From the NCBI GenBank assembly GCA_964397465.1, contig CAYNIC010000011.1, positions 3,503 to 67,502 of the forward strand: 64,000 nt of DNA, in the 5' to 3' direction. The stretch comes from an uncultured Rhodospirillales bacterium (GTDB taxonomy: Bacteria; Pseudomonadota; Alphaproteobacteria; JAWKYA01). The translations under genes and the position numbers were made by a program. Under the pieces are notes generated by a model that had not been told where the DNA came from, ran no database searches, and worked only from the letters and a program-made list of their open reading frames with translations. This document shows positions 1 to 64,000 of the stretch, piece after piece (positions within the stretch are counted from its first letter, which is position 1; each line of letters opens with the position of its first letter).

Positions 1-1018
1 CGATGGGGTTGTGCCCGCCGACGGGAACCAGCGATCCGCCCAGATAGGTGATGGAGGCGAGACGATAAAACAAACCCATCTCGCCGAGCGTATCGCCGAG
101 ATAAATGTCGTGCTCCGACGTAAGATCGTCGTGTCGGCTTCGCCGGGCGACCCTAAGACCGGCGTTGATAAATAAATCCGCAACCGCGGCACCGCGTGTC
201 GGATGGCGGGGCGCCACCATGGTCAGGATATGGGGAAAGATTTTTCGCAGGCGCTGATGCGCGGCGATAATAAAATGTTCTTCGCCTTCATGGGTTGACG
301 CCGCCAACCAGAGCGGACGGCCAGCAATCTTGGATTTGAATAACGCAAGCTGGGCGGCATCGACCGGCAAGGGCTCTGCACCGGCCTTAAGGTTGCCGAG
401 GCAGGCGATATTCCGCGCTCCCAAAAGGTCGAGCCGTTTAGCCTGGGTTTCATCCTGAGCCAAACACAAGTCAAACCGCCGTAGCAAATATCGCGCCAAG
501 GATTCTTGTCGCTTCCAGCGCCGAAAGGATGTCTCGGACATACGCCCGTTAAGCAGGATTAATGGCGTTCCGCGACGATGGGTTTCGGCGATCATATTCG
601 GCCATAACTCGGATTCAATCCAGATGGCGAGATCGGGTTGCCAGTGTTCAAGAAAACGCGCGACCCACGGAAGGCGGTCTACCGGAGCAAACTGATGCAA
701 GACGTTGCCCGGCAATCGTCCCGACAAGACCTTTGCCGAGGCGACCGTGCCTGTCGTCAGAACGATAAAAACATCGGGCCGCGAGGCTTGCAGTTTTTTG
801 ATCAAGGCCAGGACGCTCATTGCTTCGCCGACGCTGGCGCCGTGCAGCCAGATCACCGGACCTTCCGGCCGCGGCTGCGTAGCGATGCCGCGACGTTCGG
901 CCAGGCGGCTGACATCTTCTTTGCCGCGCTGCGCTCGGCGCTGCAGCATCAGATCGATCAGAGGGCCGAGGAGTGTCGTTGCCGTCCGCCAGAGGGTTAA
1001 AGAAAACGGTGCTGTCAT
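1..1018 (-). CDS. waaA: 3-deoxy-D-manno-octulosonic acid (Kdo) transferase, N-terminal ~339 codons; 3' end runs off the window
   Basis: Absent from the ORF track because there is no stop in the window. Hand translation of the minus strand from the ATG at 1016-1018 gives MTAPFSLTLWRTATTLLGPLIDLML...PVIWLHGASVGE, the Kdo-transferase N-terminal signature. ATGA start/stop overlap with the DUF374 gene, its usual partner. Confidence 0.75.
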   Translation of the reverse strand, partial: MTAPFSLTLWRTATTLLGPLIDLMLQRRAQRGKEDVSRLAERRGIATQPRPEGPVIWLHGASVGEAMSVLALIKKLQASRPDVFIVLTTGTVASAKVLSGRLPGNVLHQFAPVDRLPWVARFLEHWQPDLAIWIESELWPNMIAETHRRGTPLILLNGRMSETSFRRWKRQESLARYLLRRFDLCLAQDETQAKRLDLLGARNIACLGNLKAGAEPLPVDAAQLALFKSKIAGRPLWLAASTHEGEEHFIIAAHQRLRKIFPHILTMVAPRHPTRGAAVADLFINAGLRVARRSRHDDLTSEHDIYLGDTLGEMGLFYRLASITYLGGSLVPVGGHNPI

Positions 1019-1758
1019 GAGGCCAGTCGTTTCGCTATCTTGGTTGGTAAGGTTCCGGGCGGCGCCGGTTCGATCGGTGTGGCGCCGACATAACGATCCG
1101 CCGTTTCGGCCTGAGCGTTCATGGTCGCTTCCAGATGCTGACGCAGCGCGGCGATGACGGTGTCGTCGGCGTCAACGGGAACCTCGATCGGATCGCCCCA
1201 AATCATCACGCCGCGAGAAAAGGGCAGGGCGACCAGAAACCGATCCCAGGTGTTCATGACTTTGCGTTTTCTAACGGCGACAGTCGACGGCAGAATGGGA
1301 ACCCGCGCCAACCGGGCAACTCGGATCGCGCCATCGGTTGCTTGCATCCGCGGACCGTGGGGACCATCCGGCGTTACCCCGATGGTTTCGCCGGCGCGCA
1401 GTTTGCGCACCATGGCCTTGACCGCATCCAGCCCGCCGCGACTGGTGGATCCGGCGATGGTATCGATACCAAAATAGGCGACCGTGCGCGCGATCATTAC
1501 CCCGTCACCGTGAGCGGAGATCAACATGTGGAACGGATGCCCGGGAAACCAATTAAACGGCATCATCATCAACCGGCCATGCCAGAAGGTGACGATAAAC
1601 GGCTTGCCTTGATCAAGCAGCTGGCGCGGATGTTCAAAGCCGATGCGGTCCCATCGGGTCGTCGCCATGACCAGTCGGATGTAGAGATGGGCAAGCCAGC
1701 AGGCCAGCCGCCGCAGCCGGTCATTACGCGAGATCTGTTTCAGCAGCTTCTTTATCAT
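1015..1758 (-). CDS. DUF374-type lysophospholipid acyltransferase family protein
   Basis: 247-aa ORF with FWHGRLMMMP and GVTPDGPHGP motifs typical of the DUF374 family found next to waaA. Confidence 0.7.
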   Translation of the reverse strand: MIKKLLKQISRNDRLRRLACWLAHLYIRLVMATTRWDRIGFEHPRQLLDQGKPFIVTFWHGRLMMMPFNWFPGHPFHMLISAHGDGVMIARTVAYFGIDTIAGSTSRGGLDAVKAMVRKLRAGETIGVTPDGPHGPRMQATDGAIRVARLARVPILPSTVAVRKRKVMNTWDRFLVALPFSRGVMIWGDPIEVPVDADDTVIAALRQHLEATMNAQAETADRYVGATPIEPAPPGTLPTKIAKRLAS

Positions 1759-1800
1759 CGTTGCTCAGTGCAATTCCTAAGGTCGCAGGCCGTGCCAGTA

Positions 1801-1842
1801 TGCCCGCCGGTTGTGCCATCGGCTGTGCCCGCCGGTTGTGCC
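1801..1842. repeat. Perfect 17-bp direct repeat TGCCCGCCGGTTGTGCC x2 (1801-1817, 1826-1842), 25-bp period
   Basis: Read directly. Lies in the divergent intergenic region between the acyltransferase and the ABC-transporter operon. Confidence 0.85.
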
Positions 1843-2016
1843 GTGTATCAGCTTTTGGCCGAGGAGGGTATACGCCACGGCGACAACCCGCAGAATTGCT
1901 TAAAAACCAGGCAGATTTGCTAGGGTTATACTGTGTATTCGCGTAGTCAAAGCGGGGTTTTTCTGCTATCGGAAACGGATCGCCGCGGAAGACGGCTGAA
2001 TTTGGGGGAATCATCT

Positions 2017-3198
2017 ATGCGGAAACTGACACGAATTGCCGTGGGGTTGGCCGGTCTGGCCTTTGCCGGCAGCGTCCAAGCTCAAGATATCACCATCGCG
2101 TTGCTTTATGGCAAAACCGGCGCCCTAGAGGCCTATGCCAAGCAAACCGAAATTGGCCTGATGATGGGCCTCGAATATGCGACCAAGGGCACCATGATGG
2201 TGAACGGGCGCAAGATTAAAGTCATCACCAAGGACGATCAGGGCAAGCCCGATATCGCCAAGGCATTGTTGGCCGAAGCCTATACGGATGATAAGGCGGA
2301 CATCGCGATCGGCACCACCTCATCGGGCGCGGCCTTGGCCATGCTGCCGGTGGCGGAAGAAAACAAAAAGATTTTGATCGTCGAGCCGGCGGTGGCCGAT
2401 CAGATCACCGGCGACAAGTGGAACCGCTACATCTTCCGCACCGGACGGAACTCAAGCCAAGACGCGATTTCGAATGCCGTCGCTTTGGGTAAAAAAGGCG
2501 TCACCATCGCCACCCTCGGCCAGGACTATGCCTTCGGCCGCGACGGCGTGGCGGCATTTAAGGAGGCTTTGGCAAAAACGGGTGCGACCCTTGCGGTTGA
2601 AGAATATGCCCCGCAGGCGGCAACCGACTTCACCGCCCCGGCGCAGCGTCTCTTTGATGCGCTGAAGGATAAGCCGGGCCGCAAAATCATCTGGGTGATC
2701 TGGGCCGGCGCGTCGCCGATCCAGAAATTGATGGACCTTAACCCAGGCCGCTACGGCATCGAGTTGGCGTCGGGTGGAAACATTCTTCCGGCCATGGCGG
2801 CGTATAAAAACCTGCCGGGCATGGAAGGCGCGACCTATTACTATTACGAGATCCCAAAGAATACGGTGAATGACTGGCTCGTCGCGGAACACAAAAAACG
2901 CTACAACGAGCCGCCGGATTTCTTTACCGCAGGCGGTATGGCCGCCGGAATCGCCGCCGTCACCGCCATCGAGAAGGCCAAGGGCACTAATACGGAAAAA
3001 CTGATCTCGGCCATGGAAGGCATGGAATTTGACTCGCCGAAGGGCAAGATGAAATTTCGCAAGGAAGATCACCAGGCCCTGCAAAGCATGTATCACTTCA
3101 AAATCAAAAGTGATCCGGCTGTGGCCTGGGGCGTGCCGGAACTCGTCCGTGAATTGAAAATGGGCGATATGGAAATCCCGATTAAGAATAAGCGTTAA
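2017..3198 (+). CDS. ABC transporter periplasmic substrate-binding protein (Liv/amide-urea type, Peripla_BP_6-like)
   Basis: ORF 1933..3198 trimmed to the ATG at 2017, which follows GGGGGA. Signal peptide MRKLTRIAVGLAGLAFAGSVQA. First gene of an SBP-ATPase-ATPase-permease-permease operon. Confidence 0.8.
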   Translation: MRKLTRIAVGLAGLAFAGSVQAQDITIALLYGKTGALEAYAKQTEIGLMMGLEYATKGTMMVNGRKIKVITKDDQGKPDIAKALLAEAYTDDKADIAIGTTSSGAALAMLPVAEENKKILIVEPAVADQITGDKWNRYIFRTGRNSSQDAISNAVALGKKGVTIATLGQDYAFGRDGVAAFKEALAKTGATLAVEEYAPQAATDFTAPAQRLFDALKDKPGRKIIWVIWAGASPIQKLMDLNPGRYGIELASGGNILPAMAAYKNLPGMEGATYYYYEIPKNTVNDWLVAEHKKRYNEPPDFFTAGGMAAGIAAVTAIEKAKGTNTEKLISAMEGMEFDSPKGKMKFRKEDHQALQSMYHFKIKSDPAVAWGVPELVRELKMGDMEIPIKNKR

Positions 3199-3222
3199 CC
3201 TTAAGGCGATGGGTGCCGCGCC

Positions 3223-4017
3223 ATGGCGCCATCCGGCACGGCAGGGTTAACTCCAGGAGCGCAAGTAGAGACGCGCGACGTGACCATCCGATTTGGCGGT
3301 CACGTCGCCGTCGACGCTGTTTCTTGTGCTTTCCATTCCGGAAGCCTGACCGCGATCGTCGGTCCCAACGGCGCCGGGAAGACCACCTATTTTAATCTCA
3401 TCTCGGGTCAGTTGCGCGCCTTCGCCGGGCAGGTTTATCTGCGCGGCGAAGACATCACCAGGTATTCGGCCCCGGTGCGAACCCGCAAGGGCATCGGCCG
3501 GGCGTTTCAGCTGACCAATCTTTTTCCCAATTTGACCGTCATCGAAAACGTGCGTCTTGCGGTGCAGGCGGCTGCGGGCGAAGGATTGGATATGCGCGTG
3601 CCGTGGCAGCGACGCGCGGCACTGATCGATGAAGCGGAAGAAATATTGGCGCGCGTAAACCTGACATCCCGCGCGGCGGTTCTGGCCGCAACCCTGCCCC
3701 ACGGCGATCAGCGAAAGTTGGAAGTCGCGATGCTGATCGCGCTCAAGCCCTCGGTCTTCATGTTTGACGAGCCCACCGCGGGGATGAGCGTGGACGAAGC
3801 ACCGGTGATCTTGGATTTGATCCGCGCCATCAAGGCCGAGGGCGACAAAACGGTTTTACTGGTCGAGCATAAGATGGAGGTGGTGCGTTCGCTGGCGGAC
3901 CGGATTGTCGTGCTGCATAACGGGCAGCTGGTCGCCGACGGCGCACCGGCGGAGGTGATGGCGTCGTCGATCGTGCAGGAAGCCTATCTCGGCACAGGCG
4001 GGGGCGGTCATGATTAA
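3223..4017 (+). CDS. ABC transporter ATP-binding protein (LivG-like)
   Basis: Walker A GPNGAGKTT, signature-region and Walker B FMFDEPTAGM motifs. Overlaps the next ATPase gene. Confidence 0.85.
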   Translation: MAPSGTAGLTPGAQVETRDVTIRFGGHVAVDAVSCAFHSGSLTAIVGPNGAGKTTYFNLISGQLRAFAGQVYLRGEDITRYSAPVRTRKGIGRAFQLTNLFPNLTVIENVRLAVQAAAGEGLDMRVPWQRRAALIDEAEEILARVNLTSRAAVLAATLPHGDQRKLEVAMLIALKPSVFMFDEPTAGMSVDEAPVILDLIRAIKAEGDKTVLLVEHKMEVVRSLADRIVVLHNGQLVADGAPAEVMASSIVQEAYLGTGGGGHD

Positions 4018-4747
4018 AGAATCGCCGTCTGCCCTGCTCAGCCTGCGCAATGTCCATACCCACATCGGGCGCTATCATATTTTGCAGGGCGTTGATCTTG
4101 CCGTGCCCGAGGGCGAAGTCACCATGTTGTTGGGACGAAACGGCGCTGGCAAGACCACCGCCTTACGGACCATCATGGGACTGTGGCGCGCCTCAAGAGG
4201 CGAGATAAGTTTTGCCGGACAAAGCATTCATGGCCGGTCGACACCGGAAATCGCCGGTTCCGGGATCGCCTATGTTCCGGAGACCATGGCGGTGTTTGCC
4301 GATCTCAGCGTCAAAGAAAACATGGTGCTGGCGGCGCGCAGCGGTCCGTTAAATACCGAACGGGTGGAATGGATTTTTAATTTTTTTCCGGCGTTGCGTA
4401 AATTCTGGCTGTTTCCGGCCGGAGCTTTGTCTGGCGGGCAAAAGCAAATGCTGTCGATCGCCAGAGCCATGGCCGAGCCGCGGCGATTGATCCTGGTTGA
4501 TGAACCCACCAAGGGTTTGGCGCCGGCCATTATCGACGCCTTGATTGCCGCCTTCCAAGAGTTAAAGCGCGCCCGGACCACGATCCTGCTGGTCGAGCAG
4601 AATTTTCGCATGGCGCGAACGCTTGGCGATTATGTGGTGGTGATGGACGACGGGCGGATCGTGCATCGCGGCGCCATGGAGTCCTTAGCGGCGGATCAGG
4701 ATCTGCAGCGGAGGTTGTTGGGATTAAATTTGGACAGTCATCAATGA
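4010..4747 (+). CDS. ABC transporter ATP-binding protein (LivF-like)
   Basis: Walker A GRNGAGKTT, LSGGQKQML signature, LILVDEPT Walker B. Confidence 0.85.
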   Translation: MIKESPSALLSLRNVHTHIGRYHILQGVDLAVPEGEVTMLLGRNGAGKTTALRTIMGLWRASRGEISFAGQSIHGRSTPEIAGSGIAYVPETMAVFADLSVKENMVLAARSGPLNTERVEWIFNFFPALRKFWLFPAGALSGGQKQMLSIARAMAEPRRLILVDEPTKGLAPAIIDALIAAFQELKRARTTILLVEQNFRMARTLGDYVVVMDDGRIVHRGAMESLAADQDLQRRLLGLNLDSHQ

Positions 4748-4760
4748 TGGTGGTGAAGAA

Positions 4761-5792
4761 ATGAGCGCCCATGCGACCATAAAAAGTGCGACCGTAAAAT
4801 CTGCAGCGGTTCCGGTGGCGCGGCGAGACTGGCTGCCGGCGATTTTGCCCGTCGCTCTGGCGCTTTTGGCCTTGCCGTTGATCGGCAATGGCGCAACCTG
4901 GGTTACCTTGACCTTTGCCGGGATCGCCATGGGCATGATGATCTTTCTGATGGCGTCGGGCCTGACGCTGGTCTTTGGTTTGATGGATGTGCTGAACTTT
5001 GGCCATGGCGCCTTCATTGCGGTCGGCGCCTATGTCGCGGCATCGGTGTTGCTTCATTTAAGTGGTTATACCCAGGTTGACTCTCTGTCGAGCAACCTTG
5101 CCGCCACGGCGCTGGCGGCGTCGGCGGCGATCATCGTGACCGCGATCTTAGGTTTGATTTTCGAACGCTTGCTCATTCGTCCGGTCTATGGTCAGCACCT
5201 CAAACAGATTCTGATCACCATGGGTGGGTTCATCGTCGCCGAGCAGGCCTTGCATGCGATCTTCGGCGCGGTGCCGGTGTCCTTGCCGCTGCCCACAAGT
5301 TTTCGCGGATCCTTCAATTTTGGCGACATCACCATCGAGAAATTTCGGTTGGGGGCGATGCTGGTCGGGCTCGCGGTGTTTTTAATGACCAGCGTCATGC
5401 TGACCAAGACCAAAATTGGCTTGCTGGTGCGGGCCGGGGTGGAGAATCCCGAGATGGTGGAGTCACTAGGCTATCGCGTCCGGCGGTTGTTCGTTGCCGT
5501 GTTTGTCGCGGGATCGGCCTTGGCGGGTTTGGGCGGTAGTCTCTGGGCGCTGTACCGCGAAACCGTGACCGCCGCCATGGGCATGGAGATCATGGTGCTG
5601 GTCTTCATCGTAATCATTGTCGGCGGCTTAGGGTCGATCGGCGGCTGCTTCATCGGCTCTTTGTTGGTGGCGCTCCTGGCCAACTATGCCGGATTCTTGG
5701 AGCCGAAGGTAGCGCTCATTTCCAATATTTTGTTGATGGCTTTGGTCTTGATGTGGCGGCCGCAAGGTCTTTATCCGGTGGCAAAACGGTAG
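4761..5792 (+). CDS. Branched-chain amino acid-type ABC permease (LivH-like)
   Basis: 343-aa polytopic hydrophobic protein in the permease position of the operon. Confidence 0.8.
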   Translation: MSAHATIKSATVKSAAVPVARRDWLPAILPVALALLALPLIGNGATWVTLTFAGIAMGMMIFLMASGLTLVFGLMDVLNFGHGAFIAVGAYVAASVLLHLSGYTQVDSLSSNLAATALAASAAIIVTAILGLIFERLLIRPVYGQHLKQILITMGGFIVAEQALHAIFGAVPVSLPLPTSFRGSFNFGDITIEKFRLGAMLVGLAVFLMTSVMLTKTKIGLLVRAGVENPEMVESLGYRVRRLFVAVFVAGSALAGLGGSLWALYRETVTAAMGMEIMVLVFIVIIVGGLGSIGGCFIGSLLVALLANYAGFLEPKVALISNILLMALVLMWRPQGLYPVAKR

Positions 5793-5799
5793 GCGTACG

Positions 5800-6879
5800 A
5801 TGTTGGTAAGGCTTCTCTCAGGCGATCTTCCACGCAGCCGGATTTTGGCGCTGCTTCTCATCGCCATCCTTATCGGCCTTGCCTTCGCGCCGTTTCTTTT
5901 TCCCGGCAGCAAGGCGTTGAACGTGGCGGCGAAGATCTGCGTCTTTATCGCGCTGGCGGCGTCCTACGATCTTTTGCTGGGCTATACCGGAATCGTCTCC
6001 TTCGCCCACACTATGTTCTATGGCATCGGCGCCTATGGTGTCGGCATCGCACTATATAGCGCCGAACCCAGTTGGGCGTTGATCGTATTCGGATTTATCG
6101 CCGGCATAGGTGTGGCCGTGCCCTTGGCCCTGGCGATCGGACTTTTATCGCTGCGGGTGAAGGCGATTTTCTTTGCCATGATCACGCTGGCGGTGGCGTC
6201 GGCCTTTGCGGTTCTGGCGTCGCAACTCTCATCGATTACCGGCGGCGAGGATGGGCGGAATTTTCGCGCGCCCGAAATGTTGCGTCCCGCTTTCAAGGTG
6301 ATGGAGACACCTTTGTTCGGCGTCGAGATCAACGGCCGGATCCTTTCCTATTACGTGGTGTTTGTCGGCTGCCTAGTTTTGTTTCTCTTATTGTTGCGCG
6401 TCGTCAATTCGCCCTTTGGCCGGGTTCTGCAAGCCATCCGCGAGAATGCCTTTCGCGCCGAGGCCTTGGGATATAAGACGGTGATCTACCGCACCTTGGC
6501 CAACTGCATTTCCGCAGCGGCCGCGGCGGCGGTAGGGGGGTTATGGGCCTTGTGGCTGCGTCACACCGGGCCGGAAACCACCCTTAGTTTTTCCATCATG
6601 ATGGATATCTTGCTGATGGTGGTGATCGGCGGTATGGGGACACTCTATGGCGCGGTGCTGGGCGCAACCCTGTTTATCTTGGCGCAGAACTATCTTCAGG
6701 CCTTAATGGGATCGGCCAGCAATGCGCTCAGCGATATGCCGGTCTTGGCGGTGTTGTTTCATCCCGATCGATGGCTGCTGTGGCTCGGCATCCTGTTTAT
6801 CCTCAGCGTTTATTTCTTTCCGACCGGTATCGTCGGGCGATTGCGTGACGGTCCAGCCGCCCGGAGGAGGACGCTATGA
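5800..6879 (+). CDS. Branched-chain amino acid-type ABC permease (LivM-like)
   Basis: 359-aa polytopic membrane protein, second permease of the operon. Confidence 0.8.
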   Translation: MLVRLLSGDLPRSRILALLLIAILIGLAFAPFLFPGSKALNVAAKICVFIALAASYDLLLGYTGIVSFAHTMFYGIGAYGVGIALYSAEPSWALIVFGFIAGIGVAVPLALAIGLLSLRVKAIFFAMITLAVASAFAVLASQLSSITGGEDGRNFRAPEMLRPAFKVMETPLFGVEINGRILSYYVVFVGCLVLFLLLLRVVNSPFGRVLQAIRENAFRAEALGYKTVIYRTLANCISAAAAAAVGGLWALWLRHTGPETTLSFSIMMDILLMVVIGGMGTLYGAVLGATLFILAQNYLQALMGSASNALSDMPVLAVLFHPDRWLLWLGILFILSVYFFPTGIVGRLRDGPAARRRTL

Positions 6880-7709
6880 CACCGCAATCTTGCTACGTTA
6901 CAATTTTGGATCGCGAAATACACTACATGGTGTGGGGAAAGCCGGAGGCGCCGCCGGTTGTTCTGTGGCACGGCTTGGCCCGCACATCGCGCGACTTTGA
7001 GGATCTCGCGACACATTTAAGCAATCGTTACTATCTGATCGCACCCGACACGATCGGCCGCGGCCTTAGCGAGTGGTCGCCGCGTCCGGCCGAGGAATAT
7101 TGCCTGGACTTTTATGTGAAGCTGGCCACAGGGTTATGTGATGCGCTGAAGTTGGCGCAGCTGCGCTGGGTCGGAACCTCGATGGGCGGTGCGATCGGCC
7201 TTCGTGCCGCGGCGGGGCCGTTGCGGGATCGCATCACCCACTTAATTCTCAATGACATCGGTCCTGAAATTGCGGTGGCTGCGGTGGCCCGGATTCGATC
7301 CTATGCCGGTAAGCCGCCGTCCTTTGCAAGGCTCAGCGAACTCGAGGCCTATTTCCGAACGATCTATAAGCCCTATGGATTTTTGACCGATGCACAGTGG
7401 CGCCGCTTAACCGAAACCTCGGCGCGGCGGCTTCCCGATGGCCGGATTACACCGCATTATGACCCGCAGATGGTGCAGCAGTTTGAAAACCATCCCGAAG
7501 ATTACCGACAGTGGTCGGCCTACGATGCGATCACCGCAAAGGTTCTCTGCTTGCGCGGCGCCGACAGCGATCTTTTATTGCCCGAGATCGCTCAAGAGAT
7601 GACGCGGCGCGGACCAAAGTGCCACCTGGTCATCGTTCCCGGCTGCGGTCATGCGCCGGCCTTGAATGTCCCGGCGCAGTTCAAGCTGGTTGAGGATTTT
7701 CTGGCTTAA
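6876..7709 (+). CDS. Alpha/beta-fold hydrolase
   Basis: HGLARTSRDF oxyanion-type region, nucleophile elbow GTSMGG, C-terminal GCGHAP histidine region. ATGA overlap with the permease gene. Confidence 0.75.
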   Translation: MTPQSCYVTILDREIHYMVWGKPEAPPVVLWHGLARTSRDFEDLATHLSNRYYLIAPDTIGRGLSEWSPRPAEEYCLDFYVKLATGLCDALKLAQLRWVGTSMGGAIGLRAAAGPLRDRITHLILNDIGPEIAVAAVARIRSYAGKPPSFARLSELEAYFRTIYKPYGFLTDAQWRRLTETSARRLPDGRITPHYDPQMVQQFENHPEDYRQWSAYDAITAKVLCLRGADSDLLLPEIAQEMTRRGPKCHLVIVPGCGHAPALNVPAQFKLVEDFLA

Positions 7710-8047
7710 TACTCGGCCCCGGCTTTGAGCCTCGCCTTTGAGCCTCAAAATGCCGAGAATGATTAACCTCAGGGAAGCCAAGCGAACGATACGGGCCGAC
7801 TCACCAAACAGGTAAATTCCTAAGAGGGGCCGTACCGAGCATGCTGTCCAGACGGCATAGCGGTTCCCGGTCGTCAGGTAGGCTAGGCCGCCGAGCCGTA
7901 ATACCCTGAAAACAGTGTTTTCTCATGCTCATGCCGCGTCTTGGCCGTAATACCGACATATTCCCTTGCAGACTGGAGCACATGCTTACATACATGCAAG
8001 ACGACAGACAGACATCCGACCTATCGAACCTGAGTTCCGGGGGAGCC

Positions 8048-8746
8048 ATGCCGAGTACCATCGCCTTAGTCGATGATGACAAGAATATTTTGACGTCGGT
8101 TGCCATGGCTTTGGAGGCCGAGGGATTTAAGGTCCGCACCTACGCCGATGGCGAAGAGGCGTTGCGCGGATTGTCGGCCAGTCCGGTCGATCTTGCGGTT
8201 CTGGATATTAAGATGCCGCGGATGGATGGCATGGAGCTGTTGAAAAATCTCCGCACTAAGACCGCCATGCCGGTTATTTTCCTGACCTCAAAAGATGACG
8301 AGATTGACGAGTTGTTGGGTCTCAGAATGGGCGCCGACGACTATATCAAGAAGCCATTCTCGCAACGGTTGTTAATCGAGCGTATTCGCGCCTTGTTGCG
8401 CCGCCAAGAAGTAGGAAGCCCCGTTGCCGGAAAACCTTCTGAAGCGATTATTTCACGCGGCGACCTGGTTCTGGATCCGGATCGTCATATGTGCAGCTGG
8501 CGCGGCGAACCGGTCCAATTGACGGTGACCGAGTTCTTGATCTTGAAATCCCTGGCCCAGCGTCCGGGCCACGTCAAAAGTCGCGATCAATTGATGGATG
8601 CGGCCTATGGCGAGCATATCTATGTCGATGATCGGACTATTGATAGCCATATCAAGCGGTTACGGAAAAAGTTTAAAATTGTCGACGACAATTTCTCCCA
8701 TATTGAGACGCTTTATGGGGTCGGGTATCGCTATAAAGAGCAGTAA
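8048..8746 (+). CDS. chvI: OmpR-family response regulator, ChvI type
   Basis: ORF 7925..8746 trimmed to the ATG at 8048 ([15 protein letters not shown]). Receiver plus winged-helix output domain. Followed by a ChvG-type kinase and hprK, as in the alphaproteobacterial chvIG-hprK locus. Confidence 0.8.
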
Positions 8747-8767
8747 TCGTTAGGCGAGCTTGATAAA

Positions 8768-10486
8768 ATGCGGCTTTCCCTGATAAGGAAAGCGATGGCG
8801 GTTTCAGTCAATAATAGTCAAGGTTCTGCAGCGGCTGCTGAAGAGAATTCTTCCGCAGCAACCAGCATGGCTGAGCGCGCCGGCGATAAACCTCTCCCGC
8901 GTCGCCGCCCTCGGATCTCCCCCCTTATTCGTCCGATCTTTGCCGTCAATCTTGTCGCCTTGGGTCTCTTGGGTTTTGGACTCCTATTTCTGGATGATTA
9001 CGAAAAAGGCCTCGTCCGCTCCGAACAAGGAAGCATGCGGACTCAAGCGATTATCATCGCCGGCGCCTTAGGCGAAAGCGCCGTCATCGGCTCGGGATTT
9101 ATTCAGGCCCTTGATCCGGAATCGGCCTCCGCCTTGATTCGCCGGTTGGTGGAGCCGACCAATTTGCGGGCGCGCCTCTACCGCCGCGATGGCGATCTGA
9201 TCGCCGACAGTCGCGTTCTGACCGGTTACGGAAGCGGATCGGTTGAAATCGAAGACTTGCCGCCGCCGGGGACAAATAATCCGTTCCGGCAATTTGTCTT
9301 CATGACGTACGATTTTATTTTGCGCTTGCTGCCCAAACGAAATACGGAACCCAGTGATCGGCAAGTTTTATTGCGGGCCAGTGATTTTGATGAAGTAAGA
9401 CGCGCGCAGAACGGCGAAATTTCCGAACGTCTTCGCCGCCCGCCCGACGGTAGTCTGTTGCTGACGGTGGCGGTGCCGGTGCAACGGTATCGTCAAGTTG
9501 TGGGCGTGCTGCTGTTATCGCAAAACGGCACCCGCATTCAAGATGGGGTTCGCGCCGTACGTTTGGATATCCTGCGAGTTTTCGGAATATCCATGGGCGT
9601 AACCTTATTGTTGTCGCTCTATCTTGCGGGGCGTATCGCGCGGCCGTTGCGCAGGCTTGCCGCCGCCGCCGATCGCGTTCGGGCGGGGCAGGGCCGCTTG
9701 GATGAGCCAATTCCCGATCTTACCCGCCGGGGCGACGAAATCGGCGAGCTATCAGGGGCGTTGCGCGAGATGACGTCGGCCTTGTGGCGCCGCATGGATG
9801 CCATCGAAAGGTTCGCCGCCGATGTGGCCCACGAAATTAAGAATCCTCTGACCTCGGTGCGCAGCGCCATGGAAACGGCGGCGCGGATCGAGGATCCCGA
9901 ACGGGTCAAGAAACTGATGGCGATCGTTTTGGATGACGTCCAGCGGCTTGATCGCTTGATCAGTGACATTTCCGACGCGTCGCGCATCGATGCCGAGTTG
10001 TCGCGCGCGGAATCGGCGCCGATCGATATCGGAAAGATGCTGGAGACTTTGGCTGACGTCTATTCAGAGACCTTGGCCGACGGACCGGTCTTGCGGCTTA
10101 ACCTGGTCGATGTGGATAATCTCGACGTGATCGGGATTGAAAGCCGGTTGGTGCAGGTGTTCCGCAATCTGATCGGCAACGCCATTTCTTTCAGCCCGCC
10201 CAGCGGTGTCATTACCTTGGAGGGAAAACGCGACGGTCGATTCGTTCGGGTGCAAATCAGCGATGAGGGACCGGGAATTCCGGATGACAAATTGGAAAAG
10301 ATTTTTGATCGGTTCTATTCGGCCCGGCCCGAGGGTGAAAAATTCGGGACCCATTCGGGACTAGGCCTAAGCATTTCGAAACAGATCATCGAGGCGCATG
10401 GCGGCCGGTTATGGGCCGAGAACCGGCGCGATACGGGCGGTAATGTCCGCGGCGCGCGGTTTATTGTCCGCTTGCCTGCTGGCTAG
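8768..10486 (+). CDS. chvG: Sensor histidine kinase, ChvG/ExoS type
   Basis: Two TM segments, a HAMP-like region, H-box HEIKNPLTS, and N/G boxes (GNAISFSP, DEGPGIP, GLGLSISK). Start codon not firmly placed. Confidence 0.75.
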   Translation: MRLSLIRKAMAVSVNNSQGSAAAAEENSSAATSMAERAGDKPLPRRRPRISPLIRPIFAVNLVALGLLGFGLLFLDDYEKGLVRSEQGSMRTQAIIIAGALGESAVIGSGFIQALDPESASALIRRLVEPTNLRARLYRRDGDLIADSRVLTGYGSGSVEIEDLPPPGTNNPFRQFVFMTYDFILRLLPKRNTEPSDRQVLLRASDFDEVRRAQNGEISERLRRPPDGSLLLTVAVPVQRYRQVVGVLLLSQNGTRIQDGVRAVRLDILRVFGISMGVTLLLSLYLAGRIARPLRRLAAAADRVRAGQGRLDEPIPDLTRRGDEIGELSGALREMTSALWRRMDAIERFAADVAHEIKNPLTSVRSAMETAARIEDPERVKKLMAIVLDDVQRLDRLISDISDASRIDAELSRAESAPIDIGKMLETLADVYSETLADGPVLRLNLVDVDNLDVIGIESRLVQVFRNLIGNAISFSPPSGVITLEGKRDGRFVRVQISDEGPGIPDDKLEKIFDRFYSARPEGEKFGTHSGLGLSISKQIIEAHGGRLWAENRRDTGGNVRGARFIVRLPAG

Positions 10487-10489
10487 ACG

Positions 10490-10948
10490 ATGGCGGAGCA
10501 GACTCAACTTCATGGAACCTGTGTGCTGCTTGACGACATAGGTGTTCTTCTTCGCGGTGCATCTGGATCGGGCAAGTCCGACTTGGCCTTGCGATTGATC
10601 GATGGCGGCGCGCTCCTGGTTGCCGATGATCGGGTTGACATTACCCGCGATCAAGACAATCTCTGGGCAAAACCTCCCGAGACCTTGGCGGGAAAGCTTG
10701 AGGTGAGGGGCATAGGAATTGTCGCCATGCCGTTTTATCCTAAGGCCCCGATTCGGCTGATTGTTGATTTGGTGGCGGATCGCGCGGTTGACCGGCTGCC
10801 CCTTGATTTAAGCGTATCCGTGCTCGACATTGCTGTTCCGTGCCTTAGGCTGGATCCTTTCACGGCCTCCGCGCCGGCTAAGATCAGGACGAGGGTCGCC
10901 GCTTTGCTGGAACATCGGTTAAAAATTCTAGATCCATCACGCTTATGA
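10490..10948 (+). CDS. hprK: Short HPr kinase/phosphorylase (C-terminal catalytic domain only)
   Basis: 152 aa with P-loop GASGSGKSDLAL. This is the truncated form typical of alphaproteobacteria, and the locus position fits. Confidence 0.8.
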   Translation: MAEQTQLHGTCVLLDDIGVLLRGASGSGKSDLALRLIDGGALLVADDRVDITRDQDNLWAKPPETLAGKLEVRGIGIVAMPFYPKAPIRLIVDLVADRAVDRLPLDLSVSVLDIAVPCLRLDPFTASAPAKIRTRVAALLEHRLKILDPSRL

Positions 10949-11916
10949 CATCATCTCCTTCATCCTCCGCATCATCGAGTAAACCGGTTCCGATCGTTTT
11001 GGTTACCGGCCTTTCGGGTGCGGGGAAATCATCGGCGCTTAAATTGCTGGAAGATATCGGCTATGAGGCGGTGGATAATCTCCCGCTGTTTTTATTGTCG
11101 CGCTTGGTCATGCCGGTTGAAGGTCGCACCCCGAATACGGTGGATGCTCATCCCTTAGCGATCGGCACCGATGTGAGAACGCGGGATTTTGGCATCGAAG
11201 CGTTTCTATCCGAAACCGAGCGCTTACGTAATCTCAGCGGGTTTAATCTTCGCAAAGTGTTTCTGGACTGCGATGTCGATATTCTATGCCGCCGCTATAC
11301 CGAGACCCGGCGCCGGCATCCTTTGGCGCAGGATCGTCCGGTCCGCGACGGTGTGGAGCGTGAACGGGAACTTCTGGCGCCGCTTCGCGATGCGGCGGAT
11401 GTGGTCATTGATACCAGCACCATGACCCTGGGCGAGCTCAAACAAACCCTTATCCGTCATTTCTCGATCCATCGCCCGACAGGTCCGGGCATATTTGTGC
11501 AGTCCTTTTCTTACCGGGGCGGGGTCCCGCGGGACGCGGATCTCGTGTTCGATGTCCGGTTTTTACGCAACCCTCACTATGTTACCGAACTGCAGCCCCT
11601 GACGGGGCAAGATGCCCGGGTCGGAGCCCATATCGCCGCCGATCCCGAATTTGACCGGTTTTTTGCTAACCTCTTAAACCTTTTGCGCCCCCTGCTGCCG
11701 CGGTATTTTGCCGAGGGTAAAAGCTACCTTACCTTGGCGATCGGCTGCACCGGCGGCCGGCATCGATCGGTTTATGTCGCAGAAAAGCTGGCCTCTGCGT
11801 TGCGGAGCGACGGTCAGGCCGTCACCATCCGTCACCGGGATGCCGGACTCAATGACGCGGGAGCGGGCGAGGCGGGATCCGGCTCCATGCAATTAGACTC
11901 GCCGTCCCGTATATAA
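10945..11916 (+). CDS. rapZ: RapZ/YhbJ-family P-loop RNase adaptor protein
   Basis: VLVTGLSGAGKSSALKLLEDIGYEAVDNLP N-terminus and a CTGGRHRSV C-terminal motif. ATGA overlap with hprK. Confidence 0.85.
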   Translation: MTSSPSSSASSSKPVPIVLVTGLSGAGKSSALKLLEDIGYEAVDNLPLFLLSRLVMPVEGRTPNTVDAHPLAIGTDVRTRDFGIEAFLSETERLRNLSGFNLRKVFLDCDVDILCRRYTETRRRHPLAQDRPVRDGVERERELLAPLRDAADVVIDTSTMTLGELKQTLIRHFSIHRPTGPGIFVQSFSYRGGVPRDADLVFDVRFLRNPHYVTELQPLTGQDARVGAHIAADPEFDRFFANLLNLLRPLLPRYFAEGKSYLTLAIGCTGGRHRSVYVAEKLASALRSDGQAVTIRHRDAGLNDAGAGEAGSGSMQLDSPSRI

Positions 11917-11933
11917 TCGCGCTAGGTTTCGCC

Positions 11934-12338
11934 ATGATCGGAATTATTCTTGTTACCCACGGCCGCCTGGCAGACGAACTCAGCTCCGCTCTGCAACATG
12001 TCGTTGGGCCGCAACCCGCCTTGGCGACGGTGTGTATCGGGCCCGAAGACGATATGGACAAGCGGCGCCAAGAAATCATCGACCGCATACGGCAAGTTGA
12101 TGCGGGGCAGGGTGTGGTCCTGCTGACGGACATGTTCGGCGGCACGCCGTCCAATCTGGCGATCTCGGTTATGGAAGGCCGCAAGGTCGAAGTGATTGCC
12201 GGCGTTAATCTGCCGATGTTGGTCAAGCTGGCCAGCGTTCGCGACCATGATGATCTGGCCACCGCGGTCATCAAGGCGCAGGAAGCCGGCCGCAAATATA
12301 TCAATGTGGCCTCCGCCTTTTTGTCCGGCGCTTGTTAG
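11934..12338 (+). CDS. PTS EIIA component, mannose/fructose family
   Basis: MIGIILVTHGRLA N-terminus carrying the phosphorylatable His, 134 aa, locus position. Confidence 0.8.
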   Translation: MIGIILVTHGRLADELSSALQHVVGPQPALATVCIGPEDDMDKRRQEIIDRIRQVDAGQGVVLLTDMFGGTPSNLAISVMEGRKVEVIAGVNLPMLVKLASVRDHDDLATAVIKAQEAGRKYINVASAFLSGAC

Positions 12339-12352
12339 GGTGCGGGGTCGTC

Positions 12353-12661
12353 ATGAGCACAGAGACCACCGGCGGAGCAAAGAATAATCAAGCCGCGTTG
12401 CGGCGCACAGTCATGATCATCAATCAGCGCGGCCTTCATGCACGCGCGGCGGCAAAGTTTGTAAAATTGGCGGGGGAATTTGACGCCGAGGTTGCGGTCG
12501 AGCGCAATGGTACGGCGGTATCGGGGATGTCGATCATGGGATTGATGATGCTGGCAGCGGCTACCGGCTGTGAGATTGAAATTGCCGTCACCGGGCGAGA
12601 AGCGGCATCGGCGCTGGCGGCCCTCTCCAAGCTGGTGAGCGATGGCTTCGACGAACCGTAA
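12353..12661 (+). CDS. ptsH: HPr-type phosphocarrier protein
   Basis: ORF 12332..12661 trimmed to the ATG at 12353. NQRGLHARAAAKF active-site His region and a GMSIMGLMML Ser46-type region. Confidence 0.8.
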   Translation: MSTETTGGAKNNQAALRRTVMIINQRGLHARAAAKFVKLAGEFDAEVAVERNGTAVSGMSIMGLMMLAAATGCEIEIAVTGREAASALAALSKLVSDGFDEP

Positions 12662-14429
12662 GAAATCTGCCAAATCAACACCGGGCAGTATTACCTTAGG
12701 CGGCTTGGGCGTCTCGGCCGGAATCGCCATCGGGCCGGCCCACCTGGTTGAGGCGGGGTCCGTTCAGGCGCCGGAGTACCGGATCCCCCGCGGCCAGATT
12801 CCAACCGAACTTGCGCGCCTGGATACTGCTGTTGGTGCAGCGCGGCGGCAATTATTCAAATTGAAAGACAAGGCACGGCATCTGCCCGAGACCGCGGCGG
12901 AAGAAATCGGTTTCCTCTTGGACGCCCATCTTTCCATGCTGGGAGATTCCCGGTTGTTGCGCGGGGCAAGGAAGCGGATTGAATCGGAACGGTTCAATGC
13001 CGAGGCCGCCATTGTGCAAGAAATCGCCGTGATCGCCGAAAGCTTCGGCGCGATGGAGGATAGTTACCTTGCCGCCCGGGTCGACGATATTCGCGAGGTG
13101 GGCAATCGTTTGATCCGGACCTTGACGCAAACGCCTTATGCGGTTTTTGCGCATATTCCTGAAGGAACGATTCTCATTGCGGAAGAATTGACCCCGGCGG
13201 ATATGGCCCTGCTGGATCCAAAAAAGGTATTAGGGATTGCCACGGTCTTGGGTGGCGCCGAGGGCCATACGGCAATCATGGCGCGCGCCTTGGGGATCTC
13301 GGCGGTGCTTGGTATTGCCGGCTTGCACGGGAAGATAAAATCCGGCGATCTGATTGTTGTCGACGGTATCAAGGGGCAGGTCATTCTTCGCCCCGAGCCC
13401 GACGTGCTGGCACGGTTCGAGCGATTAAAAGCGAAGCTGGACGCTGCCCAGGCAAAACTGGCGCGGCTGCGCACCTTGCCGGCAGAAACCCGCGACGGCG
13501 TCACGATTTCACTGGTCGCCAATTTGGAACTGCCCCGCGAAGCCGAACGCGCTTTGGATAACGGCGCCATGGGCATCGGCCTGTTGCGGACCGAATTCAT
13601 GTATATGAATCGGGACGATCTTCCCGGAGAGGAAGAGCAGTTTCAAGCTCTGCGCGGTTTGGTGCAGCAGATGGAGGGGCGGCCGGTCACCGTGCGCACC
13701 TTGGATGTGGGCGGTGACAAGCTGGCCTACAGCCTGGATGGCATCGCCAACGAATCGCTTAATCCAGCCTTGGGGCTGCGGGCGATCCGGTTGTCGTTGA
13801 AGGTGCGGAGCCTGTTGGAAAATCAATTTGCCGCAGCGCTTCGCGCCAGCGCCTTTGGCCCAGTCCGGATCTTGCTGCCGATGATCGCCTCGGCGTCGGA
13901 GTTTTTGGAAGCGCGCACTGTTTTGACCGAGGTGGCGCGGCGGCTGCGCCAAGCCAAGGTCGCCATGTCCAATCCCTTGCCGCCCCTCGGTGTGATGATT
14001 GAAGTGCCCAGCGCCGCCTTGTCGGCGGATGTCTTGGCGCGCCACGCCGATTTCTTCGCCATCGGCACCAACGATCTCACCATGTTCACCTTGGCGATCG
14101 ATCGCGCGGATGACCAGGTGGCCTATCTTTATAATCCGCTGCATCCGGCGATCTTGCGGCTTATTCAGTTCACCGCCGCCGCCGCCCGACGGGGAAATAT
14201 ACCCCTGTCGGTTTGCGGGGAGATCGCCGGCGATCCGCGCTATACGGCGTTGCTGATCGGTCTGGGCATTCGCGAGTTGTCGATGACTCCCAGCAACATT
14301 CCCCGGGTCAAGCAACGCTTACGCGCCTTGGATGTGAAGGCGGCCACCCAGCGGGCCCGGCAAATCATGGAGCAATCGGATGGCGGACGGATTGCCGCGT
14401 TGTTGGATGATTTTAACGAGGCTTTGTAG
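12642..14429 (+). CDS. ptsI: Phosphoenolpyruvate-protein phosphotransferase (PTS Enzyme I, no GAF domain)
   Basis: 595 aa with a GGAEGHTAIMARALGI phospho-His region and a C-terminal PEP-utiliser TIM-barrel motif (FFAIGTNDLT). 20-nt overlap with the HPr gene. Confidence 0.85.
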   Translation: MASTNRKKSAKSTPGSITLGGLGVSAGIAIGPAHLVEAGSVQAPEYRIPRGQIPTELARLDTAVGAARRQLFKLKDKARHLPETAAEEIGFLLDAHLSMLGDSRLLRGARKRIESERFNAEAAIVQEIAVIAESFGAMEDSYLAARVDDIREVGNRLIRTLTQTPYAVFAHIPEGTILIAEELTPADMALLDPKKVLGIATVLGGAEGHTAIMARALGISAVLGIAGLHGKIKSGDLIVVDGIKGQVILRPEPDVLARFERLKAKLDAAQAKLARLRTLPAETRDGVTISLVANLELPREAERALDNGAMGIGLLRTEFMYMNRDDLPGEEEQFQALRGLVQQMEGRPVTVRTLDVGGDKLAYSLDGIANESLNPALGLRAIRLSLKVRSLLENQFAAALRASAFGPVRILLPMIASASEFLEARTVLTEVARRLRQAKVAMSNPLPPLGVMIEVPSAALSADVLARHADFFAIGTNDLTMFTLAIDRADDQVAYLYNPLHPAILRLIQFTAAAARRGNIPLSVCGEIAGDPRYTALLIGLGIRELSMTPSNIPRVKQRLRALDVKAATQRARQIMEQSDGGRIAALLDDFNEAL

Positions 14430-14442
14430 ATCGTGATAGAAT

Positions 14443-15090
14443 CTAGAGATTGTCCGTGCGGGCGATCAAAGTGCCGGCACCGACCATGGCTGACTTAGAG
14501 CGGGCCAAAGAACCGTTCAAGTTAATCGCCCGGCAAGCATCCTCCACCACCACTGCGGCCAGGCCTTCACGGCGCGCATCCAGCGCGGTGTAGGTGACGC
14601 AGAAGTCGGTGGCAAGGCCGGCCAAAAACAACCGGCGAATTCCCCGCTCACGCAGGTAACCGGCAAGACCGGTGGGTGTGCGGCGGTCGTTTTCGTAAAA
14701 AGCCGAATAGCTGTCGATGCCGGGGCGAAAGCCCTTGCGGATGACAAGCTCGGTCTGAGGCAATTTGAGATCTTTGTGAAACTCGGCGCCGTATGTGCCT
14801 TGAACGCAGTGCCGCGGCCACAGGACTTGCTCGCCGTACGGCATAAAGATCGTTTCATACGCCGTCTTATTGGCGTGGCTTGAAGCGAAAGAGCTGTGCT
14901 GTTCCGTGTGCCAGTCTTGAGTCATGATGACGTGTTGAAAGCGCGGGGCGAAATTCATGATCACCGGGATCACTTGATCGCCTTCAGGCACGGCTAAGGC
15001 GCCGCCGGGGCAGAAATCATTCTGAACGTCGACAACCAGAAGAGCGTCACTGTCGCTGTATCGGGTATGCCCATCCATTGTTTCTTTCAC
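14443..15090 (-). CDS. pncA: Nicotinamidase/pyrazinamidase (isochorismatase family)
   Basis: ALLVVDVQNDFCPGGALAV N-terminal motif and a catalytic Cys region LAGLATDFCV. Confidence 0.8.
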   Translation of the reverse strand: MKETMDGHTRYSDSDALLVVDVQNDFCPGGALAVPEGDQVIPVIMNFAPRFQHVIMTQDWHTEQHSSFASSHANKTAYETIFMPYGEQVLWPRHCVQGTYGAEFHKDLKLPQTELVIRKGFRPGIDSYSAFYENDRRTPTGLAGYLRERGIRRLFLAGLATDFCVTYTALDARREGLAAVVVEDACRAINLNGSLARSKSAMVGAGTLIARTDNL

Positions 15091-15806
15091 TCCGTTAACG
15101 CCAAGTCGACCATGACAATGCGCGTGTCTTGACCGGCCGTAATGTCAATCTGTGACTCATTTCTAACTTCGATACCATCTCGCGACCGGGCGTCGACGCC
15201 GTTGATCGTGATGCTTCCGCCATCGGCGACCACGTAAGCACCCCGGCCTGGTGCAAAGATATGCTGCACCGTTGATCCGGCACTGAGACTGGCGCCCAGA
15301 ATGGCGGCGTCACAGTGGATGGGAAGCGCGCCAGATCCTGCGTCTGCCGGGCGTCCCGAAGCAAAGGGGACAAGGCCCCTTTTTTTATTCCCTGGAAAGG
15401 CTTTTGTCTCCCAATGCGGCGACATGCCGCGAGCTTGAGGCCGCAGCCAGATTTGGAACAAGGTGGTCGGCGTATCTTCAAAATTATACTCGGCATGAAG
15501 AATGCCTGCGCCGGCGGACATGACCTGCACGTCGCCCGCGGCCGTTCGGCCCTTGTTTCCAAGGTGATCTTGATGCGATACGGCACCGGTGCGTACCACG
15601 GTGATGATCTCCATATCCCGGTGACCGTGGAGGTCAAACCCCTGTCCCGGTGCGATGGTATCGTCATTCCACACCACCAGGGGTCCAAACCCCATACGGT
15701 TCGGATCCCGATAACTGCCGAAGCTAAAATGATGGGTGGCGTTTAGCCACTCGTTGCGGAATTTTCCAAGCTGGTCATAGGGGGTTACGGTGATCATATT
15801 TTCCAT
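15087..15806 (-). CDS. Pirin-family (YhhW-like) cupin protein
   Basis: ORF 15087..15917 trimmed to the ATG at 15806, which follows GAAAGG. Cupin His motifs DLHGHRDMEIIT and AGILHAE. Confidence 0.8.
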   Translation of the reverse strand: MENMITVTPYDQLGKFRNEWLNATHHFSFGSYRDPNRMGFGPLVVWNDDTIAPGQGFDLHGHRDMEIITVVRTGAVSHQDHLGNKGRTAAGDVQVMSAGAGILHAEYNFEDTPTTLFQIWLRPQARGMSPHWETKAFPGNKKRGLVPFASGRPADAGSGALPIHCDAAILGASLSAGSTVQHIFAPGRGAYVVADGGSITINGVDARSRDGIEVRNESQIDITAGQDTRIVMVDLALTE

Positions 15807-15866
15807 CCTTTCACTGTAGAATATGGGATGAAAGCTGATTTCCGCAAGAGGCCTAGATGAGGATTG

Positions 15867-15908
15867 CCAAAAACACGAGAGGCGCCGGCTTTTATGGCCG
15901 ACGCCTCT
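15867..15908 (-). terminator. Rho-independent terminator candidate downstream of the Sel1 gene
   Basis: AGAGGCG...CGCCTCT stem (15878-15884 / 15902-15908), followed on the minus strand by GTGTTTTT. Confidence 0.5.
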
Positions 15909-15953
15909 TGAAAGCAAGTTAATGCAATAAGGCGCTAACCGTTGCGTGACGAC

Positions 15954-16691
15954 TTACTTAGGCTGCGTGCCCGCTGCTGCAGGAGGCGTCCCGGCGGCAG
16001 GCTTCGGACCTCCGGCAGGGGTTGAGGGCGTTGCCGCGGCAGGCGGCTTTGTGCCGGACGATTTGGCGGCTTCGCGGGTACGATTGTTCTTTTCAATTTC
16101 GGCAATGACCAGGTTGGCTTTTTTCTGCGCCTCTTCCAGCTGTGCCGGCTTCAATTCACCGAAGGCTTTTTCCCGTGCCGAAATCGCCGGCGGGTAACCC
16201 ACCCGGGCGGCAAGCATGAACCACATAGTGCCTTCGATCTTATCTTCAGGGATGCCGATGGCTTCGTATTTCATAACGCCCGCATTGTACTGCGCATCGA
16301 TATGGTTCGCTCTGGCGGCCTTGGCGAAGTATTGATAGGCCATGGCAGGATCTTCTTTAACGCCTTCGCCGCGGATCAAAAGAATGCCGACATGAAAGGC
16401 GGGATCGCCGCGTAAGGGATCGGTGTCTGCCGCCAACTTGTACCAGGCAAGCGCGGCCACCGGATCGGGTTTTTCAATTCCATATCCGGCCTGCACCATC
16501 TTGGCCAGGTTGAACATCGCCTCGACATTGCCGGCACGGGCAAGCTTCTCAAAAATTTCCAGGGCTTTTTTGTAATCTTTTTGATCTTGCGCCTTGATAC
16601 CGTCGACCACCGTTTGTGCCATCGCGGGCATCGGCACGGCAAAGCCAAGAGCCAATAAGAAAAGAAGAGCAGCGAAAAACCTGCGGACCAT
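15954..16691 (-). CDS. Secreted Sel1/TPR-repeat protein with Pro/Ala-rich C-terminal tail
   Basis: ORF trimmed to the ATG at 16691 (signal peptide MVRRFFAALLFLLALGFAVPMPAMA). Repeated A..Y.LA.....G.G motifs. Confidence 0.75.
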   Translation of the reverse strand: MVRRFFAALLFLLALGFAVPMPAMAQTVVDGIKAQDQKDYKKALEIFEKLARAGNVEAMFNLAKMVQAGYGIEKPDPVAALAWYKLAADTDPLRGDPAFHVGILLIRGEGVKEDPAMAYQYFAKAARANHIDAQYNAGVMKYEAIGIPEDKIEGTMWFMLAARVGYPPAISAREKAFGELKPAQLEEAQKKANLVIAEIEKNNRTREAAKSSGTKPPAAATPSTPAGGPKPAAGTPPAAAGTQPK

Positions 16692-16814
16692 CAAAATCTC
16701 TCGTCGTGTGGTTGAACCAAAATTCCTGGGGAAGGGTATGCCACAGATCGCATAGCGCTGGCCAGGGGCGTTCCCCGCCTTACGATGGGAAAACGGCAAA
16801 ACCGTGGCGCCGCC

Positions 16815-17894
16815 TTAGGATGGCTGGCGCAAAGGCCCCAGACCCTTGCGGAGCGCCTCTTGACCGACCAGCAGCGATCCCAGCAAAAGAAACGCCCCCA
16901 TCTGGTGCAGGCTTGCCAGGAAAACGGGTACCTGCAGAAGAAGGGTGGTGATGCCCAAGGTAACCTGCAGCACAACCAAGCCAAGGACGCAGCGCCAGGC
17001 CCAAACCGCGCGTAACGGTGGGGATTGACGCCGAATGATCAGAAAGAAGCATAAAATGGCGATGAAACTGAGAAGGGCCAGAATCCGGTGGATGAACTGG
17101 GCAGTGGCGGGATTCTCGAACAGGTTACGCCACAGCGGTTTCAACGCCCATACATCGGGCGGAACGACGGCGTCGTTCATCAACGGAAAAGTATTATAGA
17201 TAAGGCCGGCATCAAGCCCGGCAACCAGCGCGCCGGCCAGCAGGGTTGCGGCCACCAAACCGATGAGCACAAAACTCCATCCTCGAAGTCTGCGGAGATC
17301 GGTGTCACGCGCACTCTGCTGTCCGTAAGGCCACAGCAATCGCAGAGCGGTCAGCAACAATGCGCTATAAATAAGGGCGGCAAGGCCAAGATGAGTTGCC
17401 AGACGATAGGGGCTCACCATCGGATCGTTGACCAATCCGCTTTTGACCATCCACCAGCCGACGCCGGCCTCCGCACCGCCGAGAGCGAAAATGCCCAGCA
17501 ATGGCAAAATGAGGTTGCGCGGGATTTGGCGAGTGATCAAAAAACCCAAAAACGGAATCAAGAACACGATCCCGATCAGCCGCCCCCATAACCGGTGCAG
17601 ATATTCCCAAAAATAAATCTGCTTAAATTCCGCCAGGGACATACCGTGATTGCGTTTCACATATTCCGGCGATTGGCGATAGGCGTCGAACTCCGCCGCC
17701 CAAGCCGTTTCGGATAGCGGCGGCAAGGCGCCGGCGACCGGTTTCCACTCGACGATGGAAAGACCGCTTTCGGTCAACCGCGTCACCGCACCGATGGTCG
17801 CCATGGCCAACACCATCAGGCAGCACACGAGCAACCAGGCGGCGATTCGTCGGTGAGAGGGTGGCACCCCTCCTAAGGAGGCGGATAATGTCAT
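16815..17894 (-). CDS. ctaA: Heme A synthase (COX15/CtaA family)
   Basis: Polytopic protein with a TRLTESGLSIVEWKP motif. The track ORF extends to 17954 (TTG), but the ATG at 17894 gives a typical N-terminus. Confidence 0.8.
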   Translation of the reverse strand: MTLSASLGGVPPSHRRIAAWLLVCCLMVLAMATIGAVTRLTESGLSIVEWKPVAGALPPLSETAWAAEFDAYRQSPEYVKRNHGMSLAEFKQIYFWEYLHRLWGRLIGIVFLIPFLGFLITRQIPRNLILPLLGIFALGGAEAGVGWWMVKSGLVNDPMVSPYRLATHLGLAALIYSALLLTALRLLWPYGQQSARDTDLRRLRGWSFVLIGLVAATLLAGALVAGLDAGLIYNTFPLMNDAVVPPDVWALKPLWRNLFENPATAQFIHRILALLSFIAILCFFLIIRRQSPPLRAVWAWRCVLGLVVLQVTLGITTLLLQVPVFLASLHQMGAFLLLGSLLVGQEALRKGLGPLRQPS

Positions 17895-18030
17895 GCTCAA
17901 ACCTAGGCGCAAGCCAAAGGCTGCGCCAAGCGGCAGGCTGTCGCGGGGCAACAAAGGTGGTTATTCATAGGCGTTTGGTGCAAAATCTGAAGACAAGGAC
18001 AAAAACAACACGCTGTTGCGAGGAAAAAAG

Positions 18031-18375
18031 ATGAAACACGCAAGCAGAGGGGCGGTGATTTTGAGCTTAGTTTGCGGTGCCGCCGCGGCCGCGGAATATA
18101 CGCCATCCGAACTTCAAAGCATGATCGCGGCGGGCAAAACTCCGGATACCTTGACGCCGACCACCGACACAAAAGACGCAAACTTTCCAGTTTGCCGCGC
18201 CATGGTTAATGCGACTATTGGCGCTCTCAGCCATCCGGTTGTTTATCCGGTTGTCGTCGTTGCAGATAACCCATCCACCTACGCCAAGAAGCTGTGGCTC
18301 AATGATGCGGTGATGGTTTTCACCTGCACGGCTGCCGACGGAAAATTCACGACTACGACGGCAAAGTATAAATGA
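18031..18375 (+). CDS. Small secreted hypothetical protein
   Basis: ATG at 18031 after GAGGAAAAAAG. Signal peptide MKHASRGAVILSLVCGAAAAA. No family recognised. Confidence 0.5.
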   Translation: MKHASRGAVILSLVCGAAAAAEYTPSELQSMIAAGKTPDTLTPTTDTKDANFPVCRAMVNATIGALSHPVVYPVVVVADNPSTYAKKLWLNDAVMVFTCTAADGKFTTTTAKYK

Positions 18376-18379
18376 TGAG

Positions 18380-19417
18380 TTACCCTTTAACTTCCCAGGT
18401 ATAGCCCGACCGCAGCAGGGCATTGATGTCGCCGGGCTTGCCTTTGATCTTAGCCTTGGCGGCTTCGCCTTGTTGTTGGACCAGGCGCTCGAAGCTCGGC
18501 GCAGGATCGCAATAGATAACGCCCATGGCGACCGGGAATTCCGGCGGGGTCATGCCGCCCAGCAAAAACGCCAGCGCGCGGTTGGTCTCGTCATGGACCA
18601 GAATATCGGCTTCGGTGACGCCGTTTTCGCCAATCTGGACGACTTCCAACTCGAAGGTGCCGGGTTTTAATCGCAGGCCCTTCTTATTGTCCTTGCCGTA
18701 CAGCATGGGTTTGCCATGTTGCAAATGAAGCTGCATCTCGGCGGCAACGTCCTTGGATGTGAAGTGATCGAAGGCGCCGTCGTTATAAACGATGCAGTTC
18801 TGAAAGATCTCGATCAGGGATGTTCCCTTGTGGGCGTGACCGCGCTTCAATACTTCGGACAGATGCTTTTGCAGGGTGTCGACCGAGCGCGCCACGAACC
18901 GCGCACCGGCGCCGAGAGCAAACAACGCGGCGGAGATCGGCGTCTCAACCGACCCACCCGGCGTCGACGGCGAGCGCGTGCCTTTGCGCGACGTCGGCGA
19001 ATACTGACCCTTGGTCAGACCATAGATCTCGTTGTTGTGCAGCAGCATGGTGATGTCGACGTTGCGGCGCAAGGTGTGCAGCAGATGATTGCCGCCGATC
19101 GACAAGGCGTCGCCGTCGCCGGACACCAACCACACATCCAAGTCCGGCCGCGCCAGCTTTATGCCGGTGGCAAAGGCGGGGGCTCGACCATGGATGGTGT
19201 GAAAGCCGTAGGTCGACATGTAATAGGGAAAGCGCGCGGCGCAGCCGATGCCCGACACGAACACCGTGTTCTCGCGGTTGACATTCATGTCGGCGAGGGT
19301 TTTCTGCACCGCCTTCAAAATCGCGTAGTCGCCGCATCCGGGGCACCATCTGACTTCCTGGTCGGAGGCAAGGTCCTTGGCCGACAAGGGGGCTGCGGGA
19401 GGTGTCATGACATTCAT
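18380..19417 (-). CDS. korB: 2-oxoglutarate/2-oxoacid:ferredoxin oxidoreductase beta subunit
   Basis: TPP-binding region WCPGCGDYAILK...GDGDALSIGGNH. Paired with the alpha subunit. Confidence 0.85.
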   Translation of the reverse strand: MNVMTPPAAPLSAKDLASDQEVRWCPGCGDYAILKAVQKTLADMNVNRENTVFVSGIGCAARFPYYMSTYGFHTIHGRAPAFATGIKLARPDLDVWLVSGDGDALSIGGNHLLHTLRRNVDITMLLHNNEIYGLTKGQYSPTSRKGTRSPSTPGGSVETPISAALFALGAGARFVARSVDTLQKHLSEVLKRGHAHKGTSLIEIFQNCIVYNDGAFDHFTSKDVAAEMQLHLQHGKPMLYGKDNKKGLRLKPGTFELEVVQIGENGVTEADILVHDETNRALAFLLGGMTPPEFPVAMGVIYCDPAPSFERLVQQQGEAAKAKIKGKPGDINALLRSGYTWEVKG

Positions 19418-19428
19418 CGCCGGCGTCC

Positions 19429-21312
19429 TTACTTTTTCTGAGCGAGCTGCTGGCGGGCAGCCGCTTCAATTTCGGAAATCTTGAACGGTTGGCCCGTTAC
19501 CTTGGGCAGGCTGACCGCGGGAACGAGATATTCGGCGCGCAGGAGTTTGACCAACTGGCCGTTATTCATTTCTGGAATGAGAATCTTCTCGTAGCCGCGC
19601 AAAAGATCGCCAAGGTTGGCGGGCAGCGGCCAAATATGCCGGAGATGAATATGGGCCACATCCAATCCTTCGGCCAGCATGTTCGATACCGCGCGGTTGA
19701 TCGGACCGAAGGTCGACCCCCAACCGACGATCGCCAGCTTGCCCTTTTCCTTGCCCAGCTCGACGGTTTGGTTCGGGATATCGCGCACCATGCCCAAAAC
19801 TTTATTGTGCCGGGCGTCGGTCATCTTTTGGTGGTTCGCCGCGTCATAAGAAATATTGCCGCTATTGTAGTCGCGCTCGATGCCGCCGATGCGATGCTCT
19901 AACCCAGGCGTCCCCGGAACCGCCCAGGCGCGGGCGAGGGTTTCCGGATCGCGGAGGAACGGATGAAACCCATTGGGTTCGGTGCGGAACTTGACCGGCG
20001 CCGGTTCATACCGATCCATGGACGGGATTAGCCACGGCTCCGACGCATTGGCAAGATAGCCGTCGGTCAGCACCATGATCGGTGTCATGTATTTGACCGC
20101 CAGCTTGGTGGCGAGAATGGCGACTTCGAAACAATCCGACGGAGAGCGGGTGGCGATAACAGCCATCGGCGCATCGCCGTTGCGTCCCCACACCGCTTGG
20201 AACAAGTCCGATTGTTCGGTCTTGGTGGGAAGACCGGTCGACGGTCCGCCGCGCTGGGAATTGACGACCACCAGGGGCAACTCGGTGGCGATCGCCAGGC
20301 CCAAGGCTTCGCCCTTCAGCGCGATGCCCGGACCCGAGCTGGAGGTGACGCCCAGCGCCCCGGCATAGGAGGCGCCGATCGCGGCGCAGATGGCGGCGAT
20401 TTCATCCTCGGCTTGGAAGGTGGTGACGCCGTAATCGCGCAGCCGCGCCAAATGATGCAGCAAGGCGGATGCCGGCGTAATCGGATAACCGGCGAACAAC
20501 ATTTCAAGATTGCATAGGCTGGCGCCCGCAACCAAACCCCAGGCCAGGGCTTCGGTGCCGGTGACGGTGCGGTAAAGACCCGGCGCGATCTTGGCCGACG
20601 GCACCACATAGGCGCCGATCTCGGCCGGCATCTCGGCGGTCTCGCCGAAGGCGTGGCCCGCGTTCAATGCCGCGACATTGGCTTTCGCGACGTCGTCGCG
20701 TTTGGAGAATTTACCTTCCAGCCATTGCAAGGTCGGACCGCGGTCGCGGCCGAACATCCAATAGACCAGACCCAGGGCCCACATGTTTTTGCAGCGCAGG
20801 GCTTCTTTCTGCGACAAGCCGAACGGCTTCACCGATTCAAGCGTCAACCGCGACATATCCAATTTTAAAATGCGATACTTCGCCGCCAGCTCAGGATCCG
20901 AAAACGGATCAGCAGGATAACCGGCCTTGATGAAATTTTTGTCGTTGAACTGACCGATGTCGACGATCAGCACGCCGCCGGGTTTGAGATCTTTCAGATT
21001 CACCTTCAGCGCGGCGGGATTCATCGCGATTAAAACATCCAAGGCATCGCCCGCGGTTTTGATGACGCGGCCGCCGAAATTAATTTGGAACGCGGACACG
21101 CCGTAGGTCGTGCCAACCGGGGCGCGAATCTCGGCCGGGAAATCCGGGAAGGTGGCAAGGTCGTTCCCCGCCAGAGCGGTTGCTTGGGTAAACTGACTCC
21201 CCGTCAGCTGCATGCCGTCGCCGCTATCTCCGGCGAAGCGGATCACCGCCGATTCAAGTGAGCCTCGTTCGCCGTCGCGACGTTTTTCCTGAACCGTGTT
21301 GGTTCCTTCCAT
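19429..21312 (-). CDS. korA: 2-oxoglutarate/2-oxoacid:ferredoxin oxidoreductase alpha subunit
   Basis: 627 aa with fused gamma/alpha-type domains (FAGDSGDGMQLTG..., YPITPAS). Adjacent to korB. Confidence 0.85.
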   Translation of the reverse strand: MEGTNTVQEKRRDGERGSLESAVIRFAGDSGDGMQLTGSQFTQATALAGNDLATFPDFPAEIRAPVGTTYGVSAFQINFGGRVIKTAGDALDVLIAMNPAALKVNLKDLKPGGVLIVDIGQFNDKNFIKAGYPADPFSDPELAAKYRILKLDMSRLTLESVKPFGLSQKEALRCKNMWALGLVYWMFGRDRGPTLQWLEGKFSKRDDVAKANVAALNAGHAFGETAEMPAEIGAYVVPSAKIAPGLYRTVTGTEALAWGLVAGASLCNLEMLFAGYPITPASALLHHLARLRDYGVTTFQAEDEIAAICAAIGASYAGALGVTSSSGPGIALKGEALGLAIATELPLVVVNSQRGGPSTGLPTKTEQSDLFQAVWGRNGDAPMAVIATRSPSDCFEVAILATKLAVKYMTPIMVLTDGYLANASEPWLIPSMDRYEPAPVKFRTEPNGFHPFLRDPETLARAWAVPGTPGLEHRIGGIERDYNSGNISYDAANHQKMTDARHNKVLGMVRDIPNQTVELGKEKGKLAIVGWGSTFGPINRAVSNMLAEGLDVAHIHLRHIWPLPANLGDLLRGYEKILIPEMNNGQLVKLLRAEYLVPAVSLPKVTGQPFKISEIEAAARQQLAQKK

Positions 21313-21627
21313 AACGCAATTCCCTTTCGACCTTATGGCCGCTTAACCAGATTGCCCTTTTAAGGCATTCCCCCAAATTACAACCCGGACCTCAGTCTGT
21401 CGGTTTGCCGGCAATGATTATCCCGTCGGTTTTACCGACAATGGCTATATCGATGTGTCGGCTTTTATGGGGCTTCGTCTACACCCGGCAGCCCCAGGGT
21501 TCAAGCTTTTCACATAAACCTAAGGCCTCAGGATGAATAGTGCAATCCTATCATATAGTTATGCATAATTAGAGTGTTACATCTACGGTTAAGAGCTATG
21601 CTTGGGGCAGTTGAAGGATTTTCTTCT

Positions 21628-22080
21628 ATGAATGAAGTTTTGTGTATACCTCTAGCCGCAAGCAAGGTGGCATCCTTAGCTCGGGCGCTTCAACAAGACG
21701 GCTTGCCTGCCGAGGATATTTCCGAGCCTGGCCGCAGCTTCTGGCGATTTGAAAATCCTACGGGCGAAATTGTGGGATTTGGTGGGCTTGAGTTTTATGG
21801 GTCGATGGCCTTGTTGCGCTCGGTTGTCGTGATGCCGCAAGTCCGGCGGCAAGGCATCGGGCAAAAGATCGTGCACCAGCTTTTACGATGCGCCCGGGAC
21901 ATGGGCATTATCGAGATTTATCTTTTGACGACGACGGCGCAGGCATTTTTTGAAGCGCAAGGATTTGAGGCTATCGACCGACGTAATGTGCCGGCGGAGA
22001 TTTTAGCGACACGGCAAGCTGCTCAGCTTTGTCCTGGGTCCGCAATAATTCTTACCAAGACAATTAGCGATATCAGCTAA
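21628..22080 (+). CDS. GNAT N-acetyltransferase (ArsN2-like)
   Basis: ORF trimmed to the ATG at 21628 after GAAGGA. Acetyl-CoA motif VRRQGIGQKIV. Confidence 0.65.
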   Translation: MNEVLCIPLAASKVASLARALQQDGLPAEDISEPGRSFWRFENPTGEIVGFGGLEFYGSMALLRSVVVMPQVRRQGIGQKIVHQLLRCARDMGIIEIYLLTTTAQAFFEAQGFEAIDRRNVPAEILATRQAAQLCPGSAIILTKTISDIS

Positions 22081-22087
22081 CGCATCT

Positions 22088-23380
22088 TTATCGCCGATTA
22101 ACCACTTCCAGCATTTCCTTGATGCGGGTGAATTTGCGCCGGGGGGCGCCGCTGGGCGCCGCCGCGATTTCGGCGGCATCGATGGTTTGCCAGTCCTGAA
22201 AGGTCACCGGCACAACCTTGCGCTTGATCAAGTGATCCATGAATTTCGCGCGTCCTGGCCGACCTGAGACTGTACCTACATCCGCAACAATATGCTTGGC
22301 GATCAGATCGCCGTCGGCCTTATTCGTGCCGATGACCCCGGTGGGGCCGCGCATCGCCCACCCCGCCGCATAAAGCCGCGGCGAAATCCGCCCTTCGACA
22401 TTGACGGTATGACCATGGGCCAAATCGAACGGCACATCGGCCAGAGGCACGGCGGCATAACCGATGGCGGCGATCACCAAGCCGCAGGGAATTGTGAAGC
22501 TGCCGGACGGATGGGCGGGATCGGTGGTTTCAAACCGCACAGCTTCGACACGATCGCCGCCGACAATTTCCACCGGCCGCGCATAAAAATGAAAATGGAT
22601 GTGCTTGGTTTTATCCTCGGTGTGGGCGGCAAAGTCGCGTAGCGTGGCAAGGTTACGCTCCTTCAATCGCTTCTCGCGATCGGGCAAGTCGCTCGGCACG
22701 TGATCGGGCAGGTCGGCCGGATCGACAACGGGTGATGCATCCACCAGTTCACCCAGTTCGCGCAGCTCCACATTGGTGAACTTCGCTTCCACTGGTCCGC
22801 GGCGCCCGATCAAATGCACGTCGCGGAGCGGACTGGCGTTGATTTGCTCCGCCGCATGAAGCGCCAGATCGGTTGCCGCCATTTCCTCCGGTGTCTTCAC
22901 CAGAATGCGCGCCACATCGACCGCAACGTTGCCGTTGCCGATTACTACCACGCTGGTGGTATCGAGGGGAGGATGAAGATCGCGAAAGTCAGGATGACCG
23001 TTATACCAGCCGACAAAACTGGCCGAACCAAACACGCCGACTTTTTCTTCGCCAGGAATGCCGAGGGGCCGATCGCCCGGTGCACCAACGCTGAGGACGA
23101 CGGCATCGTAAATCTCCAGCAGTTCCGGAATGGATATATCTTTCCCGACTTCGACATTGCCGAAATAACTGACGCGGTCGTGTTGCGCCGTGCGATCAAA
23201 CGCACGGGTGACTTTCTTGGTGGATTGATGATCGGGGGCCACACCGGCGCGGATTAAACCGAAAGGTGTCGGCAAGCGTTCGATCAGATCGATGGTGACG
23301 TCGGGTGCGGCCTCGATCAAAGCTTCAGCGGTGTAAAACCCTGCCGGCCCCGCGCCAATAATGGCCACCGATAAACCCAA
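22088..23380 (-). CDS. FprA/adrenodoxin-reductase-like NADPH:ferredoxin oxidoreductase
   Basis: VAIIGAGPAGFYTA FAD motif and a second dinucleotide fold VVVIGNGNVAVDVARIL; 430 aa. Confidence 0.8.
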   Translation of the reverse strand: MGLSVAIIGAGPAGFYTAEALIEAAPDVTIDLIERLPTPFGLIRAGVAPDHQSTKKVTRAFDRTAQHDRVSYFGNVEVGKDISIPELLEIYDAVVLSVGAPGDRPLGIPGEEKVGVFGSASFVGWYNGHPDFRDLHPPLDTTSVVVIGNGNVAVDVARILVKTPEEMAATDLALHAAEQINASPLRDVHLIGRRGPVEAKFTNVELRELGELVDASPVVDPADLPDHVPSDLPDREKRLKERNLATLRDFAAHTEDKTKHIHFHFYARPVEIVGGDRVEAVRFETTDPAHPSGSFTIPCGLVIAAIGYAAVPLADVPFDLAHGHTVNVEGRISPRLYAAGWAMRGPTGVIGTNKADGDLIAKHIVADVGTVSGRPGRAKFMDHLIKRKVVPVTFQDWQTIDAAEIAAAPSGAPRRKFTRIKEMLEVVNRR

Positions 23381-23409
23381 AGCTCATCCTCCTCATCTGT
23401 TGTCGTATC

Positions 23410-23739
23410 CTAATTAGACACTTTAACTCCGAAAACAATTATAGCAGCTCCGATCAGGGAAAGTGCCGTACCGGCAAAATCAGTAAGCGTTGGGCGAACG
23501 CCTTCGGCTAACCAAAGCCACCCTAATGATGCGGCAATATATACGCCACCGTATGCTGCATAGGCACGCCCAGCATGGTATGATTCGACCAACGTTAGAA
23601 GATAGGCAAATAGGGCAAGAGACAAAACGCCGGGCACTAGCCACCAGACGGGCTTATCCAGCTTCAGCCAGGCCCAGAAACTGAAACATCCGGCAATCTC
23701 CGCAAGGGCCGCGCCGACATAAGCAAAAATCGTCGTCAT
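23410..23739 (-). CDS. ynfA: YnfA (UPF0060) family small membrane protein
   Basis: 109 aa, 4 [18 protein letters not shown] and [11 protein letters not shown] motifs. Confidence 0.8.
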
Positions 23740-23800
23740 TCCTTATCCATAAACGTGGCGATGCCTACCGGGCCTTATACGGATAAGTATAGCACACTCG

Positions 23801-24088
23801 TCAATGCAGCCGGAACTCGGCATTGGCGTGACGAAACTCGGCCGCGGACACGATCGGTTTTTGCGCCAGCCGCACCGAATGAAGCTTGCCGTCGAGATTG
23901 TGAGTCCAAAAATCGAGGAACCCGCGCAAGGCCGGAAACTTCGGGGCCAAATCCAAATCCTGCCAAAGGAAGGTCTGCAAAAGATCCGGATGGTCGGGAA
24001 TATGGTAAAGAATCTCCGCGGTGGTAAGGCGGTATCCCAACAGCAGTTTCTCCGATGCGGTGAGGGAAGTGGTTAATCGCATGCCCAT
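23801..24088 (-). CDS. Usg-family protein
   Basis: GYRLTTAEILYHIPDHPDLLQTFLWQDLDLAPKFP...LHSVRL matches my recollection of the alphaproteobacterial Usg family. Confidence 0.6.
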   Translation of the reverse strand: MGMRLTTSLTASEKLLLGYRLTTAEILYHIPDHPDLLQTFLWQDLDLAPKFPALRGFLDFWTHNLDGKLHSVRLAQKPIVSAAEFRHANAEFRLH

Positions 24089-24260
24089 AGCCCGTCTCCT
24101 TTTGCTCGTCCTATCTCTAAAAAGCGTGGCGATGAGATTAGGTTGCCAGGTTTGAGTTAAAAATCAATTATTACAATAGGTTAGCAGCCTGTCAGGACGA
24201 CTGCTGCTAAGCAGGCGCCCCATAATCGCTTTCAGATGGCAAAAGACCTGAGGCCCTGCC

Positions 24261-24290
24261 CTTGACATCAGGCCCGCAGCAGCTTAAGTG
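24261..24290 (+). promoter_or_regulatory. groESL promoter candidate (TTGACA-17-TTAAGT; also reads CTTG-18-CTTAAGT, RpoH-like)
   Basis: Hexamers read directly, immediately upstream of CIRCE. Confidence 0.4.
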
Positions 24291-24292
24291 CA

Positions 24293-24319
24293 TTGGCACT
24301 CGGTCAGACAGAGTGCTAA
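24293..24319. promoter_or_regulatory. CIRCE operator (HrcA binding site)
   Basis: TTGGCACTC-N9-GAGTGCTAA, one mismatch to TTAGCACTC-N9-GAGTGCTAA. Lies ~105 nt upstream of groES. Confidence 0.85.
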
Positions 24320-24425
24320 CAGTCGATCCACAAGGATCGCTAAGGCTTTGATTTCGATCGATATGTCATTTTGACCATTGGCCTGCTCCTGACGGTGCGG
24401 CCTTACGAAAAAGGGAGACCCCGGC

Positions 24426-24743
24426 ATGAAATTCCGTCCGTTACATGATCGCGTCCTGGTTCGCCGCTTAGAGTCCGAAGAGCGGACCGCAGGCGGCATC
24501 ATCATCCCCGACACGGCAAAGGAAAAGCCGATGGAAGGCGAAGTGGTTGCCGTTGGCCCCGGCGGCCGCGACGAAAACGGCAAGCTTCAAGCGCTCGACG
24601 TCAAAGTCGGCGACCGTATCCTGTTCGGCAAATGGTCCGGCACGGAAGTGAAGCTGGACGGCAAAGAACTCATCATCATGAAAGAATCCGACATCATGGG
24701 GGTTATCGAAGGCACCGCCGGTAAGGCCCGGAAGGCAGCTTAA
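24426..24743 (+). CDS. groES: Co-chaperonin GroES
   Basis: [35 protein letters not shown]. Confidence 0.95.
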
Positions 24744-24784
24744 TCCCCATCGGTTTTTTCACGACCCTTTTAATTTTCACCTGA

Positions 24785-26443
<1,659 letters not shown>

Positions 26444-26473
26444 TCCACCGCAACTCAGCGTCAATTATTACGG

Positions 26474-26507
26474 AAAAGGCCGCGGTTACTCTGCGGCCTT
26501 TTTTGTT
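26474..26507 (+). terminator. Rho-independent terminator of groESL
   Basis: AAAAGGCCGC-loop-GCGGCCTTTT followed by TTGTTT. Confidence 0.75.
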
Positions 26508-26533
26508 TGGGCTGTTTATGGCGACGCAAAACT

Positions 26534-27199
26534 ATGCTTAGGTGGTTCGCAGGTCACCACCGCCATGCTTGGGAGTCTGACTTGTCGCCTTCATCCTTTC
26601 TTTCTGAAATCCGTTTGGGTCTGCGCGCCGCCTATCACGGTCTGTGGGGGCGAACCGAGGTAGTGGCGGCGGTGCCTAATGACCGCGGTATGGCGCTGCG
26701 GTCGTTTCTGGGACCGGTGCTGGCGTCACCCTGGTTTTTCTTCGAGCGGTGGATGGCCTATCGCCTGCCGGTGTGGTTGTACATTCCCTATAATCCGCCG
26801 CGGCTGATTTTCCTCGAGATCATTTACGAGCTGCAAAGCTGGGTGATGTTTCCCTTGGTGGTTTTCGCTTTGACCTCCGTCTTGGGCGGGCGGCAAAACT
26901 TCTGGCGGTTTTTGACCCTCACCAATTGGGCGATGCTGGTGTTGCTGCCGTTTACCATTCTGATCAGTCTTCAGGACTGGGTGTTGGTCGGCGGCAGTGG
27001 TCTGGTTTTGATGGTCACATCATTGATCGTGGCGGCGATCGTGCTGGTGGCGTCGTATCGGTTGCTGAAACTCAGTTTGGATGTAACCTGGGGACGCGCC
27101 GCCTTGATGTTTGCCGTCGGAATTTTGGTGTCCGTGACCATGGATCAGATTTTGCCGGGGATCCTGGGTCTGCCCAGCGAAAGCCTCTTTTACGACTAA
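26534..27199 (+). CDS. Hypothetical polytopic membrane protein
   Basis: ORF 26507..27199 trimmed to the ATG at 26534. Several hydrophobic helices. Family not recognised. Confidence 0.5.
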   Translation: MLRWFAGHHRHAWESDLSPSSFLSEIRLGLRAAYHGLWGRTEVVAAVPNDRGMALRSFLGPVLASPWFFFERWMAYRLPVWLYIPYNPPRLIFLEIIYELQSWVMFPLVVFALTSVLGGRQNFWRFLTLTNWAMLVLLPFTILISLQDWVLVGGSGLVLMVTSLIVAAIVLVASYRLLKLSLDVTWGRAALMFAVGILVSVTMDQILPGILGLPSESLFYD

Positions 27200-27203
27200 C
27201 TGT

Positions 27204-27503
27204 TTATCGCGCGGTACGGTTCATCATCTGACGAATGACAAAGCGCACCGCCGGCGCCGCGATCATCAGTAGCCGCAGTTGCGGCGGCGTTATCCGCAGA
27301 AAGGCCACGGCGCGCGGCGAGGTCATCAACAAGGTCAGAAACATATCCAATCCCTGCAGCGAGGTTTTGGTCAAGCGCGGATTGTTCTTGAAAAAGCGCA
27401 GGATATCGGCGGCGGATTTGGCGCGTGTAATGCGCGCCGTGAAAGCCTTGCGCAAATCAAAGGCCTTAAAATTAAACCGCGACTTAAACGAGGGCACTAC
27501 CAC
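27204..27503 (-). CDS. Hypothetical 99-aa protein
   Basis: G/C-rich third codon positions on the minus frame favour it over the overlapping plus-strand ORFs. No family recognised. Confidence 0.45.
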   Translation of the reverse strand: MVVPSFKSRFNFKAFDLRKAFTARITRAKSAADILRFFKNNPRLTKTSLQGLDMFLTLLMTSPRAVAFLRITPPQLRLLMIAAPAVRFVIRQMMNRTAR

Positions 27504-27592
27504 GAAACCTCACTACCTATGAGACAAGCAGTCTCTTAAATAGTGAGCCGGAGATACTAATTCCAGAGCGAATAACGGCTAAGCTTGAAATC

Positions 27593-28495
27593 TTACCACT
27601 GAAACCCGGCGATTGCCGCGGTGGGAGCTTGCCGCCATTCGTCATAATGTTTGGCCAAGGCGTCGACCGCGGGAGCGGTGCCTTCCTCGATATCCAGCAT
27701 CGCCGCGTGAATGCCGCCGGTGACGAACAGGGAGCTGATGCCCGCGCCGTTGGCGCCGGCGATGTCGGTGCGCAGACTATCGCCGACCGCGATGATGCGA
27801 TTCTTGGCGATCTTGCCGAACAGACCAAAACAGGTTTGGTAAACCGACGGGTAAGGCTTGCCATGCCAGCGCACTTCCCCCGCCAATTCCTCGTAGCGTT
27901 TGGCGATGGCGCCGGCGCAGATCTGCCGCTTGCCGCGATGGATCACCTCCAGATCGGGATTGGCGCAGACCATCGGCAACCTGCGCTTGGCGGCGATCAC
28001 CAAGGCCGGCTCGTAGGTCGCCAGGGCGTCGCCGTCCATGTAGGATCCGGTGTTCAAAATCGCCTCGGCTTTTTCGATGTCGGTGGTCTCGTCAAGATCA
28101 AGCCCCGTCAACATGCCGCGATCCCGCGGCGGACCCATGTGATAGATCCTGCGGCCCAGGTTGGCGTACCATGGATCGCGGCGATCTTTCAGATGCTGCC
28201 AGGTCTCTTCGCCCGAGGTCATGACTTCATGATACAGCGCGCGCGGAATGCCGATCCCGTCCAGCCGCTCTTTCACGTCCTCGGCTCTACGCGGCGCATT
28301 GGACAAAATCACGATATGCTTGTTGTGATCGCGCAGTTTGGTCAGGCAATCGATCACCCCCGGCAAGGGTTTGTCGCCGTCATGGACCACGCCCCAGAGA
28401 TCAAGAATAAATCCATCGTAAGCGTCGGCGATCTGCTGCACGCCGGTCAATAAAGTGGGCCGCTCGGATCGTGCTAGGTTGGTGCTGCTTGTCAT
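27593..28495 (-). CDS. HAD-superfamily hydrolase, subfamily IIA (TIGR01459-like)
   Basis: GFILDLWGVVHDG motif I, ILSNAPR motif II, and C-terminal AVGDSLRTDIAGA. Confidence 0.75.
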   Translation of the reverse strand: MTSSTNLARSERPTLLTGVQQIADAYDGFILDLWGVVHDGDKPLPGVIDCLTKLRDHNKHIVILSNAPRRAEDVKERLDGIGIPRALYHEVMTSGEETWQHLKDRRDPWYANLGRRIYHMGPPRDRGMLTGLDLDETTDIEKAEAILNTGSYMDGDALATYEPALVIAAKRRLPMVCANPDLEVIHRGKRQICAGAIAKRYEELAGEVRWHGKPYPSVYQTCFGLFGKIAKNRIIAVGDSLRTDIAGANGAGISSLFVTGGIHAAMLDIEEGTAPAVDALAKHYDEWRQAPTAAIAGFQW

Positions 28496-29784
28496 ATGGT
28501 GTTGTCTTCTTCATCGTCTGCCGCAACGGCGCGGGTGGTTTTTCCGAACAAGGGTCCTTGACCAAAATCCGGCTGATAGGGACTTAACGCTTCCAATTCG
28601 TCGTCGCGGGTGATGCCGCCGATCACCAGATCGATCCCCGCCTTGTCCAACAGCGACTTGAACACTTTCGGTTCGCTAAGCGGCGCGGTCTGACGGAGCA
28701 ACGGCAGCAGCGGCGCCGCATCGATGCGGACAAACCTTACATGGGCTGCGGCCAAGGCGTCGGCGTCGATCTCGGGTTCCGGCAGATCGGCGACGGCAAA
28801 GCGGAAGCCGAGTTCGGCCAACCGGGTCAAGGATTCCACCGTGGCGGGCGGCAGGCTTAACAGATCGGCAAAGACGATCGACAACACCAAGGATGCCGCA
28901 AGTCCGGCGTTCTCTTCCATGAAATCGACGAAGGCGGGAAAAAACACCCGATCGTTCAGGGTCGATGCCGACAGGGGACAGAAGAATCCCACGTCGGACA
29001 TCCGTTGCCGCGAGCGGCGAATGACCTGCACGCTGCGGAACAGCCGCATATTGTCGATCGCCGCCATCAGCCCCGCGCGCTTTGCAGCGTCGGTATAGCG
29101 ATCGGCGGCGACCATGCTGCCGTCCTCGGCGCGGATGAGGGCCAGGCACTCTTGATAGCGCAGCTTTCGTTGCGGCAGGCTGACGATCGCGCGCAGCTGC
29201 ACCTCGATCCGGTCGTCGCGCAGGGCGTCGCGCACGGTTTCCAAAATCGCCCGGTCTTCCGACGGCAATGATGCCCAAGACGACCCGCCCAAATCCAAGG
29301 CCGGCTGATCGGCATTACCATCCACCAATCCGCCGGCATAAAGTTGCTCTACCAGCAGCTGCAGCAAACGAACCTCGGCCACCACATCTTCCGCGCGATC
29401 GCCGTTGCCGACGGTCAGCTGCGGCGGTGGAATAATCGCTGCCGGTGGAGATGCCGGAGCCGGTAGCGCAGGCGGCGCCGCGACGGCGGGTACGGTTTCA
29501 ACCAAATCCCGCAGCCGCGATCCCTCGTCCCGCAGCTTGATCATCTCGTCGCTCATTTCCAGCACCGCCCGGCGCAACATACCCATGCGGCGGCGGATCG
29601 CCATTTCGCCGCGGCGGCGCAGCATCACCTCGTGGGTCAAGGCGGCGGACATGAAAAATGTAACACCGATGACCGCGGCCAGGGTGGCATCGATAATCGG
29701 CGCCACCTCGGGCAGTAACAATGCGAGTCCGACACCGATGGCCGCATAGATGAAAACCAGCAAAAGATGGAGGACGCGGGACAT
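28492..29784 (-). CDS. Membrane-anchored EAL-like domain protein (degenerate motifs)
   Basis: N-terminal TM helices plus a coiled coil. C-terminal domain has ECL (in place of EAL), VRIDAAPL, GGITRDDE and FGQGPLFG but lacks DDFGTG. Start uncertain (ATG 29784 chosen). Confidence 0.55.
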   Translation of the reverse strand: MSRVLHLLLVFIYAAIGVGLALLLPEVAPIIDATLAAVIGVTFFMSAALTHEVMLRRRGEMAIRRRMGMLRRAVLEMSDEMIKLRDEGSRLRDLVETVPAVAAPPALPAPASPPAAIIPPPQLTVGNGDRAEDVVAEVRLLQLLVEQLYAGGLVDGNADQPALDLGGSSWASLPSEDRAILETVRDALRDDRIEVQLRAIVSLPQRKLRYQECLALIRAEDGSMVAADRYTDAAKRAGLMAAIDNMRLFRSVQVIRRSRQRMSDVGFFCPLSASTLNDRVFFPAFVDFMEENAGLAASLVLSIVFADLLSLPPATVESLTRLAELGFRFAVADLPEPEIDADALAAAHVRFVRIDAAPLLPLLRQTAPLSEPKVFKSLLDKAGIDLVIGGITRDDELEALSPYQPDFGQGPLFGKTTRAVAADDEEDNTI

Positions 29785-29886
29785 GCGGAGGGGGATAACC
29801 TTACGCGGGAGATGAAGGGCCAGAGAATGCCGCGATCTTGGCCGCCCGTGCAAATGATTTTCCCGCTAAACTGTTTTTCTAACCGT

Positions 29887-31335
29887 TTAGCGGGCATCCA
29901 CGCCAATCGCTTGGGTAAGCGAGGTAAAACCATCCCGGGCCAGCAGCGCCGAAACCTCGGATTTCAGGCGCTGAACCAGCCCCGGCCCCTGATAAACCAG
30001 GGCGGTATAAAGCTGCACCAGACTGGCGCCGGCCCGGATTTTCGCATAGGTATCGGCCCCGCTGGCAATCCCGCCGACCCCGATCAACGGCAGCTTGCCC
30101 GCAGTGTCGCGATGAACGGTGCGTAAGAGTTCGGTCGATGGGGCGAACAAGGGTTTGCCGCTAAGACCGCCCTGTTGCGACGCGTGAGAACTGCGCAAAA
30201 ACGAAGGCCGGTCGACGGTGGTGTTACTGATGACCAAGCCATCGGCGCCGTTGCCATCGAGGGCGACACTGATGATGCCGTCCAAGGCGGCGCGGCTTAG
30301 ATCCGGCGCGATCTTGATCAGGATCGGCACGGTTTCGCGCAGTTTCACCTGACGTAACGCGGTCAAAATCGCGCGCAGCTGCGTCTCGCCCTGCAGGTCG
30401 CGGAGGCCCGGCGTGTTGGGCGACGACACATTGATCACGGCAAAATCAACCAAGGGGGCGAGCTGGGTAAACACGGTCACGTAATCGCCCACCGGATCGG
30501 CGGTGTTTTTATTGCAGCCGATATTGACCGCCACGGGACGGCGAATTTCTTTATACTGCCGCATCTCGGCAAGACGGCTTGAGGCCGCTGTGGCGCCGTG
30601 ATTGTTGAACCCAAGACGATTGATCAGGGCGTGATCTTCGTTCAAGCGAAACATCCGCGGCCGCGGATTGCCCGGTTGCGGTTTCGGCGTCAAGCCGCCG
30701 ACTTCGATGAAGCCGAAACCAAACCGCTCCATCGCCGGCACGACCCGCGCATCCTTATCAAATCCGGCGGCAAGACCGATCGGATTGGTGAAACTTTTTC
30801 CCCACACCGAGATCGCAAGATTGGCCGGATCATCGGGCGGATCGGTGCGCCAGGGAAACAATCCGGTCTCCAGCAGACGAAGCGTCAGCCGATGAGCGGT
30901 TTCAGGCGCAAGACAGCGCAGCCAGGTTGTCGCCGTACCATAGATGTCGAAGGATAATGCCGCGTCATCGTTCATCTTCAGCGGCGGAAAAACATGCACA
31001 CCATCGGGACCCAGCGGCAAAGGCTCAACCTTGATCACCGCGGCGGGTGACAGCGGACCATAAAGATGGGGGAACAGATCGCCGCCGCGGGACGATTCCC
31101 ATTTTAACGCCGAGCCTAAACTTGGCGCATTCACCGTCAGCAGCAGAAGATCTTTTTGTCCGGCGCGATGTTTCGCGGCGCTGACTTTAATTTGTACCGC
31201 GGTGGAGAAATGGATAAAGCCGTCGCGTATGTCGTCGGGCGACCCGCGATAAGGCGCGCCGCTTGCGACAGCCGCACGCCATTCCGCCTCATGGGCCATG
31301 TGATAGATGAGCTGGGGTGCGGAAGATGAAGTCAT
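29887..31335 (-). CDS. pyrD: DUF952 domain fused in frame to quinone-dependent dihydroorotate dehydrogenase
   Basis: N-terminal ~120 aa match DUF952 (DGFIHFSTA...KWESSRGGDLFPHLYGPL). The remainder is class 2 PyrD (LAPETAHRLTL..., GLAAGFDK, GFIEVGG, NISSPNTPGLR, IGVGGI). No stop codon between the two parts. Confidence 0.85.
   Translation of the reverse strand: MTSSSAPQLIYHMAHEAEWRAAVASGAPYRGSPDDIRDGFIHFSTAVQIKVSAAKHRAGQKDLLLLTVNAPSLGSALKWESSRGGDLFPHLYGPLSPAAVIKVEPLPLGPDGVHVFPPLKMNDDAALSFDIYGTATTWLRCLAPETAHRLTLRLLETGLFPWRTDPPDDPANLAISVWGKSFTNPIGLAAGFDKDARVVPAMERFGFGFIEVGGLTPKPQPGNPRPRMFRLNEDHALINRLGFNNHGATAASSRLAEMRQYKEIRRPVAVNIGCNKNTADPVGDYVTVFTQLAPLVDFAVINVSSPNTPGLRDLQGETQLRAILTALRQVKLRETVPILIKIAPDLSRAALDGIISVALDGNGADGLVISNTTVDRPSFLRSSHASQQGGLSGKPLFAPSTELLRTVHRDTAGKLPLIGVGGIASGADTYAKIRAGASLVQLYTALVYQGPGLVQRLKSEVSALLARDGFTSLTQAIGVDAR
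31267..31310. repeat. Direct repeat copy A (functional 5' end of the DUF952-pyrD gene)
   Basis: About 39 of 44 positions identical to 32317-32358 in a hand alignment with 2 single-nt gaps. Confidence 0.75.
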
Positions 31336-31440
31336 GGGTGTTTTCTATCTAGTCCTCAGGGCAAAGGGCAAGGGTTCAATAGGCAGCTTGGCTTTTCTCG
31401 GTATAGGCCGTATACTCGTATCACGGGTAATGGTGATGAT

Positions 31441-32250
31441 ATGAAGTTTTCATTTTTTACGACATCCGTTTTGGCAGCAACTCTATGGCTGTCTATGAGT
31501 GCAGCAGCACAGGCTCAAGCCCCGACGCCGCAGGAATACATTAAGCGTGGTTTTACATACAACGGCTTCACCCGCAATCCGCATGCCCGGGAACCGTGGA
31601 CGGGACTTTACGCCGATGAGTTGCCGCAACCGACACCGGGTGACGTTTGGCTGACCTTGGGGTGGAGCAAAAAGCAAACCTCCAGTACCTGCATTGGCGA
31701 AACCACGACGCCTTTATGCACCCTCGATACCTTTCTTGCCTGCCTTATCCGCGATGACGGCCGACTTTGCGCCAAGGCGGAGGGAACGAAACCAACCCGT
31801 CGCTGGTCAGGACCACCCCCTTATGCGCCTTATCCATCCCAGACTCCTTACCCGGCTTATGCGCCTTATCCCCGCACCGGACTGATGCGGTATAAAGTTG
31901 CCTCGGTTGCGCGGATTACGGCTGAAACCGCCGCCGAATTTCAAGAACAAGATTCAAGCCACCAAGAAAAATCTGGCGATATTCAGTTACGTATTGATTG
32001 GGAAATGTGTGGCCGCGCCGATCGCAATGGTCATCTTTCCGATTGTTGCCAGCCGCCCTACTCTAGTAGTTTTGTAGTTCGCCGCCAGACTTATGGTCAT
32101 TGGATCTTGGTGCGGCATGATCATCCTGACTTAAACGACCGGCTGCGATTTCACCCCGAAACCGAAGATATCCGCTGGTCAGAAGATTATTACCAAGATG
32201 CGCCTTATTGTACGGATATCAAGGCACCAATTCGGCGCCGTAAACCCTAG
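31441..32250 (+). CDS. Secreted Cys-rich hypothetical protein with YAPYP-type Pro/Tyr linker
   Basis: Signal peptide MKFSFFTTSVLAATLWLSMSAAAQA; 269 aa. No family recognised. Lies between the two repeat copies. Confidence 0.55.
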   Translation: MKFSFFTTSVLAATLWLSMSAAAQAQAPTPQEYIKRGFTYNGFTRNPHAREPWTGLYADELPQPTPGDVWLTLGWSKKQTSSTCIGETTTPLCTLDTFLACLIRDDGRLCAKAEGTKPTRRWSGPPPYAPYPSQTPYPAYAPYPRTGLMRYKVASVARITAETAAEFQEQDSSHQEKSGDIQLRIDWEMCGRADRNGHLSDCCQPPYSSSFVVRRQTYGHWILVRHDHPDLNDRLRFHPETEDIRWSEDYYQDAPYCTDIKAPIRRRKP

Positions 32251-32371
32251 CGTTTGGGTTGACGCGGTGGGGCCACAAAAAAACGGAATCTTTCGATATC
32301 GCCATCATCCGCCTTCAGACAGCCGCGCGTCATCCGCCTCATGGCCATGTGGTAGATGAATGGAGAAATCA
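32246..32371 (-). pseudogene. Frameshifted remnant of a DUF952 5' end (repeat copy B at ~32317-32358)
   Basis: The minus strand reads MISPFIYHMA, compared with MTSSSAPQLIYHMAHEAEW in the intact gene. A 1-nt deletion then shifts the frame, giving a 41-codon remnant. Confidence 0.55.
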
Positions 32372-32385
32372 TGAAAGTATGTTCT

Positions 32386-33687
32386 CTAAGGAGATCTCTT
32401 TTTCTGATCTTTGCTCTTAAACTTTAGTTTTGGCTGAGGATGGCGTGAGCCATACATCCATTTAGGGTCTATTATCAACTCAGGTTCTTTTTTGGGAGTC
32501 GCTGGTCTTGGAGGGAGAGAAAGCTGCATCGCTTTATCGCCTTGAGCAATATTTTTTAAATGATTTTTAAATAAGCTAACGTCACCAAAATAGTTTGGAT
32601 AAGCAATTTTCAGATTTGCAATCTTATCTATTTCTACCAAAACAACCTCAACCATTTTTTCATTTTCTCTCAATTCACTTTCAACCCTATTGTAAGACTC
32701 AGTAGCAGCAAGCGCTGTGTAGTAGGGGTCAAGATAGACGTAATTTGTAGCGTAATCATACTTAACAAGAAGGTGTGTTGCCTGAGTATTTTGAAGTTGA
32801 GCAGAGCTTGTTCCCTCGACTGCAAGGCTGACACCTTCCAGCAAATTAACAGCATTCAACACATGTGCTAGTTCCCTTATCTCTTCTCGGCGTTCATTAG
32901 CATTAGGTGTGTTAGGAACCGTCGGGCATTCTTCGTGTTCAGCAAACTCGGCTGACATTAATGTTAACAACCGAAGCCAGTTATGGTCGCCCTTACTATA
33001 TTTAAGTTCTTTTTTAATTATAAGACCTACAGATTCTACGGCTGTTGCCCAGGTATGTTGAAGTTTTGTTCGTATCTGAACTTCTATTTTTTTGCCATCG
33101 AAGGCCGTAGGCCGCTTTCCTTGGTAGCTAAAAATAATGTGGTGACTACGATAGCCATCATCTTTAGGTGAAACAATAAAATCTTTCTCACTGTGAAAAC
33201 TGTTAGAAAGATGATGAGTCAAAATATCGCTAATATTTTTTACGTCAGAAATACTTTTAACAATTGCTCTGCATCCGCCGATATCTTGAATCGTTTGCAG
33301 TTTTAAGCGAGTGAGCCTATTTAACTTGTCGCGAATTGACTGCATTCGTTTAAGTCTAGCCGCTACCAGGCCTTCTTGCTTATTGGCTCGTAGCAATGCT
33401 CTAATTTTACCTCGAATACTTCTCATAGGATAAGCATGAGCTTCCCGCCAGTTGTTAGCTATAAGGAAAGCATCGCGGACCTCGAAAGGTATATCGGTTC
33501 CTTCTGGGTGCAGATTTTTTACAGCAATTATTTTACCCGCCTTCTCTATATCGTTAAGCGAGAATTTAAGGTGTGGATAATCGTTCTCGTCAGCCAAGGA
33601 AGGCTCCAAATTAAGGATATCATCCTCCCAGGAAAAACACTTTTCCCGGGCATCTGAGGCTACTATAAGAAATGGTAGATTAGCCAT
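32386..33687 (-). CDS. RelA/SpoT-domain (small alarmone synthetase / toxSAS-like) protein with N- and C-terminal extensions
   Basis: ORF 32386..33750 trimmed to the ATG at 33687 after AAGGAA. Synthetase-fold motifs GGCRAIV, DGYRSHHIIF and EVQIRTKLQHTWA. No HD hydrolase, TGS or ACT region. Markedly AT-rich. Confidence 0.75.
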   Translation of the reverse strand: MANLPFLIVASDAREKCFSWEDDILNLEPSLADENDYPHLKFSLNDIEKAGKIIAVKNLHPEGTDIPFEVRDAFLIANNWREAHAYPMRSIRGKIRALLRANKQEGLVAARLKRMQSIRDKLNRLTRLKLQTIQDIGGCRAIVKSISDVKNISDILTHHLSNSFHSEKDFIVSPKDDGYRSHHIIFSYQGKRPTAFDGKKIEVQIRTKLQHTWATAVESVGLIIKKELKYSKGDHNWLRLLTLMSAEFAEHEECPTVPNTPNANERREEIRELAHVLNAVNLLEGVSLAVEGTSSAQLQNTQATHLLVKYDYATNYVYLDPYYTALAATESYNRVESELRENEKMVEVVLVEIDKIANLKIAYPNYFGDVSLFKNHLKNIAQGDKAMQLSLPPRPATPKKEPELIIDPKWMYGSRHPQPKLKFKSKDQKKRSP

Positions 33688-33724
33688 GAAATTCCTTTCT
33701 AAGAGATCAAGAATAATCCCTACC

Positions 33725-34345
33725 CTACCTACGCCCTGCATAAGGATCATGTAGAGCAGGTACAGTAACTTGTGACGTAGCGCCGCCGCCGTTGCGTTGG
33801 AAAAGTTTCTCGGCTAACCGCGCGATGCCACCGCCGTCGGGCAAGCTCAACGGGCCCGACTTATCGTGGCTGCGCTTATAGACATAGATGCCCAGAACGC
33901 CCAAAGCGACACTCCAACTGGTCGAGAGGTTGTCGAGGGCCGCAATCACCTCCACGGCAAACGCTGGTTTGATCGCGATCAGATAGGCAACCGCCCCCAT
34001 CTGTCCCAACCAGGTCACGGCGATGATATAACCAAAGGTGGGTCTCATGCGCCGCACGTAAGGATCGTCCGACGCAACCTCGCGGCGGATGGTGCGGTTG
34101 ACTTCGGTCAGTGTAACGGCATCCCGGTCGGCTTCGATCTGCGCCATGGTTTCCAGATGGCGGTTGGCCTCGTTTATTGCTTCGGGCGGAACCTCGCCCT
34201 TGCCGATGGCGTCGGTGACACGGCCTAAGGCGTCGGACGCTGCCTTGGCCAAAGGATGAGAGAGTTTACCAAGGGCAAATCCGACGAGTTTGGCAAGAAC
34301 CGGCAAGCCGATGCCGGCAAGAAGACTGGCAAACATTTTTGTCAC
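33725..34345 (-). CDS. Putative 3-TM holin (GTA/phage holin_3TM-like)
   Basis: DPYVRRMRPTFGYIIAVTW plus following hydrophobic helices resemble the 3TM holin family. GTGA overlap with the hydrolase gene (alternative ATG at 34336). Confidence 0.55.
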   Translation of the reverse strand: MTKMFASLLAGIGLPVLAKLVGFALGKLSHPLAKAASDALGRVTDAIGKGEVPPEAINEANRHLETMAQIEADRDAVTLTEVNRTIRREVASDDPYVRRMRPTFGYIIAVTWLGQMGAVAYLIAIKPAFAVEVIAALDNLSTSWSVALGVLGIYVYKRSHDKSGPLSLPDGGGIARLAEKLFQRNGGGATSQVTVPALHDPYAGRR

Positions 34346-34800
34346 TCCACATTGTTATAGAAAACATGGCGGCCGATGCGGGCCGAGGGGGTGCGGCCGT
34401 GGGACCAATAGGGGCTGATATGGCTTGCGTGGTAATGGGTGGCGCCGTTGGTCGGATCGGCCATGGTGCCGCCAAGCGCCTCGGCGGCGATGAGAAGCGC
34501 CAAACGAAACGCCGCATCGCTTTCATCCACGGTCAGTACCTTGATCCGGTTGGGATCGCCCACGTTCCAGCAGGAAAATTGATAGGCGGCAAGGCAGATC
34601 TCCCGCACCGACCGTGTCCGCTCGATCCCTTCGCGAGCCCGGCGGTTGATGATGACGGCGGCGATCGCGCGCATGCCGGCCTCGCCTTCGCTGCGCGCTT
34701 CGCCCCACAAAGTGCGGGCCAGGATGTCCCGTTCCCGCGCCGGTTCGGCCAAGGCCTGATCGATCCGCACCGCGGCGGGACTCAAAGTGCGACTCATCAT
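34342..34800 (-). CDS. SleB-type cell wall hydrolase (endolysin)
   Basis: RTLWGEARSEGEAGMRAIAAVIINRR and ATHYHA motifs of the Hydrolase_2/SleB family. Confidence 0.8.
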   Translation of the reverse strand: MMSRTLSPAAVRIDQALAEPARERDILARTLWGEARSEGEAGMRAIAAVIINRRAREGIERTRSVREICLAAYQFSCWNVGDPNRIKVLTVDESDAAFRLALLIAAEALGGTMADPTNGATHYHASHISPYWSHGRTPSARIGRHVFYNNVE

Positions 34801-35108
34801 ACGGCTCCTTGTTTGGGAAACAGGGGAACATCCAGCTTGGCTTCGATGCGCAACAGGTGCGACGTTAACCGCCGCTCTACATCCTTCAGGTAGGCGATCG
34901 AGGCGTAGGATTTCGCCACTTCCAGTTTATAGGCGGCCAAGGTCTCGCGCAGTTGCGCATCCCCGGTGTGACATTGATGACGGAGGTGATCTAGTTTCTC
35001 TTCGCCATCGCGGCGGATGCGCCAGATGAACCAGAACAGACCGGCCAGGGTCGGCAGCTCGACCGCGGTGATCCACCACAACAGGGTCTCGGGCAAAAAG
35101 TTGCTCAT
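34797..35108 (-). CDS. Membrane-anchored coiled-coil protein (possible spanin-like lysis accessory)
   Basis: ATG at 35108 overlaps the upstream stop. One N-terminal TM helix followed by a helical region. Function inferred from position only. Confidence 0.4.
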   Translation of the reverse strand: MSNFLPETLLWWITAVELPTLAGLFWFIWRIRRDGEEKLDHLRHQCHTGDAQLRETLAAYKLEVAKSYASIAYLKDVERRLTSHLLRIEAKLDVPLFPKQGAV

Positions 35109-35434
35109 AGGGATGATCCGTTTGCAGAAGGTAAGGTTGGCGCCGGTGCGTGGGTGTCGCTTTGCCAGTTTTTTCCTTCGGTGATGATGCAAGATCGGCT
35201 GGAGGTGAGGCGCGCCACGGCAACCCAACTTGCCGTCATCGGCGCGATGTAAACATCGATGGTCGTGCCCTCCGCCGTGGTGCCGCGGCCTAGACGGATA
35301 AATCCCTTGGCGGGGGCGAGGGCTTGATCAAGCTCCGCCGTCGATCCGCACCGCGGTGCTGCAAGAGTAAGCGACGGCAAGGCAAGGATCATCGCGCCAA
35401 GCGTCAGCCCGGCGATACTGTGACAGTAGCGCAT
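35105..35434 (-). CDS. Small secreted hypothetical protein
   Basis: ATG at 35434 after GAGGAG. Signal peptide MRYCHSIAGLTLGAMILALPSLTLAA. Confidence 0.45.
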   Translation of the reverse strand: MRYCHSIAGLTLGAMILALPSLTLAAPRCGSTAELDQALAPAKGFIRLGRGTTAEGTTIDVYIAPMTASWVAVARLTSSRSCIITEGKNWQSDTHAPAPTLPSANGSSL

Positions 35435-35466
35435 AAAAATTCTCCTCAAGATGGGGTTAGAAAAAC

Positions 35467-36960
35467 CTACGGTTCGAAATCGGTTGCGGCGGCGGTGTTG
35501 GTGGCGCCCGGTCGCCAATCGCGTTTGGTCCGCGGCGCAAAGGCGGCGGCAATTCGCACCGGCTCTGCTGAAATGGCGCCGGCCACCGCATCCAGGGCGT
35601 CATCGGGACGTTTGCGACTGGTCGCCGCGGGCCGCCAGTCGCGCATCTGTTGAATAAACGGTGTCTGCCACAGGCTGCGATGGGCGTATAAGGTTCCCGC
35701 CGCCAAGGGCACATCAAGCGCATCCAAAATGCGTTGGGTTTTGGGTTTGCTGCTGTGGGCTTCGACCACCACGGTTGGAATCTTCGCCTCACTCAAGGCG
35801 TGACGTAAAAGTCCGGGCAAGAACCGGCCGATGCCGTTGGTCTCGATGGTCACTGTGGGCAGATGAAGTCCGCGCAAGAATTCGGCCGCTTGGCGGCAGA
35901 GCTGCGTTGCCTCGTCGACTTGCGGCAAGGCGGTCATGTCGTGGTTCAGATAGGTCAGGCGATGGAGATAGAAATTTCCTATCGCATCGGAAAACACCGC
36001 GGCAATCACGCTGCCGTCGCCCTTTTCCGCGGCGCCAAAGGCCGGATCCCACCAACAGCTCGCCGAGACCAGTCGCGTTTGACCCAACATCAGCACCGGC
36101 ATCCGGTTGGCCTCGCTGTAAACCAACTCGCCGTCATAGGGACGCAAGCGATCGGGGTTGAGACGCGCCGCCGTGACGTTGCTGGGCCGCAGCAACATCT
36201 GCGCCGCGAACTTCGCCTCGCCGCTGCGCCGCCGCATCTTGGCAATCTCGGTTTTGCCATAGCGTTCCGGCCAGATGCTGCGGCCCCGACGATCGAGCAA
36301 CGGCATCTCCATCCGTTTGAAGTTGCCCAGAAACGGTATGTCTTCACCCAATTCGCGCCGCGCTTCGGTGGCATAGATAGAGTAATAACTGTGGGGCGTG
36401 CCGATATAGATCTGGGTTCCGCCCGGCACCAGGATATAGGGAATTTCACTCAACCGGTCGCGCAGGTCCTGACGCTTGGGCGGGGTATCGCAGGTATTGG
36501 GAACCTCCACATCATCGCACAGGATCACATCGGCCCGGCTGCCGGTGACATTGGCCGAGATGCCGCGGCCCAGCATTGACGGATCGCGCAGCTCGCCCGG
36601 TCGTTTGACCGTAAACTGATCCATCGCCCAGGACGAAGTGCGGCGCGGTTTTAATCCCTTGGTAAAGGGATGGCGCTCGATCAGCCGTTTCACATTGCGC
36701 ACCATCTTGCAGGCAAGATCGTGCTCCGCCGCCAGAACCAAGATCCGCAGCATCGGATTCTTGGTAAACAACCAAGCACAGAATAATCCGCAGATGGTCG
36801 ACTTGCCGCTTGACCGAAACGCCAGCAGTACCAGTTCATGATCATGGGCTGCCCACCGGGCCGCCAGCCACCGCGCCATGCGGAGTTGCACCCGCGGTGT
36901 GGTTTGGCCCTGATGCTCGTTCCACATCCAGACGAATTCGGGAAAGCTGGGCGCGGTCAT
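35467..36960 (-). CDS. Phage terminase large subunit
   Basis: Walker A-like FRSSGKST, Walker B-type ADVILCDDVE, and a C-terminal nuclease-like region; 497 aa. Confidence 0.8.
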   Translation of the reverse strand: MTAPSFPEFVWMWNEHQGQTTPRVQLRMARWLAARWAAHDHELVLLAFRSSGKSTICGLFCAWLFTKNPMLRILVLAAEHDLACKMVRNVKRLIERHPFTKGLKPRRTSSWAMDQFTVKRPGELRDPSMLGRGISANVTGSRADVILCDDVEVPNTCDTPPKRQDLRDRLSEIPYILVPGGTQIYIGTPHSYYSIYATEARRELGEDIPFLGNFKRMEMPLLDRRGRSIWPERYGKTEIAKMRRRSGEAKFAAQMLLRPSNVTAARLNPDRLRPYDGELVYSEANRMPVLMLGQTRLVSASCWWDPAFGAAEKGDGSVIAAVFSDAIGNFYLHRLTYLNHDMTALPQVDEATQLCRQAAEFLRGLHLPTVTIETNGIGRFLPGLLRHALSEAKIPTVVVEAHSSKPKTQRILDALDVPLAAGTLYAHRSLWQTPFIQQMRDWRPAATSRKRPDDALDAVAGAISAEPVRIAAAFAPRTKRDWRPGATNTAAATDFEP

Positions 36961-37319
36961 GACAGATCATCATCCTCGGCATCATCGTCCGGCACGGTAT
37001 CGTCGGTATCCGCCACCGCATCCCGCGCCCGGGTCAACAGCGACGCCAAGGCATCGTCGCTTTCCGCTTCTTGATGATCCACCGCCCACCGCGCCAGACG
37101 TAACAGCCCATCCAAATGTCCTAGGGCGGATTTGCACGCAGTATGATAGGCGGAAAAACCCTTGGCGGTGTTGTCGCAGGGTGCGGCGACAAACTGGGTA
37201 TAGCTGTCCAAGGCGGTGGCCAATAAAACGGGAAGATCCTGGGCGATTTTTTGCCGGGTGGACTCGAGGCCCTTTTGGGTGCGGTTTTTGCTGGAAAGTT
37301 TTGATACCGAAACTGTCAC
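36957..37319 (-). CDS. Hypothetical phage protein with acidic C-terminus (small-terminase position)
   Basis: ATGA overlap with the large terminase gene. Function suggested by position only. Confidence 0.4.
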   Translation of the reverse strand: MTVSVSKLSSKNRTQKGLESTRQKIAQDLPVLLATALDSYTQFVAAPCDNTAKGFSAYHTACKSALGHLDGLLRLARWAVDHQEAESDDALASLLTRARDAVADTDDTVPDDDAEDDDLS

Positions 37320-37354
37320 GTCATGTCCTTTCGAGGGAAAACAAAGGCAAGAAA

Positions 37355-37585
37355 TTATCGGGGCGGCAGTGTGCCGGTGATTCCAGTGGCGATTTTTAGA
37401 AACTGTTCCAGCCGCGCCTCGACCTCAGCCAATCGGGTTTCCAGGGGCAGGGAAGATGCCGGTGAAGAAGGTGATGAATCCGGCGGCGCAATGAAAACCG
37501 CCGAGGCGGTTTCGTCGTTTTTCAGGATATAGTTCTCGTCCTCCCATCGAACGCTAAGACCGCGGTTACTGTAGATATAGGGCAT
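37355..37585 (-). CDS. Hypothetical 76-aa phage protein
   Basis: ORF in the operon frame between the fibre and terminase genes. Confidence 0.35.
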   Translation of the reverse strand: MPYIYSNRGLSVRWEDENYILKNDETASAVFIAPPDSSPSSPASSLPLETRLAEVEARLEQFLKIATGITGTLPPR

Positions 37586-37594
37586 GGAACCTCC

Positions 37595-40087
37595 TTAAAA
37601 TTCGTAGCCGTTGATATCGAGCCGAAACTGAGCCGTAGTTGTGGACGACCGCCAATACACCTGCTGGGTTGTGTTCAAGATCAGACGAAACTGTCCGGCG
37701 ATCCGCCATCCATCGAAGATGGTACCGCTGGCATTCCCGGCCGCGGTGTAACAGCCGCCGGTGCCGGTGGCGTCGGCGGCAATGGCGATGGTGTCGTTGG
37801 CCGAGGCGGCGGATTGGCCGATGGTTCCGGAGACCACACCCGCGGCCGGCGGCACCGCATTGGCGATGGATTGCACCGTCCAACTGGTGATGCCGGCGAT
37901 GCCGGTAAAGATGGTTTGTGGTGCCTGAATGACGCTGCGGTCGAACTGATAAAACTTCACCAGATTTGATGCGCCGTCATTGCGCGCCGACCCGACCAAG
38001 GCCTTGTAAGTATATCCGCCGGGAAGCATCGGTGTCGTTCCCGACAAGGATATCAATCCCGCCACGGTGGAGGTCGCGGCATTGTAAATGACCCACAACC
38101 GGTACCAGGTGGCGGCGGCTTCAACGCCGCTGTCCAACCCGTTGACGCCGCTGGCGGCGATGTCGACGGTAACCGCAATGTTGCTCAGCATCATCGCGTC
38201 ACCGGCGGCGTCCTTCACCATCAGTTCATCCGCGGCGATGTCGATCTTATTGGCCGGCGACGCGGCATTGACTCCGGCTTTCAGCCGTCGCGCTTGCCCG
38301 GCAAGGGTGAGGGAATGGGTAAAACTTAAAACGCCATTACCATTGGTGCGGAGAACTTGACCGGCCAGGCCGTCGCTGCCGGGAAAAACAAGACCCTTCA
38401 GTTTGATCTTGCCGCTGCCGTTGGGTGAGAGGTCGATGTCGCCGTTCCCGGTACTGACGATTTTCTTGCCATTGACGATCAAATCCCCGCCCAGTTTTGG
38501 CGCCGGATCATCTTCGATCTTCATCAATATCCCGGGGATGCCTTGCGCGCCGGTGTCGCCTTTCATCGCCAGGACATCCCAATAGATCCCGTTGGGCGGC
38601 GTGTGATTGATATGGGCGATTTTGCAGCGATAACTGCTGCCGGCAAGGGTTGCCACATCGCCGATGACATAGGACGTTACCGCCGACCATGCGCCTTTCC
38701 AGGCCAAGGCGCCGTCATTGCCGGCAAGGCCGTCCACGGCGACCAAGGCCCATTGCGGCGTGGTTGCCGTAAGACCGATGCGGCTTGGCGTGATGCCTTG
38801 ATGATCGACGGCGGCGATATAGGTTGCGCCGCTGGCATCATGGCGGACGACATCGCCGCGTTTGTAGGATGTCGTCATTTCCCACGCGGCCATCCAAGCG
38901 AATCCAAGCTCGGTCAAGGGCAAGGGTACAACCGTAACCGACTTGCCGGTCCACACCATCCATCGTGCGGCATAGGAGGGCGACGTCAGATCAACGGGGG
39001 TGCCGCCGCCGCTGGCGTCGGTTGTTCCCGCCTGGGCGATGTCGCCGGCGGCGAAACCGCTGCCGCCCGCCAGTTGGGGATTGGCCCCGGCTTTGTTGTA
39101 AACGTATCCGTGGCTGTGGGTTGGAAGTTCCGCCAAGGTTAGACTGTGTTTCTCTTCGCCGAAACTTGCGCCCAGTTGGCGAAGAGTAAGACCGGCACCT
39201 TGTCCTGCACCGACGATGGCACGGCCGCGCAAGTCGGGAAGTTTGACTGTGTCGTGCAAAAGCCACGTCTCGCTTCCCTGGTTAGGCGGCAAGGTGCGGA
39301 GGATGGAAAACAGGTTTTCATAGGCGCCATGGGCATGATCCGCTCCGCTTGAGGCGTCGCCCAAGGTTTTGCCATCGAGCTCCAGCCATCCGTCGGGCGC
39401 CATGCCGCCAAGGAGGCCGCCGAGAAACGGATGAATGGTGCCGACCGGTATCGCCGCCGCGACCTGACTGTTAAGGGCGTTCAAGCTGGCGGTGACACCG
39501 TTTAATGCCGCGGTACTGGCGGCGCCCAAGGTGGATCGTCCCGCTGCGGGATTTCCTGCCGCCAATAATGTCTCGCCAAATCCCGACACCGCCAGGTTTC
39601 CCGGCGGGGTGGCGATAATGGCCGTGGGCCGCCCCTCCGCATCAAAGCCCAGCGCTCGCCCGGCGCGAAGCGGCGCCAAGGGCAAGGTCATATCGACGTC
39701 GCTGTCGAACGGCGCCTTGGCAAGGGCATCGCCGGTCAAAGCCTGAACCTGCTGCACGCCCAAGGTCAAACGATCCAGTTCTTCATTCACCACTGCGGCG
39801 CGAAAGGATTCGCCATCGATGAAATCGGTGGTGCGGCTGATCGGCATGGCGCGGCTGATGGTCACCCGGCATCCGGCGGGCGGCGGAATAAAAAATACCA
39901 CATCACCGCCGCTGCTATTTCCGATGCCGGTAACCGTATAGGTGTTGATCGGCGCCCATTGGTCGTTCAACGCGACCTTTAAATCATCGCCGTTCAGAAT
40001 GGGGAAGTCGTAAGCAAAGGCCGTGACGGCGCCGGTGCCCCAATGCTGAAGGCGTGGCCGGACATCGCCGATGAGAAGATCGGACAT
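37595..40087 (-). CDS. Tail fibre protein with phage tail-collar domain
   Basis: 830 aa. Collar motif ...APDGWLELDGKTL...VKLPDLRGRAIVGAG...LTLAELPTHSHG. Confidence 0.7.
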   Translation of the reverse strand: MSDLLIGDVRPRLQHWGTGAVTAFAYDFPILNGDDLKVALNDQWAPINTYTVTGIGNSSGGDVVFFIPPPAGCRVTISRAMPISRTTDFIDGESFRAAVVNEELDRLTLGVQQVQALTGDALAKAPFDSDVDMTLPLAPLRAGRALGFDAEGRPTAIIATPPGNLAVSGFGETLLAAGNPAAGRSTLGAASTAALNGVTASLNALNSQVAAAIPVGTIHPFLGGLLGGMAPDGWLELDGKTLGDASSGADHAHGAYENLFSILRTLPPNQGSETWLLHDTVKLPDLRGRAIVGAGQGAGLTLRQLGASFGEEKHSLTLAELPTHSHGYVYNKAGANPQLAGGSGFAAGDIAQAGTTDASGGGTPVDLTSPSYAARWMVWTGKSVTVVPLPLTELGFAWMAAWEMTTSYKRGDVVRHDASGATYIAAVDHQGITPSRIGLTATTPQWALVAVDGLAGNDGALAWKGAWSAVTSYVIGDVATLAGSSYRCKIAHINHTPPNGIYWDVLAMKGDTGAQGIPGILMKIEDDPAPKLGGDLIVNGKKIVSTGNGDIDLSPNGSGKIKLKGLVFPGSDGLAGQVLRTNGNGVLSFTHSLTLAGQARRLKAGVNAASPANKIDIAADELMVKDAAGDAMMLSNIAVTVDIAASGVNGLDSGVEAAATWYRLWVIYNAATSTVAGLISLSGTTPMLPGGYTYKALVGSARNDGASNLVKFYQFDRSVIQAPQTIFTGIAGITSWTVQSIANAVPPAAGVVSGTIGQSAASANDTIAIAADATGTGGCYTAAGNASGTIFDGWRIAGQFRLILNTTQQVYWRSSTTTAQFRLDINGYEF

Positions 40088-40111
40088 GAGAGTGTCTCCT
40101 TATAGAGGCGC

Positions 40112-40603
40112 TTAACGGATCAGGGATATTTGCTGAATGGCGTAGTGGGTTCCGGTGTCCAGCAGGCTGCGGCCGATGGCGTTCGCCGGCGACAAGCGAC
40201 GCTCGCGGTCCAAAATCTTGGCGCGCTGCTGCGTTTGGGCGATTGCGGCGCCGTTGTCGGCGAGGTCAGCATCCCGTTTGGCCAAGGCTTGTTCCGTCGC
40301 GTCGGCATGACGCGATTGCATCGCCTGTTGCAAGGCCGCCGTACTGCCGCCGTCATCATTGATGCCGCGCGCCGCCGCACTGGTGCGGGCGCCGCCCAAC
40401 TCGCGGCGTAACCCAAGGCGCCGGGTCGCTTGATCGGTCTCGAAGTTGTCGGCGATCAGCGAGCGTCGCCGCTGCAAGGACGCCAGTTGCTGCTGGGCAG
40501 CGAGGCTTTGCGCTTTCGCTTCGGCCCGGCGGGCGGGAAGATTCAGCGCCGTTTGGGCTGCTGTGGCGGCAAGCTGTGGAAGTAACGGGGTTGACGCGGC
40601 CAT
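40112..40603 (-). CDS. Ala/Gln-rich coiled-coil virion protein (hypothetical)
   Basis: 163 aa of low-complexity helical sequence. Start/stop junction shared with the upstream gene. Confidence 0.45.
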   Translation of the reverse strand: MAASTPLLPQLAATAAQTALNLPARRAEAKAQSLAAQQQLASLQRRRSLIADNFETDQATRRLGLRRELGGARTSAAARGINDDGGSTAALQQAMQSRHADATEQALAKRDADLADNGAAIAQTQQRAKILDRERRLSPANAIGRSLLDTGTHYAIQQISLIR

Positions 40604-42501
40604 CAGTCATTCACCTTAAGTTCGCAGTTGACGGAAAGAAGCGTGAAGGAAAAAGGATTGCTTTGGGTAATGCGCCACAGCGGTTCCAGCGCGCCGCGAT
40701 GCCAGCCCAAGGCCCGCACCGTGACATCGCCGGTATAGGCCGCCGGCGGTGAGTCAAGATTGACGCCGCCGATCGTCTGCAACGGAACCAATCTTGGTCC
40801 GCGGCCCACATCAACCATCAAGGCGGGGGTGTCTTTGATGCGGAAGGTGGCGCGGATCAGCCGCAAGGGCTCACCCTGAAGTTCTCCGTTGTCCGACGGC
40901 GGCAGGGGCTCGATGCTGTGGGTAAAGGCAAGACCTACTTCGATGCGGGTGGCGGTGGCGGCCAGAGAAATCACCCCGCCTTTGACCTTATAAAGGCCGA
41001 GCGGCCGGCCATCGGCGATGACCGTCACCCATTTGTCGTTGAGATGGGACAGCCCGCCCCAAATCGATTGGGCTTGTTCGGTTTCGCCCAACAAGGCGGC
41101 ATCACTGTTAAGTTGCGGATCAAATTTTTCGATCCGAAAATCGGCAAAACGTTTGGCCAAGGCATAGACGTCGCCGCCCACCACGGCGACGGCATGAAAC
41201 TCGCCGTCGGTTTCCAACCGCGTCCAGGCGGTGACATTCTCCGAGCGATAAAGGGTAAGGGCGCCGAGGCCGCCGTCGCTCATCACCACGTAAAGCACCC
41301 GCGACTTATCGGCGTAATCCATGTCGATCGGATCCGTCACCAGATGCGGAGCCAGCACCGAGAGGTCGCGGGCTTGGTAAGCCGCCTCGGCATCGGTATA
41401 AAGAAGTTCGCGAATTTGCCGGCCGCTGCGCGCGGCAAACAGGGTTGCGCCTTCAACCGCGCGGGGTGGTACGGTGCGATCAGGGTGTGAGCCGACGGTG
41501 GTTTGCCGTTTCGCCTGGACCGTGGCGGGAGATAACGGCTCGCCGGTGATCTGCCACTCGCCGCCGGTGGTCAAAACAAACAGCGTCAGACCGGAATGCA
41601 TCCCGCGAATGGCGTCGACCTGTTCCGACAACAATCCGAACTCGATCGCATCGTCATCCTCGCCGATGCCAAGATCAAAGTTGAACAGATCCGAAGTCCG
41701 CGACATCCAGATCCGGTTGGGGATCGACCGGGCGCCGCCGAACACCAACCGGTCTTGGGCGAAGGCGACGCTGGCGGGCCAGCCGCGATAGGGTGAAAAC
41801 GCCTGCTCGGACCAATCGGTGATGGCGGTGGTGTTGGGCAAGGACAGGGCCAGCGTCACCTTCACCGCCGTTGCCGAGGTGACCTCGATGATGGCGACAT
41901 CCTGGTTGGGCAGGCGTAAGTATGCGCCCAGCTGCGCCGGATCAAACACCGGTGCCGATGCGGTCAAGGTAATGGTGCCAGAGGTGCCGCTGGGCGTTAA
42001 GGTCACGGTATCTCCGGCGAAACGATAGAACGGATGATAGCGGCGTTTGGTTGTCGTATTGGCGACAAAGGTTAGATCCGCCAAAACCCAGGTTTGCGGC
42101 CCTAGACGGGTGAGGGTCTTTGGCGCAACATCGGGATGACAAATAAACAACGTGTCCGCACTTTGCGCCCAAGTCAGACGCTTGATCTGATCCGCCGTCC
42201 ACGGCGTGGCCACGGTGGCGATGACCGCATCATGGTGCAGGATGGTGATCTGCTGATGGGTGACGACCAACAGATAAGTCTGCTCGGCATTAAAGGCGAA
42301 ACCGATCAGACGGCCGGAGCCCGCGGCGATGGCGATATGACGCAGGCCAGGCCGGCGCGTCACGCCTCCGGTCGGCTGCACCAAAATATTGCGCAGTTTT
42401 TTTGCGGCGTTGCTGTACGACGCAAGATCGCCCCGGCCGTAAAGATCGCTCGATACTTCGCCGGCGGTGAAATTATTTTTGAGAACCCGCATGCGTCCCA
42501 T
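40603..42501 (-). CDS. Large tail/nozzle protein (T7 gp12 tubular-B position)
   Basis: ATG at 42501 after GGAGGAGG; 632 aa. Assigned by size and synteny only. Confidence 0.5.
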   Translation of the reverse strand: MGRMRVLKNNFTAGEVSSDLYGRGDLASYSNAAKKLRNILVQPTGGVTRRPGLRHIAIAAGSGRLIGFAFNAEQTYLLVVTHQQITILHHDAVIATVATPWTADQIKRLTWAQSADTLFICHPDVAPKTLTRLGPQTWVLADLTFVANTTTKRRYHPFYRFAGDTVTLTPSGTSGTITLTASAPVFDPAQLGAYLRLPNQDVAIIEVTSATAVKVTLALSLPNTTAITDWSEQAFSPYRGWPASVAFAQDRLVFGGARSIPNRIWMSRTSDLFNFDLGIGEDDDAIEFGLLSEQVDAIRGMHSGLTLFVLTTGGEWQITGEPLSPATVQAKRQTTVGSHPDRTVPPRAVEGATLFAARSGRQIRELLYTDAEAAYQARDLSVLAPHLVTDPIDMDYADKSRVLYVVMSDGGLGALTLYRSENVTAWTRLETDGEFHAVAVVGGDVYALAKRFADFRIEKFDPQLNSDAALLGETEQAQSIWGGLSHLNDKWVTVIADGRPLGLYKVKGGVISLAATATRIEVGLAFTHSIEPLPPSDNGELQGEPLRLIRATFRIKDTPALMVDVGRGPRLVPLQTIGGVNLDSPPAAYTGDVTVRALGWHRGALEPLWRITQSNPFSFTLLSVNCELKVND

Positions 42502-42502
42502 C

Positions 42503-43069
42503 TCAGCCTCCTCCAGTCCAGCCGGTAAGATCAAATCCGCCGGCGGTTTCTTCCTGGGCGTCGATCAGACGGGCGCGGCGAAATTCTTCCTCGGCGGCAC
42601 GGGCCAAGGCTTCGGCCCGGGATGAATTCTCGGTCAAAGGAATGCAGAACTCGGCCGCCAGGCGCGCGATCAGCACATGATCAAAGAACGGCGGAAAATC
42701 CGCTTCGCCGGGGCGAAAAATATAGGTCAGGATCACTTCATCGGCGTGGGCGTGAAGCCGCCGCTCGGCGATGCGGTAGGTAAGCCCGCGCCCGCGACGG
42801 CCGTTACCGGCGGAAAGGGCGCGAAGATAATCGCCGGGCAATTGAAACGCATAGGCATAGTCGGCGGGGGGCGAGGCCGCCAAGGGCGCAAGCCGCCGTT
42901 GCGCCGTGGCGAAATTCCACGGATGGGCGGAGAGCAGGGCGTCCCGCGTCGACGGATAAAGCAGGCTGGCCACCTCGGCGGCAGCGGAGCCTTCGTCAAA
43001 TCCTAAAATAGGCGCGGCGCCGATTTTCACCAGCGCTCGGGCACAAAGTTGAATGGCGCTCAGAGCCAT
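42503..43069 (-). CDS. Adaptor / tail tubular-A-position protein
   Basis: ATG at 43069; 188 aa. N-terminus MALSAIQLCARALVKIGAAPI...HPWNFA resembles podovirus adaptor-type proteins. Synteny supports the call. Confidence 0.45.
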   Translation of the reverse strand: MALSAIQLCARALVKIGAAPILGFDEGSAAAEVASLLYPSTRDALLSAHPWNFATAQRRLAPLAASPPADYAYAFQLPGDYLRALSAGNGRRGRGLTYRIAERRLHAHADEVILTYIFRPGEADFPPFFDHVLIARLAAEFCIPLTENSSRAEALARAAEEEFRRARLIDAQEETAGGFDLTGWTGGG

Positions 43070-43152
43070 GGCTCGTTGCCTTTCCCATAAAAAAGCTCCG
43101 CGGCGATGAACCATCGCCGGCGGAGCCGATCACAACAGAGAAAATAGATTTA

Positions 43153-43410
43153 TTAGTCGGTGTTCACGCTGCCGACGGCGGTCATGTCGGCGACATCGAC
43201 CGTGCCGTTCTGGCTGGAAGCGATCAGAAGAATGCCGGCGCCGCCGTTGACATTGGCGAGAATCATATCGCCTTTGCGCAGCATATCTACGGCGGGATTA
43301 AAATAGCCGTTGGTATCGACGATGTCGGCGGTATCGGTCGAGGCATAATGCCAAAGGGTAAAGCCGTTGGCATAGGCCAGCACCGAAAGGTTTCTGGCAA
43401 GATAGGCCAT
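43153..43410 (-). CDS. Small capsid-associated hypothetical protein
   Basis: 85 aa, directly downstream of the capsid gene. Confidence 0.45.
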   Translation of the reverse strand: MAYLARNLSVLAYANGFTLWHYASTDTADIVDTNGYFNPAVDMLRKGDMILANVNGGAGILLIASSQNGTVDVADMTAVGSVNTD

Positions 43411-43448
43411 GAAGATCTCCTTTATCTCTTTAAGCTAAGGGTGAAATT

Positions 43449-44273
43449 TTACGCTTCGCTGCACGGCAGGGTGACAAGACCGGTGCCATCGACCAGCACC
43501 GCGCCCAAGGACAGCGAGCAGCTGACGAACCACGCGGCCCGATCGTTGTGATAGGCGATGTCGGTGTTGACTTCCGATCCCACCGCGAGGGCAAGGGCGG
43601 TCTTGTGCCACCAATGGCACAGGCGGTGACCATTGCCGTCGAGGCCAAGGCCGGAATGGGGCATCCACAAGGTTCCCAGCCAGCGCTTGGCCTGGGTGCC
43701 GCGCCAGGGCAGATCGTCGCTGCCGACATAATCGGCATTGGCGAATTCCTGGATCATCAAGAGATCGGACCATTGTTTCCATCCCACCACGGCGTAACGA
43801 TCTCCGTCATCGGGCACATCGTTGCCGCCCAGGATGCCGAAGGCCTCCAGCACCTTTTGTTTGGTGAGACCGCCGCTAACCGTCGGAGTCAGATTGGCCG
43901 AGGTGTTCATCTGCGCCAAAATCAGCTCGTCGGTTTTGCGGCCCAAGGCATAGGCGCCGGCATTGGCCACCACCGCCCGCTCTTCGTTCTCGGTCTTAAG
44001 TTCGTCCAGGGCGTCCACCCATTCGCCGGCATAGTAATCCGACAGAAAACATTCGATCGGCGCGTGATCGATGTTCATCACCGGCACCTTGCCGTGTCGC
44101 GCTTTGGTCGAAGCGCTGCCCTTGCCGACTTTTTGAAACACGGTGGAGGCGCCTTTAACGCTGCCCTTGGCGCGAACGCAAGGGCGGAGCTTGGCGCCCG
44201 TACGCTGATAGGCTTCGTGAACTTCCTTTTCGAACTGCTTGATGAAAGCAGCATCAATGGAGGGTTTATTCAT
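43449..44273 (-). CDS. Major capsid protein (putative)
   Basis: 274 aa, positioned after the scaffold-like gene. N-terminal FIKQFEKEVHEAYQ... pattern resembles small podovirus coat proteins. Confidence 0.65.
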   Translation of the reverse strand: MNKPSIDAAFIKQFEKEVHEAYQRTGAKLRPCVRAKGSVKGASTVFQKVGKGSASTKARHGKVPVMNIDHAPIECFLSDYYAGEWVDALDELKTENEERAVVANAGAYALGRKTDELILAQMNTSANLTPTVSGGLTKQKVLEAFGILGGNDVPDDGDRYAVVGWKQWSDLLMIQEFANADYVGSDDLPWRGTQAKRWLGTLWMPHSGLGLDGNGHRLCHWWHKTALALAVGSEVNTDIAYHNDRAAWFVSCSLSLGAVLVDGTGLVTLPCSEA

Positions 44274-44394
44274 GGTGATCCTTTCAGAAAAAATAAACGG
44301 TTGAGTCCGGCCACGGGTTATCCGCGCAGGGGCGGGCTTGCAGCCGGATGAAGGAAAAAGACGGGCCGCCGCAACGGTTGTCCGTAATTAAGAC

Positions 44395-45132
44395 TTATGA
44401 ACTGGGGTAAAGACGGCGGAAGCCCTCGCTGACCTCGGCCACAAAGGCGGGGTCTTTGTGCTTCCAATAGCGGGGATCGCGCATCATCTTGGTCAGATCC
44501 TCTTCGGTTAAACTTGCAACCGCGGTGCCGCCACCGCCAAGCCGCGGCGGCGATCCGCTTTGCATCATGGCGTGAAGCGCCAGAACGCCGTCGCTGGTCG
44601 AGGCCAAGGCGTCGAACACGTCGCGCGGCAGGTGGGCCGTGCCCCAGGCGTTGAGTTGCCGGGCGATTTCGCGCCATGCCGTATCGCCGCCGAAATGGGC
44701 GATCAGTCGCTCGCGCTGTTTTTGCGCCTCGAATTCCGACGCCAGATCGGTGATCGCCGGCAGCATGCGTTCGCCGGCGAGATCGTAAACCAGCTGAGCT
44801 TGGCGCGGCGTGAAGTGGGCCGCGTGCAGGCGACCGTTGACATCCGGATCAATGTCCAGAAAATCGGTGCTAAGATTGATCTCGTAAGCATCGGGTGTGT
44901 CGGGGATACCGAGCGCCCGGCGGAAGGCTGCGGTCTCCGTCTCGTCGGCATCATCTCGCGGCACCCGCACCATGGTCGATAGTTTTCGCTCCAGCTCCAA
45001 ATAGGATCGCGCCAGTTTCGCCACATCGGGCGCGCCGGTTTGCGGGTCCAAAAATTTCTGGGGAATTTGCACCGTGTCGGATGAAGGGGCGGCGGGCGTA
45101 TCCGATGGTGTGGTCAGTAAACTCTCGGTCAT
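44395..45132 (-). CDS. Scaffolding-like protein
   Basis: ORF trimmed to the ATG at 45132 after AAGGA, 5 nt below the portal stop. 246 aa, helical and acidic. Sits between the portal and capsid genes. Confidence 0.5.
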   Translation of the reverse strand: MTESLLTTPSDTPAAPSSDTVQIPQKFLDPQTGAPDVAKLARSYLELERKLSTMVRVPRDDADETETAAFRRALGIPDTPDAYEINLSTDFLDIDPDVNGRLHAAHFTPRQAQLVYDLAGERMLPAITDLASEFEAQKQRERLIAHFGGDTAWREIARQLNAWGTAHLPRDVFDALASTSDGVLALHAMMQSGSPPRLGGGGTAVASLTEEDLTKMMRDPRYWKHKDPAFVAEVSEGFRRLYPSS

Positions 45133-45136
45133 GGCA

Positions 45137-46669
45137 TTATCCTTTTGTCGACGAAAGGGTTTGCGCCTCAACAGAGGCAGGTAAAATTTCAGAAGAAATC
45201 GCTGCTGGAACATCGGGACGTAACAGGCTCGCCGGCAGGTCCAGCATCTTGGCGGCCCATCTGGCGGCGGCCGGCGCATCCAAGGTCGCGGCGGCGTCCG
45301 GCCCCAACTGCTTGGCGATGTCCAGCCACGACAAGGCGCCTTGCGCCTCCAACTGGGCTTGCCGCCGCGCCAAGGGCGATCGGTATTGCAAGGTGATGGT
45401 GCGACCATCCAAGGTCAGGTTCGGCAATTCGCCGCGCCGGGATAAAATCGCCAAGGCCCGCGCCACCAACGGCGTCAAAAGTTCGGCCTGCAGCCGGCCG
45501 TAGGTTGCGCCCAATAACCGCGCGGTCTCCGCCGCCCGGTGCAGAACTTCGGTTGCGGTCATGCCCGGCGTCGCCACACTTGCCAGGCGGTCGGTCAGCA
45601 GACTGGAGCGGATCGCTTGCCGTAGGGTGGCAAGAGTCAAATCCGAGACATTGAAATTTCCCGGCACCTGCAAGGGCGTCAGGCCCGATGAGCCGACCGC
45701 CTTGGGAATGATGGTGCCCGGCACCAACCTCACCGTCGCCGGATTTAAAACACCGTCGTCATCGGCCTGCCAAATGCCGGTGACGGCGATGGCGGCGTTT
45801 TTCAGCGTCAACTCAACCACCTTGTTGGCGGTTTTGATATCGGGCAATGCCTTCATCACCGGCGAGCGGCCATAGGCCTCGCCCGGCGCTTTCATCCAGC
45901 GAAACGACAAAAAGGGCGATTGATCCAATCGCGCCTTGGCCAAAAGATGCGGGCCGTTGAATTTCTCCGCACCGCCTTCCAACACCGCGACGTAATCGTA
46001 ACCGTTGCCGGTCTCGCGGGGGACCACCGCTTCGATCACCGTGTAAAGACGATCGCTGTCGGTTGCGGCGGAAGCGGGAATCTCCGCTGCGGGAAAGCGG
46101 CTGTGCAGTTGCAGCCGGCTCAACCGATTGCGACGATAGGCGATATCCAACCTTCCCTCGGCGCCTTCCTCCAACACCACATCCCACAACGGCACGGCGG
46201 CAAAGCGAAAGGCGCTGGGTTGTCCCGGGGCGGTTTCTTCAAAGGACAAACAAGCCGTGCCCGACACCACCAAATCCAGAAAGCATTGATGAATCTCCAC
46301 CGCAAAATTCGAGCGATCGAAATGCTGCTGCAGAATCTCGGCGGCGCGATCGAGTTTCGGCGCCAGGTCGCCGTGCAGGTGTTCGGGAATTTCCCGGCCG
46401 GGGGCAAAGCCGAACCATCTGGCCCAGGGCGGCGTCAGTTCAGCCAGCAAACTGGCCGCCAATTGATCCACCGCATCGGGGGCGGTGCCGTCGAACAACC
46501 GCTCGCGGCTGGCGGCGGATAGACTGGAGGGCCCCGCTCCGGCAAAGGGCGTCTCATCCCGCGACGGCAAACTGTAGGCATAGCAGTCGCGCCACACCGA
46601 CTCCCAGGCGCTGCGCTGCATCTTGGCGCGGTGAAACCGGGCCATCACGCTTTCCGGCGTCATGATCAC
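45137..46669 (-). CDS. Portal (head-to-tail connector) protein
   Basis: 510 aa. N-terminal RFHRAKMQRSAWESVWRDCYAYSLP resembles the T7-type connector family. Position is upstream of the scaffold and capsid genes. Confidence 0.7.
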   Translation of the reverse strand: MIMTPESVMARFHRAKMQRSAWESVWRDCYAYSLPSRDETPFAGAGPSSLSAASRERLFDGTAPDAVDQLAASLLAELTPPWARWFGFAPGREIPEHLHGDLAPKLDRAAEILQQHFDRSNFAVEIHQCFLDLVVSGTACLSFEETAPGQPSAFRFAAVPLWDVVLEEGAEGRLDIAYRRNRLSRLQLHSRFPAAEIPASAATDSDRLYTVIEAVVPRETGNGYDYVAVLEGGAEKFNGPHLLAKARLDQSPFLSFRWMKAPGEAYGRSPVMKALPDIKTANKVVELTLKNAAIAVTGIWQADDDGVLNPATVRLVPGTIIPKAVGSSGLTPLQVPGNFNVSDLTLATLRQAIRSSLLTDRLASVATPGMTATEVLHRAAETARLLGATYGRLQAELLTPLVARALAILSRRGELPNLTLDGRTITLQYRSPLARRQAQLEAQGALSWLDIAKQLGPDAAATLDAPAAARWAAKMLDLPASLLRPDVPAAISSEILPASVEAQTLSSTKG

Positions 46670-46884
46670 TCTCCCAATAAAATTTTGCGGGCGGGGATAA
46701 GGCGCGCCGATTTGCCGGCGGTAATGGCAGGCTGCTCCAGCACGCCGGTCAGTCCGGTTTTGACGGTGGTGGCAAGGCCGCGGCGAATCCGGCGGTGCGG
46801 GTGAAGATCTTCCTTCACCGCGGCGGATAGGGGCGGCGGTGCCGGAACCGGCGGTGGGGTGGGGGCGATAAAGCGGCTGGCCAT
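46666..46884 (-). CDS. Hypothetical Pro-rich 72-aa protein
   Basis: ATG at 46884 after GGGAGA. ATGA overlap with the portal start. Confidence 0.35.
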   Translation of the reverse strand: MASRFIAPTPPPVPAPPPLSAAVKEDLHPHRRIRRGLATTVKTGLTGVLEQPAITAGKSARLIPARKILLGE

Positions 46885-46993
46885 CAAGGATCTCCCTGAA
46901 GCAGGTGGAACGAACGGGACAAAGGGTGGAAAAAACAAAACCCGCCGCGGTTTCCCGGGGCGGGTGAGAAGAGGCGGAGTCATGGCCTCATGT

Positions 46994-47008
46994 GTTCCTA
47001 TATAGTTC
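46994..47008. promoter_or_regulatory. Alphaproteobacterial-type SOS (LexA) box GTTC-N7-GTTC
   Basis: GTTC ctatata GTTC read directly. Overlaps the -10 of the promoter listed next. Confidence 0.65.
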
Positions 47009-47027
47009 TCTTTTCAGTTCCTGTCAA
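46999..47027 (-). promoter_or_regulatory. Near-consensus sigma70-type promoter for the portal-to-holin genes
   Basis: The minus strand reads TTGACA (47027-47022), 17 nt, TATATA (47004-46999). Confidence 0.6.
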
Positions 47028-47109
47028 CGGTATTTTTTCTTAAAAAATGAAAAAGAAGCTGGCCGCCTGTGGGCAAGGTTTCCTTCCGGCTGAATCCCCA
47101 GCGTCTATT

Positions 47110-47562
47110 TCAAGAACGGCTTACCCGACCCGCGGGATTTAAAAGACGTCCCGCGTTCCTGTCCGTCAGGGATAAAAATAACCGCCATGGGGTCCAAATA
47201 AATCGGCGCCGCAGGTGCAAAATATTTTTTACCACGGCAACGCAGGTCATCGGCCGCAGCAGGTTAAGACAAGATCGATGGCGCCGCGGGGTGCGGGTCA
47301 TCGGCATCATCACGGGAATCGGCACCGCACCCTTTGCGGTATAGAATCGAATCATCTCCGCAACGGAGTAGGGAGGAAGGAGTTTGATCATCAGACGGCC
47401 GCACAGGGGATCCACCATGATCCATCCGCTGGCGATTCGATAAAGGATAAAGCAATGGCGGAAGCCTCGTTTCAACAGATAAAACCATGGAAATTCCAGC
47501 TCGCCGCGAAATACCACGATCGCCGTAACCCCGCGGCGCGGACGATCAGAGTCGGCGGTCAT
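47110..47562 (-). CDS. Hypothetical 150-aa protein
   Basis: The 244-aa track ORF is trimmed to the ATG at 47562, which overlaps the upstream stop (ATGA). No family recognised. Confidence 0.45.
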   Translation of the reverse strand: MTADSDRPRRGVTAIVVFRGELEFPWFYLLKRGFRHCFILYRIASGWIMVDPLCGRLMIKLLPPYSVAEMIRFYTAKGAVPIPVMMPMTRTPRRHRSCLNLLRPMTCVAVVKNILHLRRRFIWTPWRLFLSLTDRNAGRLLNPAGRVSRS

Positions 47563-47924
47563 CGGACGATTCCCTTGGCCCGCAGCGGCGGCGTCAAACG
47601 CTCTAACGCTTCGCGCCACAGCTTGGCGAAGTTCGCCTCTTCGCCCCGGGCATAGGGCGACGGAGCGCGGCCCATGCGGCCGTAGTGCATCAGGATTTTG
47701 ACATGAGCCCGGCGCAGGCGCCGTCGCTCGACCAGCCGCACCAGCTCGCGCACCACGTCGTCGGGCTCGCAGGGTTTGGGGGTGGATTTTCCCGCCTCGA
47801 ACCGGGCGCCGTCGGCGCGGGCGGTCAGGCAGGCGACGCACCAAAACCAGCAGGCTAAACTCGTCGGGAAAGGCTCCCCAATCGTTGTTCCCTTGCCGGT
47901 GGTGATAAGCTTCAACTGGCCCAT
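47559..47924 (-). CDS. Hypothetical 121-aa protein, first gene of the cluster (possible regulator)
   Basis: ATG at 47924 after AAGGGAG. Arg-rich helical C-terminal half. Confidence 0.45.
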   Translation of the reverse strand: MGQLKLITTGKGTTIGEPFPTSLACWFWCVACLTARADGARFEAGKSTPKPCEPDDVVRELVRLVERRRLRRAHVKILMHYGRMGRAPSPYARGEEANFAKLWREALERLTPPLRAKGIVR

Positions 47925-47969
47925 GGCTTTGCTCCCTTGAAGGGCTTTTTTCTCTCGCGGTAAACGAGT

Positions 47970-47984
47970 GTTCTATTATTGTTC
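47970..47984. promoter_or_regulatory. Second SOS (LexA) box GTTC-N7-GTTC in the divergent control region
   Basis: GTTC tattatt GTTC read directly. Confidence 0.6.
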
Positions 47985-48084
47985 GCTATTAGAGGGAGAG
48001 TCTATATGCACAAATACCCATGTCAAGCCTGAATCAGAATTTGATCCTAGTGACATTTTTCACCTGAATTGTGAAGGTGTTCCC

Positions 48085-48717
48085 ATGTTGAGACATGCGG
48101 ATATATGGCGGGGGATTGACCGTTTGGCTGCGACACATAATTTGTCGCCCTCGGGCTTGGCTCGAAAGTCAGGATTGGATCCCACCACCTTTAACAAATC
48201 AAAACGGGTTGCCCGGGATGGCAAGCCGCGTTGGCCGACGACGGAAAGCCTGGCGAAGATTCTGTCGGCCACCGGCGCCGGCATGAACGAATTCGTCTCA
48301 TTGATGAGCGAGACTCCCGGCACCTCGGTAACCCAGCGGATCCCGGTCATCGGCTATACCCAAGCGGGTCAGGCCGGTTACTTCGACGACGCCGGTTATC
48401 CCGCGGGCAAGGGCTGGGACGAGGTGGAGTTCCCCGATGTCGGCGATCCTCACGTTTATGCGCTGGAGATCAACGGCGACAGCATGATGCCGGTTTATCG
48501 CGACGGCGACGTGGTTGTGGTCTCGCCCCAGGCGCAGATCCGCCGCAACGACCGGGTGGTGCTGAAGACCGTCGAGGGCGAGGTGATGGCCAAGGTGCTC
48601 AGCCGCCGGTCGGCCAAGAAGATCGATCTGCATTCGCTCAACACCGATTTCCCCGATCGCAGCCTGGACAGCGACGACGTGCTGTGGATCGCGCGGATTA
48701 TCTGGGCCAGCCAATAG
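48085..48717 (+). CDS. HTH + S24 peptidase (CI/LexA-like self-cleaving) repressor
   Basis: ORF trimmed to the ATG at 48085 after GAAGGTG. N-terminal HTH (LSPSGLARKSGLDPTTFNKSKR), an Ala-Gly linker, and GDSMMP...K catalytic dyad. Confidence 0.8.
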   Translation: MLRHADIWRGIDRLAATHNLSPSGLARKSGLDPTTFNKSKRVARDGKPRWPTTESLAKILSATGAGMNEFVSLMSETPGTSVTQRIPVIGYTQAGQAGYFDDAGYPAGKGWDEVEFPDVGDPHVYALEINGDSMMPVYRDGDVVVVSPQAQIRRNDRVVLKTVEGEVMAKVLSRRSAKKIDLHSLNTDFPDRSLDSDDVLWIARIIWASQ

Positions 48718-48731
48718 TCTTAGCGCCGATT

Positions 48732-48874
48732 GATTCCGCGATTCCTGTCGCAAGATTCCATTCCTTAAATGCCGGAGTCCGACTCTTCTCCTAACTTGGG
48801 TATGAAGAGTCGAGATTGCTGTCGATTAGGAATCCTTGAATCGCCCCCGAATCTTCAATGAATCTTTCTGAATC
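48732..48874. repeat. Dense GANTC array: 11 sites in 143 bp; GATTC x3 left, GAATC x5 right, inverted repeat in the centre
   Basis: Sites counted by hand at 48732, 48740, 48754, 48775, 48781, 48807, 48830, 48838, 48849, 48860 and 48870. 9-bp inverted repeat CGACTCTTC (48780-48788) / GAAGAGTCG (48804-48812). Confidence 0.85.
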
Positions 48875-48952
48875 CCATTTCGGAGGCGACTAGCTGGCGC
48901 CGGTTGCGTAGCCGGCCTAGGATCGGTCGCCACCTTTAAAGAAAGATCCGCC

Positions 48953-49813
48953 ATGGCGAAGAGTCTAAGTAACGAGGATAATTGTCAGACCTTCGTCGAT
49001 GGCCGGTGGATCGCGGGCAATCCGCCGCTGATGCATGCTATGACCCATGCGGTGTGGTTGGGATCGGTGGTGTTCGACGGCGCGCGGGCCTTCGACGGCG
49101 TGGCGCCCGATCTTGATCTTCATTGCCATCGGGTCGTCAATTCGGCATCGGTGTTGGGCTTGGCGCCGACCCTGACCGCGACGGCGATCGAAGATCTGGC
49201 GCGGGACGGCATCAAAAGATTTGCGCCGAACACCCCGCTCTATATCCGGCCGATGTTCTTTGCCGAGGACGGGATGCTGGCGCCCGATCCCGCCACCACC
49301 AAATTCGCCCTGGTGATGTGGGAGGATCCCTTGCCGGCGCCGACCGGATTTTCCGCAATTGTCACACCGATGCGGCGCCCGCCGCCCGAAGCGGCGCCTT
49401 CGGAAGCCAAAGCGTCTTGTCATTATCCCAATCTGGGTCGCGCGGTGCGCTGGGCAAAGGAACGCGGCTTTGACAACGGCGTGGTATTGGATCCCGCCGG
49501 CAAGATCGCCGAATTCGCTTCATCGAATATTTTCTTCGTGCAGGACGGGGTGGTGGTGACGCCGGCGGCCAACGGCACTTTCCTGAATGGCGTCACGCGG
49601 CGCCGCGTGTTATCGCTGTTGCGCGCTGATGGCGTGAAGGTTGAGGAACGGGTAGTTGACCCGTCAGAGCTTGATCGCGCGTCCGAAGTTTTCTCCACCG
49701 GCAACTATGCCAAGGTCATGCCGGTGACGCGGATGAACGATCGCAGCCTGCAGCCGGGACCGCTGTTCCGCCGCGCCCGCGAGCTCTATTGGGGTTATGC
49801 ACATGGGAAGTAA
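48953..49813 (+). CDS. ilvE: Class IV aminotransferase (branched-chain amino acid aminotransferase-like)
   Basis: 286 aa. Fold-type IV pattern including the EAKASCHYPNLGRAVRWAKERGFDNGVVLD region. Confidence 0.7.
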   Translation: MAKSLSNEDNCQTFVDGRWIAGNPPLMHAMTHAVWLGSVVFDGARAFDGVAPDLDLHCHRVVNSASVLGLAPTLTATAIEDLARDGIKRFAPNTPLYIRPMFFAEDGMLAPDPATTKFALVMWEDPLPAPTGFSAIVTPMRRPPPEAAPSEAKASCHYPNLGRAVRWAKERGFDNGVVLDPAGKIAEFASSNIFFVQDGVVVTPAANGTFLNGVTRRRVLSLLRADGVKVEERVVDPSELDRASEVFSTGNYAKVMPVTRMNDRSLQPGPLFRRARELYWGYAHGK

Positions 49814-49829
49814 CGTATGAGAGGGAGTT

Positions 49830-50627
49830 ATGCCTTACGTACAGCGAGATAAAAAAGGAATTGTAACAGGGTTATTTGAACATAAATTACCAGAGGCTAC
49901 TATGGAATTTCTGGAAAAAGACGATCCGGAAATTAAAGACTTTTATGATCGATTTCCACTATCGCCTCAGATGATAGAGGCGCTTCGCCCTAAATCTACA
50001 AAAGAGTTACTCGAACAGCATCAAAAAATTGAAAAAGAATATAATCAACTTATAGAAGACCATAAAGCACTTCAAAATCTCATTATATCTTTATTAGGTG
50101 TATGGGCGGAAATGGAGACTAGCTTTGCTGGCTTACTAAATGTTCTTTTAACAGGAAGTAGAGAAAAATTGGCGTTTGCACTTTACTTTTCTATTCGAAA
50201 TTTTCAAACGCAAATGACGGTAATTCAAACACTTGGTGAAGTGCTTTTTCCTTCCGAAGAAAATTCAAAAAAAGTGTATAAAGAATGGGAGTCAGTTTTT
50301 AATAAAATTAAAAAGGAAGTACCTGAAATTCGAAACAGAATCGCTCACGGGCATATAGTCCAGTTCTTGCACGAGAAGAAACATATACGTGTTTTGCCGC
50401 CATTTTTTGATTTCATTAAAATAGAAAAAAGCAACGCAAAAGCTGAATTACCTGGAGTTGGACAAAACGAAATATACAAAAGTATAAAGGTAATAGGCCT
50501 AACTTCTCAGTTTGCCAATCGCTTGTCGCTTATTTTTAAGCGTTCTTTTGAAGGCGAGGCATTAGCACTTAAAGAAATTGATTTGGAGCTCAAAAGTTAT
50601 AAGGAAAATTTCAAAAATTTAAGATAA
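49830..50627 (+). CDS. Hypothetical protein with HEPN-like Rx4H motif
   Basis: 265 aa, strongly AT-rich and all-helical. The motif EIRNRIAHG sits at the end of a helical-bundle-like region. Start lies 17 nt after the ilvE-like stop, with RBS GAGGGAG. Confidence 0.5.
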   Translation: MPYVQRDKKGIVTGLFEHKLPEATMEFLEKDDPEIKDFYDRFPLSPQMIEALRPKSTKELLEQHQKIEKEYNQLIEDHKALQNLIISLLGVWAEMETSFAGLLNVLLTGSREKLAFALYFSIRNFQTQMTVIQTLGEVLFPSEENSKKVYKEWESVFNKIKKEVPEIRNRIAHGHIVQFLHEKKHIRVLPPFFDFIKIEKSNAKAELPGVGQNEIYKSIKVIGLTSQFANRLSLIFKRSFEGEALALKEIDLELKSYKENFKNLR

Positions 50628-50765
50628 CAGATGATATAAACATCAGCACCGCCATACGTCGTGTCAATGTCCTGAGATCGACTATCCGCCGGTGCCCTTC
50701 AGCAATAAACCCTTTGCCAGCCTCAGCCCGCTTAAGTAGCATTGCGCGGAAGGGATTTTCGTCTC

Positions 50766-51779
50766 ATGACGCTAAATTATCTCGAACTGATTATCGGCAG
50801 TCTGTGCTTAATCATCATCGGCTTCTGCGCCGGTGTTGTTATCCATGCCGGCGAGATCATTCCCTATCAGCCGCTGATCGTCGGTTTGATCGCGCTGGGC
50901 GGCGCGGTGATCGCCTATGTCGGAACGCTGAGGGCATCCCACGCCCATCTGCAGGTCGCCGAGAAGAACATCAAGCATCAGCAAGAGCAGAAGGCGCTGG
51001 ACTCTATCAACGAGAAACAGGAAATCGCGTCCTTTGCGCAAAAGCTGCTGCTGGAAATATTCAATTATCTGGTGGCGACAAGCCTTCTTTCCCGGGACCA
51101 GGCCATCGATGAAAAATGGCTCAACCTCTTGACCCTGAAAGACATGATAGAGCGATATGTCACCAGGATGGAGGACGCCTCGGATAAATTCATGAAACTG
51201 GACATTAACAACTCCAGCCGAATTCATCTGATCATTCGCGGCTTGAAAAACATCCTGCCCGAGGCGGAGACGATCCAAAATATAAATCAGCTGATGAAAA
51301 CCGGCGACAATGGCGCGATCTGCGCCCAGTATATCAACCGCACCTATGAATATATCGGGACATTCTTGAACGAGAACGTTACGGTACATGACATCCTTAA
51401 CGACTTGGATGTCATCTCCAAGGGCAATGTGGATCAATCAAGGGCGTATTCGATCTTGACGACGGATCTGAGAAAAATCATCAACGAGAATCTGAGGCTT
51501 ATTCAATCCGCCGTCACCGCGGGCCGCTATCTCGAGATCGATTATCCGCCGGGGCGCCGGGTGGTGGCGCCGCATATTTTGGGGCGCACCAGCAGTGGCG
51601 AGCTGGTGCTCAGCGTCTATCAAGTCAACGGCGCCAGTGATGCTGGCGAGACGGTGGGGTGGAAGACTTTCCATCTCGATCGCATTTTGGGCGTAAGGGT
51701 GTTGGATAAACGCTTTTCACCGCAGGGCGATTACAATCCCCACGATCCGAAAATACCCGAAGTTATCGTCAAGGTATAA
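50766..51779 (+). CDS. Two-TM membrane protein with C-terminal WYL-like domain
   Basis: ATG at 50766. TM helices LELIIGSLCLIIIGFCAGVVI and PLIVGLIALGGAVIAYVGTL. C-terminus YLEIDYPPGRRVVAPHILGR...LVLSVYQ...WKTFHLDRILGVRVLDKRF fits the WYL pattern. Confidence 0.55.
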   Translation: MTLNYLELIIGSLCLIIIGFCAGVVIHAGEIIPYQPLIVGLIALGGAVIAYVGTLRASHAHLQVAEKNIKHQQEQKALDSINEKQEIASFAQKLLLEIFNYLVATSLLSRDQAIDEKWLNLLTLKDMIERYVTRMEDASDKFMKLDINNSSRIHLIIRGLKNILPEAETIQNINQLMKTGDNGAICAQYINRTYEYIGTFLNENVTVHDILNDLDVISKGNVDQSRAYSILTTDLRKIINENLRLIQSAVTAGRYLEIDYPPGRRVVAPHILGRTSSGELVLSVYQVNGASDAGETVGWKTFHLDRILGVRVLDKRFSPQGDYNPHDPKIPEVIVKV

Positions 51780-51803
51780 GCGCCGCAGCGCGCCTGTTGC
51801 AGG

Positions 51804-51875
51804 TGCGGATCACTGATCAACAGTTTTCATCGCAGCTAAAGGACCATCTACGCGATGTGATTGTCACTCCCATCA
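51804..51875. repeat. Direct repeat R1 (~72 bp)
   Basis: Hand alignment with 53176-53246 gives about 56 of 72 identical with one gap. The best block is TGCGGAT.ACTG.TCAACAGTTTT. Confidence 0.75.
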
Positions 51876-51903
51876 GCTCTGCAAATAGGTCTATACGGTT
51901 CAA

Positions 51904-52623
51904 TTAATTTGTCGTTTGAAAGCCACGAATCGCCCAGAGTATTGACCATCCAAATATAAAGATAATCGTTGGGGGAATGATAAACATACCCAGGATAAAT
52001 AATAAACTTTTGTCAGCTATAGATCGATATTCTTTGGCATGGTTTTTTGCGGCATCAATTTTGTCTAACCGGCTTACTTTAGATTTGTAGATTTCTGCAG
52101 GGTTACGGCCGCAAGGAAGATCTATGATCTGTCTTGATTTTTCTGCCAGATTCTTATTCAGAATATTTCTAGCATCTTGAATAGATAATGACCTAAAATC
52201 AACAATAGTAACCCAAGCTTCTCGTTTAAAAGCTTCCACTATAGCTTCCAGCTGTTCATCAGATAATTTTTCAAAGTCAAACTTAGTTTGGGATGACGGA
52301 TTTTGTTTCTCCGTTTGTCGTTCTGGTGGGGGAAAATTTGATTCTTGTATTTGATTAAGATCTATCCAGCCGTTCTCCATAAAATAGAAGATAGGCTCAG
52401 TGCGGCATTTAGTTCTATAATACTTTCCTACTTCCGGTTCAGGCAGAGAGTCTGTCTCTGATTGTAGAAAAGATATTTCGCGATCTGCTTCTGCAGAACG
52501 CCTTATATTATTAGTATATTCCGATTTCAATTCGGTTAATACCAGCCAAGCTACCAGCGAAACCCATATTGCACTAATTATCAGCCATAAACGAAAAAGC
52601 CCTCTTCCAAATCTAGACATCAT
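51904..52623 (-). CDS. Hypothetical membrane protein with N- and C-terminal TM helices
   Basis: 239 aa, AT-rich. Third gene of a translationally coupled trio. Confidence 0.5.
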   Translation of the reverse strand: MMSRFGRGLFRLWLIISAIWVSLVAWLVLTELKSEYTNNIRRSAEADREISFLQSETDSLPEPEVGKYYRTKCRTEPIFYFMENGWIDLNQIQESNFPPPERQTEKQNPSSQTKFDFEKLSDEQLEAIVEAFKREAWVTIVDFRSLSIQDARNILNKNLAEKSRQIIDLPCGRNPAEIYKSKVSRLDKIDAAKNHAKEYRSIADKSLLFILGMFIIPPTIIFIFGWSILWAIRGFQTTN

Positions 52624-52813
52624 ACTTTAGGCACTCTTCTGCAGAAGCAACTTCAGATTTTAATTTTGAATAATCTATATTTTCACCCCAAGGTTTATCG
52701 TCTCGAGCGTTCTTTAAGGCGTCGCTGCAAAGATCTTTATTGCTCAAATTCGTAAATGGATATGAATAGAATTTTGGTGGGTAGTCTGGAATAGTAACTT
52801 TCACACATTTCAT
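52613..52813 (-). CDS. Hypothetical 66-aa protein
   Basis: Overlaps both neighbours (ATGA with the upstream gene, 11 nt with the downstream gene). Confidence 0.4.
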   Translation of the reverse strand: MKCVKVTIPDYPPKFYSYPFTNLSNKDLCSDALKNARDDKPWGENIDYSKLKSEVASAEECLKYDV

Positions 52814-53046
52814 TGTTTGATCTTTCCATTATTTTTTATAATTTGGTTGGGATCGAATCCCTCCGCCACAAGAAGTGAGCTAAGTTGTTCACCAAAACTT
52901 TTACTGTCTTCATATGCGAAGAGAGGCTTTTGAGTCTTATCAGATACAGATATATAAACGCGCCCTTGACCCGCATGCTCAAAATCAAAGTTGTAGCCAA
53001 GGTCATGGAGCGCAATGAGCATTCTGGCGTTGTTTGTATTGCTCAT
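52810..53046 (-). CDS. Hypothetical 78-aa protein
   Basis: First gene of the trio. Preceded by a very AT-rich ~125-bp leader/promoter region. Confidence 0.45.
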   Translation of the reverse strand: MSNTNNARMLIALHDLGYNFDFEHAGQGRVYISVSDKTQKPLFAYEDSKSFGEQLSSLLVAEGFDPNQIIKNNGKIKQ

Positions 53047-53175
53047 TAGGTTATGCTTCCCTTTTATTTCTATTTAAAAGGGTATCATTAAATATATATA
53101 ATTTTAAATAGTTTTAAAAACACCTGACTTTTCAGTATCTTCTGCCTAGAAATCATTTTTAGCGCATTGTGTGGT

Positions 53176-53246
53176 TGCGGATAACTGGTCAACAGTTTTT
53201 ACCGAAATTGAAAGCCATCCGCGCGAAGTGACGGTCGCTCCCATCA
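53176..53246. repeat. Direct repeat R2 (~71 bp)
   Basis: See R1. Confidence 0.75.
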
Positions 53247-53284
53247 CTGCGCGGATTTAACCGGCGTCTCAGGTCAACCCGGCG

Positions 53285-53494
53285 CTAACACGTCGCGTAG
53301 GTCGGGCTTTGCGCCGCCTCAAACACAAACATCACTTCCGACGGAATAATGTCATGGGGCAACTGGCCCTTTTCCTGTGCTGCTTTCAACACAAGATCCT
53401 TCACATCGCGTCGCATCGTGCTGTTGAGGGTTTGAAAACCGCCGACCCCATAAGGGCCAACTGTTTTTCCGTGGTATTTGATAAATACGTTCAT
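53285..53494 (-). CDS. Hypothetical 69-aa protein (the open frame continues upstream to 53755)
   Basis: The ATG at 53494 has a strong RBS, GGGAGGGAG. The 156-aa track ORF adds a basic, AT-rich N-terminal extension of doubtful coding status. Confidence 0.4.
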   Translation of the reverse strand: MNVFIKYHGKTVGPYGVGGFQTLNSTMRRDVKDLVLKAAQEKGQLPHDIIPSEVMFVFEAAQSPTYATC

Positions 53495-53803
53495 CGTAAC
53501 TCCCTCCCGCAGTAAACGGTTGTCCCCGTTTCCCGGTATTTTTTTAAGTGCAGTTACTTTTTTTCTAGGCCATATCGCGCGTTTAAGGGCGCCTCGGCCG
53601 TATGATATCCGATCTAGAATACGCAGCATTATAGGCACTGCATGATCGGGTCCACAAGCAAAGATCGTAAGCTCATGATTACGTTGAGCAATAAAAATAG
53701 TCGGGCGACGTTTTATTAACCAATTATTTTTTCTGAAGAAAAATAGCGTGGCCATACGCTAATTTTAGCGACGTAAATACCTCGGAAATACTTGGTTTTT
53801 ACG

Positions 53804-54181
53804 TTACGAGCCGACAATCACCACCACATAGCCGTCGGGATCACGCAGCCAGCACTCATGGTGGCCGGCATTGGGGTTAAAGCGGCGTTCCTCGATGATC
53901 TCGATCTTCAATCCCTTGGCGCGTTTGATCACCGCATCGATAGCGTCGGTGTGAAACCACAACAAAACGCCATAGCCGTGGGGCGCCGCATCGGGATCGC
54001 CCAAATTGGGATGATCGTGATCACCCCAATGATGGAGCTGCAGGATCATCTCGCCGGTTGCCGGATCGATCAGTTGTTCGTACTCATCCCCGCCATGACC
54101 GCTGATGCAGCCGAGAAGTTTTTGATACCAGCGGCTGCTGGCGGGAACGTCTTTGACGGCGATCAGTGGTTGCGGTTTCAT
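53804..54181 (-). CDS. VOC (glyoxalase/bleomycin-resistance) family protein
   Basis: 125 aa with a typical beta-alpha-beta-beta-beta module pattern (VKDVPASSRWYQKLLG...WLRDPDGYVVVI). ATGA overlap with the helicase gene. Confidence 0.8.
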   Translation of the reverse strand: MKPQPLIAVKDVPASSRWYQKLLGCISGHGGDEYEQLIDPATGEMILQLHHWGDHDHPNLGDPDAAPHGYGVLLWFHTDAIDAVIKRAKGLKIEIIEERRFNPNAGHHECWLRDPDGYVVVIVGS

Positions 54182-57009
54182 GTCTTGTCCTCGATCGATG
54201 ATGTCTCATGTGGCGCTCGCTCGTGCACAAAAAATTCCCGCACGGCGGTGACCGCCTCGGCCAACCCAAGCCGCGAGATCGCAACGCCTTCGGGAAAGGC
54301 GGTGGTAAGGCGGCTGGGCAGCCGTGAATCAAGCAACACAAACACACCGCGATCGGTGGTGCGGCGGATCAACCGCCCGAAGGCTTGGCGCAGTCGCAGC
54401 CGGGTCAGCATATCGGCATAGGCCGCCTTGCCGCCGGGAAAAACCTCGGCCCGCGCCTTGTACAAAATATCCGGCCGCGGCCACGGCACCCGGTCGAACA
54501 CCACCAGACGCAAGGAACGCCCCGGTACATCGACGCCGTCGCGCACCGCATCGGTCCCGAGTAGACAGGCGTCTTCCTCGGCACGGAAAATATCGATCAA
54601 GGTGGCGGTGTCGACGCCGTCGACGTGTTGCGCGTAGAGGGGAATATTTGCTGCCTCCAACGGCGCTGCGATCCGCGCTTGTACCTCGCGCAGTCGGCTG
54701 ATGGCGGTGAACAGGCCAAGCCCGCCGCCGTGGGAGGCTTCGAACAGGGCGCGATAGGCCGCCGCCATCTGTCCCGGATCCTTGCCATCGATGTTTTTCA
54801 CGATCAGCACCCGGGTTTGACGGGGATAATCAAAGGGTGAGGGCACGCGAACCAGCAAGGCCGGCCTGGCGAGATGCCGCGTGCCGGTACGCGCCTCGGC
54901 GGCGATCCAATCTTCATCAACGCGGCCGGTGCGATCGGCCAAGGTCGCCGAGGTAATCACCCCGCCATGGACGCCGGCTTCGATCGCCTGGGCGAAGGGC
55001 TGCATCGGATCGCGCCAATGACGGTAAAGACCGATGTCGATGTCGCGGCCCTCGATCCGGTCGACCGCGCACCAATCGACGAACTCGGGCGGCGTTTCGC
55101 TGCGCAGACTTTTGAGCATCGATCGCCAGGCGGCGATGGGGGCAAGGGCTCGGTGGCTAAGCCCGCGCACCACCGCTTCGATGCGGATGCGGGTCGCGAC
55201 GTCGATCTCGCCGGCCTCGCTGCCGGTCAGCCGCGCGGCGATGGCGGTGCGAAGCTGGGTCAAAGGTTCCTCCAACCGCGCCAAGGCAAGATCAAGCGCC
55301 GTCGCCGCCTCCAGCAGGCCGTCAACCGGATCGGTGGTGGGCGCTTCGAGGCCATAAGGACCATCCCGATCGGCGACCCGGGCGTAAACCTGGGTGCGAA
55401 TATGCGCCAGGAATACTTCGGTCGGTCCGCGCGGTGCATCGTCGGCCAGGCGTTTGATCCACCCGTCACCGGGAAGCGCGCGGGCGGAGTCCAGCGCATT
55501 GCTCAACGCCACCTCCGCCGCGGTATTGCCGGCGGCAAGATCTTCGGCGCGGCGCTTCAAGCCGCGGGCACGGCCCCGTCCACCCTCGGCACCCAACAAC
55601 CAGCGGCGAAGTTCGGCGGCTTCGATTCCGGAGAGCGCGGCCGAGAAGGCGCTATCGGCGGCATCAAACAAATGATGACCTTCATCGAACACGATCCGTG
55701 TCGGCAATTGACCGTCTTCGCCGCGCGTCGCACTGATCAAGGTGAGGGCATGGTTCGCCACCACCAGTTTCGCCCGGGCGGCCCTGCGGATGGTGCGCTC
55801 GATGAAACACTTATTATAGTGCGGGCAGGCGGCGTGGATGCATTCGCCGCGTCGATCGGCCAGGCTAAGGCTGCGCCGTGTTCCCAAGAGATGCACCAAC
55901 CATCCGGGAAAATCACCGCCGATCAAATCACCGTTGCGCGTCGCGCCGGCCCAGCGGGTGATAAGACCCAAAGCCACCGCATCGGAGACGCGGCCGCCGG
56001 GTCCAAGCGAGATCAATCCGCGCACCGCCTCTTCCAAATTCAGCAGGCACAGATAATTCTCTCGGCCCTTGCGCACCACGGCGCGCAAGGATTTTTCCAC
56101 CGGATCGGGGTAAAGCCGATCAAGCTCGCTATCCAATTGGTGTTGCAGGTTGCGGGTAAAGGTCGACAGCCACACTGTGCCGTCGTTCTTCTCCGCCCAC
56201 AGACTGGCGGGGGCGATATAGCCCAAGGTCTTGCCGACACCGGTGCCGGCTTCGGCCAGGATCACCGTCGGTGCCGCCAGGGCCGGCGGCGGTTGAAACG
56301 CGGCGCTTAACGCTGCGGCGTAGTCGGCTTGCGGCGCACGCACCTCCGCATCCTTGCCCAGCAGCTCGGCCAGGCGCCGCGTGGCCTCGATCGGGGAAAC
56401 ACCGATCTGTCCGGGCGGCGGGGGCGGTTCGTGCTCGGCGATCTCGGGCAGACGGCGCCATACTTCAAATCCGGAGACATGTCCCGACGGTGCTGCATCG
56501 GCGGGTGAAGATTTCACCCGGCCGTGATCCAGCGCTTGAAGGACCCAGGGTCCCCAACTCCACCCGCCGCGCTCCATGGCGGCGGCAAGATCGATCATGT
56601 CGCGCCGCTCGGCAAAGGAGTGAGTTTGCGCCAATTCGGTTAAGAGCAGGCGCGTAATCTCGATCAAGCTTAAGGCTTCGCGTGCAGGCGTCGACGGCGG
56701 CGGCTGCTTCATCGCCATGGCCAATCCCCGCGGTGTCGACAAGGCGAAGTTGGCGGGACGCACGAAGGCGAAGAGTTCCAAAACATCAAGCGCGGGAAAA
56801 CTGTCGATCCCCAACCGCCGGGCTGTCGCCAGGCGGTGGCATAGAATGGGGACGAGGCCGGCATCAACTCTTAATGCGGCGTCGCCATGGCTGAGGGCTT
56901 CGATCGTTCCGTCGGAAGATAACAGCACGGCATCCCGCGCCGAGGCCACCAAGACAGGTGCATCGGGCAAAGATATATCAGGGGAAGGGACGTGGTCTGG
57001 CGCGCGCAT
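54178..57009 (-). CDS. DinG/XPD-family ATP-dependent DNA helicase with N-terminal extension
   Basis: AEAGTGVGKTLGY Walker A, Fe-S Cys cluster (C..HAACPHYNKC), FDEGHHL DEAH-type box, and C-terminal helicase motifs; 943 aa. Confidence 0.85.
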   Translation of the reverse strand: MRAPDHVPSPDISLPDAPVLVASARDAVLLSSDGTIEALSHGDAALRVDAGLVPILCHRLATARRLGIDSFPALDVLELFAFVRPANFALSTPRGLAMAMKQPPPSTPAREALSLIEITRLLLTELAQTHSFAERRDMIDLAAAMERGGWSWGPWVLQALDHGRVKSSPADAAPSGHVSGFEVWRRLPEIAEHEPPPPPGQIGVSPIEATRRLAELLGKDAEVRAPQADYAAALSAAFQPPPALAAPTVILAEAGTGVGKTLGYIAPASLWAEKNDGTVWLSTFTRNLQHQLDSELDRLYPDPVEKSLRAVVRKGRENYLCLLNLEEAVRGLISLGPGGRVSDAVALGLITRWAGATRNGDLIGGDFPGWLVHLLGTRRSLSLADRRGECIHAACPHYNKCFIERTIRRAARAKLVVANHALTLISATRGEDGQLPTRIVFDEGHHLFDAADSAFSAALSGIEAAELRRWLLGAEGGRGRARGLKRRAEDLAAGNTAAEVALSNALDSARALPGDGWIKRLADDAPRGPTEVFLAHIRTQVYARVADRDGPYGLEAPTTDPVDGLLEAATALDLALARLEEPLTQLRTAIAARLTGSEAGEIDVATRIRIEAVVRGLSHRALAPIAAWRSMLKSLRSETPPEFVDWCAVDRIEGRDIDIGLYRHWRDPMQPFAQAIEAGVHGGVITSATLADRTGRVDEDWIAAEARTGTRHLARPALLVRVPSPFDYPRQTRVLIVKNIDGKDPGQMAAAYRALFEASHGGGLGLFTAISRLREVQARIAAPLEAANIPLYAQHVDGVDTATLIDIFRAEEDACLLGTDAVRDGVDVPGRSLRLVVFDRVPWPRPDILYKARAEVFPGGKAAYADMLTRLRLRQAFGRLIRRTTDRGVFVLLDSRLPSRLTTAFPEGVAISRLGLAEAVTAVREFFVHERAPHETSSIEDKT

Positions 57010-57116
57010 GGCGGCGGAGTATAGGCGAGATTCATCCGTCTTGGACGGTTAATCTCATGGCGCAGGGAGGGGTAGTGTTGAGGTGAGGTTGCCGAGATAT
57101 CGGCGCCGCCGATAGG

Positions 57117-57386
57117 TTAAGGCGGCTTGTTAAAATCCATCTGATTGTTGTTGGACGACTGATTGGTCTTCAAATCGCCGCGTGCCGGACGGACGGTTTC
57201 ATCCTGGGTCGGGGTCGGCGCGGGCCGTAGAGACGGCGGCTTGTGATCCCGGGGCGTCGGCTGAGTGAGGCCCAAAAGCTGATCCAAATTGTCCGCAGCT
57301 CTACCGGCGGACGCAAGGCTGATCATCAACGCAAAAGCGCCGATGCCGCACAGGACCAGTCCACGGATAGAGAGCCTCAGGAGCAT
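57117..57386 (-). CDS. Small membrane/secreted hypothetical protein
   Basis: ATG at 57386 gives an N-terminal hydrophobic helix. The remainder is low complexity. Confidence 0.35.
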   Translation of the reverse strand: MLLRLSIRGLVLCGIGAFALMISLASAGRAADNLDQLLGLTQPTPRDHKPPSLRPAPTPTQDETVRPARGDLKTNQSSNNNQMDFNKPP

Positions 57387-57642
57387 GCCCACCTCGTCAG
57401 GGCACCGGCTTAATTCAATAAAACCAGCACCCAAAGTTCATTCATATCTCTTAAAACATGCGCTTTGTAAGGGAAAAAAGCAAACTAACAGTATTAGATA
57501 AAATTAGAGTAAATAAAACGGTTCAGCAAGGGTGATCTATTTGAATAATCAGGAAATTCTTGTCTAACGGACGTTTAAAGGCGAAGCGGCTTTGTTGTGG
57601 AAACGAAACATTGTTGCGCGCTAAATTTTTCACGATGAGGGG

Positions 57643-57688
57643 AATAAACAAACGGGCACCCTTAAAGGATGCCCGTTTGTTGTTTAGC
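57643..57688. terminator. Bidirectional Rho-independent terminator
   Basis: 12-bp perfect stem AACAAACGGGCA / TGCCCGTTTGTT with U-rich tracts on both strands. Lies just below the orphan copy of the nucleotidase 3' end. Confidence 0.65.
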
Positions 57689-57702
57689 CGATCATCGAAG
57701 GT

Positions 57703-57737
57703 CTAGTCGGCTCTTGTGATCCGCCCTTCGACCTTGG
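57703..57737. repeat. Perfect 35-bp direct repeat, orphan copy
   Basis: CTAGTCGGCTCTTGTGATCCGCCCTTCGACCTTGG is identical to 59308-59342. Confidence 0.9.
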
Positions 57738-57739
57738 TC

Positions 57740-58366
57740 TTACTCTCCGCAGTCACGATAGGTGGATTCGCGGCACTTTTCGGCCATGGCCTTGGCTTCA
57801 CTGACTTGCTGAGGCGTTAAGTCTGACTCCGTAGCGGTGAGAATTTTCTGTGCCAGATTGGCAATATCAGAATTGGTTGCCGTTTCGCTGGCTATCGAGG
57901 TCCACATATAGGTGCGAACATCATCGCGAGGAACGCCCTTTGCGGCAGAATACAACAAGCCAAGTTGTATTTGTCCCAAGGCATATCCTTGCACCGCCGC
58001 CAGCTTAAACCATTTTCGTGCTTCTTGATAATTCGGCACGACGCCGTCACCTTGGCGATAAATAACGCCGATCGTAACCTGCACGGTAGGATGATGGGCT
58101 TGTTTGTTGGCGAGACTGAACCACTTGGCGGCTGCAGCATGATCCCGCGTCACACCTTCGCCTCGATAATACATCGTGCCCAAGGTAATTGAAGCTTGAT
58201 CCATGCCACCTTCAGCCAAGGGCTTGAGAATGGAAAGTGCCGTGGCATAATCTTTGCGGTCGTAAGCGGCTTTGCCGTCTTGCAAAGGGCCAGTCGCTGC
58301 AGGGGCGGCAAAAATGAATCCCCCCAGAATTATCACGGTCAACCGATAGGCCATTCTCCTTTTCAT
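57740..58366 (-). CDS. Secreted Sel1-repeat protein
   Basis: Signal peptide, 5 Sel1-type repeats, and a C-terminal KCRESTYRDCGE. Confidence 0.75.
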   Translation of the reverse strand: MKRRMAYRLTVIILGGFIFAAPAATGPLQDGKAAYDRKDYATALSILKPLAEGGMDQASITLGTMYYRGEGVTRDHAAAAKWFSLANKQAHHPTVQVTIGVIYRQGDGVVPNYQEARKWFKLAAVQGYALGQIQLGLLYSAAKGVPRDDVRTYMWTSIASETATNSDIANLAQKILTATESDLTPQQVSEAKAMAEKCRESTYRDCGE

Positions 58367-58370
58367 GAGC

Positions 58371-59096
58371 TCATTCCCCGCAGTCTTGATAGTCGGGATG
58401 GCGGCACTTCAGCAGCATGATGTTAGCTTCAGCAAGTTGCGACGGCGAAAGCCGCTGCTTTAAAGCTGGGTAATTTTTCGCTGCATTAGAATCTTTATCG
58501 GCGCTAAGACTGAACCACATATAGGCACGGGCGAGATTGGATTTAACACCATAGCCATCACGATAGATCACGCCGAGATTATTTTGTGCCTGGGCGTCGC
58601 TCTGCTTTGCGGACAACAAAAACCATTTCCGCGCCTCTACATAGTTTTTGGGCGTGCCTTGGCCCAGCCAATGCATCTGGGCGACCTGGAATTGAGCGTC
58701 GGGATTACCCCATAAGGCGGCCAGGCGAAACCACTTCAAAGCTTCCCGATAATCTTGGGGAACACCGGTCCCGTTTTTGTATAGCACCCCCAGATTGCTC
58801 TGCGCCATTACGTTTCCTGTTTCGGCGGCCAGGGTGTACCATCGGATGGCTTCGTTATAATCTTGTGGCACACCTTCGCCATTGCTGTAGGCACGGCCAA
58901 GATTATACTGCGCCATGGCATCACTTGTTTGCGCCAAGGTTCGCCAAATGGAGACAGCGGTTTGGAAATCACCCCGTTGAGAAGCAGCATAGGCCTCTTC
59001 CATCGGTGTCGCTGCTAAGCCGGGACGTGCGAGAAAAACAAGCGCGATTAAATATACAAAAGTAATCAACATCCGCCGCTGAAGACGTTTTGTCAT
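58371..59096 (-). CDS. Secreted Sel1-repeat protein (paralogue of the downstream gene)
   Basis: ORF trimmed to the ATG at 59096 (MTKRLQRRMLITFVYLIALVFLARPGLA). Sel1 repeats and a C-terminal KCRHPDYQDCGE. Confidence 0.75.
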   Translation of the reverse strand: MTKRLQRRMLITFVYLIALVFLARPGLAATPMEEAYAASQRGDFQTAVSIWRTLAQTSDAMAQYNLGRAYSNGEGVPQDYNEAIRWYTLAAETGNVMAQSNLGVLYKNGTGVPQDYREALKWFRLAALWGNPDAQFQVAQMHWLGQGTPKNYVEARKWFLLSAKQSDAQAQNNLGVIYRDGYGVKSNLARAYMWFSLSADKDSNAAKNYPALKQRLSPSQLAEANIMLLKCRHPDYQDCGE

Positions 59097-59254
59097 GTCG
59101 ATGTCGGGTGTAGCGGAGCGAAAAGCTGTTCTCATCCTGACCCCTTGACAATGCACTTGCCATTAACAAACGTATATCGAGTAAAATATTATAGTATGCT
59201 ACTATAAATTATAAGATCAAGAAAAGCGTTTTTAAGAGGTGATAACTTCGCAGT

Positions 59255-59285
59255 AACAAAAAGGCACCGTGGTTGCGGTGCCCTT
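59255..59285 (-). terminator. Rho-independent terminator just below the nucleotidase stop codon
   Basis: The minus strand reads GGCACCG-caacca-CGGTGCC followed by TTTTTGTT. Confidence 0.55.
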
Positions 59286-59307
59286 TAGTCATGCCATCAG
59301 TATAAGC

Positions 59308-59342
59308 CTAGTCGGCTCTTGTGATCCGCCCTTCGACCTTGG
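59308..59342. repeat. Perfect 35-bp direct repeat, functional copy (last 10 codons plus stop of the nucleotidase gene)
   Basis: Encodes ...KVEGRITRAD*. Confidence 0.9.
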
Positions 59343-60945
59343 GCTCGACCGCGCCGCCTTGCTGCGATTTGATGTAATCGCGCAGCACGTCTTCAAGATT
59401 GGCGCCGCCGTCGCGAACGTCGGTCGCCTTGGTCTTGAACATGGCGTAACCGTCACCACCAGTGCGAACGAAATCATTGGTGACAATGCGATAGCTGGCT
59501 TTGGTGTCGAGCGGTTTGTAGCTGCCGTCGGCTTGGCGGATCTCCACCTTGGTGATGCGCTTGCCGGCGGGCTGTTTGGCCGACCAGGTATAGCGGGCGC
59601 CGGCAACCTGGGCGAAACGTCCGGTGCCTTCGTTCTTGGCATCCTCAGCCTTGCTGACGCCGTTTTCCAACGCGGCCCACAACTCGGCACCCGTTAGTTT
59701 GAAAGTCGAGACAGTATTGGAGAACGGAAGAACCTCCAGCACGTTGCCAAAAGTAATCTGACCTTTGGGAATGCTGGTGCGGATGCCGCCGCCGTTTTGG
59801 ATGGCGACTTGCGTGCCTTCGTTCTTGGTCTTCCACAGCAAACTGTCGGCGATCAAATTGCCGAGATTGCATTCGACGTGACGGCAAACGGCGCGATCAC
59901 CGTTCAGCTCGACCTTGGCTTCGCCGACGGCCTGGGTGCGCAGCTCGGCCAAGGGCTTCGCCATCTCGTTGACCATGGCCTGGACGGCGGCATCTTGAGG
60001 AACGGATGAATCCAGCAAGATCGGGTTGCCTTCCCATTTCGTCAGCACGCCGTTGTTGTCGAAGGTCGCATCCAAGTGACCCAGGAAGATGCTGGCGTAA
60101 TAAGCCTGCACGATCAGCGATGGGGCGCCCGATGGTTGCTTGACCACGATCGGATATTTGCCTTCCGCCGCCGCATCGGTATTCGACAATAGCGTGTGGC
60201 TGTGGCCGCCGACGAAAATGTCGACGCCGTCGACCGTCTTCGCCAATTTTTCGTCCTCGGCTTCGCCGATATGGGACAGCACGATGATCTTGTTGATCTT
60301 GGCCGCCTTCATTTTATTGACCTCGGCTTGCAAGGTCTGCTTCAGCGGCAAGAACTTCACCTTACCCGGGCTGGCCAGGGTTGGCGTATCGGGCGTGACC
60401 AAGCCGATGACACCAATGGATTGGCCGCCGACCTCGATCACCATGCTGGGCGCAAACCGCCGTTGCAGGGAGGGTTCTTGATCGACATTGACGTTGGCGG
60501 TCAGGAGCGGCGGCTGCAACCCGTCAAAAAACTTGGCAATTTCAGGCACACCGTCGTCAAACTCGTGGTTGCCGAAGATGATGGCGTCATAGCCCATACG
60601 ATTGACGAACGGCTTGAGGGCGTCGCCTTTGGCCTTGGTATAGAAGAGCGATCCTTGGAAGCGATCGCCGGCATCCAGCACCAAGACGTTGGGGGCGCTG
60701 GCGCGAAGTTCCTGAATCTTGGAATAGATCCGCGCATAACCGCCAAAGCATTTTTTGTCGGTCGCGTCCTTCGGTGTGCAGTAGCTGCCCGAGCGCGTGA
60801 CTTGGTCCACCCGCGCGTGAACGTCATTGGTGTGCAGAATACGAAGTGTATAGTCCTGGGCGCCGGCACTCATAGAGATGCTGAAGGCGCCGATAGATAA
60901 AGCCAAAGTCGCCGGTGCGACCGCAGCGCGTAATAAAGTAAACAT
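59308..60945 (-). CDS. Periplasmic 5'-nucleotidase / UDP-sugar hydrolase-like metallophosphoesterase
   Basis: Signal peptide. NDVHAR, DAGDRFQGS, GNHEFD and VGGHSH motifs, plus a C-terminal 5'-nucleotidase domain. Confidence 0.85.
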   Translation of the reverse strand: MFTLLRAAVAPATLALSIGAFSISMSAGAQDYTLRILHTNDVHARVDQVTRSGSYCTPKDATDKKCFGGYARIYSKIQELRASAPNVLVLDAGDRFQGSLFYTKAKGDALKPFVNRMGYDAIIFGNHEFDDGVPEIAKFFDGLQPPLLTANVNVDQEPSLQRRFAPSMVIEVGGQSIGVIGLVTPDTPTLASPGKVKFLPLKQTLQAEVNKMKAAKINKIIVLSHIGEAEDEKLAKTVDGVDIFVGGHSHTLLSNTDAAAEGKYPIVVKQPSGAPSLIVQAYYASIFLGHLDATFDNNGVLTKWEGNPILLDSSVPQDAAVQAMVNEMAKPLAELRTQAVGEAKVELNGDRAVCRHVECNLGNLIADSLLWKTKNEGTQVAIQNGGGIRTSIPKGQITFGNVLEVLPFSNTVSTFKLTGAELWAALENGVSKAEDAKNEGTGRFAQVAGARYTWSAKQPAGKRITKVEIRQADGSYKPLDTKASYRIVTNDFVRTGGDGYAMFKTKATDVRDGGANLEDVLRDYIKSQQGGAVEPKVEGRITRAD

Positions 60946-61250
60946 GATTTTTTCCCCTCATCTTAAGGCCGCATCCCCTCTCGGTCGGCCTCGCGTGTGC
61001 CGACCCTAGCAGCCTTTAAAGAGGTCGTCACCCCAACTCCAATCTCGGCTTTGATCTGGGCTCTGATCTGGGTCGTGATCACGGAACTTCATTTTGCCGC
61101 GTTAAGGCGGGTTGCGAGGTTGCGCCGACCGTGTTAGACACCGCCCAACTGGGTCGATTGCAGGCGCTTTGCCTTGGCGTCTCGCCGTTTTTTTTGGGGC
61201 GTTGTGCCGCTTTCAGGCCCAAAGACACCAAATGTGGGGATAAGTCGGAC

Positions 61251-61810
61251 GTGGCTGCCGAAGGCTCGGGTTCAAACGCTATAGCGCGCCGATATGCGGC
61301 GGCATTATTCGATCTTGCGGGTGACCGTAAGGTCCTGGACGCTGTGGCTGCGGATCTTAAGGCCTTAAAGGCAGCTTTGGGGACAAGCGAGGATCTGCGA
61401 CGCCTGGTCGCAAGCCCGATGATTTCCCGGGCCGACCAAGCCAAGGCGGTGGATGCCTTGGCGGTACGGGCCAAGGCCCACGACCTGACCCGGAATTTTT
61501 TGGGCCTTCTGGCCCGGAACCGTCGCTTGGGTACCCTGAATGCGACGATCAACGGATTTCTGGCCAAATTGGCCGAGGCTCGCGGTGAAGAAACCGCTGA
61601 AGTAACAACAGCAAAGCCGCTCTCCGACGCGCAACGCGCTATGGTAACGGCCAGCTTGAAACAGGCAGTCGGCCGCGCCGTAACGGTGACGGAAACTGTC
61701 GACCCCGCCATTCTTGGCGGGCTGATCGTTAAGGTGGGCAGTCGAATGGTCGACGGTTCGCTGAAGTCGAAACTGCAAAGACTCGAACGCGCGATGAAAG
61801 GGAACGGCTG

Positions 61811-61811
<1 letters not shown>
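61251..61811 (+). CDS. atpH: F1Fo ATP synthase delta (OSCP) subunit
   Basis: The track ORF from 61131 is trimmed to the GTG at 61251 after GGGGA, giving a 186-aa protein that starts ...[13 protein letters not shown], typical of AtpH. Stop overlaps the atpA start. Confidence 0.8.
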
Positions 61812-63340
<1,529 letters not shown>

Positions 63341-63363
63341 CCGGTAGAGGAAGAGATCAGCCG

Positions 63364-64000
63364 ATGAGTCTGAAGGACCTGCGCAACCGGATCAAAACCA
63401 CCAAGTCGACGCGGCGGATCACCTCGGCGATGAAGATGGTGTCGGCGGCCAAGCTGCGCCGGGCGCAGGACTTGGCCGAGGCGGCGCGTCCTTATGCAAC
63501 CCGGATGGAGCGGATGCTGGGCTCGCTGGCTGGTGGATTGAAAGGTGCGGCGGGTGCGCCGAAGCTTTTGGCCGGCACCGGTAAAAGCGATACGCATCTT
63601 TTGGTTCTCATCACCTCTGATCGCGGTTTGTGCGGCGGCTTCAACAGCACCATCGTGCGGTGGACGCGGCGCCGGGTGCGCGAATTGGAAGGCGCCGGGC
63701 AGAAAGTTCAGATCTATGGCATCGGCCGCAAGGCGGGTCAGATTCTGCGCCGCGATTTAGGCCGGCTGTTTGTGGCCTCCAAGGAAGAAGTCTCGAAGCC
63801 AGCACCCAGCTTTGCCGCAGCATCGGCGATCGCCGAAGAAATTCGCGCCATGTTCGACGCCGGGCAGTTCGATACTTGCACGGTCGTCTACAACAAATTC
63901 GTCTCGGCGTTGACGCAGGTCACCACGCCGCAGCAGCTGATCCCGTTTGCACCGCCTGCCGAAGAGACGGGCAAAAAAGGCGGCGCGGTTGCAGCTGTCG
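63364..64000 (+). CDS. atpG: F1 ATP synthase gamma subunit, 5' part (runs off the window)
   Basis: Absent from the ORF track. Hand translation from the ATG at 63364 gives MSLKDLRNRIKTTKSTRRITSAMKMVSAAKLRRAQ. Confidence 0.9.
   Translation, partial: MSLKDLRNRIKTTKSTRRITSAMKMVSAAKLRRAQDLAEAARPYATRMERMLGSLAGGLKGAAGAPKLLAGTGKSDTHLLVLITSDRGLCGGFNSTIVRWTRRRVRELEGAGQKVQIYGIGRKAGQILRRDLGRLFVASKEEVSKPAPSFAAASAIAEEIRAMFDAGQFDTCTVVYNKFVSALTQVTTPQQLIPFAPPAEETGKKGGAVAAV

Follow-up and report, generated by a model that had tools for sequence, protein, structure and literature searches.

A putative LexA operator at a late promoter in a domesticated, T7-like particle cluster of Rhodospirillales

A direct repeat of the alphaproteobacterial LexA type encloses the -10 of a promoter that serves a T7-like particle gene cluster in an uncultured Rhodospirillales bacterium. 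It is fairly probable that this repeat is an operator for the host LexA, lying over the late -10 of a domesticated cluster, and that it takes part in the switch mechanism proposed below. The best-supported model is a multi-layer damage switch composed of LexA-type boxes, a self-cleaving repressor (Rep) and a read-through step that would depend on an early protein, p121. The 64-kb stretch of DNA that was analysed is called the window throughout, and related loci in other genomes carry L numbers.

The late promoter and its direct repeat

The late promoter lies in a gap (46885–47109) that extends from the stop codon of p150 (47110) to the ATG of p72 (46884). On the minus strand its core reads TTGACA (47027–47022), 17 nt (GGAACTGAAAAGAGAAC) and TATATA (47004–46999), exactly as an earlier note on this DNA had described it. 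Directly upstream of the -35 is an A/T-rich tract, TTTTAAGAAAAAATACCG (47028–47045, minus strand), which resembles an UP element. The window has a single match to the pattern TTGACA-N17-TATAWW, for which 100 shuffles gave an expectation of 0.00. A simple promoter scan of the window did not list the late promoter, because its rule demands that the sixth base of the -10 be T, and in TATATA this base is A. If the -10 is instead taken to be CTATAT, with a spacer of 16 nt (TTGAC-N17-CTATAT), it agrees with the rule for position 6, and this reading is said to match the rhizobial sigma-70 consensus that MacLellan described in 2006. The related locus L085 has TATATG at the late -10, so that CTATAT is preserved. 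The sequence TTAAgaaaaaaTACC upstream of the late -35 was considered as a CtrA box and rejected, as there are two mismatches in its second half and relatives simply have A-tracts at this place.

The -10 is enclosed by GAAC-tatatag-GAAC (46994–47008, minus strand), a candidate LexA operator. In direct reading the plus strand is GTTCctatataGTTC, a GTTC direct repeat with the exact 7-nt spacing that defines the alphaproteobacterial SOS box, and the match that the earlier note had placed over the -10 is exact. The position of the box, around the -10, falls inside the range of roughly -35 to +20 relative to the promoter. A third GAAC (plus-strand GTTC, 47017–47020) reads GGAAC on the minus strand right after the -35, is separated from the middle repeat by 8 nt, and stands in the context TAGGAACA. 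The GTTC at 47005–47008 is preceded by A and not T on the plus strand (minus-strand GAACT, versus GAACA in the family); this half-site deviates from the extended family consensus TGTTC, which the second box of the window (47970–47984) fits.

By itself, the number of GTTC-N7-GTTC matches in the window is at chance level: two are observed and 1.83 expected, in agreement with the figure of about two per 64 kb given at the outset. The second match, at 47970–47984, has the same orientation as the first and lies 1 kb away from it, and the two boxes occupy the two regulatory gaps of one and the same element. These gaps make up about 385 bp of the 64 kb, and a rough estimate of the chance that both boxes fall there is about 4e-5. 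Neither this second box, nor the third GAAC, nor the intrinsic terminator at 46930–46964 had appeared in the earlier note.

The particle gene cluster and its carriers

The late promoter serves a T7-like set of structural, packaging and lysis genes on the minus strand (33725–46669). Their products include a portal of the T7 type (PF12236, 5e-122), a scaffold, the capsid, tail tubular proteins A and B, a fibre and the large terminase, along with a SleB-like hydrolase and small membrane proteins. The first late gene, p72 (46666–46884, minus strand), encodes a small, proline-rich protein and has a GGGAG ribosome-binding site ahead of it; homologues of p72 in relatives start with MGGFF... and are likewise located upstream of the portal gene. 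The element measures about 15 kb and holds head, tail and lysis genes. It has no gene for replication, integration or the establishment of lysogeny, several of its small ORFs being without annotation, and no tRNA gene is found near it. Housekeeping genes are present on both flanks.

Homologues of the portal at about 60% identity number in the thousands. Among GTDB species representatives there are 562 portal matches, essentially all of them in Rhodospirillales, and Azospirillum is among the carriers. Carriers with complete genomes include Azospirillum sp. A26 (CP170472), Defluviicoccus vanus (CP053923), Caenispirillum salinarum (CP085224) and Magnetospirillum sp. ME-1. From these 562 genome matches 80 loci were read, and the 67 that are fully syntenic were used for motif counts. 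Wherever the contig extends far enough, most of the 80 loci keep the gene order Rep, p121, p150, (p72), portal, and the same branched-chain aminotransferase gene often adjoins Rep. The closest true phages show a portal identity of at most 36%. The conserved neighbourhood and gene order across Rhodospirillales, together with this distance to the nearest phages, mark the element as a particle cluster that has been domesticated and passed on vertically, and make it a candidate gene transfer agent (GTA).

Conservation of the box in close relatives

The close relatives of the window's element (L081/L096, L083/L084/L099, L085 and L095; portal identity 85–92%) represent five to six independent sequences. 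A block reaching from the A-tract through the T-run of the terminator is nearly invariant among them; the gap upstream of this block has diverged, as has the stretch from the terminator to the ribosome-binding site. None of the three GAACs varies, and changes are confined to the spacers (TGAAAAG, TAAAATT, TCAAAAG), the box at 46994–47008 being unchanged in L081, L083, L085, L095 and L099. The early box at 47970–47984 and its 3' flank are invariant in the close relatives as well. A metagenome scan with an 18-mer of the leader recovered three further members of the window's clade, all with the same promoter. These comparisons support selection on the box at 46994–47008 within the window's clade, with the qualification that the invariance of the 70-nt block partly reflects promoter constraints, since the close relatives are few and similar.

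The arrangement with three GAACs is restricted to the window's clade. In L113, the closest outgroup, the early promoter carries an exact box and the late promoter is bare, and outside the window's clade generally the box is common in the early region and rare at the late -10. Because L113 is without a box at its late promoter, the LexA-type box on the late -10 is a recent innovation of the window's small clade.

The possibility that the box is functionless has to be weighed here. It would then be a chance match, conserved through the constraints on a strong promoter among a few close sequences. The count of two per 64 kb, the identity of the middle 7 nt with the -10 itself, the small number of close relatives and the lack of positional conservation beyond the clade all agree with such a reading. 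We regard it as very improbable, however, in view of the placement of both matches in the two regulatory gaps of the element, and of the GAACs beside the -10 and after the -35, which are not promoter elements and are invariant while the spacers vary. The strong enrichment of the motif across the family, described below, also argues against it.

The early region

The second exact box lies between p121 and the divergently oriented rep gene (47970–47984; GAACaataataGAAC in minus-strand reading, also quoted as GTTCtattattGTTC) and is the only other exact GTTC-N7-GTTC in the window. It is placed about 15 nt downstream of the -10 of the early promoter (TTGACA-16 nt-TAGACT; 47999–48026, minus strand), which drives p121 and p150. 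A conserved TTGAC stands at a fixed distance from the start codon of Rep. Further upstream, at 48034–48049 (minus strand), there is a degenerate palindrome, TAGGATCAAATTCTGA, the family form of which is TAGGAA-N4-TTCCTA and which is a putative Rep operator; no copy of the palindrome with one mismatch or fewer is found in the regulatory region of the window.

The first early gene, p121 (47559–47924, minus strand), encodes a candidate antiterminator of the Q21/AlpA type, discussed below. The second, p150 (47110–47562, minus strand), is conserved and present in every related locus that reaches far enough upstream of the portal. Its product contains the motifs GFRHC and CVE.VKR.LG..TPW, has no match in Pfam, NCBIfam or among phage proteins, and gave a poor single-sequence structure model. 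Rep itself (48085–48717, plus strand) is a repressor with a helix-turn-helix (HTH) and an S24 peptidase domain, of the CI/LexA-like self-cleaving type. The peptidase domain is clear (Pfam Peptidase_S24, 4e-23) and the PHROG assignment is transcriptional repressor, and there is a weak match to HTH_26 (E 0.003, below the Pfam cut-off). In most syntenic relatives Rep is 58–69% identical.

Two operator types across the family

Motif enrichment was determined for the 67 syntenic loci relative to 1.08 Mb of flanking background, which contains 0.0148 exact direct repeats per kb. The exact N7 direct repeat is present in the early region of 23 loci (0.2 expected), in the flank 3' of rep in seven (0.2 expected) and in the late region of four (0.4 expected), and is enriched more than 100-fold in the regulatory regions of related elements. 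In the 23 of 67 relatives with an early-region box, this lies just downstream of the early -10, in either orientation. Of 62 late regions, 14 contain the relaxed form GAACA-N6-GA[AT]C, versus 0.27 expected. All except one of these 14 sites share one orientation and a position 258–342 nt upstream of the portal start, which in the loci read precedes the start of p72 by a few tens of nt.

The second motif is the palindrome TAGG-N8-CCTA. In 1.42 Mb it has 15 exact copies, and for 13 of these a portal gene follows within 2.2 kb downstream. Its spacing variants are rare in the same 1.42 Mb (two copies with N7, none with N9), and its ideal form is TAGGAA-N4-TTCCTA. It is found at three places: one surrounds the late -10, another precedes the early -35, and the third is the flank 3' of rep. 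Repressors of the HTH-S24 class act as dimers on inverted repeats. The palindrome is probably bound by the element's own Rep: it is assigned to this protein and not to p121 because it suits a dimeric HTH-S24 repressor and because it also occurs in Tagaea loci that have no p121.

Around the late -10, L002, L003, L015, L038 and L044 carry TAGG-N8-CCTA (in L002 the sequence is cTAGG-TATATAG-TCCTA), and the window's clade carries GAAC-TATATAG-GAAC. The same exchange of operator types is seen in the flank 3' of rep. In none of the 67 loci does any one of the three regions hold both motif types as exact copies. Lineages differ in which of the two operator types they carry at equivalent positions.

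The protein that binds the direct repeat

GTTC-N7-GTTC is the LexA operator of Alphaproteobacteria (PMC4951493, PMC9578287), and has been described as extremely well conserved across the class (PMC4951493, PMC9578287, PMC3323433). This part of the earlier note is borne out by the literature (PMC4951493) and by the lexA promoters of Sinorhizobium and Mesorhizobium (GAACacatatgGAAC), Caulobacter (GAACgcctagaGAAC) and Cereibacter. The Cereibacter promoter has a triple repeat, GGAAC-N7-GAAC-N7-GAAC, similar to that of the window, and the extension to GAACA/TGTTC is common to the sites of the family and the lexA-promoter controls. From this agreement we infer that the direct repeat is bound by LexA. 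The operator of the host LexA is assumed from class-level literature and from controls belonging to other orders, and may not be the Rhodospirillales motif; the literature searched holds no LexA motif specific to Rhodospirillales.

A set of reduced cassettes from Acetobacteraceae (L108–L111) bears on the same point. All structural genes have been lost from them, neither Rep nor p150 nor a portal is found within 3 kb, and GTTCgtcttatGTTC is retained directly ahead of p121. Since the box is kept there without Rep and p150, the binding protein is probably encoded elsewhere in the genome. Searches for lexA and other SOS genes gave the following picture. With an approximate, Caulobacter-like LexA query (97% identical to the LexA of C. 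segnis), tblastn against plasmids returned only Rhizobiales, Rhodobacterales, Sphingomonadales and Gram-positive sequences, and the proteins listed by a LexA profile search of the protein collection came solely from Rhizobiales and Caulobacter. When LexA, RecA, SSB and RuvB were searched by tblastn against the collected loci and the window, only the control loci L087 and L088 matched. On the JGI contig Ga0172278_1319 (623 kb) there is no SOS gene in the 10 kb past one end of the window, nor between the other end of the window and the end of the contig.

An alternative is that another protein of the element, Rep or p150, binds the repeats, the likeness to a LexA box being a coincidence or mimicry and the element having no LexA wiring. 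Rep is always adjacent in complete elements, p150 recurs in every related locus that reaches far enough upstream of the portal, and the left half-site of the putative Rep operator is often TAGGAAC, which contains GAAC and may be compared with the third repeat of the window. These points are outweighed by several others. Palindrome and direct repeat are separate motifs, separately enriched and never both exact in one region; the dimers formed by HTH-S24 proteins are established to take inverted repeats; the box survives in the cassettes that have neither protein; and the GAACA half-site is constant even where Rep is only 37–47% identical. Binding by Rep or p150 is thus distinctly unlikely, and LexA is retained as the candidate in what follows.

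The late leader, the terminator and p121

The late transcript would begin with a conserved leader (46965–46993, minus strand; ACACATGAGGCCATGACTCCGCCTC...), related to the family motif CAACgCCAcAgnTGCGcCC, of which the window version is GGCCATGACTCCGCC. The sequence after TATATA and ahead of the hairpin is GGAACACATGAGGCCATGACTCCGCCTC. The leader motif is present in 22 of 71 late regions versus about 0.9 expected, and the leader may be where an antiterminator is recognised or the polymerase pauses for it. Reading the window's leader by eye showed no pause-like hexamer (A at position 2, T at position 6), and Rfam has no family for the leader or for anything else in the window. A small hairpin in the leader (a 3-bp CGC/GCG stem) was dismissed, as the G-to-A changes in it are uncompensated.

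The leader runs into an intrinsic terminator (46930–46964, minus strand), located between the late promoter and p72 and consisting of the hairpin CCCGCCCCGGGAAACCGCGGCGGG (46941–46964) followed by the T-run TTTTGTTTTTT (46930–46940); folding gives a canonical hairpin and U-run. The sequence following the hairpin, TTTTGTTTTTTT..., is read as TTTTGTTTTTT at 46940–46930. The same layout recurs in more than 20 lineages: A-tract, ccTTGAC(A/T), 17-nt spacer, -10, leader motif, then hairpin and T-run. A-tracts are found at this place even in distant relatives. The hairpins are GC-rich and occupy the same place in many lineages, with differing sequences, and the late spacers show no motif common to the family. 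The idea that this hairpin does no more than terminate the early operon lying upstream is contradicted by the promoter, which is upstream of the hairpin in every lineage, and by the reduced cassette L108, where this order is retained.

The best structural match of p121 is 21Q and its second-best is AlpA. Foldseek searches against PDB and BFVD and a sequence profile search against PDB gave nothing significant, and p121 has no sequence similarity to 21Q. Its assignment as a Q21/AlpA-type antiterminator is accordingly made with moderate confidence, because neither Foldseek nor the sequence profiles returned a significant match; it is supported by patterns of joint loss and retention. Tagaea loci without p121 are also missing the late promoter and the leader, and the reduced cassette L108 has kept p121, the late promoter, the leader motif and the terminator ahead of its remaining small genes. 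The gene for p121 and its putative promoter-terminator target are inherited together.

The same relationship gives rise to the main rival of the LexA reading, namely that the GAAC repeats are a loading site (a Q-binding element) for p121, which would bind while RNA polymerase pauses near the start and then ride with it through the terminator. It is the main rival because 21Q uses two direct repeats between -35 and -10 (PMC6606751). The AlpA element GGGACG is also located between -35 and -10 (PMC9371919), as are two of the window's repeats, and both the structural matches of p121 and the terminator downstream of the late promoter would suit such a site. The distribution of the repeat points the other way. 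In more than 23 lineages the N7 repeat is at the early promoter (+1 to +20), and the late promoters of these lineages are without GAAC repeats (e.g. L002, L113); other lineages have a palindromic repressor operator around the late -10, and a family-wide motif is missing from the late spacers. The repeat spacing of 11–12 bp differs from the 8 bp of 21Q, and the motif is identical to the LexA consensus of the whole class. That p121 loads at these repeats is for these reasons unlikely, and the preferred reading remains a LexA operator.

Proposed mechanism and significance

In an undamaged cell, LexA would occupy the late GAAC-N7-GAAC, aided by the third GAAC next to the -35, and also the other box, which closely follows the early promoter. 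Rep would be a second lock, acting mainly in the early region. Upon DNA damage, active RecA would lead to the self-cleavage of both LexA and Rep. The early promoter would then produce p121 and p150 and the late promoter would fire, its transcript reaching the intrinsic terminator some 50 nt downstream. p121 would be required to take RNA polymerase through this terminator and into the portal-to-lysis genes.

The earlier note had regarded the site as the promoter of the portal-to-holin genes, under the direct control of LexA rather than only through a phage cascade. What holds is that there is a real late promoter, which is family-wide, and that its box appears to be under selection. Direct repression by LexA turns out to be too simple, given the terminator, p121, Rep and the early box, and control through a late box would apply to a small clade, as L113 is without one.

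A wider reading is more tentative, and in its full form we consider it possible though on balance doubtful: a vertically inherited T7-like GTA found throughout Rhodospirillales, wired to the SOS response by LexA boxes, by Rep and its palindrome and by a Q21/AlpA-like antiterminator, with interchangeable LexA and Rep operators. If the GTA reading is true, the element would be the first agent of this kind to descend from a podovirus. If LexA sits on the late promoter, the production of DNA-carrying particles would be directly coupled to DNA damage, and this coupling would span soil and water bacteria (Azospirillum, Magnetospirillum, Defluviicoccus and relatives in the Acetobacteraceae), with a bearing on horizontal gene transfer and stress-related cell lysis. 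According to a passage in PMC3899980 (citing Boyer 2008), Azospirillum releases mitomycin-C-induced particles with about 10 kb of random host DNA, which are attributed there to RcGTA-like genes. The T7-like element, with its proposed SOS control, is present in Azospirillum and might be an alternative candidate source of these particles. The family also represents a natural experiment, in which the operators of two SOS-sensitive repressors have been swapped at equivalent promoter positions, and in which the Q-like antiterminator module outlasts the loss of structural genes.

Comparison with known systems

The use of LexA by mobile elements is already known (CTXphi, 186, GIL01; PMC9437464, PMC3323433), as is late control of the Q type. 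Nothing in the literature searched describes this T7-like element that spans the order, its boxes of the LexA type, the exchange between operator types or the Q-like module.

In CTXphi of Vibrio cholerae, LexA and RstR hold the promoters of rstA and rstR (summarised in PMC3323433, PMC9437464). The likeness lies in the joint action of the host LexA and the element's own repressor, and in CTXphi the cleavage of LexA is needed for induction; CTXphi differs in being filamentous, in having the palindromic LexA box of Gammaproteobacteria, and in having no terminator/antiterminator step. To our knowledge, RstR is not a self-cleaving protein of the S24 type.

The alpR-alpA-alpBCDE system of Pseudomonas aeruginosa runs from a self-cleaving repressor to a Q-like antiterminator and on to a promoter, a terminator and lysis genes (PMC9371919, PMC7969949). 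The layout proposed here is parallel to it, and the reduced cassette L108 is nearly identical to it in arrangement. Direct binding of LexA has not been reported in alp, however, which also has no capsid, tail or terminase genes, and for AlpA a GGGACG element and a CACGAT pause sequence have been defined. The lambdoid Q-PR'-tR' systems (21Q type) similarly place a strong late promoter and a proximal terminator before lysis and morphogenesis genes, with the gene of the factor encoded upstream of the late promoter, as that of the candidate factor p121 is here. The late promoter here differs in also carrying a repressor operator, of either the LexA type or the palindrome; we know of no repressor operator at lambda PR'.

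LexA boxes in antirepressor or lytic promoters tie coliphage 186 (tum), the Bacillus phage GIL01 and SPC32H-type phages to the SOS response (PMC9437464). These are replicating phages with palindromic boxes of the gamma or Firmicutes type, in contrast to the alphaproteobacterial direct repeat in what appears to be a non-replicating, vertically inherited element.

RcGTA and CcGTA resemble the element in several ways: they are head-tail gene clusters in the chromosome, lack replication functions, are passed on with the host and are under the control of host regulators, as is proposed for the element. GTAs of the RcGTA type are siphovirus-like and have an HK97-type capsid. They differ from the present element in being governed by CtrA, GafA or RogA, and in R. 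capsulatus LexA acts on the GTA indirectly. Clusters of this type carry a prohead protease gene (PMC3899980), and CcGTA is controlled by activation plus anti-termination (bioRxiv 10.1101/2023.11.12.565669). The element described here is set apart from these agents by its T7-like make-up (PF12236 portal, T7 scaffold, tail tubular A/B) and by the combination of an S24 repressor with direct LexA-type boxes.

Operators and promoters

Besides the LexA-type direct repeat on the late -10 (GTTC-N7-GTTC, 46994-47008), which the earlier note had flagged, the 64-kb window holds only one further exact copy, at 47970-47984, which that note does not mention. It lies between the gene for p121, a candidate Q21/AlpA-type antiterminator, and that for the S24 repressor (Rep), just 3' of the divergent early promoter (48026-47999, TTGACA-16-TAGACT).

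In the early regions of Azospirillum group B (L058, L072, L077, L079, L080), GAACatgtGTTC stands beside a half direct repeat; it is a perfect GAAC-N4-GTTC palindrome, the type of LexA box found in Gram-positive bacteria. Near L016 7729-7995, and at the equivalent place in L024, L027, L036, L042, L047 and L055, the Magnetospirillum group has an exact GAAC-N7-GAAC just past the 3' end of rep; other lineages have the TAGG-N8-CCTA palindrome there. A small ORF of 88 aa begins just past the repeat in L016, and the window has no equivalent small ORF 3' of rep.

The TAGG-N8-CCTA palindrome (TAGGAA-N4-TTCCTA) is nearly confined to the regulatory regions of the T7-like element family, with copies in L002 (9565), L003 (4402), L015 (5868), L025 (9117), L044 (6918) and others, and a degenerate one in the window at 48034-48049. 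It probably serves as operator for the HTH-S24 repressor that the element encodes. Where some lineages carry the LexA-type direct repeat, others have this palindrome in its stead at the corresponding position.

Late leader and p150

On the minus strand, a conserved leader with an intrinsic terminator (46930-46993) separates the late promoter from p72, the first late gene. The leader has no matching Rfam family, and a related leader motif, CAACgCCAcAgnTGCGcCC, is present in 22 of 71 relatives. In the Magnetospirillum and Phaeospirillum group, GAACAAAACATGATC is conserved a few tens of nucleotides 5' of the p72 start codon, some 300-340 nt ahead of the portal gene (L016, L021, L030, L032, L036, L040, L047, L052 and others), and downstream of the terminator wherever a terminator was found. 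One possibility is a LexA box in which a single base has changed; another is a pause or -10-like element (CATGAT, CACGAT).

The second early gene, p150 (47110-47562, minus strand), is present in all related loci that reach far enough 5' of the portal gene. Its product has the invariant motifs GFRHC and CVE.VKR.LG..TPW; searches gave no family match and no phage homologue, and the structure model was unusable.

Islands and insertions

Two low-GC islands lie near the element. The first (32-34 kb, GC 0.45) directly adjoins its lysis end and includes a gene (32386-33750, minus strand) whose 454-aa product has a RelA/SpoT nucleotidyltransferase domain and could act as a small-alarmone-synthetase toxin or in defence. 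The second (49830-53755, GC 0.42-0.45) has four ORFs with no Pfam match and is flanked by an aminotransferase gene beside Rep on one side and a glyoxalase and helicase pair on the other. In several marine lineages (L007, L018, L020, L057), 3-5.7 kb of inserted DNA separates the portal gene from p150 or from the late promoter.

Relation to known systems

PMC3899980, citing Boyer 2008, reports that Azospirillum strains induced with mitomycin C release particles that contain random host DNA of about 10 kb. The putatively SOS-wired T7-like cluster (window 33725-48717) also occurs in Azospirillum genomes, and clusters of this type are a candidate source of those particles.

A reduced cassette, with pyrD and a HAD hydrolase gene as neighbours, is found in Acetobacteraceae metagenome contigs (L108-L111, about 2950-4800). 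In it a LexA-type box and a p121 homologue are combined with the late promoter, leader motif and terminator, accompanied by three or four small genes; the repressor, p150 and the structural genes are absent. Cassettes of this type are widespread (136 blocks of the searched collection), and their layout is similar to that of alpA-alpBCDE.

Follow-up and report, generated by a model that had tools for sequence, protein, structure and literature searches.

A genus-specific array of GANTC sites upstream of a branched-chain aminotransferase gene: a candidate methylation-site control region beside a T7-like gene cluster

What is a dense array of methylation-type pentamers doing in the short non-coding stretch that separates the gene of an HTH-S24 regulator from that of a branched-chain amino acid aminotransferase, close to a cluster of T7-like phage genes? 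GANTC is the CcrM methylation site of alphaproteobacteria, and CcrM methylation is a core cell-cycle signal. The array lies in a 64,000-nucleotide stretch of DNA from an uncultured Rhodospirillales bacterium (hereafter the window), for which an initial annotation had offered three readings: (a) a methylation-dense control region, (b) an iteron-like protein-binding site belonging to the phage-derived element, or (c) the regulatory region of the downstream aminotransferase gene. Pentamer counting recovered all 11 GANTC sites that it had listed, within 143 bp of a non-coding stretch of about 145 bp, and they fall into left, middle and right sets.

48732, 48740 and 48754, minus strand: left GATTC sites L1, L2 and L3
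48775 (plus strand), 48781 and 48807: middle sites M1 (GAGTC), M2 (GACTC) and M3 (GAGTC)
48830, 48838, 48849, 48860 and 48870, plus strand: right GAATC sites R1 to R5

The excess over chance that had been claimed for this array is borne out. Local base composition predicts 0.52 GANTC in a 146-bp stretch, and the Poisson probability of at least 11 is 1.3e-11, or 8e-7 when corrected for 64,000 positions. Over the entire window 141 GANTC are counted where dinucleotide-preserving shuffles give 276 ± 15, a roughly two-fold depletion (0.51 of expectation) that applies to host-like segments and phage-derived structural genes alike (observed/expected 0.47–0.53), and the corresponding ratio in the 235-bp spacer between the two genes is 12.3. 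The runner-up cluster of 150 bp in the window has four sites, and the richest in about 870 kb of sequence from 80 other alphaproteobacterial loci has five. Among pentamer families of the form XYNZW, GANTC is the sole enriched one, and this holds in every lineage of the genus that we compared. In Alphaproteobacteria that have CcrM, GANTC is depleted by a factor of two or more across the genome but tolerated between genes (PMC3973325), and the depletion in the window, phage-derived genes included, matches theirs.

The arrangement of the sites is ordered, albeit less symmetrically than it had seemed. The right-arm sites R1–R5 are helically phased, with a resultant of 0.9 at a period of about 10.25 bp, as the annotated spacing of one helical turn implied, and the steps leading to R3, R4 and R5 are 11, 11 and 10 bp. 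A perfect 9-bp inverted repeat, CGACTCTTC-N15-GAAGAGTCG, is likewise present as described, at 48780–48788 and 48804–48812. The broader claim of a large quasi-palindrome stands for the orientation of the pentamers and for this short inverted repeat, but the remaining half-versus-half similarity is marginal, being equalled by about 3% of shuffles in direct as well as in inverted alignment, and the array has no single dyad axis; a large true palindrome was rejected on the same figures. An origin by tandem repetition or slippage was also rejected, since TRF reports no tandem repeats in the array, the units share only 5–7 bp with the pentamer as their sole common word, and the spacers are unrelated. 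The central bases of the window's sites are oriented (TTT...AAAAA), which hints at strand-specific recognition beyond that of CcrM alone. DnaA, CtrA, LexA, sigma-54, EcfG and YGAKTCK motifs are all absent from the spacer. No second copy of the array occurs in the 64-kb window, where it is a single chromosomal element, and an nhmmer profile of its conserved core matches the orthologous spacer alone in 3.1 Mb of fetched loci; the multiple non-orthologous copies expected of a MITE- or REP-type dispersed repeat are thus lacking from the window and from those loci.

The genes that surround the array are as follows.

about 34.3 to 47.0 kb, minus strand: T7-like module with genes for portal, scaffold, capsid, tail tubular proteins A and B and fibre, together with a small-terminase-position protein, large terminase, endolysin and holin-like protein
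47110–47924: two small unknown genes, following the T7-like module
48085–48717, plus strand: gene of an HTH-S24 (LexA/CI-like) regulator (Pfam Peptidase_S24 and HTH), 210 aa in all contigs
48953–49813, plus strand: branched-chain amino acid aminotransferase gene (Pfam Aminotran_4), syntenic with the S24 gene in relatives

The aminotransferase also matches the NCBIfam equivalog NF009896 (402 bits at a cut-off of 262). To the left of the phage-derived cluster lies pyrD, and on the other side the aminotransferase gene is followed by some 4 kb of low-GC DNA containing unknown genes and one for a DinG-like helicase. In this strain a cargo gene follows the aminotransferase gene by 17 bp, and the low-GC cargo differs in every lineage; the idea that cargo genes encode defence or regulator proteins binding the array was dropped for want of convincing matches. 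The flanking ORFs match no rep, integrase, ParA, ParM, ParB or ParR family, the locus has no tRNA gene, and no terminator is predicted between the S24 and aminotransferase genes. The T7-like cluster comes within 0.8 kb of the array at its early end, and its terS-like and terL genes are 11.5 kb away. It had been placed at the right edge of the phage-derived locus. However, the intervening S24/HTH gene is chromosomally conserved in Rhodospirillales, so the array sits beside the cluster rather than at its edge. The S24 protein is always 210 aa and 65–72% identical in thousands of Rhodospirillales sequences, rising to 97–99% within the genus, and is not one of the rapidly evolving repressors typical of phages. 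The T7-like cluster has well-conserved regulatory regions of its own, in which LexA-type GTTC-N7-GTTC boxes occur.

How much of this array is shared by close relatives? Congeners were located through protein clusters at 90% identity, which yielded seven further lineages of the same genus in five further clades: L313, which groups with the window, L326, L318, L314/L317 (with L321 and L325), L308 and L311 (with L324). Aligned to these, the spacer resolves into the following parts.

48730–48844 (115 bp), no strand: conserved non-coding core with seven ancestral GANTC sites (L1–L3, M2, M3, R1 and R2)
48732–48758, minus strand: left arm, with L1 and L2 as a GANTC-N3-GANTC pair and L3 at 48754
48775–48779, plus strand: M1 (GAGTC), present in the window clade only (the window and L313)
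48780–48812, no strand: central inverted repeat, containing M2 and M3
48813–48843, plus strand: invariant block of about 30 nt, GATTGCTGTCGATTAGGAATCCTTGAATCG, with the R1–R2 GAATC pair, identical in all 8 lineages
48845–48892, plus strand: lineage-specific spacer extension with R3, R4 and R5

The core begins 12 nt after the S24 stop codon. It has 91 of 115 columns invariant in seven lineages and is about 93% conserved over the 8 congeneric lineages, and column identity outside it is 64% just after the S24 stop, 30% in the 3′ part of the spacer and 64% next to the promoter. For comparison, four-fold sites of the S24, aminotransferase and 121-aa genes are 54–74% identical between the window and two congeners. 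Within the core the pentamers are the more strongly held, with 1 of their 28 specified bases varying as opposed to 23 of the 80 positions elsewhere (Fisher p = 0.007), and seven GANTC are retained in most lineages and six in one. L1 and L2 are invariant throughout, even as the 3-nt spacer between them takes four forms (CGC, AGA, AGG and AGC), and L3 has been lost only in L311/L324. The inverted repeat is looser: relatives retain 6–7 of its 9 bp, with the loop and the pentamers conserved, and position 48805 is A, G, C or T in different lineages, uncompensated. As the 115-bp core is conserved whole, including blocks devoid of GANTC such as most of the 30-nt stretch, more than methylation sites is presumably read from it.

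Sites have been gained as well as kept, so that sister species carry the same element with 6, 7, 9 or 11 GANTC. M1 arose by substitution within a 10-nt variable block. The extension with R3–R5 is missing from L318, L326, L308 and L311, and the window's spacer segment that holds it exceeds that of L318 and L326 by about 33 nt. In the L314/L317 clade the spacer is 19 nt longer and has two extra GANTC in the alignment columns of R3 and R4; the sites may have been retained from a common ancestor or gained twice. These columns read GAATC/GAATC in the window and GATTC/GACTC in the L314 clade, amid surrounding sequence that cannot be aligned, and the differing central bases place the constraint on GA-N-TC rather than on an oriented GAATC word. 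The comparison thus points to selection acting on GANTC itself, and a constraint of the GA-N-TC form would be predicted if the pentamer serves as a methylation motif or is recognized by a reader of one.

The position of the array relative to the aminotransferase gene provides a further clue. A TA[GA][GA]AT hexamer is retained in all lineages, 29–39 nt before the ATG, and its conservation marks it as the probable −10 element, even though no sigma-70-type promoter on the plus strand passed a consensus scan and the sequence 17 nt 5′ of the hexamer would make a poor −35. With the start taken from this hexamer, the window's 11 GANTC lie between −58 and −196, six or seven of them being conserved in the 8 lineages, and GANTC positions over all lineages run from −46 to −196. 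The hexamer and the centre of the proximal site in six clades are given below.

48918–48923, plus strand: TAGGAT, putative −10 of the aminotransferase promoter, judged by its conservation, with the start predicted near 48930
window/L313: proximal GANTC centred at −58 (R5)
L326: −58 (R2)
L318: −57 (R2)
L314 clade: −57 (the extra GACTC)
L311 clade: −46 (R2)
L308: −64 (R2)

In four of the six clades the proximal centre is therefore 45–46 nt upstream of the hexamer, at about −57/−58; this regularity emerged post hoc and one of the six clades plainly departs from it (L308, −64), and the L326 value of −58 was predicted before that locus was retrieved. In the L311 clade the proximal site is one helical turn closer. 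The distance from core to hexamer differs by 19–33 bp among the clades that share the −57/−58 position: where the core has come to lie farther from the hexamer, in two clades, the gap has been filled by new GANTC ending at the same position, and the new pair of the L314 clade (−65/−57) exactly copies the position of the R1–R2 pair in L318. Such a rule would be hard to explain unless the array acts on the aminotransferase promoter.

Is the array then an old regulatory feature of aminotransferase genes, or a component of the phage-derived element? It seems to be neither. In L088 and L089 the gene order is HAD hydrolase–EAL–pyrD–DUF952–S24–aminotransferase with no phage genes; Azospirillum thermophilum (L090) has a T7-like cluster beside its S24 gene; and an Azospirillaceae MAG (L086) has two early cluster genes there, on a contig that ends before the structural genes. 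The aminotransferase orthologues of these distant relatives are 52–60% identical to that of the window and the A. thermophilum portal protein is 60% identical. The corresponding spacers of L088, L086 and L090 contain zero GANTC, whether the T7-like cluster is there or not, which makes the array a genus-level innovation. An upstream GANTC cluster is also absent from all 80 more distant alphaproteobacterial aminotransferase loci, and together with the array-less orthologues they led us to reject a mode of aminotransferase regulation conserved across Alphaproteobacteria. The initial annotation had held that an array standing before the aminotransferase gene in genomes devoid of the cluster would signify plain gene regulation; no such genome was seen, and the cluster-less, syntenic L088 is also without the array. 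Within the genus the T7-like cluster is present in every array-bearing lineage whose contig reaches far enough, and the two are hence not fully separable there.

Considering the conserved and repeatedly gained pentamer on the one hand, and its maintained position relative to the −10-like hexamer on the other, readings (a) and (c) are both supported and best merged. We regard it as moderately probable that the array is a GANTC (CcrM-site)-rich upstream control region of the branched-chain aminotransferase promoter. In the mechanism that we infer, the genus-specific DNA element of about 115 bp, with its GANTC mostly as close pairs around a central inverted repeat and lengthened in this lineage by three more helically phased GAATC, would be methylated by CcrM, and a factor that recognizes GANTC, or is excluded from it, according to the N6-adenine methylation state would assemble over the phased sites. 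Candidate factors are a GcrA-type methylation reader and a MucR-like shielding protein that competes with CcrM. From the site centred some 57–58 bp upstream of the start, the factor would modulate, upward or downward, a promoter with a recognizable −10 and a poor −35, so that aminotransferase transcription would be coupled to replication or methylation state, as might that of the cargo gene 17 bp farther on in this strain. GANTC m6A has been reported in the methylome of Azospirillum thiophilum (PMC4706337), and strong rewiring of GcrA/CcrM regulons is known even among closely related bacteria (PMC7987155), with which a genus-specific array is in keeping. Neither ccrM nor gcrA is within the 64-kb window. 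The GcrA-activated class in its Caulobacter definition is unsupported, because such promoters have YGAKTCK within about −40 to +40 of the start (PMC7987155), a motif missing from both strands of 48718–48952, and because the sites here are at least 46 bp upstream of the predicted start, outside the −35/+1 zone usual for GcrA-activated promoters of Caulobacter. A bolder version, which we think rather unlikely, is an alphaproteobacterial methylation-state sensor without a described counterpart, in which a multimerizing protein reads or blocks hemi- versus full methylation of 7–11 phased CcrM sites. If true, the aminotransferase gene, together with the variable cargo genes inserted just after it, would come under replication-timed or heritable ON/OFF control, and evolution would tune the element by gain and loss of GANTC with one unit staying at a fixed distance from the promoter.

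The same features could alternatively be read in the RNA, as a structured aminotransferase 5′ leader, an S24–aminotransferase intercistronic element or an sRNA, with the GANUC repeats and a long imperfect hairpin as RNA features. Read-through from the S24 gene, which no terminator follows, would be compatible with this, plus-strand folding reaches z = −3.3 for the spacer and, over five lineages, z = −2.2 to −4.5 for the core, and variable columns are mostly in predicted unpaired regions. We nevertheless consider an RNA element unlikely. The minus strand folds about equally well (z = −1.7 to −5.3), as is expected of a DNA palindrome; the plus-strand pairs show no compensatory change and several substitutions disrupt them, such as those in columns 13/113 and 26/99 and the one at 48805; Rfam gives no match at the gathering threshold anywhere in the window, nor does 48650–49000 have any at E ≤ 5; no promoter or terminator bounds an sRNA; and gains of GANTC with varied central base and orientation, at a fixed distance from the −10, are hard to explain by RNA structure. 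Still less credible, indeed extremely improbable, is a small protein or leader peptide encoded by the 19-codon ORF at 48802–48861 (MKSRDCCRLGILES...). Its ATG and the 13 codons after it are shared by all lineages, with one synonymous change (CGA/CGC), and the peptide has a Leu-Gly-Ile-Leu run that includes the rare codon TTA, which is suggestive ahead of a branched-chain aminotransferase gene. However, ten consecutive codons have no synonymous change where four-fold sites elsewhere are 26–46% diverged, the C-terminal tails differ wholly in length and sequence, a Shine–Dalgarno sequence at workable distance is lacking (GGG ends 1 nt before the ATG), no downstream terminator could serve attenuation, the conservation reaches 70 bp upstream of the ORF, and the enrichment in GANTC is left unexplained. 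This ORF and the mechanically called ones overlap the array without accounting for it, in agreement with the annotation's statement that no ORF explains the region.

Two further alternatives draw on the neighbours. The array could be a cis site of the T7-like element, be it a pac-like terminase site, an origin or a partition centromere of phased repeats, possibly initiating packaging into the adjoining chromosomal DNA. Its position near the cluster's early end and their joint occurrence in the genus would suit such a role, and viral contigs of high GC repeatedly show phased GAATC, with spacers that are unrelated, next to terminase, portal or primase genes. Short-repeat arrays also adjoin the terminal repeats of T7. 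Yet a host-type gene stands between array and cluster, no rep, par or integrase gene is adjacent and the terminase genes are far off, the homologous clusters of A. thermophilum and the Azospirillaceae MAG have no GANTC downstream of S24, and blastn and a viral scan with a 19-mer gave no phage, plasmid or viral-contig match. The co-inheritance with terminase and structural genes that characterizes pac/cos sites is not seen, as L086 and L090 are without the array and only congeners have it; the 17–22 bp units, rep gene and DnaA boxes of replication-origin iterons are missing; and a parC/parS-type centromere finds no partition genes here, its neighbours being the S24 and aminotransferase genes. 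No motif is common to the array and the cluster's conserved promoters: common operators were sought and rejected, there being no significant similarity to 47925–48084 or 46984–47109, and a shared TTCCTGTC is merely the reverse complement of a cluster promoter's −35, TTGACAGGAA. With the fixed distance to the aminotransferase −10 hexamer also unaccounted for, a phage cis site is quite improbable, and reading (b) of the annotation is not supported. Very improbable, too, is an operator field for the HTH-S24 repressor that would put the aminotransferase gene under DNA-damage control. Proximity to the S24 gene, the near-identity of its product within the genus and a dyad layout suited to a dimeric HTH protein speak for it. 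Against it, the HTH segment hardly varies even in genera without the array, so the specificity of S24 is older than the array; the divergent promoter region between the S24 and 121-aa genes, where an autoregulatory operator would be expected, has no significant similarity to the array; the GTTC-N7-GTTC box is absent even with up to one mismatch; and the repeats are chiefly direct pairs rather than palindromic operators.

A pattern scan of viral contigs also deserves a remark. Four phased GAATC returned more than 200 hits in mixed contexts (terL, portal, primase and HNH genes), many of them plain tandem repeats, and hence they form no single family and have little bearing on the locus. One viral contig (L134) has a similar layout of left GATTC, palindrome and right GAATC.

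Returning to the preferred reading, a methylation-site-rich control region, how does the element compare with known systems? It would fit the CcrM/GcrA/MucR kind, albeit as an unusual variant. In documented promoters with one to four GANTC, either GcrA exerts control or MucR keeps CcrM off the sites (PMC5172544; PMC7987155), and protection of clustered promoter GANTC by a DNA-binding protein has been described (PMC5172544). Shared with these promoters of Caulobacter and Sinorhizobium (ctrA P1, ftsZ, mipZ and podJ) are several GANTC in non-coding upstream DNA, and shared with CcrM systems at large are the depletion of GANTC (PMC3973325) and lineage-specific regulons (PMC7987155). The differences are equally plain: 7–11 sites in 110–145 bp here as opposed to 1–4 there (P169 has four), pairs around a dyad at −46 to −196 instead of over the −35/−10 and without YGAKTCK, a whole 115-bp block that is conserved, and gains of sites that keep the −10 distance.

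In E. coli, clusters of GATC are read by SeqA at oriC and the dnaA promoter, and pap is subject to an Lrp/Dam epigenetic switch. The present array is similar in having about 11 methylation-motif sites roughly one helical turn apart and in the proposed reading of methylation state, but its motif and enzyme would be GANTC and CcrM, not GATC and Dam, its target is a metabolic gene and, unlike oriC, it has neither DnaA boxes nor a GC-skew switch; no SeqA homologue is known from Alphaproteobacteria. Direct repeats at 10–11 bp spacing, a poor −35 and a proximal site at about −57/−58 are reminiscent of class I activator sites (CRP at −61.5) and of PhoB/OmpR repeats. Unlike response-regulator boxes, the core here is only 5 bp, is palindromic bar its central base and has orientation and central base interchangeable between clades, and no regulator gene is associated with the array. 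Iteron and centromere arrays (R1 parC, origin iterons, T7 repeats) also consist of short repeats at one-turn spacing, in opposite sets around a centre, and the neighbours here are phage-derived; in contrast to them, this array repeats only a pentamer, has no rep, par or terminase gene alongside, is missing from the homologous clusters of other genera and exists as a single chromosomal copy.

Known CcrM target promoters have one to few sites, and the effect of site number, spacing and position is poorly understood. The locus offers a natural series in this respect, with 6, 7, 9 or 11 GANTC, interchangeable central bases and a preserved promoter distance. If methylation or a reader of it is what acts here, multi-site epigenetic rules could be tested directly outside Caulobacter and Sinorhizobium, in Rhodospirillales and on a metabolic gene; if the array is instead the ordinary operator field of a dedicated regulator, it would still be a clear case of compensatory binding-site evolution.

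As a last observation, a 20-mer scan of metagenomes returned the orthologous locus and one unrelated promoter family, in which the promoter region of an acyl-CoA dehydrogenase-like gene on unrelated contigs has a 21-nt identity to the array. This match is indistinguishable from a chance 20-mer in about 1e12 bases, and a paralogous copy of that promoter has GAAATCC where the match reads GGAATCC.

The regulator beside which the array lies belongs to a family of 210-aa HTH-S24 proteins (P0002-P0120) that is widespread in Rhodospirillales and very uniform, its members being 65-72% identical and sharing the invariant HTH segment SGLAR..GLDPTTFN.SKR. They occur with and without a neighboring T7-like cluster, and the protein behaves like a core chromosomal regulator rather than a prophage repressor. 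The window features needed for the discussion of this region are the following.

32386-33750, minus strand: 454-aa gene of low GC at the far end of the T7-like cluster
34300-47924, minus strand: T7-like head-tail-terminase-lysis cluster
46994-47030, minus strand: late-operon promoter of the cluster, TTGACA-N17-TATATA
47970-47984: second LexA-type box, GTTC-N7-GTTC, where the 121-aa and S24 genes diverge
48085-48717: gene for the 210-aa HTH-S24 protein
48896-48903: octamer GGCGCCGG at the presumed -35 of the aminotransferase promoter
49830-53100: variable cargo slot immediately 3′ of the aminotransferase gene

Between 34300 and 47924, the T7-like cluster contains no polymerase, primase, or integrase gene, and GANTC is depleted in it to 0.50 of expectation, as in the host DNA. 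The same S24 gene adjoins such a cluster in six congeneric clades (L308-L326) and in Azospirillum thermophilum (L090), whose portal is 60% identical, and an Azospirillaceae metagenome-assembled genome (L086) has the cluster's two early genes beside its S24 gene. The cluster looks vertically inherited and domesticated, resembling a gene transfer agent; a literature search found no description of a T7-like gene transfer agent of such type. A LexA-type GAAC-N7-GAAC box overlaps the -10 of the late-operon promoter, and neither this box nor the second one in the divergent region varies across 5-6 lineages. A. thermophilum has a box of this type as well. The arrangement suggests that particle production is under SOS control.

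Part of the array core is also encountered outside this lineage. The 21-nt CGATTAGGAATCCTTGAATCG, which belongs to the invariant block, recurs in unrelated metagenome contigs of 63% GC, exactly or as a near-copy.

L319, 860-883: CGATTAGGAATCCTTGAATCG or near-copy
L320, 1799-1822: CGATTAGGAATCCTTGAATCG or near-copy
L323, 2976-3000 and 2168-2189: CGATTAGGAATCCTTGAATCG or near-copy

In these contigs it precedes an acyl-CoA-dehydrogenase-like ORF by about 35 nt, and it may be a promoter or operator module common to branched-chain catabolism; alternatively, the recurrence may be a chance 20-mer match. A near-copy with GAAATCC replacing GGAATCC lies beside a toxin-antitoxin-like insertion.

Arrays of comparable appearance recur in high-GC viral contigs, with 5-13 GAATC/GATTC sites spaced 10-11 bp apart and unrelated spacers (L134, 10164-10320; L116, 9547-9690; L174, 8693-8800; also L104, L158, L263, and L303). 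They adjoin large-terminase, portal, primase/helicase, or HNH genes, a mixed set of contexts, and the L134 array resembles that of the window in having GATTC sites on the left, a palindrome, and GAATC sites on the right. As a yardstick only for an ordinary dense GANTC cluster, we used three Rhizobiales loci (L052, 369-560; L057, 343-560; L066, 2-180), in which 5-7 GANTC sites within ~250 bp lie ~5.5 kb upstream of an ilvE-like gene. These are accompanied by sequences resembling the DnaA box TTATCCNCA and are probably part of an origin or dnaA-type control region.

Closer to the aminotransferase gene, the octamer GGCGCCGG is conserved in four lineages and is identical to a motif reported to be m4C-methylated in Azospirillum thiophilum (PMC4706337), which may be a coincidence.

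On the other side of that gene, the cargo slot was compared between the window and six sister loci (L308, L311, L313, L314, L317, and L318). In the window it holds unknown genes of low GC (33-41%), one with weak WYL/AbiEii-like matches; four sister lineages carry other genes, a SocA_Panacea protein among them, and in two the slot is empty, so that the 69-aa, glyoxalase, and DinG genes directly follow the aminotransferase gene. The 454-aa gene at 32386-33750 has matches to PDC-S33 (E = 3e-104), a candidate defence family in PADLOC, and to phrog_4773.

What the first reader, a model, noticed from the sequence alone, without database searches (positions are those of the whole stretch)
49830..50627. 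Orphan AT-rich gene with an Rx4H (HEPN-type) motif inserted 17 nt behind a core aminotransferase gene
Seen: GC content collapses immediately after the aminotransferase stop codon. A 265-aa all-helical ORF starts 17 nt later with its own RBS (GAGGGAG) and no room for a promoter. It contains EIRNRIAHG, that is R-x4-H at the junction of predicted helices, preceded by long amphipathic helices (LISLLGVWAEMETSFAGLLNVLL, KLAFALYFSIRNFQTQMTVIQTLGEVLF). Established: Rx4-6H is the catalytic signature of HEPN RNases, which occur in Abi systems, toxin-antitoxin modules and Cas13. Inference: this is a HEPN-like RNase effector acquired horizontally and possibly expressed by read-through from the core gene. 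A six-residue motif alone is weak evidence.
Basis: partly seen in the sequence, partly recalled or inferred. Interest (0 to 1): 0.5.

Follow-up and report, generated by a model that had tools for sequence, protein, structure and literature searches.

The report
Solo HEPN-like nuclease with phage-chaperone-type module
The AT-rich gene behind the aminotransferase is a real, horizontally acquired member of an uncatalogued family of stand-alone HEPN-type (predicted RNA-cutting) toxins, and its short N-terminal domain is one otherwise found on phage tail-fibre chaperone-position proteins, which suggests (unproven) how it might sense phage.

Summary
A 265-aa ORF (49830..50627, GC 0.34) starts 16 nt after the stop of a GC-0.61 branched-chain aminotransferase gene.

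It is not an orphan. An exhaustive HMMER search found 201 cluster representatives. Among 139 aligned relatives (about 25% identical), R168 and H173 are the only invariant residues.

The HEPN reading is supported:
- The motif is RNxxAHG.
- A confident AlphaFold model places it at the end of helix 3.
- E96 is a conserved acidic residue upstream.
- Weak profile hits all fall on HEPN families.

The gene is solo. In nine independent contexts no neighbour recurs, and the WYL link is not conserved. Relatives sit in prophages, in IS/toxin-antitoxin islands, or inside housekeeping operons.

New here: residues 1-46 form a module that also heads small phage proteins lying directly after tail-fibre genes (C-terminal Phage_tail_APC or DUF4376). 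The window's own prophage encodes such a fibre. The same module also occurs next to type I secretion genes, so the idea that it senses tail fibres remains a hypothesis.

The parts
48953..49813 (+). Upstream branched-chain (class IV) aminotransferase gene with host-like GC. It is the probable source of read-through transcription.
   Evidence: Pfam Aminotran_4 1.1e-45. NCBIfam PRK13356 1.4e-120, 401.7 bits against a cutoff of 262. GC about 0.61.
49819..49827 (+). Shine-Dalgarno-like GAGAGGGAG within the 16-nt spacer between the aminotransferase stop (49811-49813) and the ATG at 49830.
   Evidence: Read directly from the sequence. No promoter-like or terminator-like site in the junction.
49830..50627 (+). 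The 265-aa ORF: an N-terminal module, a HEPN-like core and C-terminal helices. GC 0.342.
   Evidence: 201 relatives. AlphaFold2 model pLDDT 92.7, pTM 0.80. Identical protein on 4 contigs from 3 samples.
49830..49967 (+). N-terminal module (residues 1-46: MPYVQRDKKGIVTGLF...EFLEKDDPEIKDF), modelled as three short strands and two short helices. It is shared with phage tail-assembly-chaperone-position proteins and with T1SS-adjacent mini-proteins.
   Evidence: Present in 43/139 relatives. Alignments A2 and A6. Stand-alone homologues. The window copy is diverged: its bias-free score is only 7.1 bits, while P0002 scores 37.7 and P0018 scores 51.7.
50067..50549 (+). HEPN-like helical core (residues 80-240): H1 (to residue 106), H2 (112-139, kinked), H3 (144-172), a hairpin and short-helix insert, then H4 (212-240).
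50115..50117 (+). E96, the conserved upstream acidic residue.
   Evidence: E in 138/139 relatives. HEPN families typically have a conserved acidic residue upstream of the motif (PMC3710099).
50211..50213 (+). Q128, a position that is Arg in 135/139 relatives. The window protein is the only member with Gln.
   Evidence: The functional consequence is unknown.
50331..50351 (+). Predicted catalytic motif R168-N-R-I-A-H173-G174 (Rx4H with a polar residue after the R), at the C-terminal end of helix 3.
   Evidence: R and H invariant; N 134/139, A 115/139, G 127/139. Kept in 6 of 6 intact metagenome fusions. Its position in the model matches the HEPN definition.
50352..50396 (+). Beta-hairpin (residues 175-189) inserted directly after the motif. 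It carries the near-invariant R187.
   Evidence: A hairpin in this position is described for Csx1-type HEPN domains (PMC3710099).
50766..51779 (+). Downstream neighbour: a membrane-anchored protein with a C-terminal WYL domain. It is not a conserved partner of the family.
   Evidence: PADLOC WYL 4.3e-07; Pfam WYL 0.016, below cutoff. Gene call in L001. No WYL gene next to any relative.
37595..40087 (-). Tail-fibre gene of the resident prophage-like block. Its C-terminal ~240 residues are homologous to the fibre domain that in other phages is directly followed by a stand-alone N-module gene. It is a candidate (hypothetical) ligand class for the ORF's N-module.
   Evidence: 19 viral fibre ORFs match window 38311-37601 (E 1e-5 to 1e-12), and the L100 fibre N-terminus matches 40039-39488 (6e-13). 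Pfam CBM_5_12, weak Collar.

Best explanation
ORF 49830..50627 encodes a stand-alone toxin-type nuclease of the HEPN superfamily. It belongs to a family that no curated library yet describes.

Shown or directly predicted:
- A four-helix HEPN-like core presents an invariant R-N-x-x-A-H-G motif at the end of helix 3.
- There is a conserved Glu upstream (E96) and a beta-hairpin insert after the motif.
- The gene is foreign to its host (GC 0.34 against 0.60).
- It has no conserved partner gene.
- It sits 16 nt behind a co-oriented host gene, with its own ribosome-binding site and no terminator in between.

Inferred by analogy with characterised HEPN enzymes (KEN/RNase L, PrrC, RnlA, Csm6, HepS):
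- The His acts as general base and the Arg/Asn stabilise the transition state in metal-independent RNA cleavage.
- The active site is formed across a dimer.
- The protein is made constitutively at a low level by read-through from the aminotransferase gene.
- It is held in an inactive oligomer until a phage-derived trigger switches it on, stopping translation and aborting infection.

More speculative: the 46-residue N-terminal module is the trigger-binding part. In phages this module heads small proteins encoded directly after tail-fibre genes. It might recognise a tail-fibre-type protein made late in infection. The neighbouring prophage-like element encodes a fibre of the matching class.
For: Family and motif:
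- 201 relatives.
- R168 and H173 are the only invariant columns in 139 sequences at about 25% identity. N169 134/139, G174 127/139, E96 138/139.
- The motif is kept in 6 of 6 intact new metagenome members.

Fold:
- Models with pLDDT 92.7 and 92.6.
- The motif lies at the end of H144-172, as the HEPN definition requires (PMC3710099).

Sequence:
- Sub-threshold hits concentrate on HEPN families and always cover the motif. RiboL-PSP is hit by 13 members, MAE_28990 by 3, plus Abi_C, DUF4145, Csx1_HEPN and Cthe2314.
- The best PDB sequence match is a CRISPR-associated protein, aligned RNkvAHG to RNSVAHG.
- UniRef names one relative 'Abi-like protein'.

Solo and mobile:
- Contexts include a P22-like prophage moron position, an IS plus PemK island, an integrase/ParA neighbourhood, insertion between plsC and miaB in Microvirga, and insertion inside the rib operon on 24 or more contigs.
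- No shared neighbour ORF across 9 contexts.
- GC is below the flanks in most contexts.
- Both ends of the window's prophage-like block carry low-GC defence-type genes. PDC-S33 lies at the left end (2.9e-104).

Precedent:
- HepS is a solo prophage HEPN protein, activated by a tail-tip protein, that cuts tRNA (PMC13043305).

N-module:
- 27 of 28 viral-contig hits are 69-172-aa proteins without a HEPN core.
- They lie -1 to +13 nt after mutually homologous tail-fibre genes.
- Their C-terminal domains are Phage_tail_APC or DUF4376, and the upstream ORF is Phage_tail_fib plus Collar.
- A viral-only profile that avoids the search-pattern bias hits 33 HEPN-fused proteins at E<0.01.
- In Tfa-type chaperones the N-terminal domain binds the fibre (PMC9608196).
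- The window's prophage fibre carries the matching C-terminal domain.
Against: - No curated HEPN model reaches its gathering score. The best is 20 bits against a cutoff of 28.4.
- The usual Ex3[KR] form of the acidic motif is absent.
- The window protein has Gln where 135/139 relatives have Arg (position 128), so this copy could be impaired.
- No RNase, toxicity or defence data exist for any member.
- No PADLOC or PHROG family matches, and there is no hit in 50,697 phage or 72,556 plasmid records.
- The sensor idea is weakened because an N-module variant also heads about 40 small proteins next to HlyB/HlyD type I secretion genes, not phage genes.
- The window protein's own module scores only 7.1 bits on the unbiased stretch, while shuffles reach 7.6.
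- Other family loci show no fibre gene nearby.
- 96 of 139 family members lack the module altogether.
Confidence: 0.6

Rival explanations
1. The ORF is the toxin of a two-gene module whose partner is the downstream membrane-anchored WYL protein, acting as regulator, antitoxin or sensor. The pair would work together as a defence or toxin-antitoxin system.
For: The WYL-domain gene follows on the same strand, 138 nt (ATG start) or 114 nt (TTG start) downstream. WYL domains are ligand-sensing regulators in CRISPR-associated and Abi systems (PADLOC WYL 4.3e-07, AbiEii-WYL 3.9e-05). The pair is kept on the three same-species contigs.
Against: None of nine independent family contexts has a WYL gene or any shared neighbour. 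The two genes differ in GC (0.34 against about 0.50), which suggests separate origins. The WYL protein lacks the usual HTH and instead has transmembrane helices.
Confidence: 0.1
2. The protein has a HEPN-like fold but is not a conflict toxin. It would be an accessory RNA-processing or RNA-binding factor, or a catalytically weakened copy (Q128 instead of the family's Arg) drifting toward loss.
For: Relatives are embedded, co-oriented, in RNA-related housekeeping clusters (miaB-phoH-ybeY; ribE/ribBA-ribH-nusB). Q128 is unique in the family. A frameshifted relative exists in L099, so members do decay.
Against: Distribution is sporadic, GC is foreign, and the genomic position differs in every lineage. 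That pattern is typical of accessory conflict genes, not housekeeping factors. The window copy keeps the ORF full length and retains R168, N169, H173, G174, E96, W153, R187 and G209.
Confidence: 0.12
3. The protein is not HEPN at all. It would be an unrelated helical protein whose conserved Arg/His pair serves another purpose such as ligand or metal binding, or a role linked to its chaperone-type N-module (for example a fibre-assembly accessory of the neighbouring prophage).
Against: The exact RNxxAH(G) signature with polar N, its location at the end of helix 3, the upstream invariant Glu, and the repeated convergence of weak hits on at least seven different HEPN models and ten HEPN structures are hard to explain by chance. 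Most family members (96/139) have no N-module and are not near fibre genes.
Confidence: 0.1

Closest known systems
HepS (Gifsy-1 prophage solo HEPN abortive-infection protein; PMC13043305, PDB 9oik)
   Different: There is no detectable sequence relationship. Profile searches of PDB sequences at E<=10 did not list HepS. This family has a beta-hairpin after the motif, two extra C-terminal helices and, in a third of members, the N-terminal module. Oligomeric state, trigger and substrate are unknown here.
Lactococcal Abi HEPN proteins (AbiA C-terminal domain, AbiD/AbiF, AbiU2, AbiJ) and the RiboL-PSP-HEPN / MAE_28990 families of Anantharaman et al. 2013 (PMC3710099)
   Different: All matches are below the curated thresholds and cover only helix 3 plus the motif. 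No reverse transcriptase, L-PSP, ParB or R-M neighbours are present.
Phage tail-fibre assembly / tail assembly chaperone proteins (Pfam Phage_tail_APC, DUF4376; Mu Tfa, Pam3 gp25; PMC9608196)
   Same: Residues 1-46 belong to the same small domain that forms the N-terminus of 69-172-aa phage proteins encoded immediately after tail-fibre genes. In characterised Tfa proteins the N-terminal domain binds the fibre.
   Different: Here the module is fused to a nuclease, not to a trimerising chaperone tail. It is far shorter than the Mu Tfa N-domain. It was not shown to be homologous to Mu Tfa or gp25 themselves. A variant also occurs in T1SS-adjacent mini-proteins.
HEPN-MNT type II toxin-antitoxin pairs (e.g. 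SO_3166/SO_3165, TTHA0636, PDB 8xdj)
   Different: No adjacent nucleotidyltransferase antitoxin in the window or in any other context. The protein is twice as long and has extra elements.

Membership tests
HEPN superfamily (Anantharaman et al. 2013) | Conserved Rx4-6H motif | tested here: met
   R168 and H173 are invariant in 139 relatives, in the 55-sequence core alignment, and in 6 of 6 intact new members.
HEPN superfamily (Anantharaman et al. 2013) | Polar residue (N, D or H) immediately after the conserved Arg | tested here: met
   N169 in 134/139; the other residues seen include H (2) and D (2).
HEPN superfamily (Anantharaman et al. 2013) | [quoted passage not shown] | tested here: met
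   In the predicted models (pLDDT about 93) the motif closes helix 144-172, followed by a hairpin and then H212-240. Definition. These are predicted structures, not experimental ones.
HEPN superfamily (Anantharaman et al. 2013) | Structural similarity to solved HEPN domains | tested here: inconclusive
HEPN superfamily (Anantharaman et al. 2013) | Second conserved acidic residue upstream, typically Ex3[KR] | tested here: inconclusive
   E96 is conserved in 138/139, but it is not followed by K/R at +4. Its proximity to the motif could not be measured.
HEPN superfamily (Anantharaman et al. 2013) | Significant profile match to a curated HEPN family model | tested here: not met
   The best hits are RiboL-PSP at 20.1 bits (cutoff 28.4), MAE_28990 at 18 bits (26.8) and Csx1_HEPN at 16 bits (23). 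All are below threshold. PADLOC Csx1 0.005, RTasHEPN 0.033.
HEPN superfamily (Anantharaman et al. 2013) | Metal-independent RNase activity dependent on the motif His/Arg, with the active site formed across a dimer | not testable with these tools
   Needs biochemistry or multimer modelling.
HepS family | Detectable sequence homology to HepS | tested here: not met
   Profile searches of PDB sequences at E<=10 list no HepS chain, although 9oik is in the structure library. The LT2 Gifsy-1 record lacks the gene, so no direct alignment was possible.
HepS family | Solo gene without partner, frequently prophage-borne | tested here: met
   No shared neighbour in 9 contexts. Prophage or mobile contexts. 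Other members sit in housekeeping operons.
HEPN-MNT toxin-antitoxin | Adjacent minimal nucleotidyltransferase antitoxin | tested here: not met
   No NTase domain in neighbouring genes of the window or in the precomputed Pfam lists of the other loci.
WYL-regulated defence module | Conserved co-occurrence of the effector with a WYL-domain gene | tested here: not met
   WYL is adjacent only in the window's own species and absent from all other contexts.
Phage tail assembly chaperone-position proteins sharing the N-module | N-terminal MPYVQRDxxGxIxG...EFLPDDxPEVxAF domain | tested here: met
   Met for the family: the viral-only profile of residues 11-48 hits 33 HEPN-fused members at E<0.01, up to 51.7 bits. 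For the window protein alone the unbiased score is 7.1 bits (not significant). Its membership follows from full-length homology to P0002 (2.8e-36), which scores 37.7 bits.
Phage tail assembly chaperone-position proteins sharing the N-module | Encoded immediately downstream of a tail-fibre gene, with a chaperone-type C-terminal domain | tested here: not met
   The ORF follows an aminotransferase gene, its C-terminal part is the HEPN-like core, and no fibre homology lies upstream of the HEPN-fused genes (0 of 4). It shares a domain with these proteins but is not a chaperone-family member.

The most novel reading that the evidence does not exclude
The family represents a defence nuclease that has captured the N-terminal, fibre-facing domain of phage tail-fibre assembly chaperones as a built-in sensor. 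When an infecting or induced phage makes tail fibres of the matching class, the module engages them and releases the HEPN RNase, aborting infection. The resident prophage-like element 10 kb away carries a fibre of this class but lacks its own module-bearing chaperone. That raises the possibility of a self/non-self arrangement like the one between HepS and the Gifsy phages. Members without the module, and the insertion of solo copies into essential operons, would represent other regulatory solutions in the same family.
Probability: 0.2. Interest if true: 0.8.

Novelty: new variant of a known kind. Interest (0 to 1): 0.58.

Why it matters
Solo HEPN proteins are emerging as self-contained sense-and-kill phage defences, with HepS (2026) as the first worked example. 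How they recognise infection is known for very few. This work does three things:
1. It defines an uncurated family of at least 200 sequence clusters that annotation pipelines currently call 'hypothetical'.
2. It shows that members repeatedly settle as single genes inside housekeeping operons. This is an unusual way for a potential toxin to obtain constitutive expression.
3. It links a third of the family to a small domain otherwise used by phage proteins encoded next to tail-fibre genes. That gives a concrete, testable hypothesis for the trigger.

If the hypothesis holds, it would be an example of a host immune protein built from a captured phage assembly-factor domain. If it fails, the family is still a useful addition to HEPN and defence catalogues.

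Tried and rejected
- Word-indexed homology searches found almost nothing. The single protein returned only itself, and the 139-sequence profile returned 3 proteins. The exhaustive search was needed.
I replaced it with a hand-made degenerate DNA pattern.
- The afdb50 fold library was unavailable.
- tblastn of the protein and of the family consensus against phage and plasmid records found no match.
- Rfam found nothing in the island.
- Synteny or 'empty site' analysis through 80 aminotransferase loci failed. The best locus is 60% identical and shares no neighbours.
- I tried to obtain the HepS sequence from the Gifsy-1 LT2 record, but the gene is not there.
- The 76-aa ORF in chaperone position after the prophage fibre starts with MPYI. 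It was tested as a diverged N-module and rejected (0.4 bits; shuffles reach 7.3).
- An inverted 21-nt match between the ORF's RBS/start (49821-49841) and 53486-53506 (I3) was judged to be at chance level for a 5.7-kb region.
- The two long ORFs carrying the pattern in metagenomes (L185, L211) were chance hits, not new fusions.
Full report
**1. Observation**

The ORF 49830..50627 (+) encodes 265 aa and starts with ATG. The upstream gene is a class IV branched-chain aminotransferase (Pfam 1.1e-45; NCBIfam PRK13356 1.4e-120). It ends with TAA at 49811-49813.

The spacer is 16 nt and holds an SD-like GAGAGGGAG. A consensus scan finds neither a terminator nor a promoter in the junction.

GC drops from about 0.61 to 0.32-0.35. 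The gene has GC 0.342 and GC3 0.271, against 0.597 upstream. The motif EIRNRIAHG is at residues 166-174.

By composition, one Rx4H is expected 0.29 times in such a protein.

**2. Not an orphan**

The fast word-indexed search returned only the protein itself. The exhaustive HMMER scan of 1.84 billion representatives returned 201 proteins at E<=1e-3 and 59 at E<=1e-10. The best is P0002 at 35% identity, E 2.8e-36.

The family has two architectures. Full-length proteins run about 255-285 aa. Core-only proteins run about 195-235 aa and start near residue 66-75 of the window protein. Of 139 aligned members, 43 carry the N-terminal extension.

**3. The motif is the family's hallmark**

In the 139-sequence alignment (about 25% identity to the query), the only invariant columns are R168 and H173. 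Other strongly conserved positions:
- N169: 134/139
- A172: 115/139
- G174: 127/139
- E96: 138/139
- W153: 135/139
- R187: 130/139
- G209: 138/139

These counts come, and hold in the trimmed core alignment. Position 128 is Arg in 135/139 members but Gln in the window protein. This is a unique deviation of unknown consequence.

**4. Fold**

AlphaFold2 with the family alignment gives a confident model (pLDDT 92.7, pTM 0.80). Its elements, in order:
- three short strands (3-6, 12-16, 25-27)
- two short helices
- a very long helix, 57-106
- helices 112-121 and 125-139
- helix 144-172
- a hairpin, 175-189
- helix 195-203
- helices 212-240 and 245-264

The motif closes helix 144-172.

Anantharaman et al. 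(PMC3710099) define HEPN by these features:
- a four-helix up-down bundle that tolerates inserts
- a polar residue after the Arg
- usually an upstream acidic residue

They also describe a hairpin right after the motif in Csx1. The model fits all of these, except that E96 is not in an Ex3[KR] context.

Fold searches gave mixed results:

This is enrichment, not proof.

**5. Sequence-level links**

No library assigns the protein or its relatives to a family:
- Pfam, NCBIfam, PADLOC and PHROGs for the window protein.
- All 139 members against Pfam.
- Ten members examined in detail.

The sub-threshold hits are nevertheless one-sided. The families hit are RiboL-PSP-HEPN (13 members), DUF6548 (10), MAE_28990 HEPN (3), Abi_C, DUF4145, Csx1_HEPN and Cthe_2314 HEPN. 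Every hit covers helix 3 plus the motif. PADLOC gives Csx1 and CARF-HEPN.

After trimming, the best PDB sequence match is a CRISPR-associated protein aligned ktRNkvaHG to GWRNSVAHG (E 0.25). UniRef labels the Microvirga terricola member 'Abi-like protein'.

I conclude that this is an uncurated family on the edge of the HEPN superfamily. I put about 0.8 on the fold and active-site assignment.

**6. Genomic behaviour**

The identical protein occurs on four contigs from three samples, always behind the aminotransferase gene.

Relatives occupy unrelated places:
- a lone, oppositely oriented gene between HNH/IS1595 and the late-regulator region of a P22-like prophage
- next to a P22-type phage gene
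- an island with an IS element and a PemK toxin-antitoxin pair
- beside an integrase fragment and ParA
- wedged, co-oriented, between plsC-like and miaB-phoH-ybeY-corC-lnt genes in Microvirga
- between ribE and ribBA inside the riboflavin operon, on at least 24 contigs

Core-only members likewise show no recurring neighbour.

An all-against-all comparison of every ORF of 35 aa or more within 1.5 kb of the family gene, across nine contexts, found no shared neighbour. There is therefore no conserved antitoxin or partner, and in particular no WYL gene. The family gene usually has lower GC than its flanks.

In the window the ORF opens a 4-kb low-GC islet (49814 to about 53800). The islet also holds the membrane-anchored WYL protein and an AT-rich three-gene cassette. 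The islet lies just outside the right end of a 16-kb prophage-like block, whose left end carries another low-GC candidate defence gene (PADLOC PDC-S33, 2.9e-104).

Eighty loci encoding related aminotransferases in other alphaproteobacteria carry none of these genes. The closest is only 60% identical, so no empty site could be shown.

**7. The N-terminal module**

Residues 1-46 (consensus MPYVQRDxxGxIxG..PQ....EFLPDDxPEVxAF) are conserved among the full-length members.

A profile of this module found 39 proteins, all 53-97 aa. They are of two kinds:
- Some are broken family genes. For example, P0168 in L099 has the rest of the HEPN gene in another frame.
- Others are true stand-alone proteins. 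P0181 overlaps the stop codon of a 503-aa phage tail/tail-fibre protein (PHROG tail protein 6.4e-21), and its locus has no HEPN core.

A degenerate DNA pattern for M-P-[FY]-V-Q-R-[DN]-x-x-G found 28 viral contigs. Results from these contigs:
- 27 encode module proteins of 69-172 aa without a HEPN core.
- All but one of those with an intact upstream gene lie -1 to +13 nt after a 288-970-aa ORF.
- These upstream ORFs share a homologous C-terminal region of about 250 residues.
- Pfam identifies one upstream ORF as Phage_tail_fib (159.7 bits) plus Collar.
- The small proteins' C-terminal halves are Phage_tail_APC (30.8 bits against a cutoff of 26.6) or DUF4376 (66-68 bits).

To avoid circularity from my own pattern, I built a profile from viral residues 11-48 only. 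It hits 33 HEPN-fused proteins at E<0.01, up to 51.7 bits. P0002 scores 37.7 bits. The window protein itself scores only 7.1 bits, which is not significant alone. Its module is therefore a diverged copy, assigned by transitivity.

In characterised Tfa-type chaperones the N-terminal domain binds the distal fibre (PMC9608196).

The window's prophage-like block encodes an 830-aa fibre (37595..40087, minus strand). Its C-terminal ~240 residues match 19 of these viral fibres (E down to 1e-12). Yet the only module in the whole window is the one fused to HEPN. The 76-aa ORF in chaperone position after that fibre begins with MPYI but is not a module.

**8. A caution on the sensor idea**

They break down as follows:
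- Seven are HEPN fusions. The six intact ones all keep RNxxAH[GS].
- Nineteen are viral-type stand-alone proteins. Ten of the 15 with enough upstream DNA have fibre homology upstream. None of 4 HEPN fusions does.
- About 40 form a third class with a module variant and a different conserved tail. These lie between an IspH-like gene and an HlyB-type ABC transporter (9e-102 to HlyB), an HlyD-like gene and giant repeat adhesins. That is a type I secretion locus, not a phage.

No fusion to any other effector was seen.

The module is therefore a small adaptor found beside genes for fibrous or secreted proteins and, separately, on HEPN nucleases. Its ligand is unknown, and 96 of 139 family members do without it.

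**9. Most likely mechanism**

Shown:
- a foreign, intact, solo gene
- an invariant HEPN-type motif in the right structural place
- translational signals, and no terminator after the upstream gene

Inferred from established HEPN biochemistry:
- metal-independent RNA cleavage, with H173 as general base and R168/N169 stabilising the transition state
- an active site formed across a dimer

Inferred by analogy with HepS:
- constitutive expression of a latent oligomer that a phage protein activates, causing abortive infection

Speculative:
- the N-module provides the trigger interface, possibly for tail-fibre-class proteins

My confidences:
- HEPN nuclease fold and site: about 0.8
- conflict or defence toxin role: about 0.55
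- fibre-sensing module: about 0.2

**10. Comparison, novelty and verdict**

The protein works most like HepS and the lactococcal Abi HEPN proteins. It fails the membership tests for any curated HEPN family, for HepS by sequence, for HEPN-MNT pairs (no MNT neighbour) and for a WYL-coupled system.

It is best described as a new variant of a known kind. It belongs to an undescribed solo HEPN family. Part of that family carries a domain shared with phage tail-chaperone-position proteins, and members often lodge inside housekeeping operons.

The 'orphan' label and the WYL lead are not.

Noticed in passing
window 32386..33750 (-): A low-GC (about 0.45) gene with a RelA/SpoT domain lies at the left end of the prophage-like block. 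It matches the PADLOC candidate defence family PDC-S33 (E 2.9e-104; Pfam RelA_SpoT 5.8e-20). Both ends of the block therefore carry AT-rich defence-type cargo.
   Followed up: partly
window 51788-51890 and 53160-53260: A direct repeat of about 95 nt (about 80% identical, only two copies in the window, no Rfam match) brackets an AT-rich three-gene minus-strand cassette (51904..53046: a 239-aa membrane protein, a 66-aa and a 78-aa protein, none with any family hit). It looks like a cassette inserted or exchanged between repeats.
   Followed up: partly
window 50674-50695 vs 51534-51555: A 19-22-nt near-exact copy (18/19) of the WYL-domain coding sequence (EIDYPPG) lies in the intergenic DNA just after the ORF. 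It may be a recombination scar, but it is too short to interpret.
   Followed up: partly
window 50766..51779 (+): The downstream WYL protein has an unusual architecture. It has N-terminal transmembrane helices and a helical middle instead of the usual HTH, with the WYL domain at the C-terminus (PADLOC WYL 4.3e-07; also matches the WYL part of an AbiEii model, 3.9e-05).
   Followed up: no
window ~33700..48720: The prophage-like block holds only T7-like late genes plus an S24 repressor. The late genes are portal, scaffold, capsid, nozzle, fibre, a terminase-like 497-aa ORF and a GTA-type 3TM holin. No replication genes or integrase were seen. It could be a defective prophage or a GTA-like element.
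   Followed up: partly
window 37355..37585 (-): A 76-aa ORF lies 9 nt after the prophage fibre gene, in the chaperone position. It begins MPYI like the N-module but has no further similarity (0.4 bits; shuffles reach 7.3).
   Followed up: yes
window 50211-50213 (residue 128 of the ORF): The window protein has Gln where 135 of 139 relatives have Arg, and it is the only Gln in the family. It might weaken or retune the enzyme.
   Followed up: partly
L089 7001-7825 (Microvirga terricola); L090-L092 (>=24 contigs): Family members are inserted as single co-oriented genes inside highly conserved housekeeping clusters (plsC | miaB-phoH-ybeY-corC-lnt, and ribD-ribE | ribBA-ribH-nusB). Their GC is 9-12 points below the flanks, and no mobility gene is nearby.
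   Followed up: partly
L099 5001-5812: A family gene is split by a frameshift. The N-module is called as a 91-aa protein (P0168), and the remaining HEPN part lies in another frame (62% identical to P0016). This is either a pseudogene or a sequencing error.
   Followed up: yes
L129-L248 (about 40 loci, e.g. L130 5183.., L131, L137): These are small 103-121-aa proteins with an N-module variant and a conserved tail ...D.D[LF]IRVIEDVID.LI.K...TDLP..AQ.KL..RK. They sit between an IspH-like gene and an HlyB/HlyD type I secretion pair, often near giant repeat adhesins. Their function is unknown.
   Followed up: partly
window 54178..57009 (-): A 943-aa DinG-like helicase scores 2.5e-87 against PADLOC's type IV CRISPR DinG (Csf4) model. 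No other CRISPR type IV genes were noticed nearby, so it is probably a housekeeping DinG-family helicase.
   Followed up: no
alignment A1 (four members): A few HEPN-family members carry different N-terminal extensions (MYIAIVDYDQDNRVTKYQDY..., or M..IFAVFD..G...GFY..DI...IP.NA..I....). From memory the second resembles tail-fibre-assembly N-termini. This was not tested.
   Followed up: no

Follow-up and report, generated by a model that had tools for sequence, protein, structure and literature searches.

The analysis of this locus showed that the target gene encodes an inner-membrane protein composed of a two-helix transmembrane (TM) hairpin, a helical stalk and bundle of about 180 aa restricted to its own clade, and a complete WYL-type Sm/SH3 barrel. 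The gene is genuine and under selection, forms a unit by itself and has a conserved promoter of its own. It lies in a low-GC islet, with a T7-like prophage-like module on one side and core genes of an alphaproteobacterium on the other, and its sequence changes more quickly than the flanking DNA. The barrel represents a fused version of stand-alone WYL-like proteins of about 97 aa that make up a widespread family. Concerning its function, it is tentatively proposed, with low confidence, that the protein could be an autonomous membrane-tethered ligand sensor-effector. The features found in the window (the whole 64-kb stretch of DNA analysed) are displayed in Table 1.

Table 1. Position, strand and basis of the features found at the target locus.
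Feature	Position	Strand	Basis or remark
Strain-specific low-GC insertion carrying the HEPN-motif ORF, outside the conserved unit	49814–50691	+	Absent from relatives
HEPN-motif ORF	49830–50627	+	
22-nt copy (20/22) of WYL-coding sequence (EIDYPPG, 51534–51555)	50674–50695	+	Repeat D2, right edge of the insertion
Sigma-70-like promoter of the target gene (TTGCCA, 17-nt spacer, TAGCAT)	50714–50742	+	Consensus scan
Target CDS, 337 aa (2TM, helical region, WYL)	50766–51779	+	ORF listing
TM helix 1, about residues 8–26	50787–50843	+	Kyte-Doolittle peak 2.86; AlphaFold helix 3–28
TM helix 2, about residues 37–55	50874–50930	+	Kyte-Doolittle peak 2.27
Predicted cytoplasmic all-helical stalk and bundle, residues 56–234	50931–51467	+	AlphaFold helices
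WYL-type module, residues 235–337: N-terminal helix and five/six-stranded Sm/SH3-like barrel	51468–51776	+	
Diverged duplication of the intergenic region, two copies	51790–51859; 53162–53231		Repeat D1; alignment, blastn
Second strain-specific low-GC insertion, three orphan ORFs, outside the conserved unit	51860–53197	-	Absent from all other lineages
Orphan ORF, 239-aa 2-TM protein	51904–52623		Second insertion
Orphan ORF, 66 aa	52613–52813		Second insertion
Orphan ORF, 78 aa	52810–53046		Second insertion
Conserved convergent 69-aa gene, constant downstream neighbour	53285–53494	-	Every related locus, 57–94% identical

The reading frame starts with an ATG at 50766 and ends with a stop codon at 51777–51779, and the position of the start codon is common to all orthologues. 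The intact ORF and all the descriptive elements of the protein given in an earlier note agreed with these data. Its two N-terminal TM helices were confirmed by the Kyte-Doolittle peaks and by the fold prediction, since AlphaFold models them within helices 3–28 and 35–111, and they are the only hydrophobic segments of the protein (the 19-aa Kyte-Doolittle maximum elsewhere is 1.24). A short loop of about 10 aa joins the helices. The soluble part is probably cytoplasmic because, following the positive-inside rule, four K/R residues cluster in the 26 residues after TM helix 2 and none is present in the N-tail or the loop. The helical middle region, described previously as about 200 aa long, was also recovered by AlphaFold, with a pLDDT of about 80 over residues 80–200. 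The full-length model is mediocre (pLDDT 65.7), and Foldseek against the PDB matched it only with generic Sm proteins and helical bundles.

When 1.84 billion representative proteins were scanned exhaustively with HMMER, the N-terminal 250 aa were found only in the small clade of the target, and the only relatives of the helical region were same-clade fragments. The N-terminal 234 aa did not match any PADLOC, PHROG or NCBIfam family; a match of the helical region to the NCBIfam model 'DS41_1_antiphage' (E=0.006, 15.6 bits against a cut-off of 370) was judged insignificant. Between allele types, the TM hairpin is conserved (dN 0.11) and the helical domain has diverged strongly (dN 0.64 compared with the related locus L007).

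Regarding the C-terminal domain, its assignment as WYL in the earlier note was upheld. The PADLOC WYL model PDLC01652 matches the target with E=4e-7, while the Pfam WYL profile (PF13280) gave 15.7 bits (E=0.015) with the whole protein and 19.5 bits (E=0.00099) with the domain alone, both below its gathering score of 21.8 bits. Among 42 aligned sequences (41 family relatives and the target's own module), 24 match PF13280 at E<0.01. The model of the module, built from a 101-sequence alignment, reached a pLDDT of 94.8, and Foldseek agreed with a WYL fold, a helix-preceded Sm/SH3-like barrel nearer to solved WYL domains than to generic Sm or SH3 folds, with a single beta-strand after the barrel. 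On these profile and model data, the domain is assigned as a WYL-type barrel. The eponymous Trp-Tyr-Leu motif is absent, the aligned strand being E-L-V-L-S-V-Y-Q in the target and x-x-L-x-A-Y-Q in the family. The R-x-V-x-P and F-x-L-D-R-I blocks are present as RRVVAPH (R265, P269) and FHLDRI (302–307), and align with those of BrxR and DriD. The module also carries a 7-residue insertion with the family-specific motif YQ..G.S...GW. A short motif resemblance to human SSAT1 was regarded as chance.

The described WYL transcription factors with a wHTH-WYL-WCX architecture (DriD, PafBC, CapW, BrxR) differ from the target in several aspects. They carry a wHTH and a WCX domain, whereas the target lacks both, presents the TM hairpin and a novel helical bundle at its N-terminus and has the extra 7-residue insertion mentioned above. 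Pfam and NCBIfam searches of the target gave no HTH family, and a role of the protein as a DNA-binding regulator is excluded. In CapW and BrxR, the arginines of the RWHVR motif contact ssDNA (PMC11662680), whereas the corresponding E-L-V-L-S strand of the target lacks both of them. In a sequence-only profile alignment with BrxR, these arginines fall on E279 and S283 of the target. In the same alignment, the ssDNA-contacting serine before R-x-V-x-P falls on R264, and the only retained ssDNA-contacting position is the arginine before F-x-L-D-R-I, with K300 as a conservative counterpart.

On the other hand, the arrangement of the target resembles that of membrane effectors such as Cap15 from CBASS (2TM plus beta-barrel) and Cam1/Csx23 from type III CRISPR systems (TM plus CARF or other sensor), in which, as would be the case in the target, a single polypeptide carries TM helices at its N-terminus and a small ligand-binding domain in the cytoplasm. 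Those effectors share an operon with a CD-NTase or Cas10 signal generator, and their sensors bind a cyclic oligonucleotide. The target differs from them in its WYL sensor fold and in the long helical domain between anchor and sensor, and there is no sequence similarity. No cyclase, Cas10 or other cas or signal-generating gene was found in its 20-kb neighbourhood, and no PADLOC effector model matched it. The likeness is one of analogy and not of membership.

The stand-alone proteins related to the barrel (annotated as 'WYL domain-containing protein' by PGAP and as 'YafY' by IMG) match residues 235–337 end to end, with 28–41% identity and 9/9 nearly invariant positions shared. They are soluble, single-domain and separately encoded, whereas in the target the module forms the C-terminus of a helical protein anchored in the membrane. 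At E<0.001, the target has matches in 1017 representative clusters; of the 150 matches listed, nearly all cover the C-terminal module only. These relatives are spread over many phyla, haloarchaea included; among the matches listed, the fusion appears only in the clade of the target. Their genomic contexts were diverse. Out of 16 contexts, three adjoin OLD/GajA-like ATPase-nucleases, one presents a PDC-S06 candidate defence protein together with a NucC-like nuclease, six are toxin-antitoxin and IS-rich plasmid regions, and five resemble loci with housekeeping or stress functions (Transgly_assoc, MS channel, DUF1456 and histidine-kinase genes). The recurrence beside OLD-family defence nucleases weakly supports a role in conflict.

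The complete 2TM-helical-WYL architecture was found in one narrow alphaproteobacterial clade only. The previous impression that this architecture is unusual is reinforced by the scan of 1.84 billion proteins and by the 2014 catalogue of WYL architectures, where a membrane-anchored WYL does not appear; no report of a stand-alone or membrane-anchored WYL was found in the rest of the literature searched. The search with the full-length protein gave five matches, all from the same clade, and a word-indexed search with the C-terminal domain alone gave two. Orthologues are 96, 87 and 73% identical to the target, and its intact sequence clusters are only four. A scan of GTDB species genomes with the family alignment gave no match, and the homologues of the neighbouring aminotransferase found in them are at most 60% identical and none of them conserves the synteny.

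In the low-confidence proposal made here, the target would work alone as a sensor-effector tethered to the membrane. Its WYL barrel, in the cytoplasm, would bind a ligand that arises from nucleic acids during invasion or DNA stress, through a surface unlike that of DriD or CapW. Ligand binding would be relayed to the TM hairpin by the helical stalk, which is probably dimeric or oligomeric; rearrangement or oligomerisation of the hairpin would then perturb the membrane and lead to growth arrest or exclusion. This logic would be that of Cap15 or Cam1, with the WYL barrel replacing their sensor and without an upstream signal-generating enzyme. Solved WYL domains sense ssDNA (PMC11662680), and the outputs reported for effectors of the Cap15/Cam1 type are membrane disruption or depolarisation, the latter by TM-plus-sensor effectors such as Cam1 (PMC10808066) and Cap15 (reviewed in PMC10419184). 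The points in favour of this proposal are the anatomy, the dN/dS ratios, the autonomy of the gene (promoter, convergent neighbour), its fast-turnover character, its modular divergence and the conflict-like contexts of its relatives. The points against it are the housekeeping-like contexts (5/16), the absence of the family from phage genomes, the lack of PADLOC, PHROG or NCBIfam matches for the N-terminal 234 aa, the replacement of the ssDNA-contacting arginines, the chance that the hairpin is just an anchor, the mediocre full-length model, the existence of only four intact clusters and the dispensability of the gene.

It is also possible, if rather doubtful, that the protein is a membrane-tethered adaptor or regulator that does not kill. 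In this case, the hairpin would be an anchor only, and the barrel and bundle would either keep a nucleic acid or partner protein at the membrane or let it go when the ligand binds, with a role in stress response like that suggested by the chromosomal stand-alone relatives. The 5/16 relatives in housekeeping- or stress-looking neighbourhoods agree with this, as do the two TM helices with a very short periplasmic loop, which are typical of simple anchors. Moreover, the large modelled helical bundle could offer a surface for protein interaction, and the characterised WYL proteins are all regulators or accessory factors and not effectors (PMC4012209, PMC11662680). However, no partner gene is conserved, and the 69-aa gene, the one neighbour present throughout, runs convergently and is kept where the target is broken. 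Furthermore, low GC, rapid divergence and sporadic loss fit accessory or conflict genes rather than housekeeping regulators.

The adjacent prophage-like module is T7-like, with holin-like, terminase, tail, capsid and portal genes, and no convincing att-type direct repeats bounding it were found. The target is about 2 kb away from an S24 (CI/LexA-like) repressor gene at the end of this module, and the synteny with the module is kept in every related contig. At the ends of prophages, genes for small membrane proteins that have promoters of their own are a classic type of exclusion gene. The target could be an accessory gene of the element, expressed in the lysogen as a superinfection-exclusion or lysis-timing membrane protein, but this is unlikely. 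A host-like aminotransferase gene (GC 0.62) separates the repressor from the target, and the block that is 99% identical to L001, from the phage module to the aminotransferase, ends before the target, which shares the 93% identity of the core-gene side. Besides, the target did not match any PHROG and had no relative in 2.9 million viral contigs, and neither the target nor its module family (consensus query) matched any of 50,697 annotated phage genomes. A shared operator between the target promoter and the S24 repressor region was also considered: GCTTAAGTAGCAT has no second copy anywhere in the window, and therefore there is no operator common to both. PADLOC did not reveal any recognisable defence gene at the target's own locus, a variable low-GC islet beside the prophage-like module.

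The target has a GC content of 0.519, versus 0.62–0.65 in its flanks. The aminotransferase gene is its immediate upstream neighbour in all the related loci for which upstream sequence exists (L001, L004, L007, L012 and L018–L023), and the identity of the target is 44–73% where the aminotransferase, S24 and helicase genes keep 88–98%. In L007–9 the WYL part of the gene is deleted, and in six independent contigs (L018–23) the gene is split over three frames. These losses in sister lineages show that the gene is dispensable. Together with the tiny taxonomic range, they could suggest a decaying lineage-specific gene without current function in this strain, which is very unlikely: the frame is intact, and dN/dS is 0.07–0.25 (about 0.1) in the TM, helical and WYL parts across four intact, diverged orthologues, the target included. 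Judging from these ratios, the gene is under purifying selection in its clade. The promoter is conserved too, with TTGCC and GCTTAAGTAGCAT blocks invariant in five lineages whose coding sequences go down to 44% aa identity.

The target is abutted by two foreign insertions in this strain. The second one, downstream, has a GC of 0.368 and is flanked by a diverged duplication of the intergenic region. Its ORFs did not match any family in Pfam, PADLOC, NCBIfam or PHROGs, and the 239-aa ORF has no relative in viral contigs.

The upstream insertion (about 879 nt, GC about 0.34–0.357) carries the HEPN-motif gene, which the earlier note had paired with the target as a possible sensor/effector module. 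The co-directional arrangement, with 138 bp between both genes, was verified, and so was the caveat that their difference in GC (0.342 vs. 0.519) could mean an accidental pairing. The insertion and its ORF are absent from the ten related loci named above, which represent five other lineages, and none of these loci shows the anticipated linkage of the 2TM-WYL protein to HEPN genes. The blastn alignment between L001 and the window breaks exactly at the insertion, with 98.99% identity on its left and 92.9% on its right, which places it at a recombination breakpoint. The promoter of the target is positioned downstream of this insertion and, therefore, the target has its own transcription signal.

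As for the HEPN label, the motif RNRIAHGH (residues 168–175) is indeed present and is its whole basis, but the assignment found no profile support. No HEPN family matched the ORF at E<1 in Pfam, PADLOC, NCBIfam or PHROGs, and the bare Rx4-6H motif arises in 59% of shuffles of the protein (11.5% for the stricter R[NDHQ]x3-5H). The weak matches obtained were DUF6548 (E=0.0026), about which nothing was found in the literature searched, and RTasHEPN (0.033), the latter away from the motif. The protein matched only itself among 5.8 billion proteins and had no relative in viral contigs. A 21-nt inverted repeat (I1, 76% complementary) lies between the start regions of this ORF and of the 69-aa gene, and most likely corresponds just to similar ribosome-binding sites.

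All this bears on a two-gene module in which the WYL protein would gate the upstream HEPN RNase as WYL1 does for Cas13d. The precedent exists (PMC5935466), and there is no terminator-like site between the two genes. The 22-nt copy of WYL-coding sequence at the edge of the insertion has a score reached by 0/2000 shuffles, and its first 19 nt are identical to the allele of the L018 lineage, which hints that the cassette may once have adjoined a gene of this family. Nevertheless, WYL1 is soluble and has a conserved association with Cas13d, whereas the target is membrane-anchored and its neighbour is a non-conserved orphan insertion; the conserved HEPN/WYL co-occurrence that characterises a module of this type was found in none of the related loci, and the target is intact and under purifying selection in three of the five lineages that lack the ORF. 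The HEPN-motif gene is a recent insertion in this strain only, paired with the target by accident and not as a partner, although some cooperation of the two in this one strain is conceivable; therefore, the two-gene module is not supported and, largely refuted by this lack of co-occurrence, is highly improbable.

The target itself is a rare, dispensable and clade-restricted gene. If it is a ligand-gated membrane effector, as preferred here, the WYL barrel would join CARF, SAVED and the Cap15 barrel as sensors wired to membrane disruption, and such effectors could work without a cyclase, unlike those listed. A broader reading, which we regard as fairly unlikely, is that the WYL barrels of the divergent subfamily are portable sensors that would gate OLD-family or PDC-S06 ATPase-nucleases in trans and a membrane-perturbing hairpin in cis. 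If true, the target would be the first membrane effector made of a single polypeptide, gated by a WYL barrel and independent of any second-messenger synthase, and the stand-alone family of about 1000 clusters would be a class of small defence sensors not recognised so far, whose ligand would not be the ssDNA bound by DriD and CapW. In any case, the module belongs to a large, unstudied set of minimal WYL-like proteins of about 97 aa whose conserved surface differs from the ssDNA-binding one, and its recurrence beside OLD-family nucleases offers a tractable lead on the regulation of those systems.

The target gene encodes a 337-aa protein that an earlier note had described as two N-terminal transmembrane (TM) helices, a helical middle region and a C-terminal WYL segment, and both a 19-residue hydropathy scan and the AlphaFold model concur with the first two parts of this description. 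The scan found two hydrophobic segments and none besides (residues ~8-26 and ~37-55), both of which are helices in the model; the TM2 helix runs on as a long stalk, after which come 6-7 more helices as far as residue 252 and lastly beta-strands. Since Lys and Arg are concentrated after TM2 and the N-tail and short loop contain none, the positive-inside rule points to a hairpin of N-in/C-in topology and predicts that the soluble part is cytoplasmic.

By sequence alone, the WYL call would be borderline. The Pfam WYL model gave 15.7 bits with the whole protein and 19.5 bits with the domain alone, both below the cut-off of 21.8 bits, and the PADLOC WYL model matched with E=4e-7. A profile of five family members, run exhaustively with HMMER against 1.84 billion representative proteins, gave 1017 matches at E<0.001. 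In nearly all of the best 150 of these 1017, residues ~244-337 were the sole part matched, and about 90% of the same 150 were proteins of 94-146 aa. Together the matches make up one coherent, large and uncharacterised family of ~97-aa proteins that stand alone (about 1000 clusters when grouped at 50% identity, from bacteria and haloarchaea), with the consensus ...Y.GG.R.VEPH..G....G...L.AYQ..G.S.SG...GWK.F....I..., whose nearly invariant residues are all present in the target (9/9). Pfam WYL was matched at E<0.01 by 24 of the 42 aligned sequences (41 relatives and the target's own module), and some stand-alone relatives are named "WYL domain-containing protein" or "YafY" by PGAP and IMG. The family motif YQ..GAS....GW.LF..D also resembles the C-terminus of human diamine acetyltransferase 1 (SSAT1; PDB chains 2f5i/2b3u), a likeness most likely due to chance (E~0.1-0.3).

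The comparison figures for the target module were 11.9 with PafBC, 11.3 and 10.8 with BrxR, 10.8 with DriD, 10.3 and 7.9 with CapW and 8.0 with WYL1, the best generic Sm/SH3/Hfq barrel giving <=7.7. Foldseek was consistent with a WYL fold and the family profile found BrxR 7qfz (E=0.004). For these reasons the fold assignment is sound and the earlier reading is borne out, although the Pfam score is sub-threshold and the subfamily divergent. The strand aligned to W-Y-L reads E-L-V-L-S in the target, and a 7-residue insertion in the subfamily bears a conserved YQ..G.S...GW motif. At the positions of the two ssDNA-contacting arginines of RWHVR in CapW/BrxR (PMC11662680), the target has Glu279 and Ser283, and the ligand of its module need not be ssDNA. 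Fold and core motifs place the module in the WYL superfamily; its score is under the Pfam threshold, and it lacks the eponymous motif and the ssDNA-contacting arginines.

Among the matches listed from the 1.84 billion representatives, the N-terminal 250 aa were confined to the target's own clade. The 2014 survey of WYL architectures reported fusions to wHTH, Cas3, exoRNase, Mrr, HNH, SF1 helicase, AbiGII-like nucleotidyltransferase, BRCT and TerB, a membrane anchor being missing from them (PMC4012209), and a full-text literature search found no description of a membrane-anchored or stand-alone WYL protein. The architecture, whose lack of an HTH had already seemed unfamiliar, is new.

Regarding the stand-alone relatives, 16 contexts were viewed in a non-random sample of four metagenome contigs and twelve plasmids. 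Three of them directly adjoin an OLD/GajA-like ATPase-nuclease (a metagenome contig, Deinococcus pDrdII and a Rhodococcus plasmid), and in Aliarcobacter (1/16) the gene lies between an SbcCD/LmuB-like pair and the PDC-S06 candidate defence protein with a NucC-like nuclease. Six contexts are plasmid regions rich in toxin-antitoxin, IS or recombinase genes, and five are metabolic or stress loci of ordinary appearance. Family members are present in 18 plasmid records, bacterial and haloarchaeal, and 50,697 phage genomes gave no match. These contexts hint, weakly but genuinely, that conflict systems often use the WYL-like module as a small accessory sensor. Two proteins from the profile scan (P0065 and P0108, ~250 aa) carry two tandem WYL-like modules behind a hydrophobic, signal-peptide-looking N-terminus, and in a third (P0075) the module is joined to a DinB-family domain.

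From its anatomy, its autonomy, the selection acting on it and its accessory, fast-turnover character, we tentatively infer, as the likeliest of several uncertain mechanisms, that the target acts autonomously as a sensor-effector tethered to the membrane. Its WYL barrel, in the cytoplasm, would bind a nucleic-acid-derived ligand, the helical stalk would carry the signal to the TM hairpin, and rearrangement of the hairpin would perturb the membrane. The proposed logic is the same as in Cap15 and Cam1 (PMC10419184, PMC10808066), by analogy only. A non-lethal role as a membrane-tethered adaptor or regulator is a serious, if somewhat unlikely, alternative. The target is not one of the wHTH-WYL-WCX regulators, since both the HTH and the WCX domain are absent.

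The gene order is the same in every related contig: a T7-like structural, lysis and packaging module, the S24 repressor, a class IV aminotransferase, the target, a convergent 69-aa gene, a glyoxalase and a DinG-like helicase (coordinates in the table). The aminotransferase-to-target gap is 25-80 bp in all related contigs. The window matches a metagenome contig of 623 kb from JGI. Among species genomes, the aminotransferase homologues that come nearest share 50-60% identity and belong mostly to Alphaproteobacteria, which makes an alphaproteobacterial source probable. The 69-aa gene, without family matches or a TM segment, is conserved at all related loci (57-94% identity), including those with a broken target. 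That the target serves the adjacent phage-like element as an accessory gene is improbable. All related contigs have the T7-like module in the same place, with a portal that, where present, is 79-100% identical in amino acids, and neither replication genes nor att repeats were identified for the module.

Coordinates of the features discussed (positions in the window unless a related locus is named)
Feature	Position	Strand	Remark
T7-like prophage-like module	33725-48717		
Holin-like gene	33725-34345		
Large terminase gene	35467-36960		
Tail genes	37595-42534		
Capsid gene	43449-44273		
Scaffold and portal genes	45137-46669		
S24 (CI/LexA-like) repressor gene	48085-48717		divergent
Recombination breakpoint	49813/49814		junction after aminotransferase stop
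HEPN-motif insertion	49814-50691		~879 nt, GC 0.36
HEPN-motif ORF	49830-50627	+	RNRIAHGH at residues 168-175
Right-edge repeat of insertion	50674-50695		
Target gene	50766-51779	+	ATG 50766, stop codon 51777-51779
WYL-coding copy of edge repeat	51534-51555		encodes EIDYPPG
Intergenic duplication, two copies	51790-51859 and 53162-53231		diverged, ~70 nt
Second insertion	51860-53197	- (ORFs)	GC 0.37
69-aa gene	53285-53494	-	convergent with target
273-aa form, locus L007	3388-4209		
Pseudogene, e.g. locus L018	5223-6345		
Stand-alone relative, L104	5001-5294		
Stand-alone relative, L111	6034-6327		
Stand-alone relative, L112	956-1246		
Stand-alone relative, L118	4501-4773		

Among four intact forms, including the target, dN/dS is ~0.1 for the TM part, the helical part and the WYL part alike. 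This is a selected protein-coding gene, and a functionless remnant is decidedly improbable. Decay is seen in a sister lineage, where the copy at the orthologous position in six independent contigs (L018-L023) is a pseudogene split over three reading frames. The clade comprises three orthologue clusters (96, 87 and 73% identity), some fragments and a 273-aa form without the WYL part (44% identity to the target, in three contigs including L007). Because the pseudogene joins an L007-type helical region to a WYL part, the fusion is ancestral and the 273-aa form a deletion derivative. The two allele types share a conserved TM hairpin (dN 0.11) and have very divergent helical domains (dN 0.64). In comparisons that give 88-98% identity for the flanking aminotransferase, S24 repressor and helicase, the target has 44-73%. 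The target's family is tiny and dispensable.

The earlier note had further proposed that the target and the upstream HEPN-motif ORF form a two-gene sensor/effector module. This ORF exists in the window's own sequence only and is absent from every related contig; the alignment places it in an inserted block that separates the aminotransferase stop from the conserved region upstream of the target. Compared with L001, the closest relative, nucleotide identity is 98.99% along the 9.9 kb from the phage module to the aminotransferase stop and 92.9-93.4% from the far side of the insertion onward (target, glyoxalase, helicase), so the insertion sits exactly on a recombination breakpoint. No homologue was found among 5.8 billion proteins or in viral contigs, and no HEPN profile matches; the bare Rx4-6H motif appears in 59% of shuffles of the ORF protein and the stricter R[NDHQ]x3-5H form in 11.5%. 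Moreover, the promoter-like TTGCCA-17-TAGCAT, 3' of the insertion, is invariant across all lineages. On all these grounds the ORF is an insertion rather than a partner, and the module, which is not conserved, is very hard to credit.

The right edge of this insertion repeats 22 nt of the WYL-coding sequence as a direct repeat (20/22); 19 nt of the scrap are identical to the allele of the pseudogenised lineage, and its score was reached by 0/2000 shuffles, which makes chance unlikely. It may be a scar of the cassette's earlier location. Just after the target stop codon, a second strain-specific, low-GC insertion adds ~1.37 kb, is bracketed by the intergenic duplication and carries three orphan ORFs without family matches (239, 66 and 78 aa), the largest with TM segments at both termini. 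With strain-specific insertions on both its sides, the target occupies a small hotspot of foreign-DNA uptake. The HEPN partnership, the most striking element of the earlier proposal, fails the comparison with the relatives, and the idea of a membrane-tethered sensor-effector is one that can be tested.
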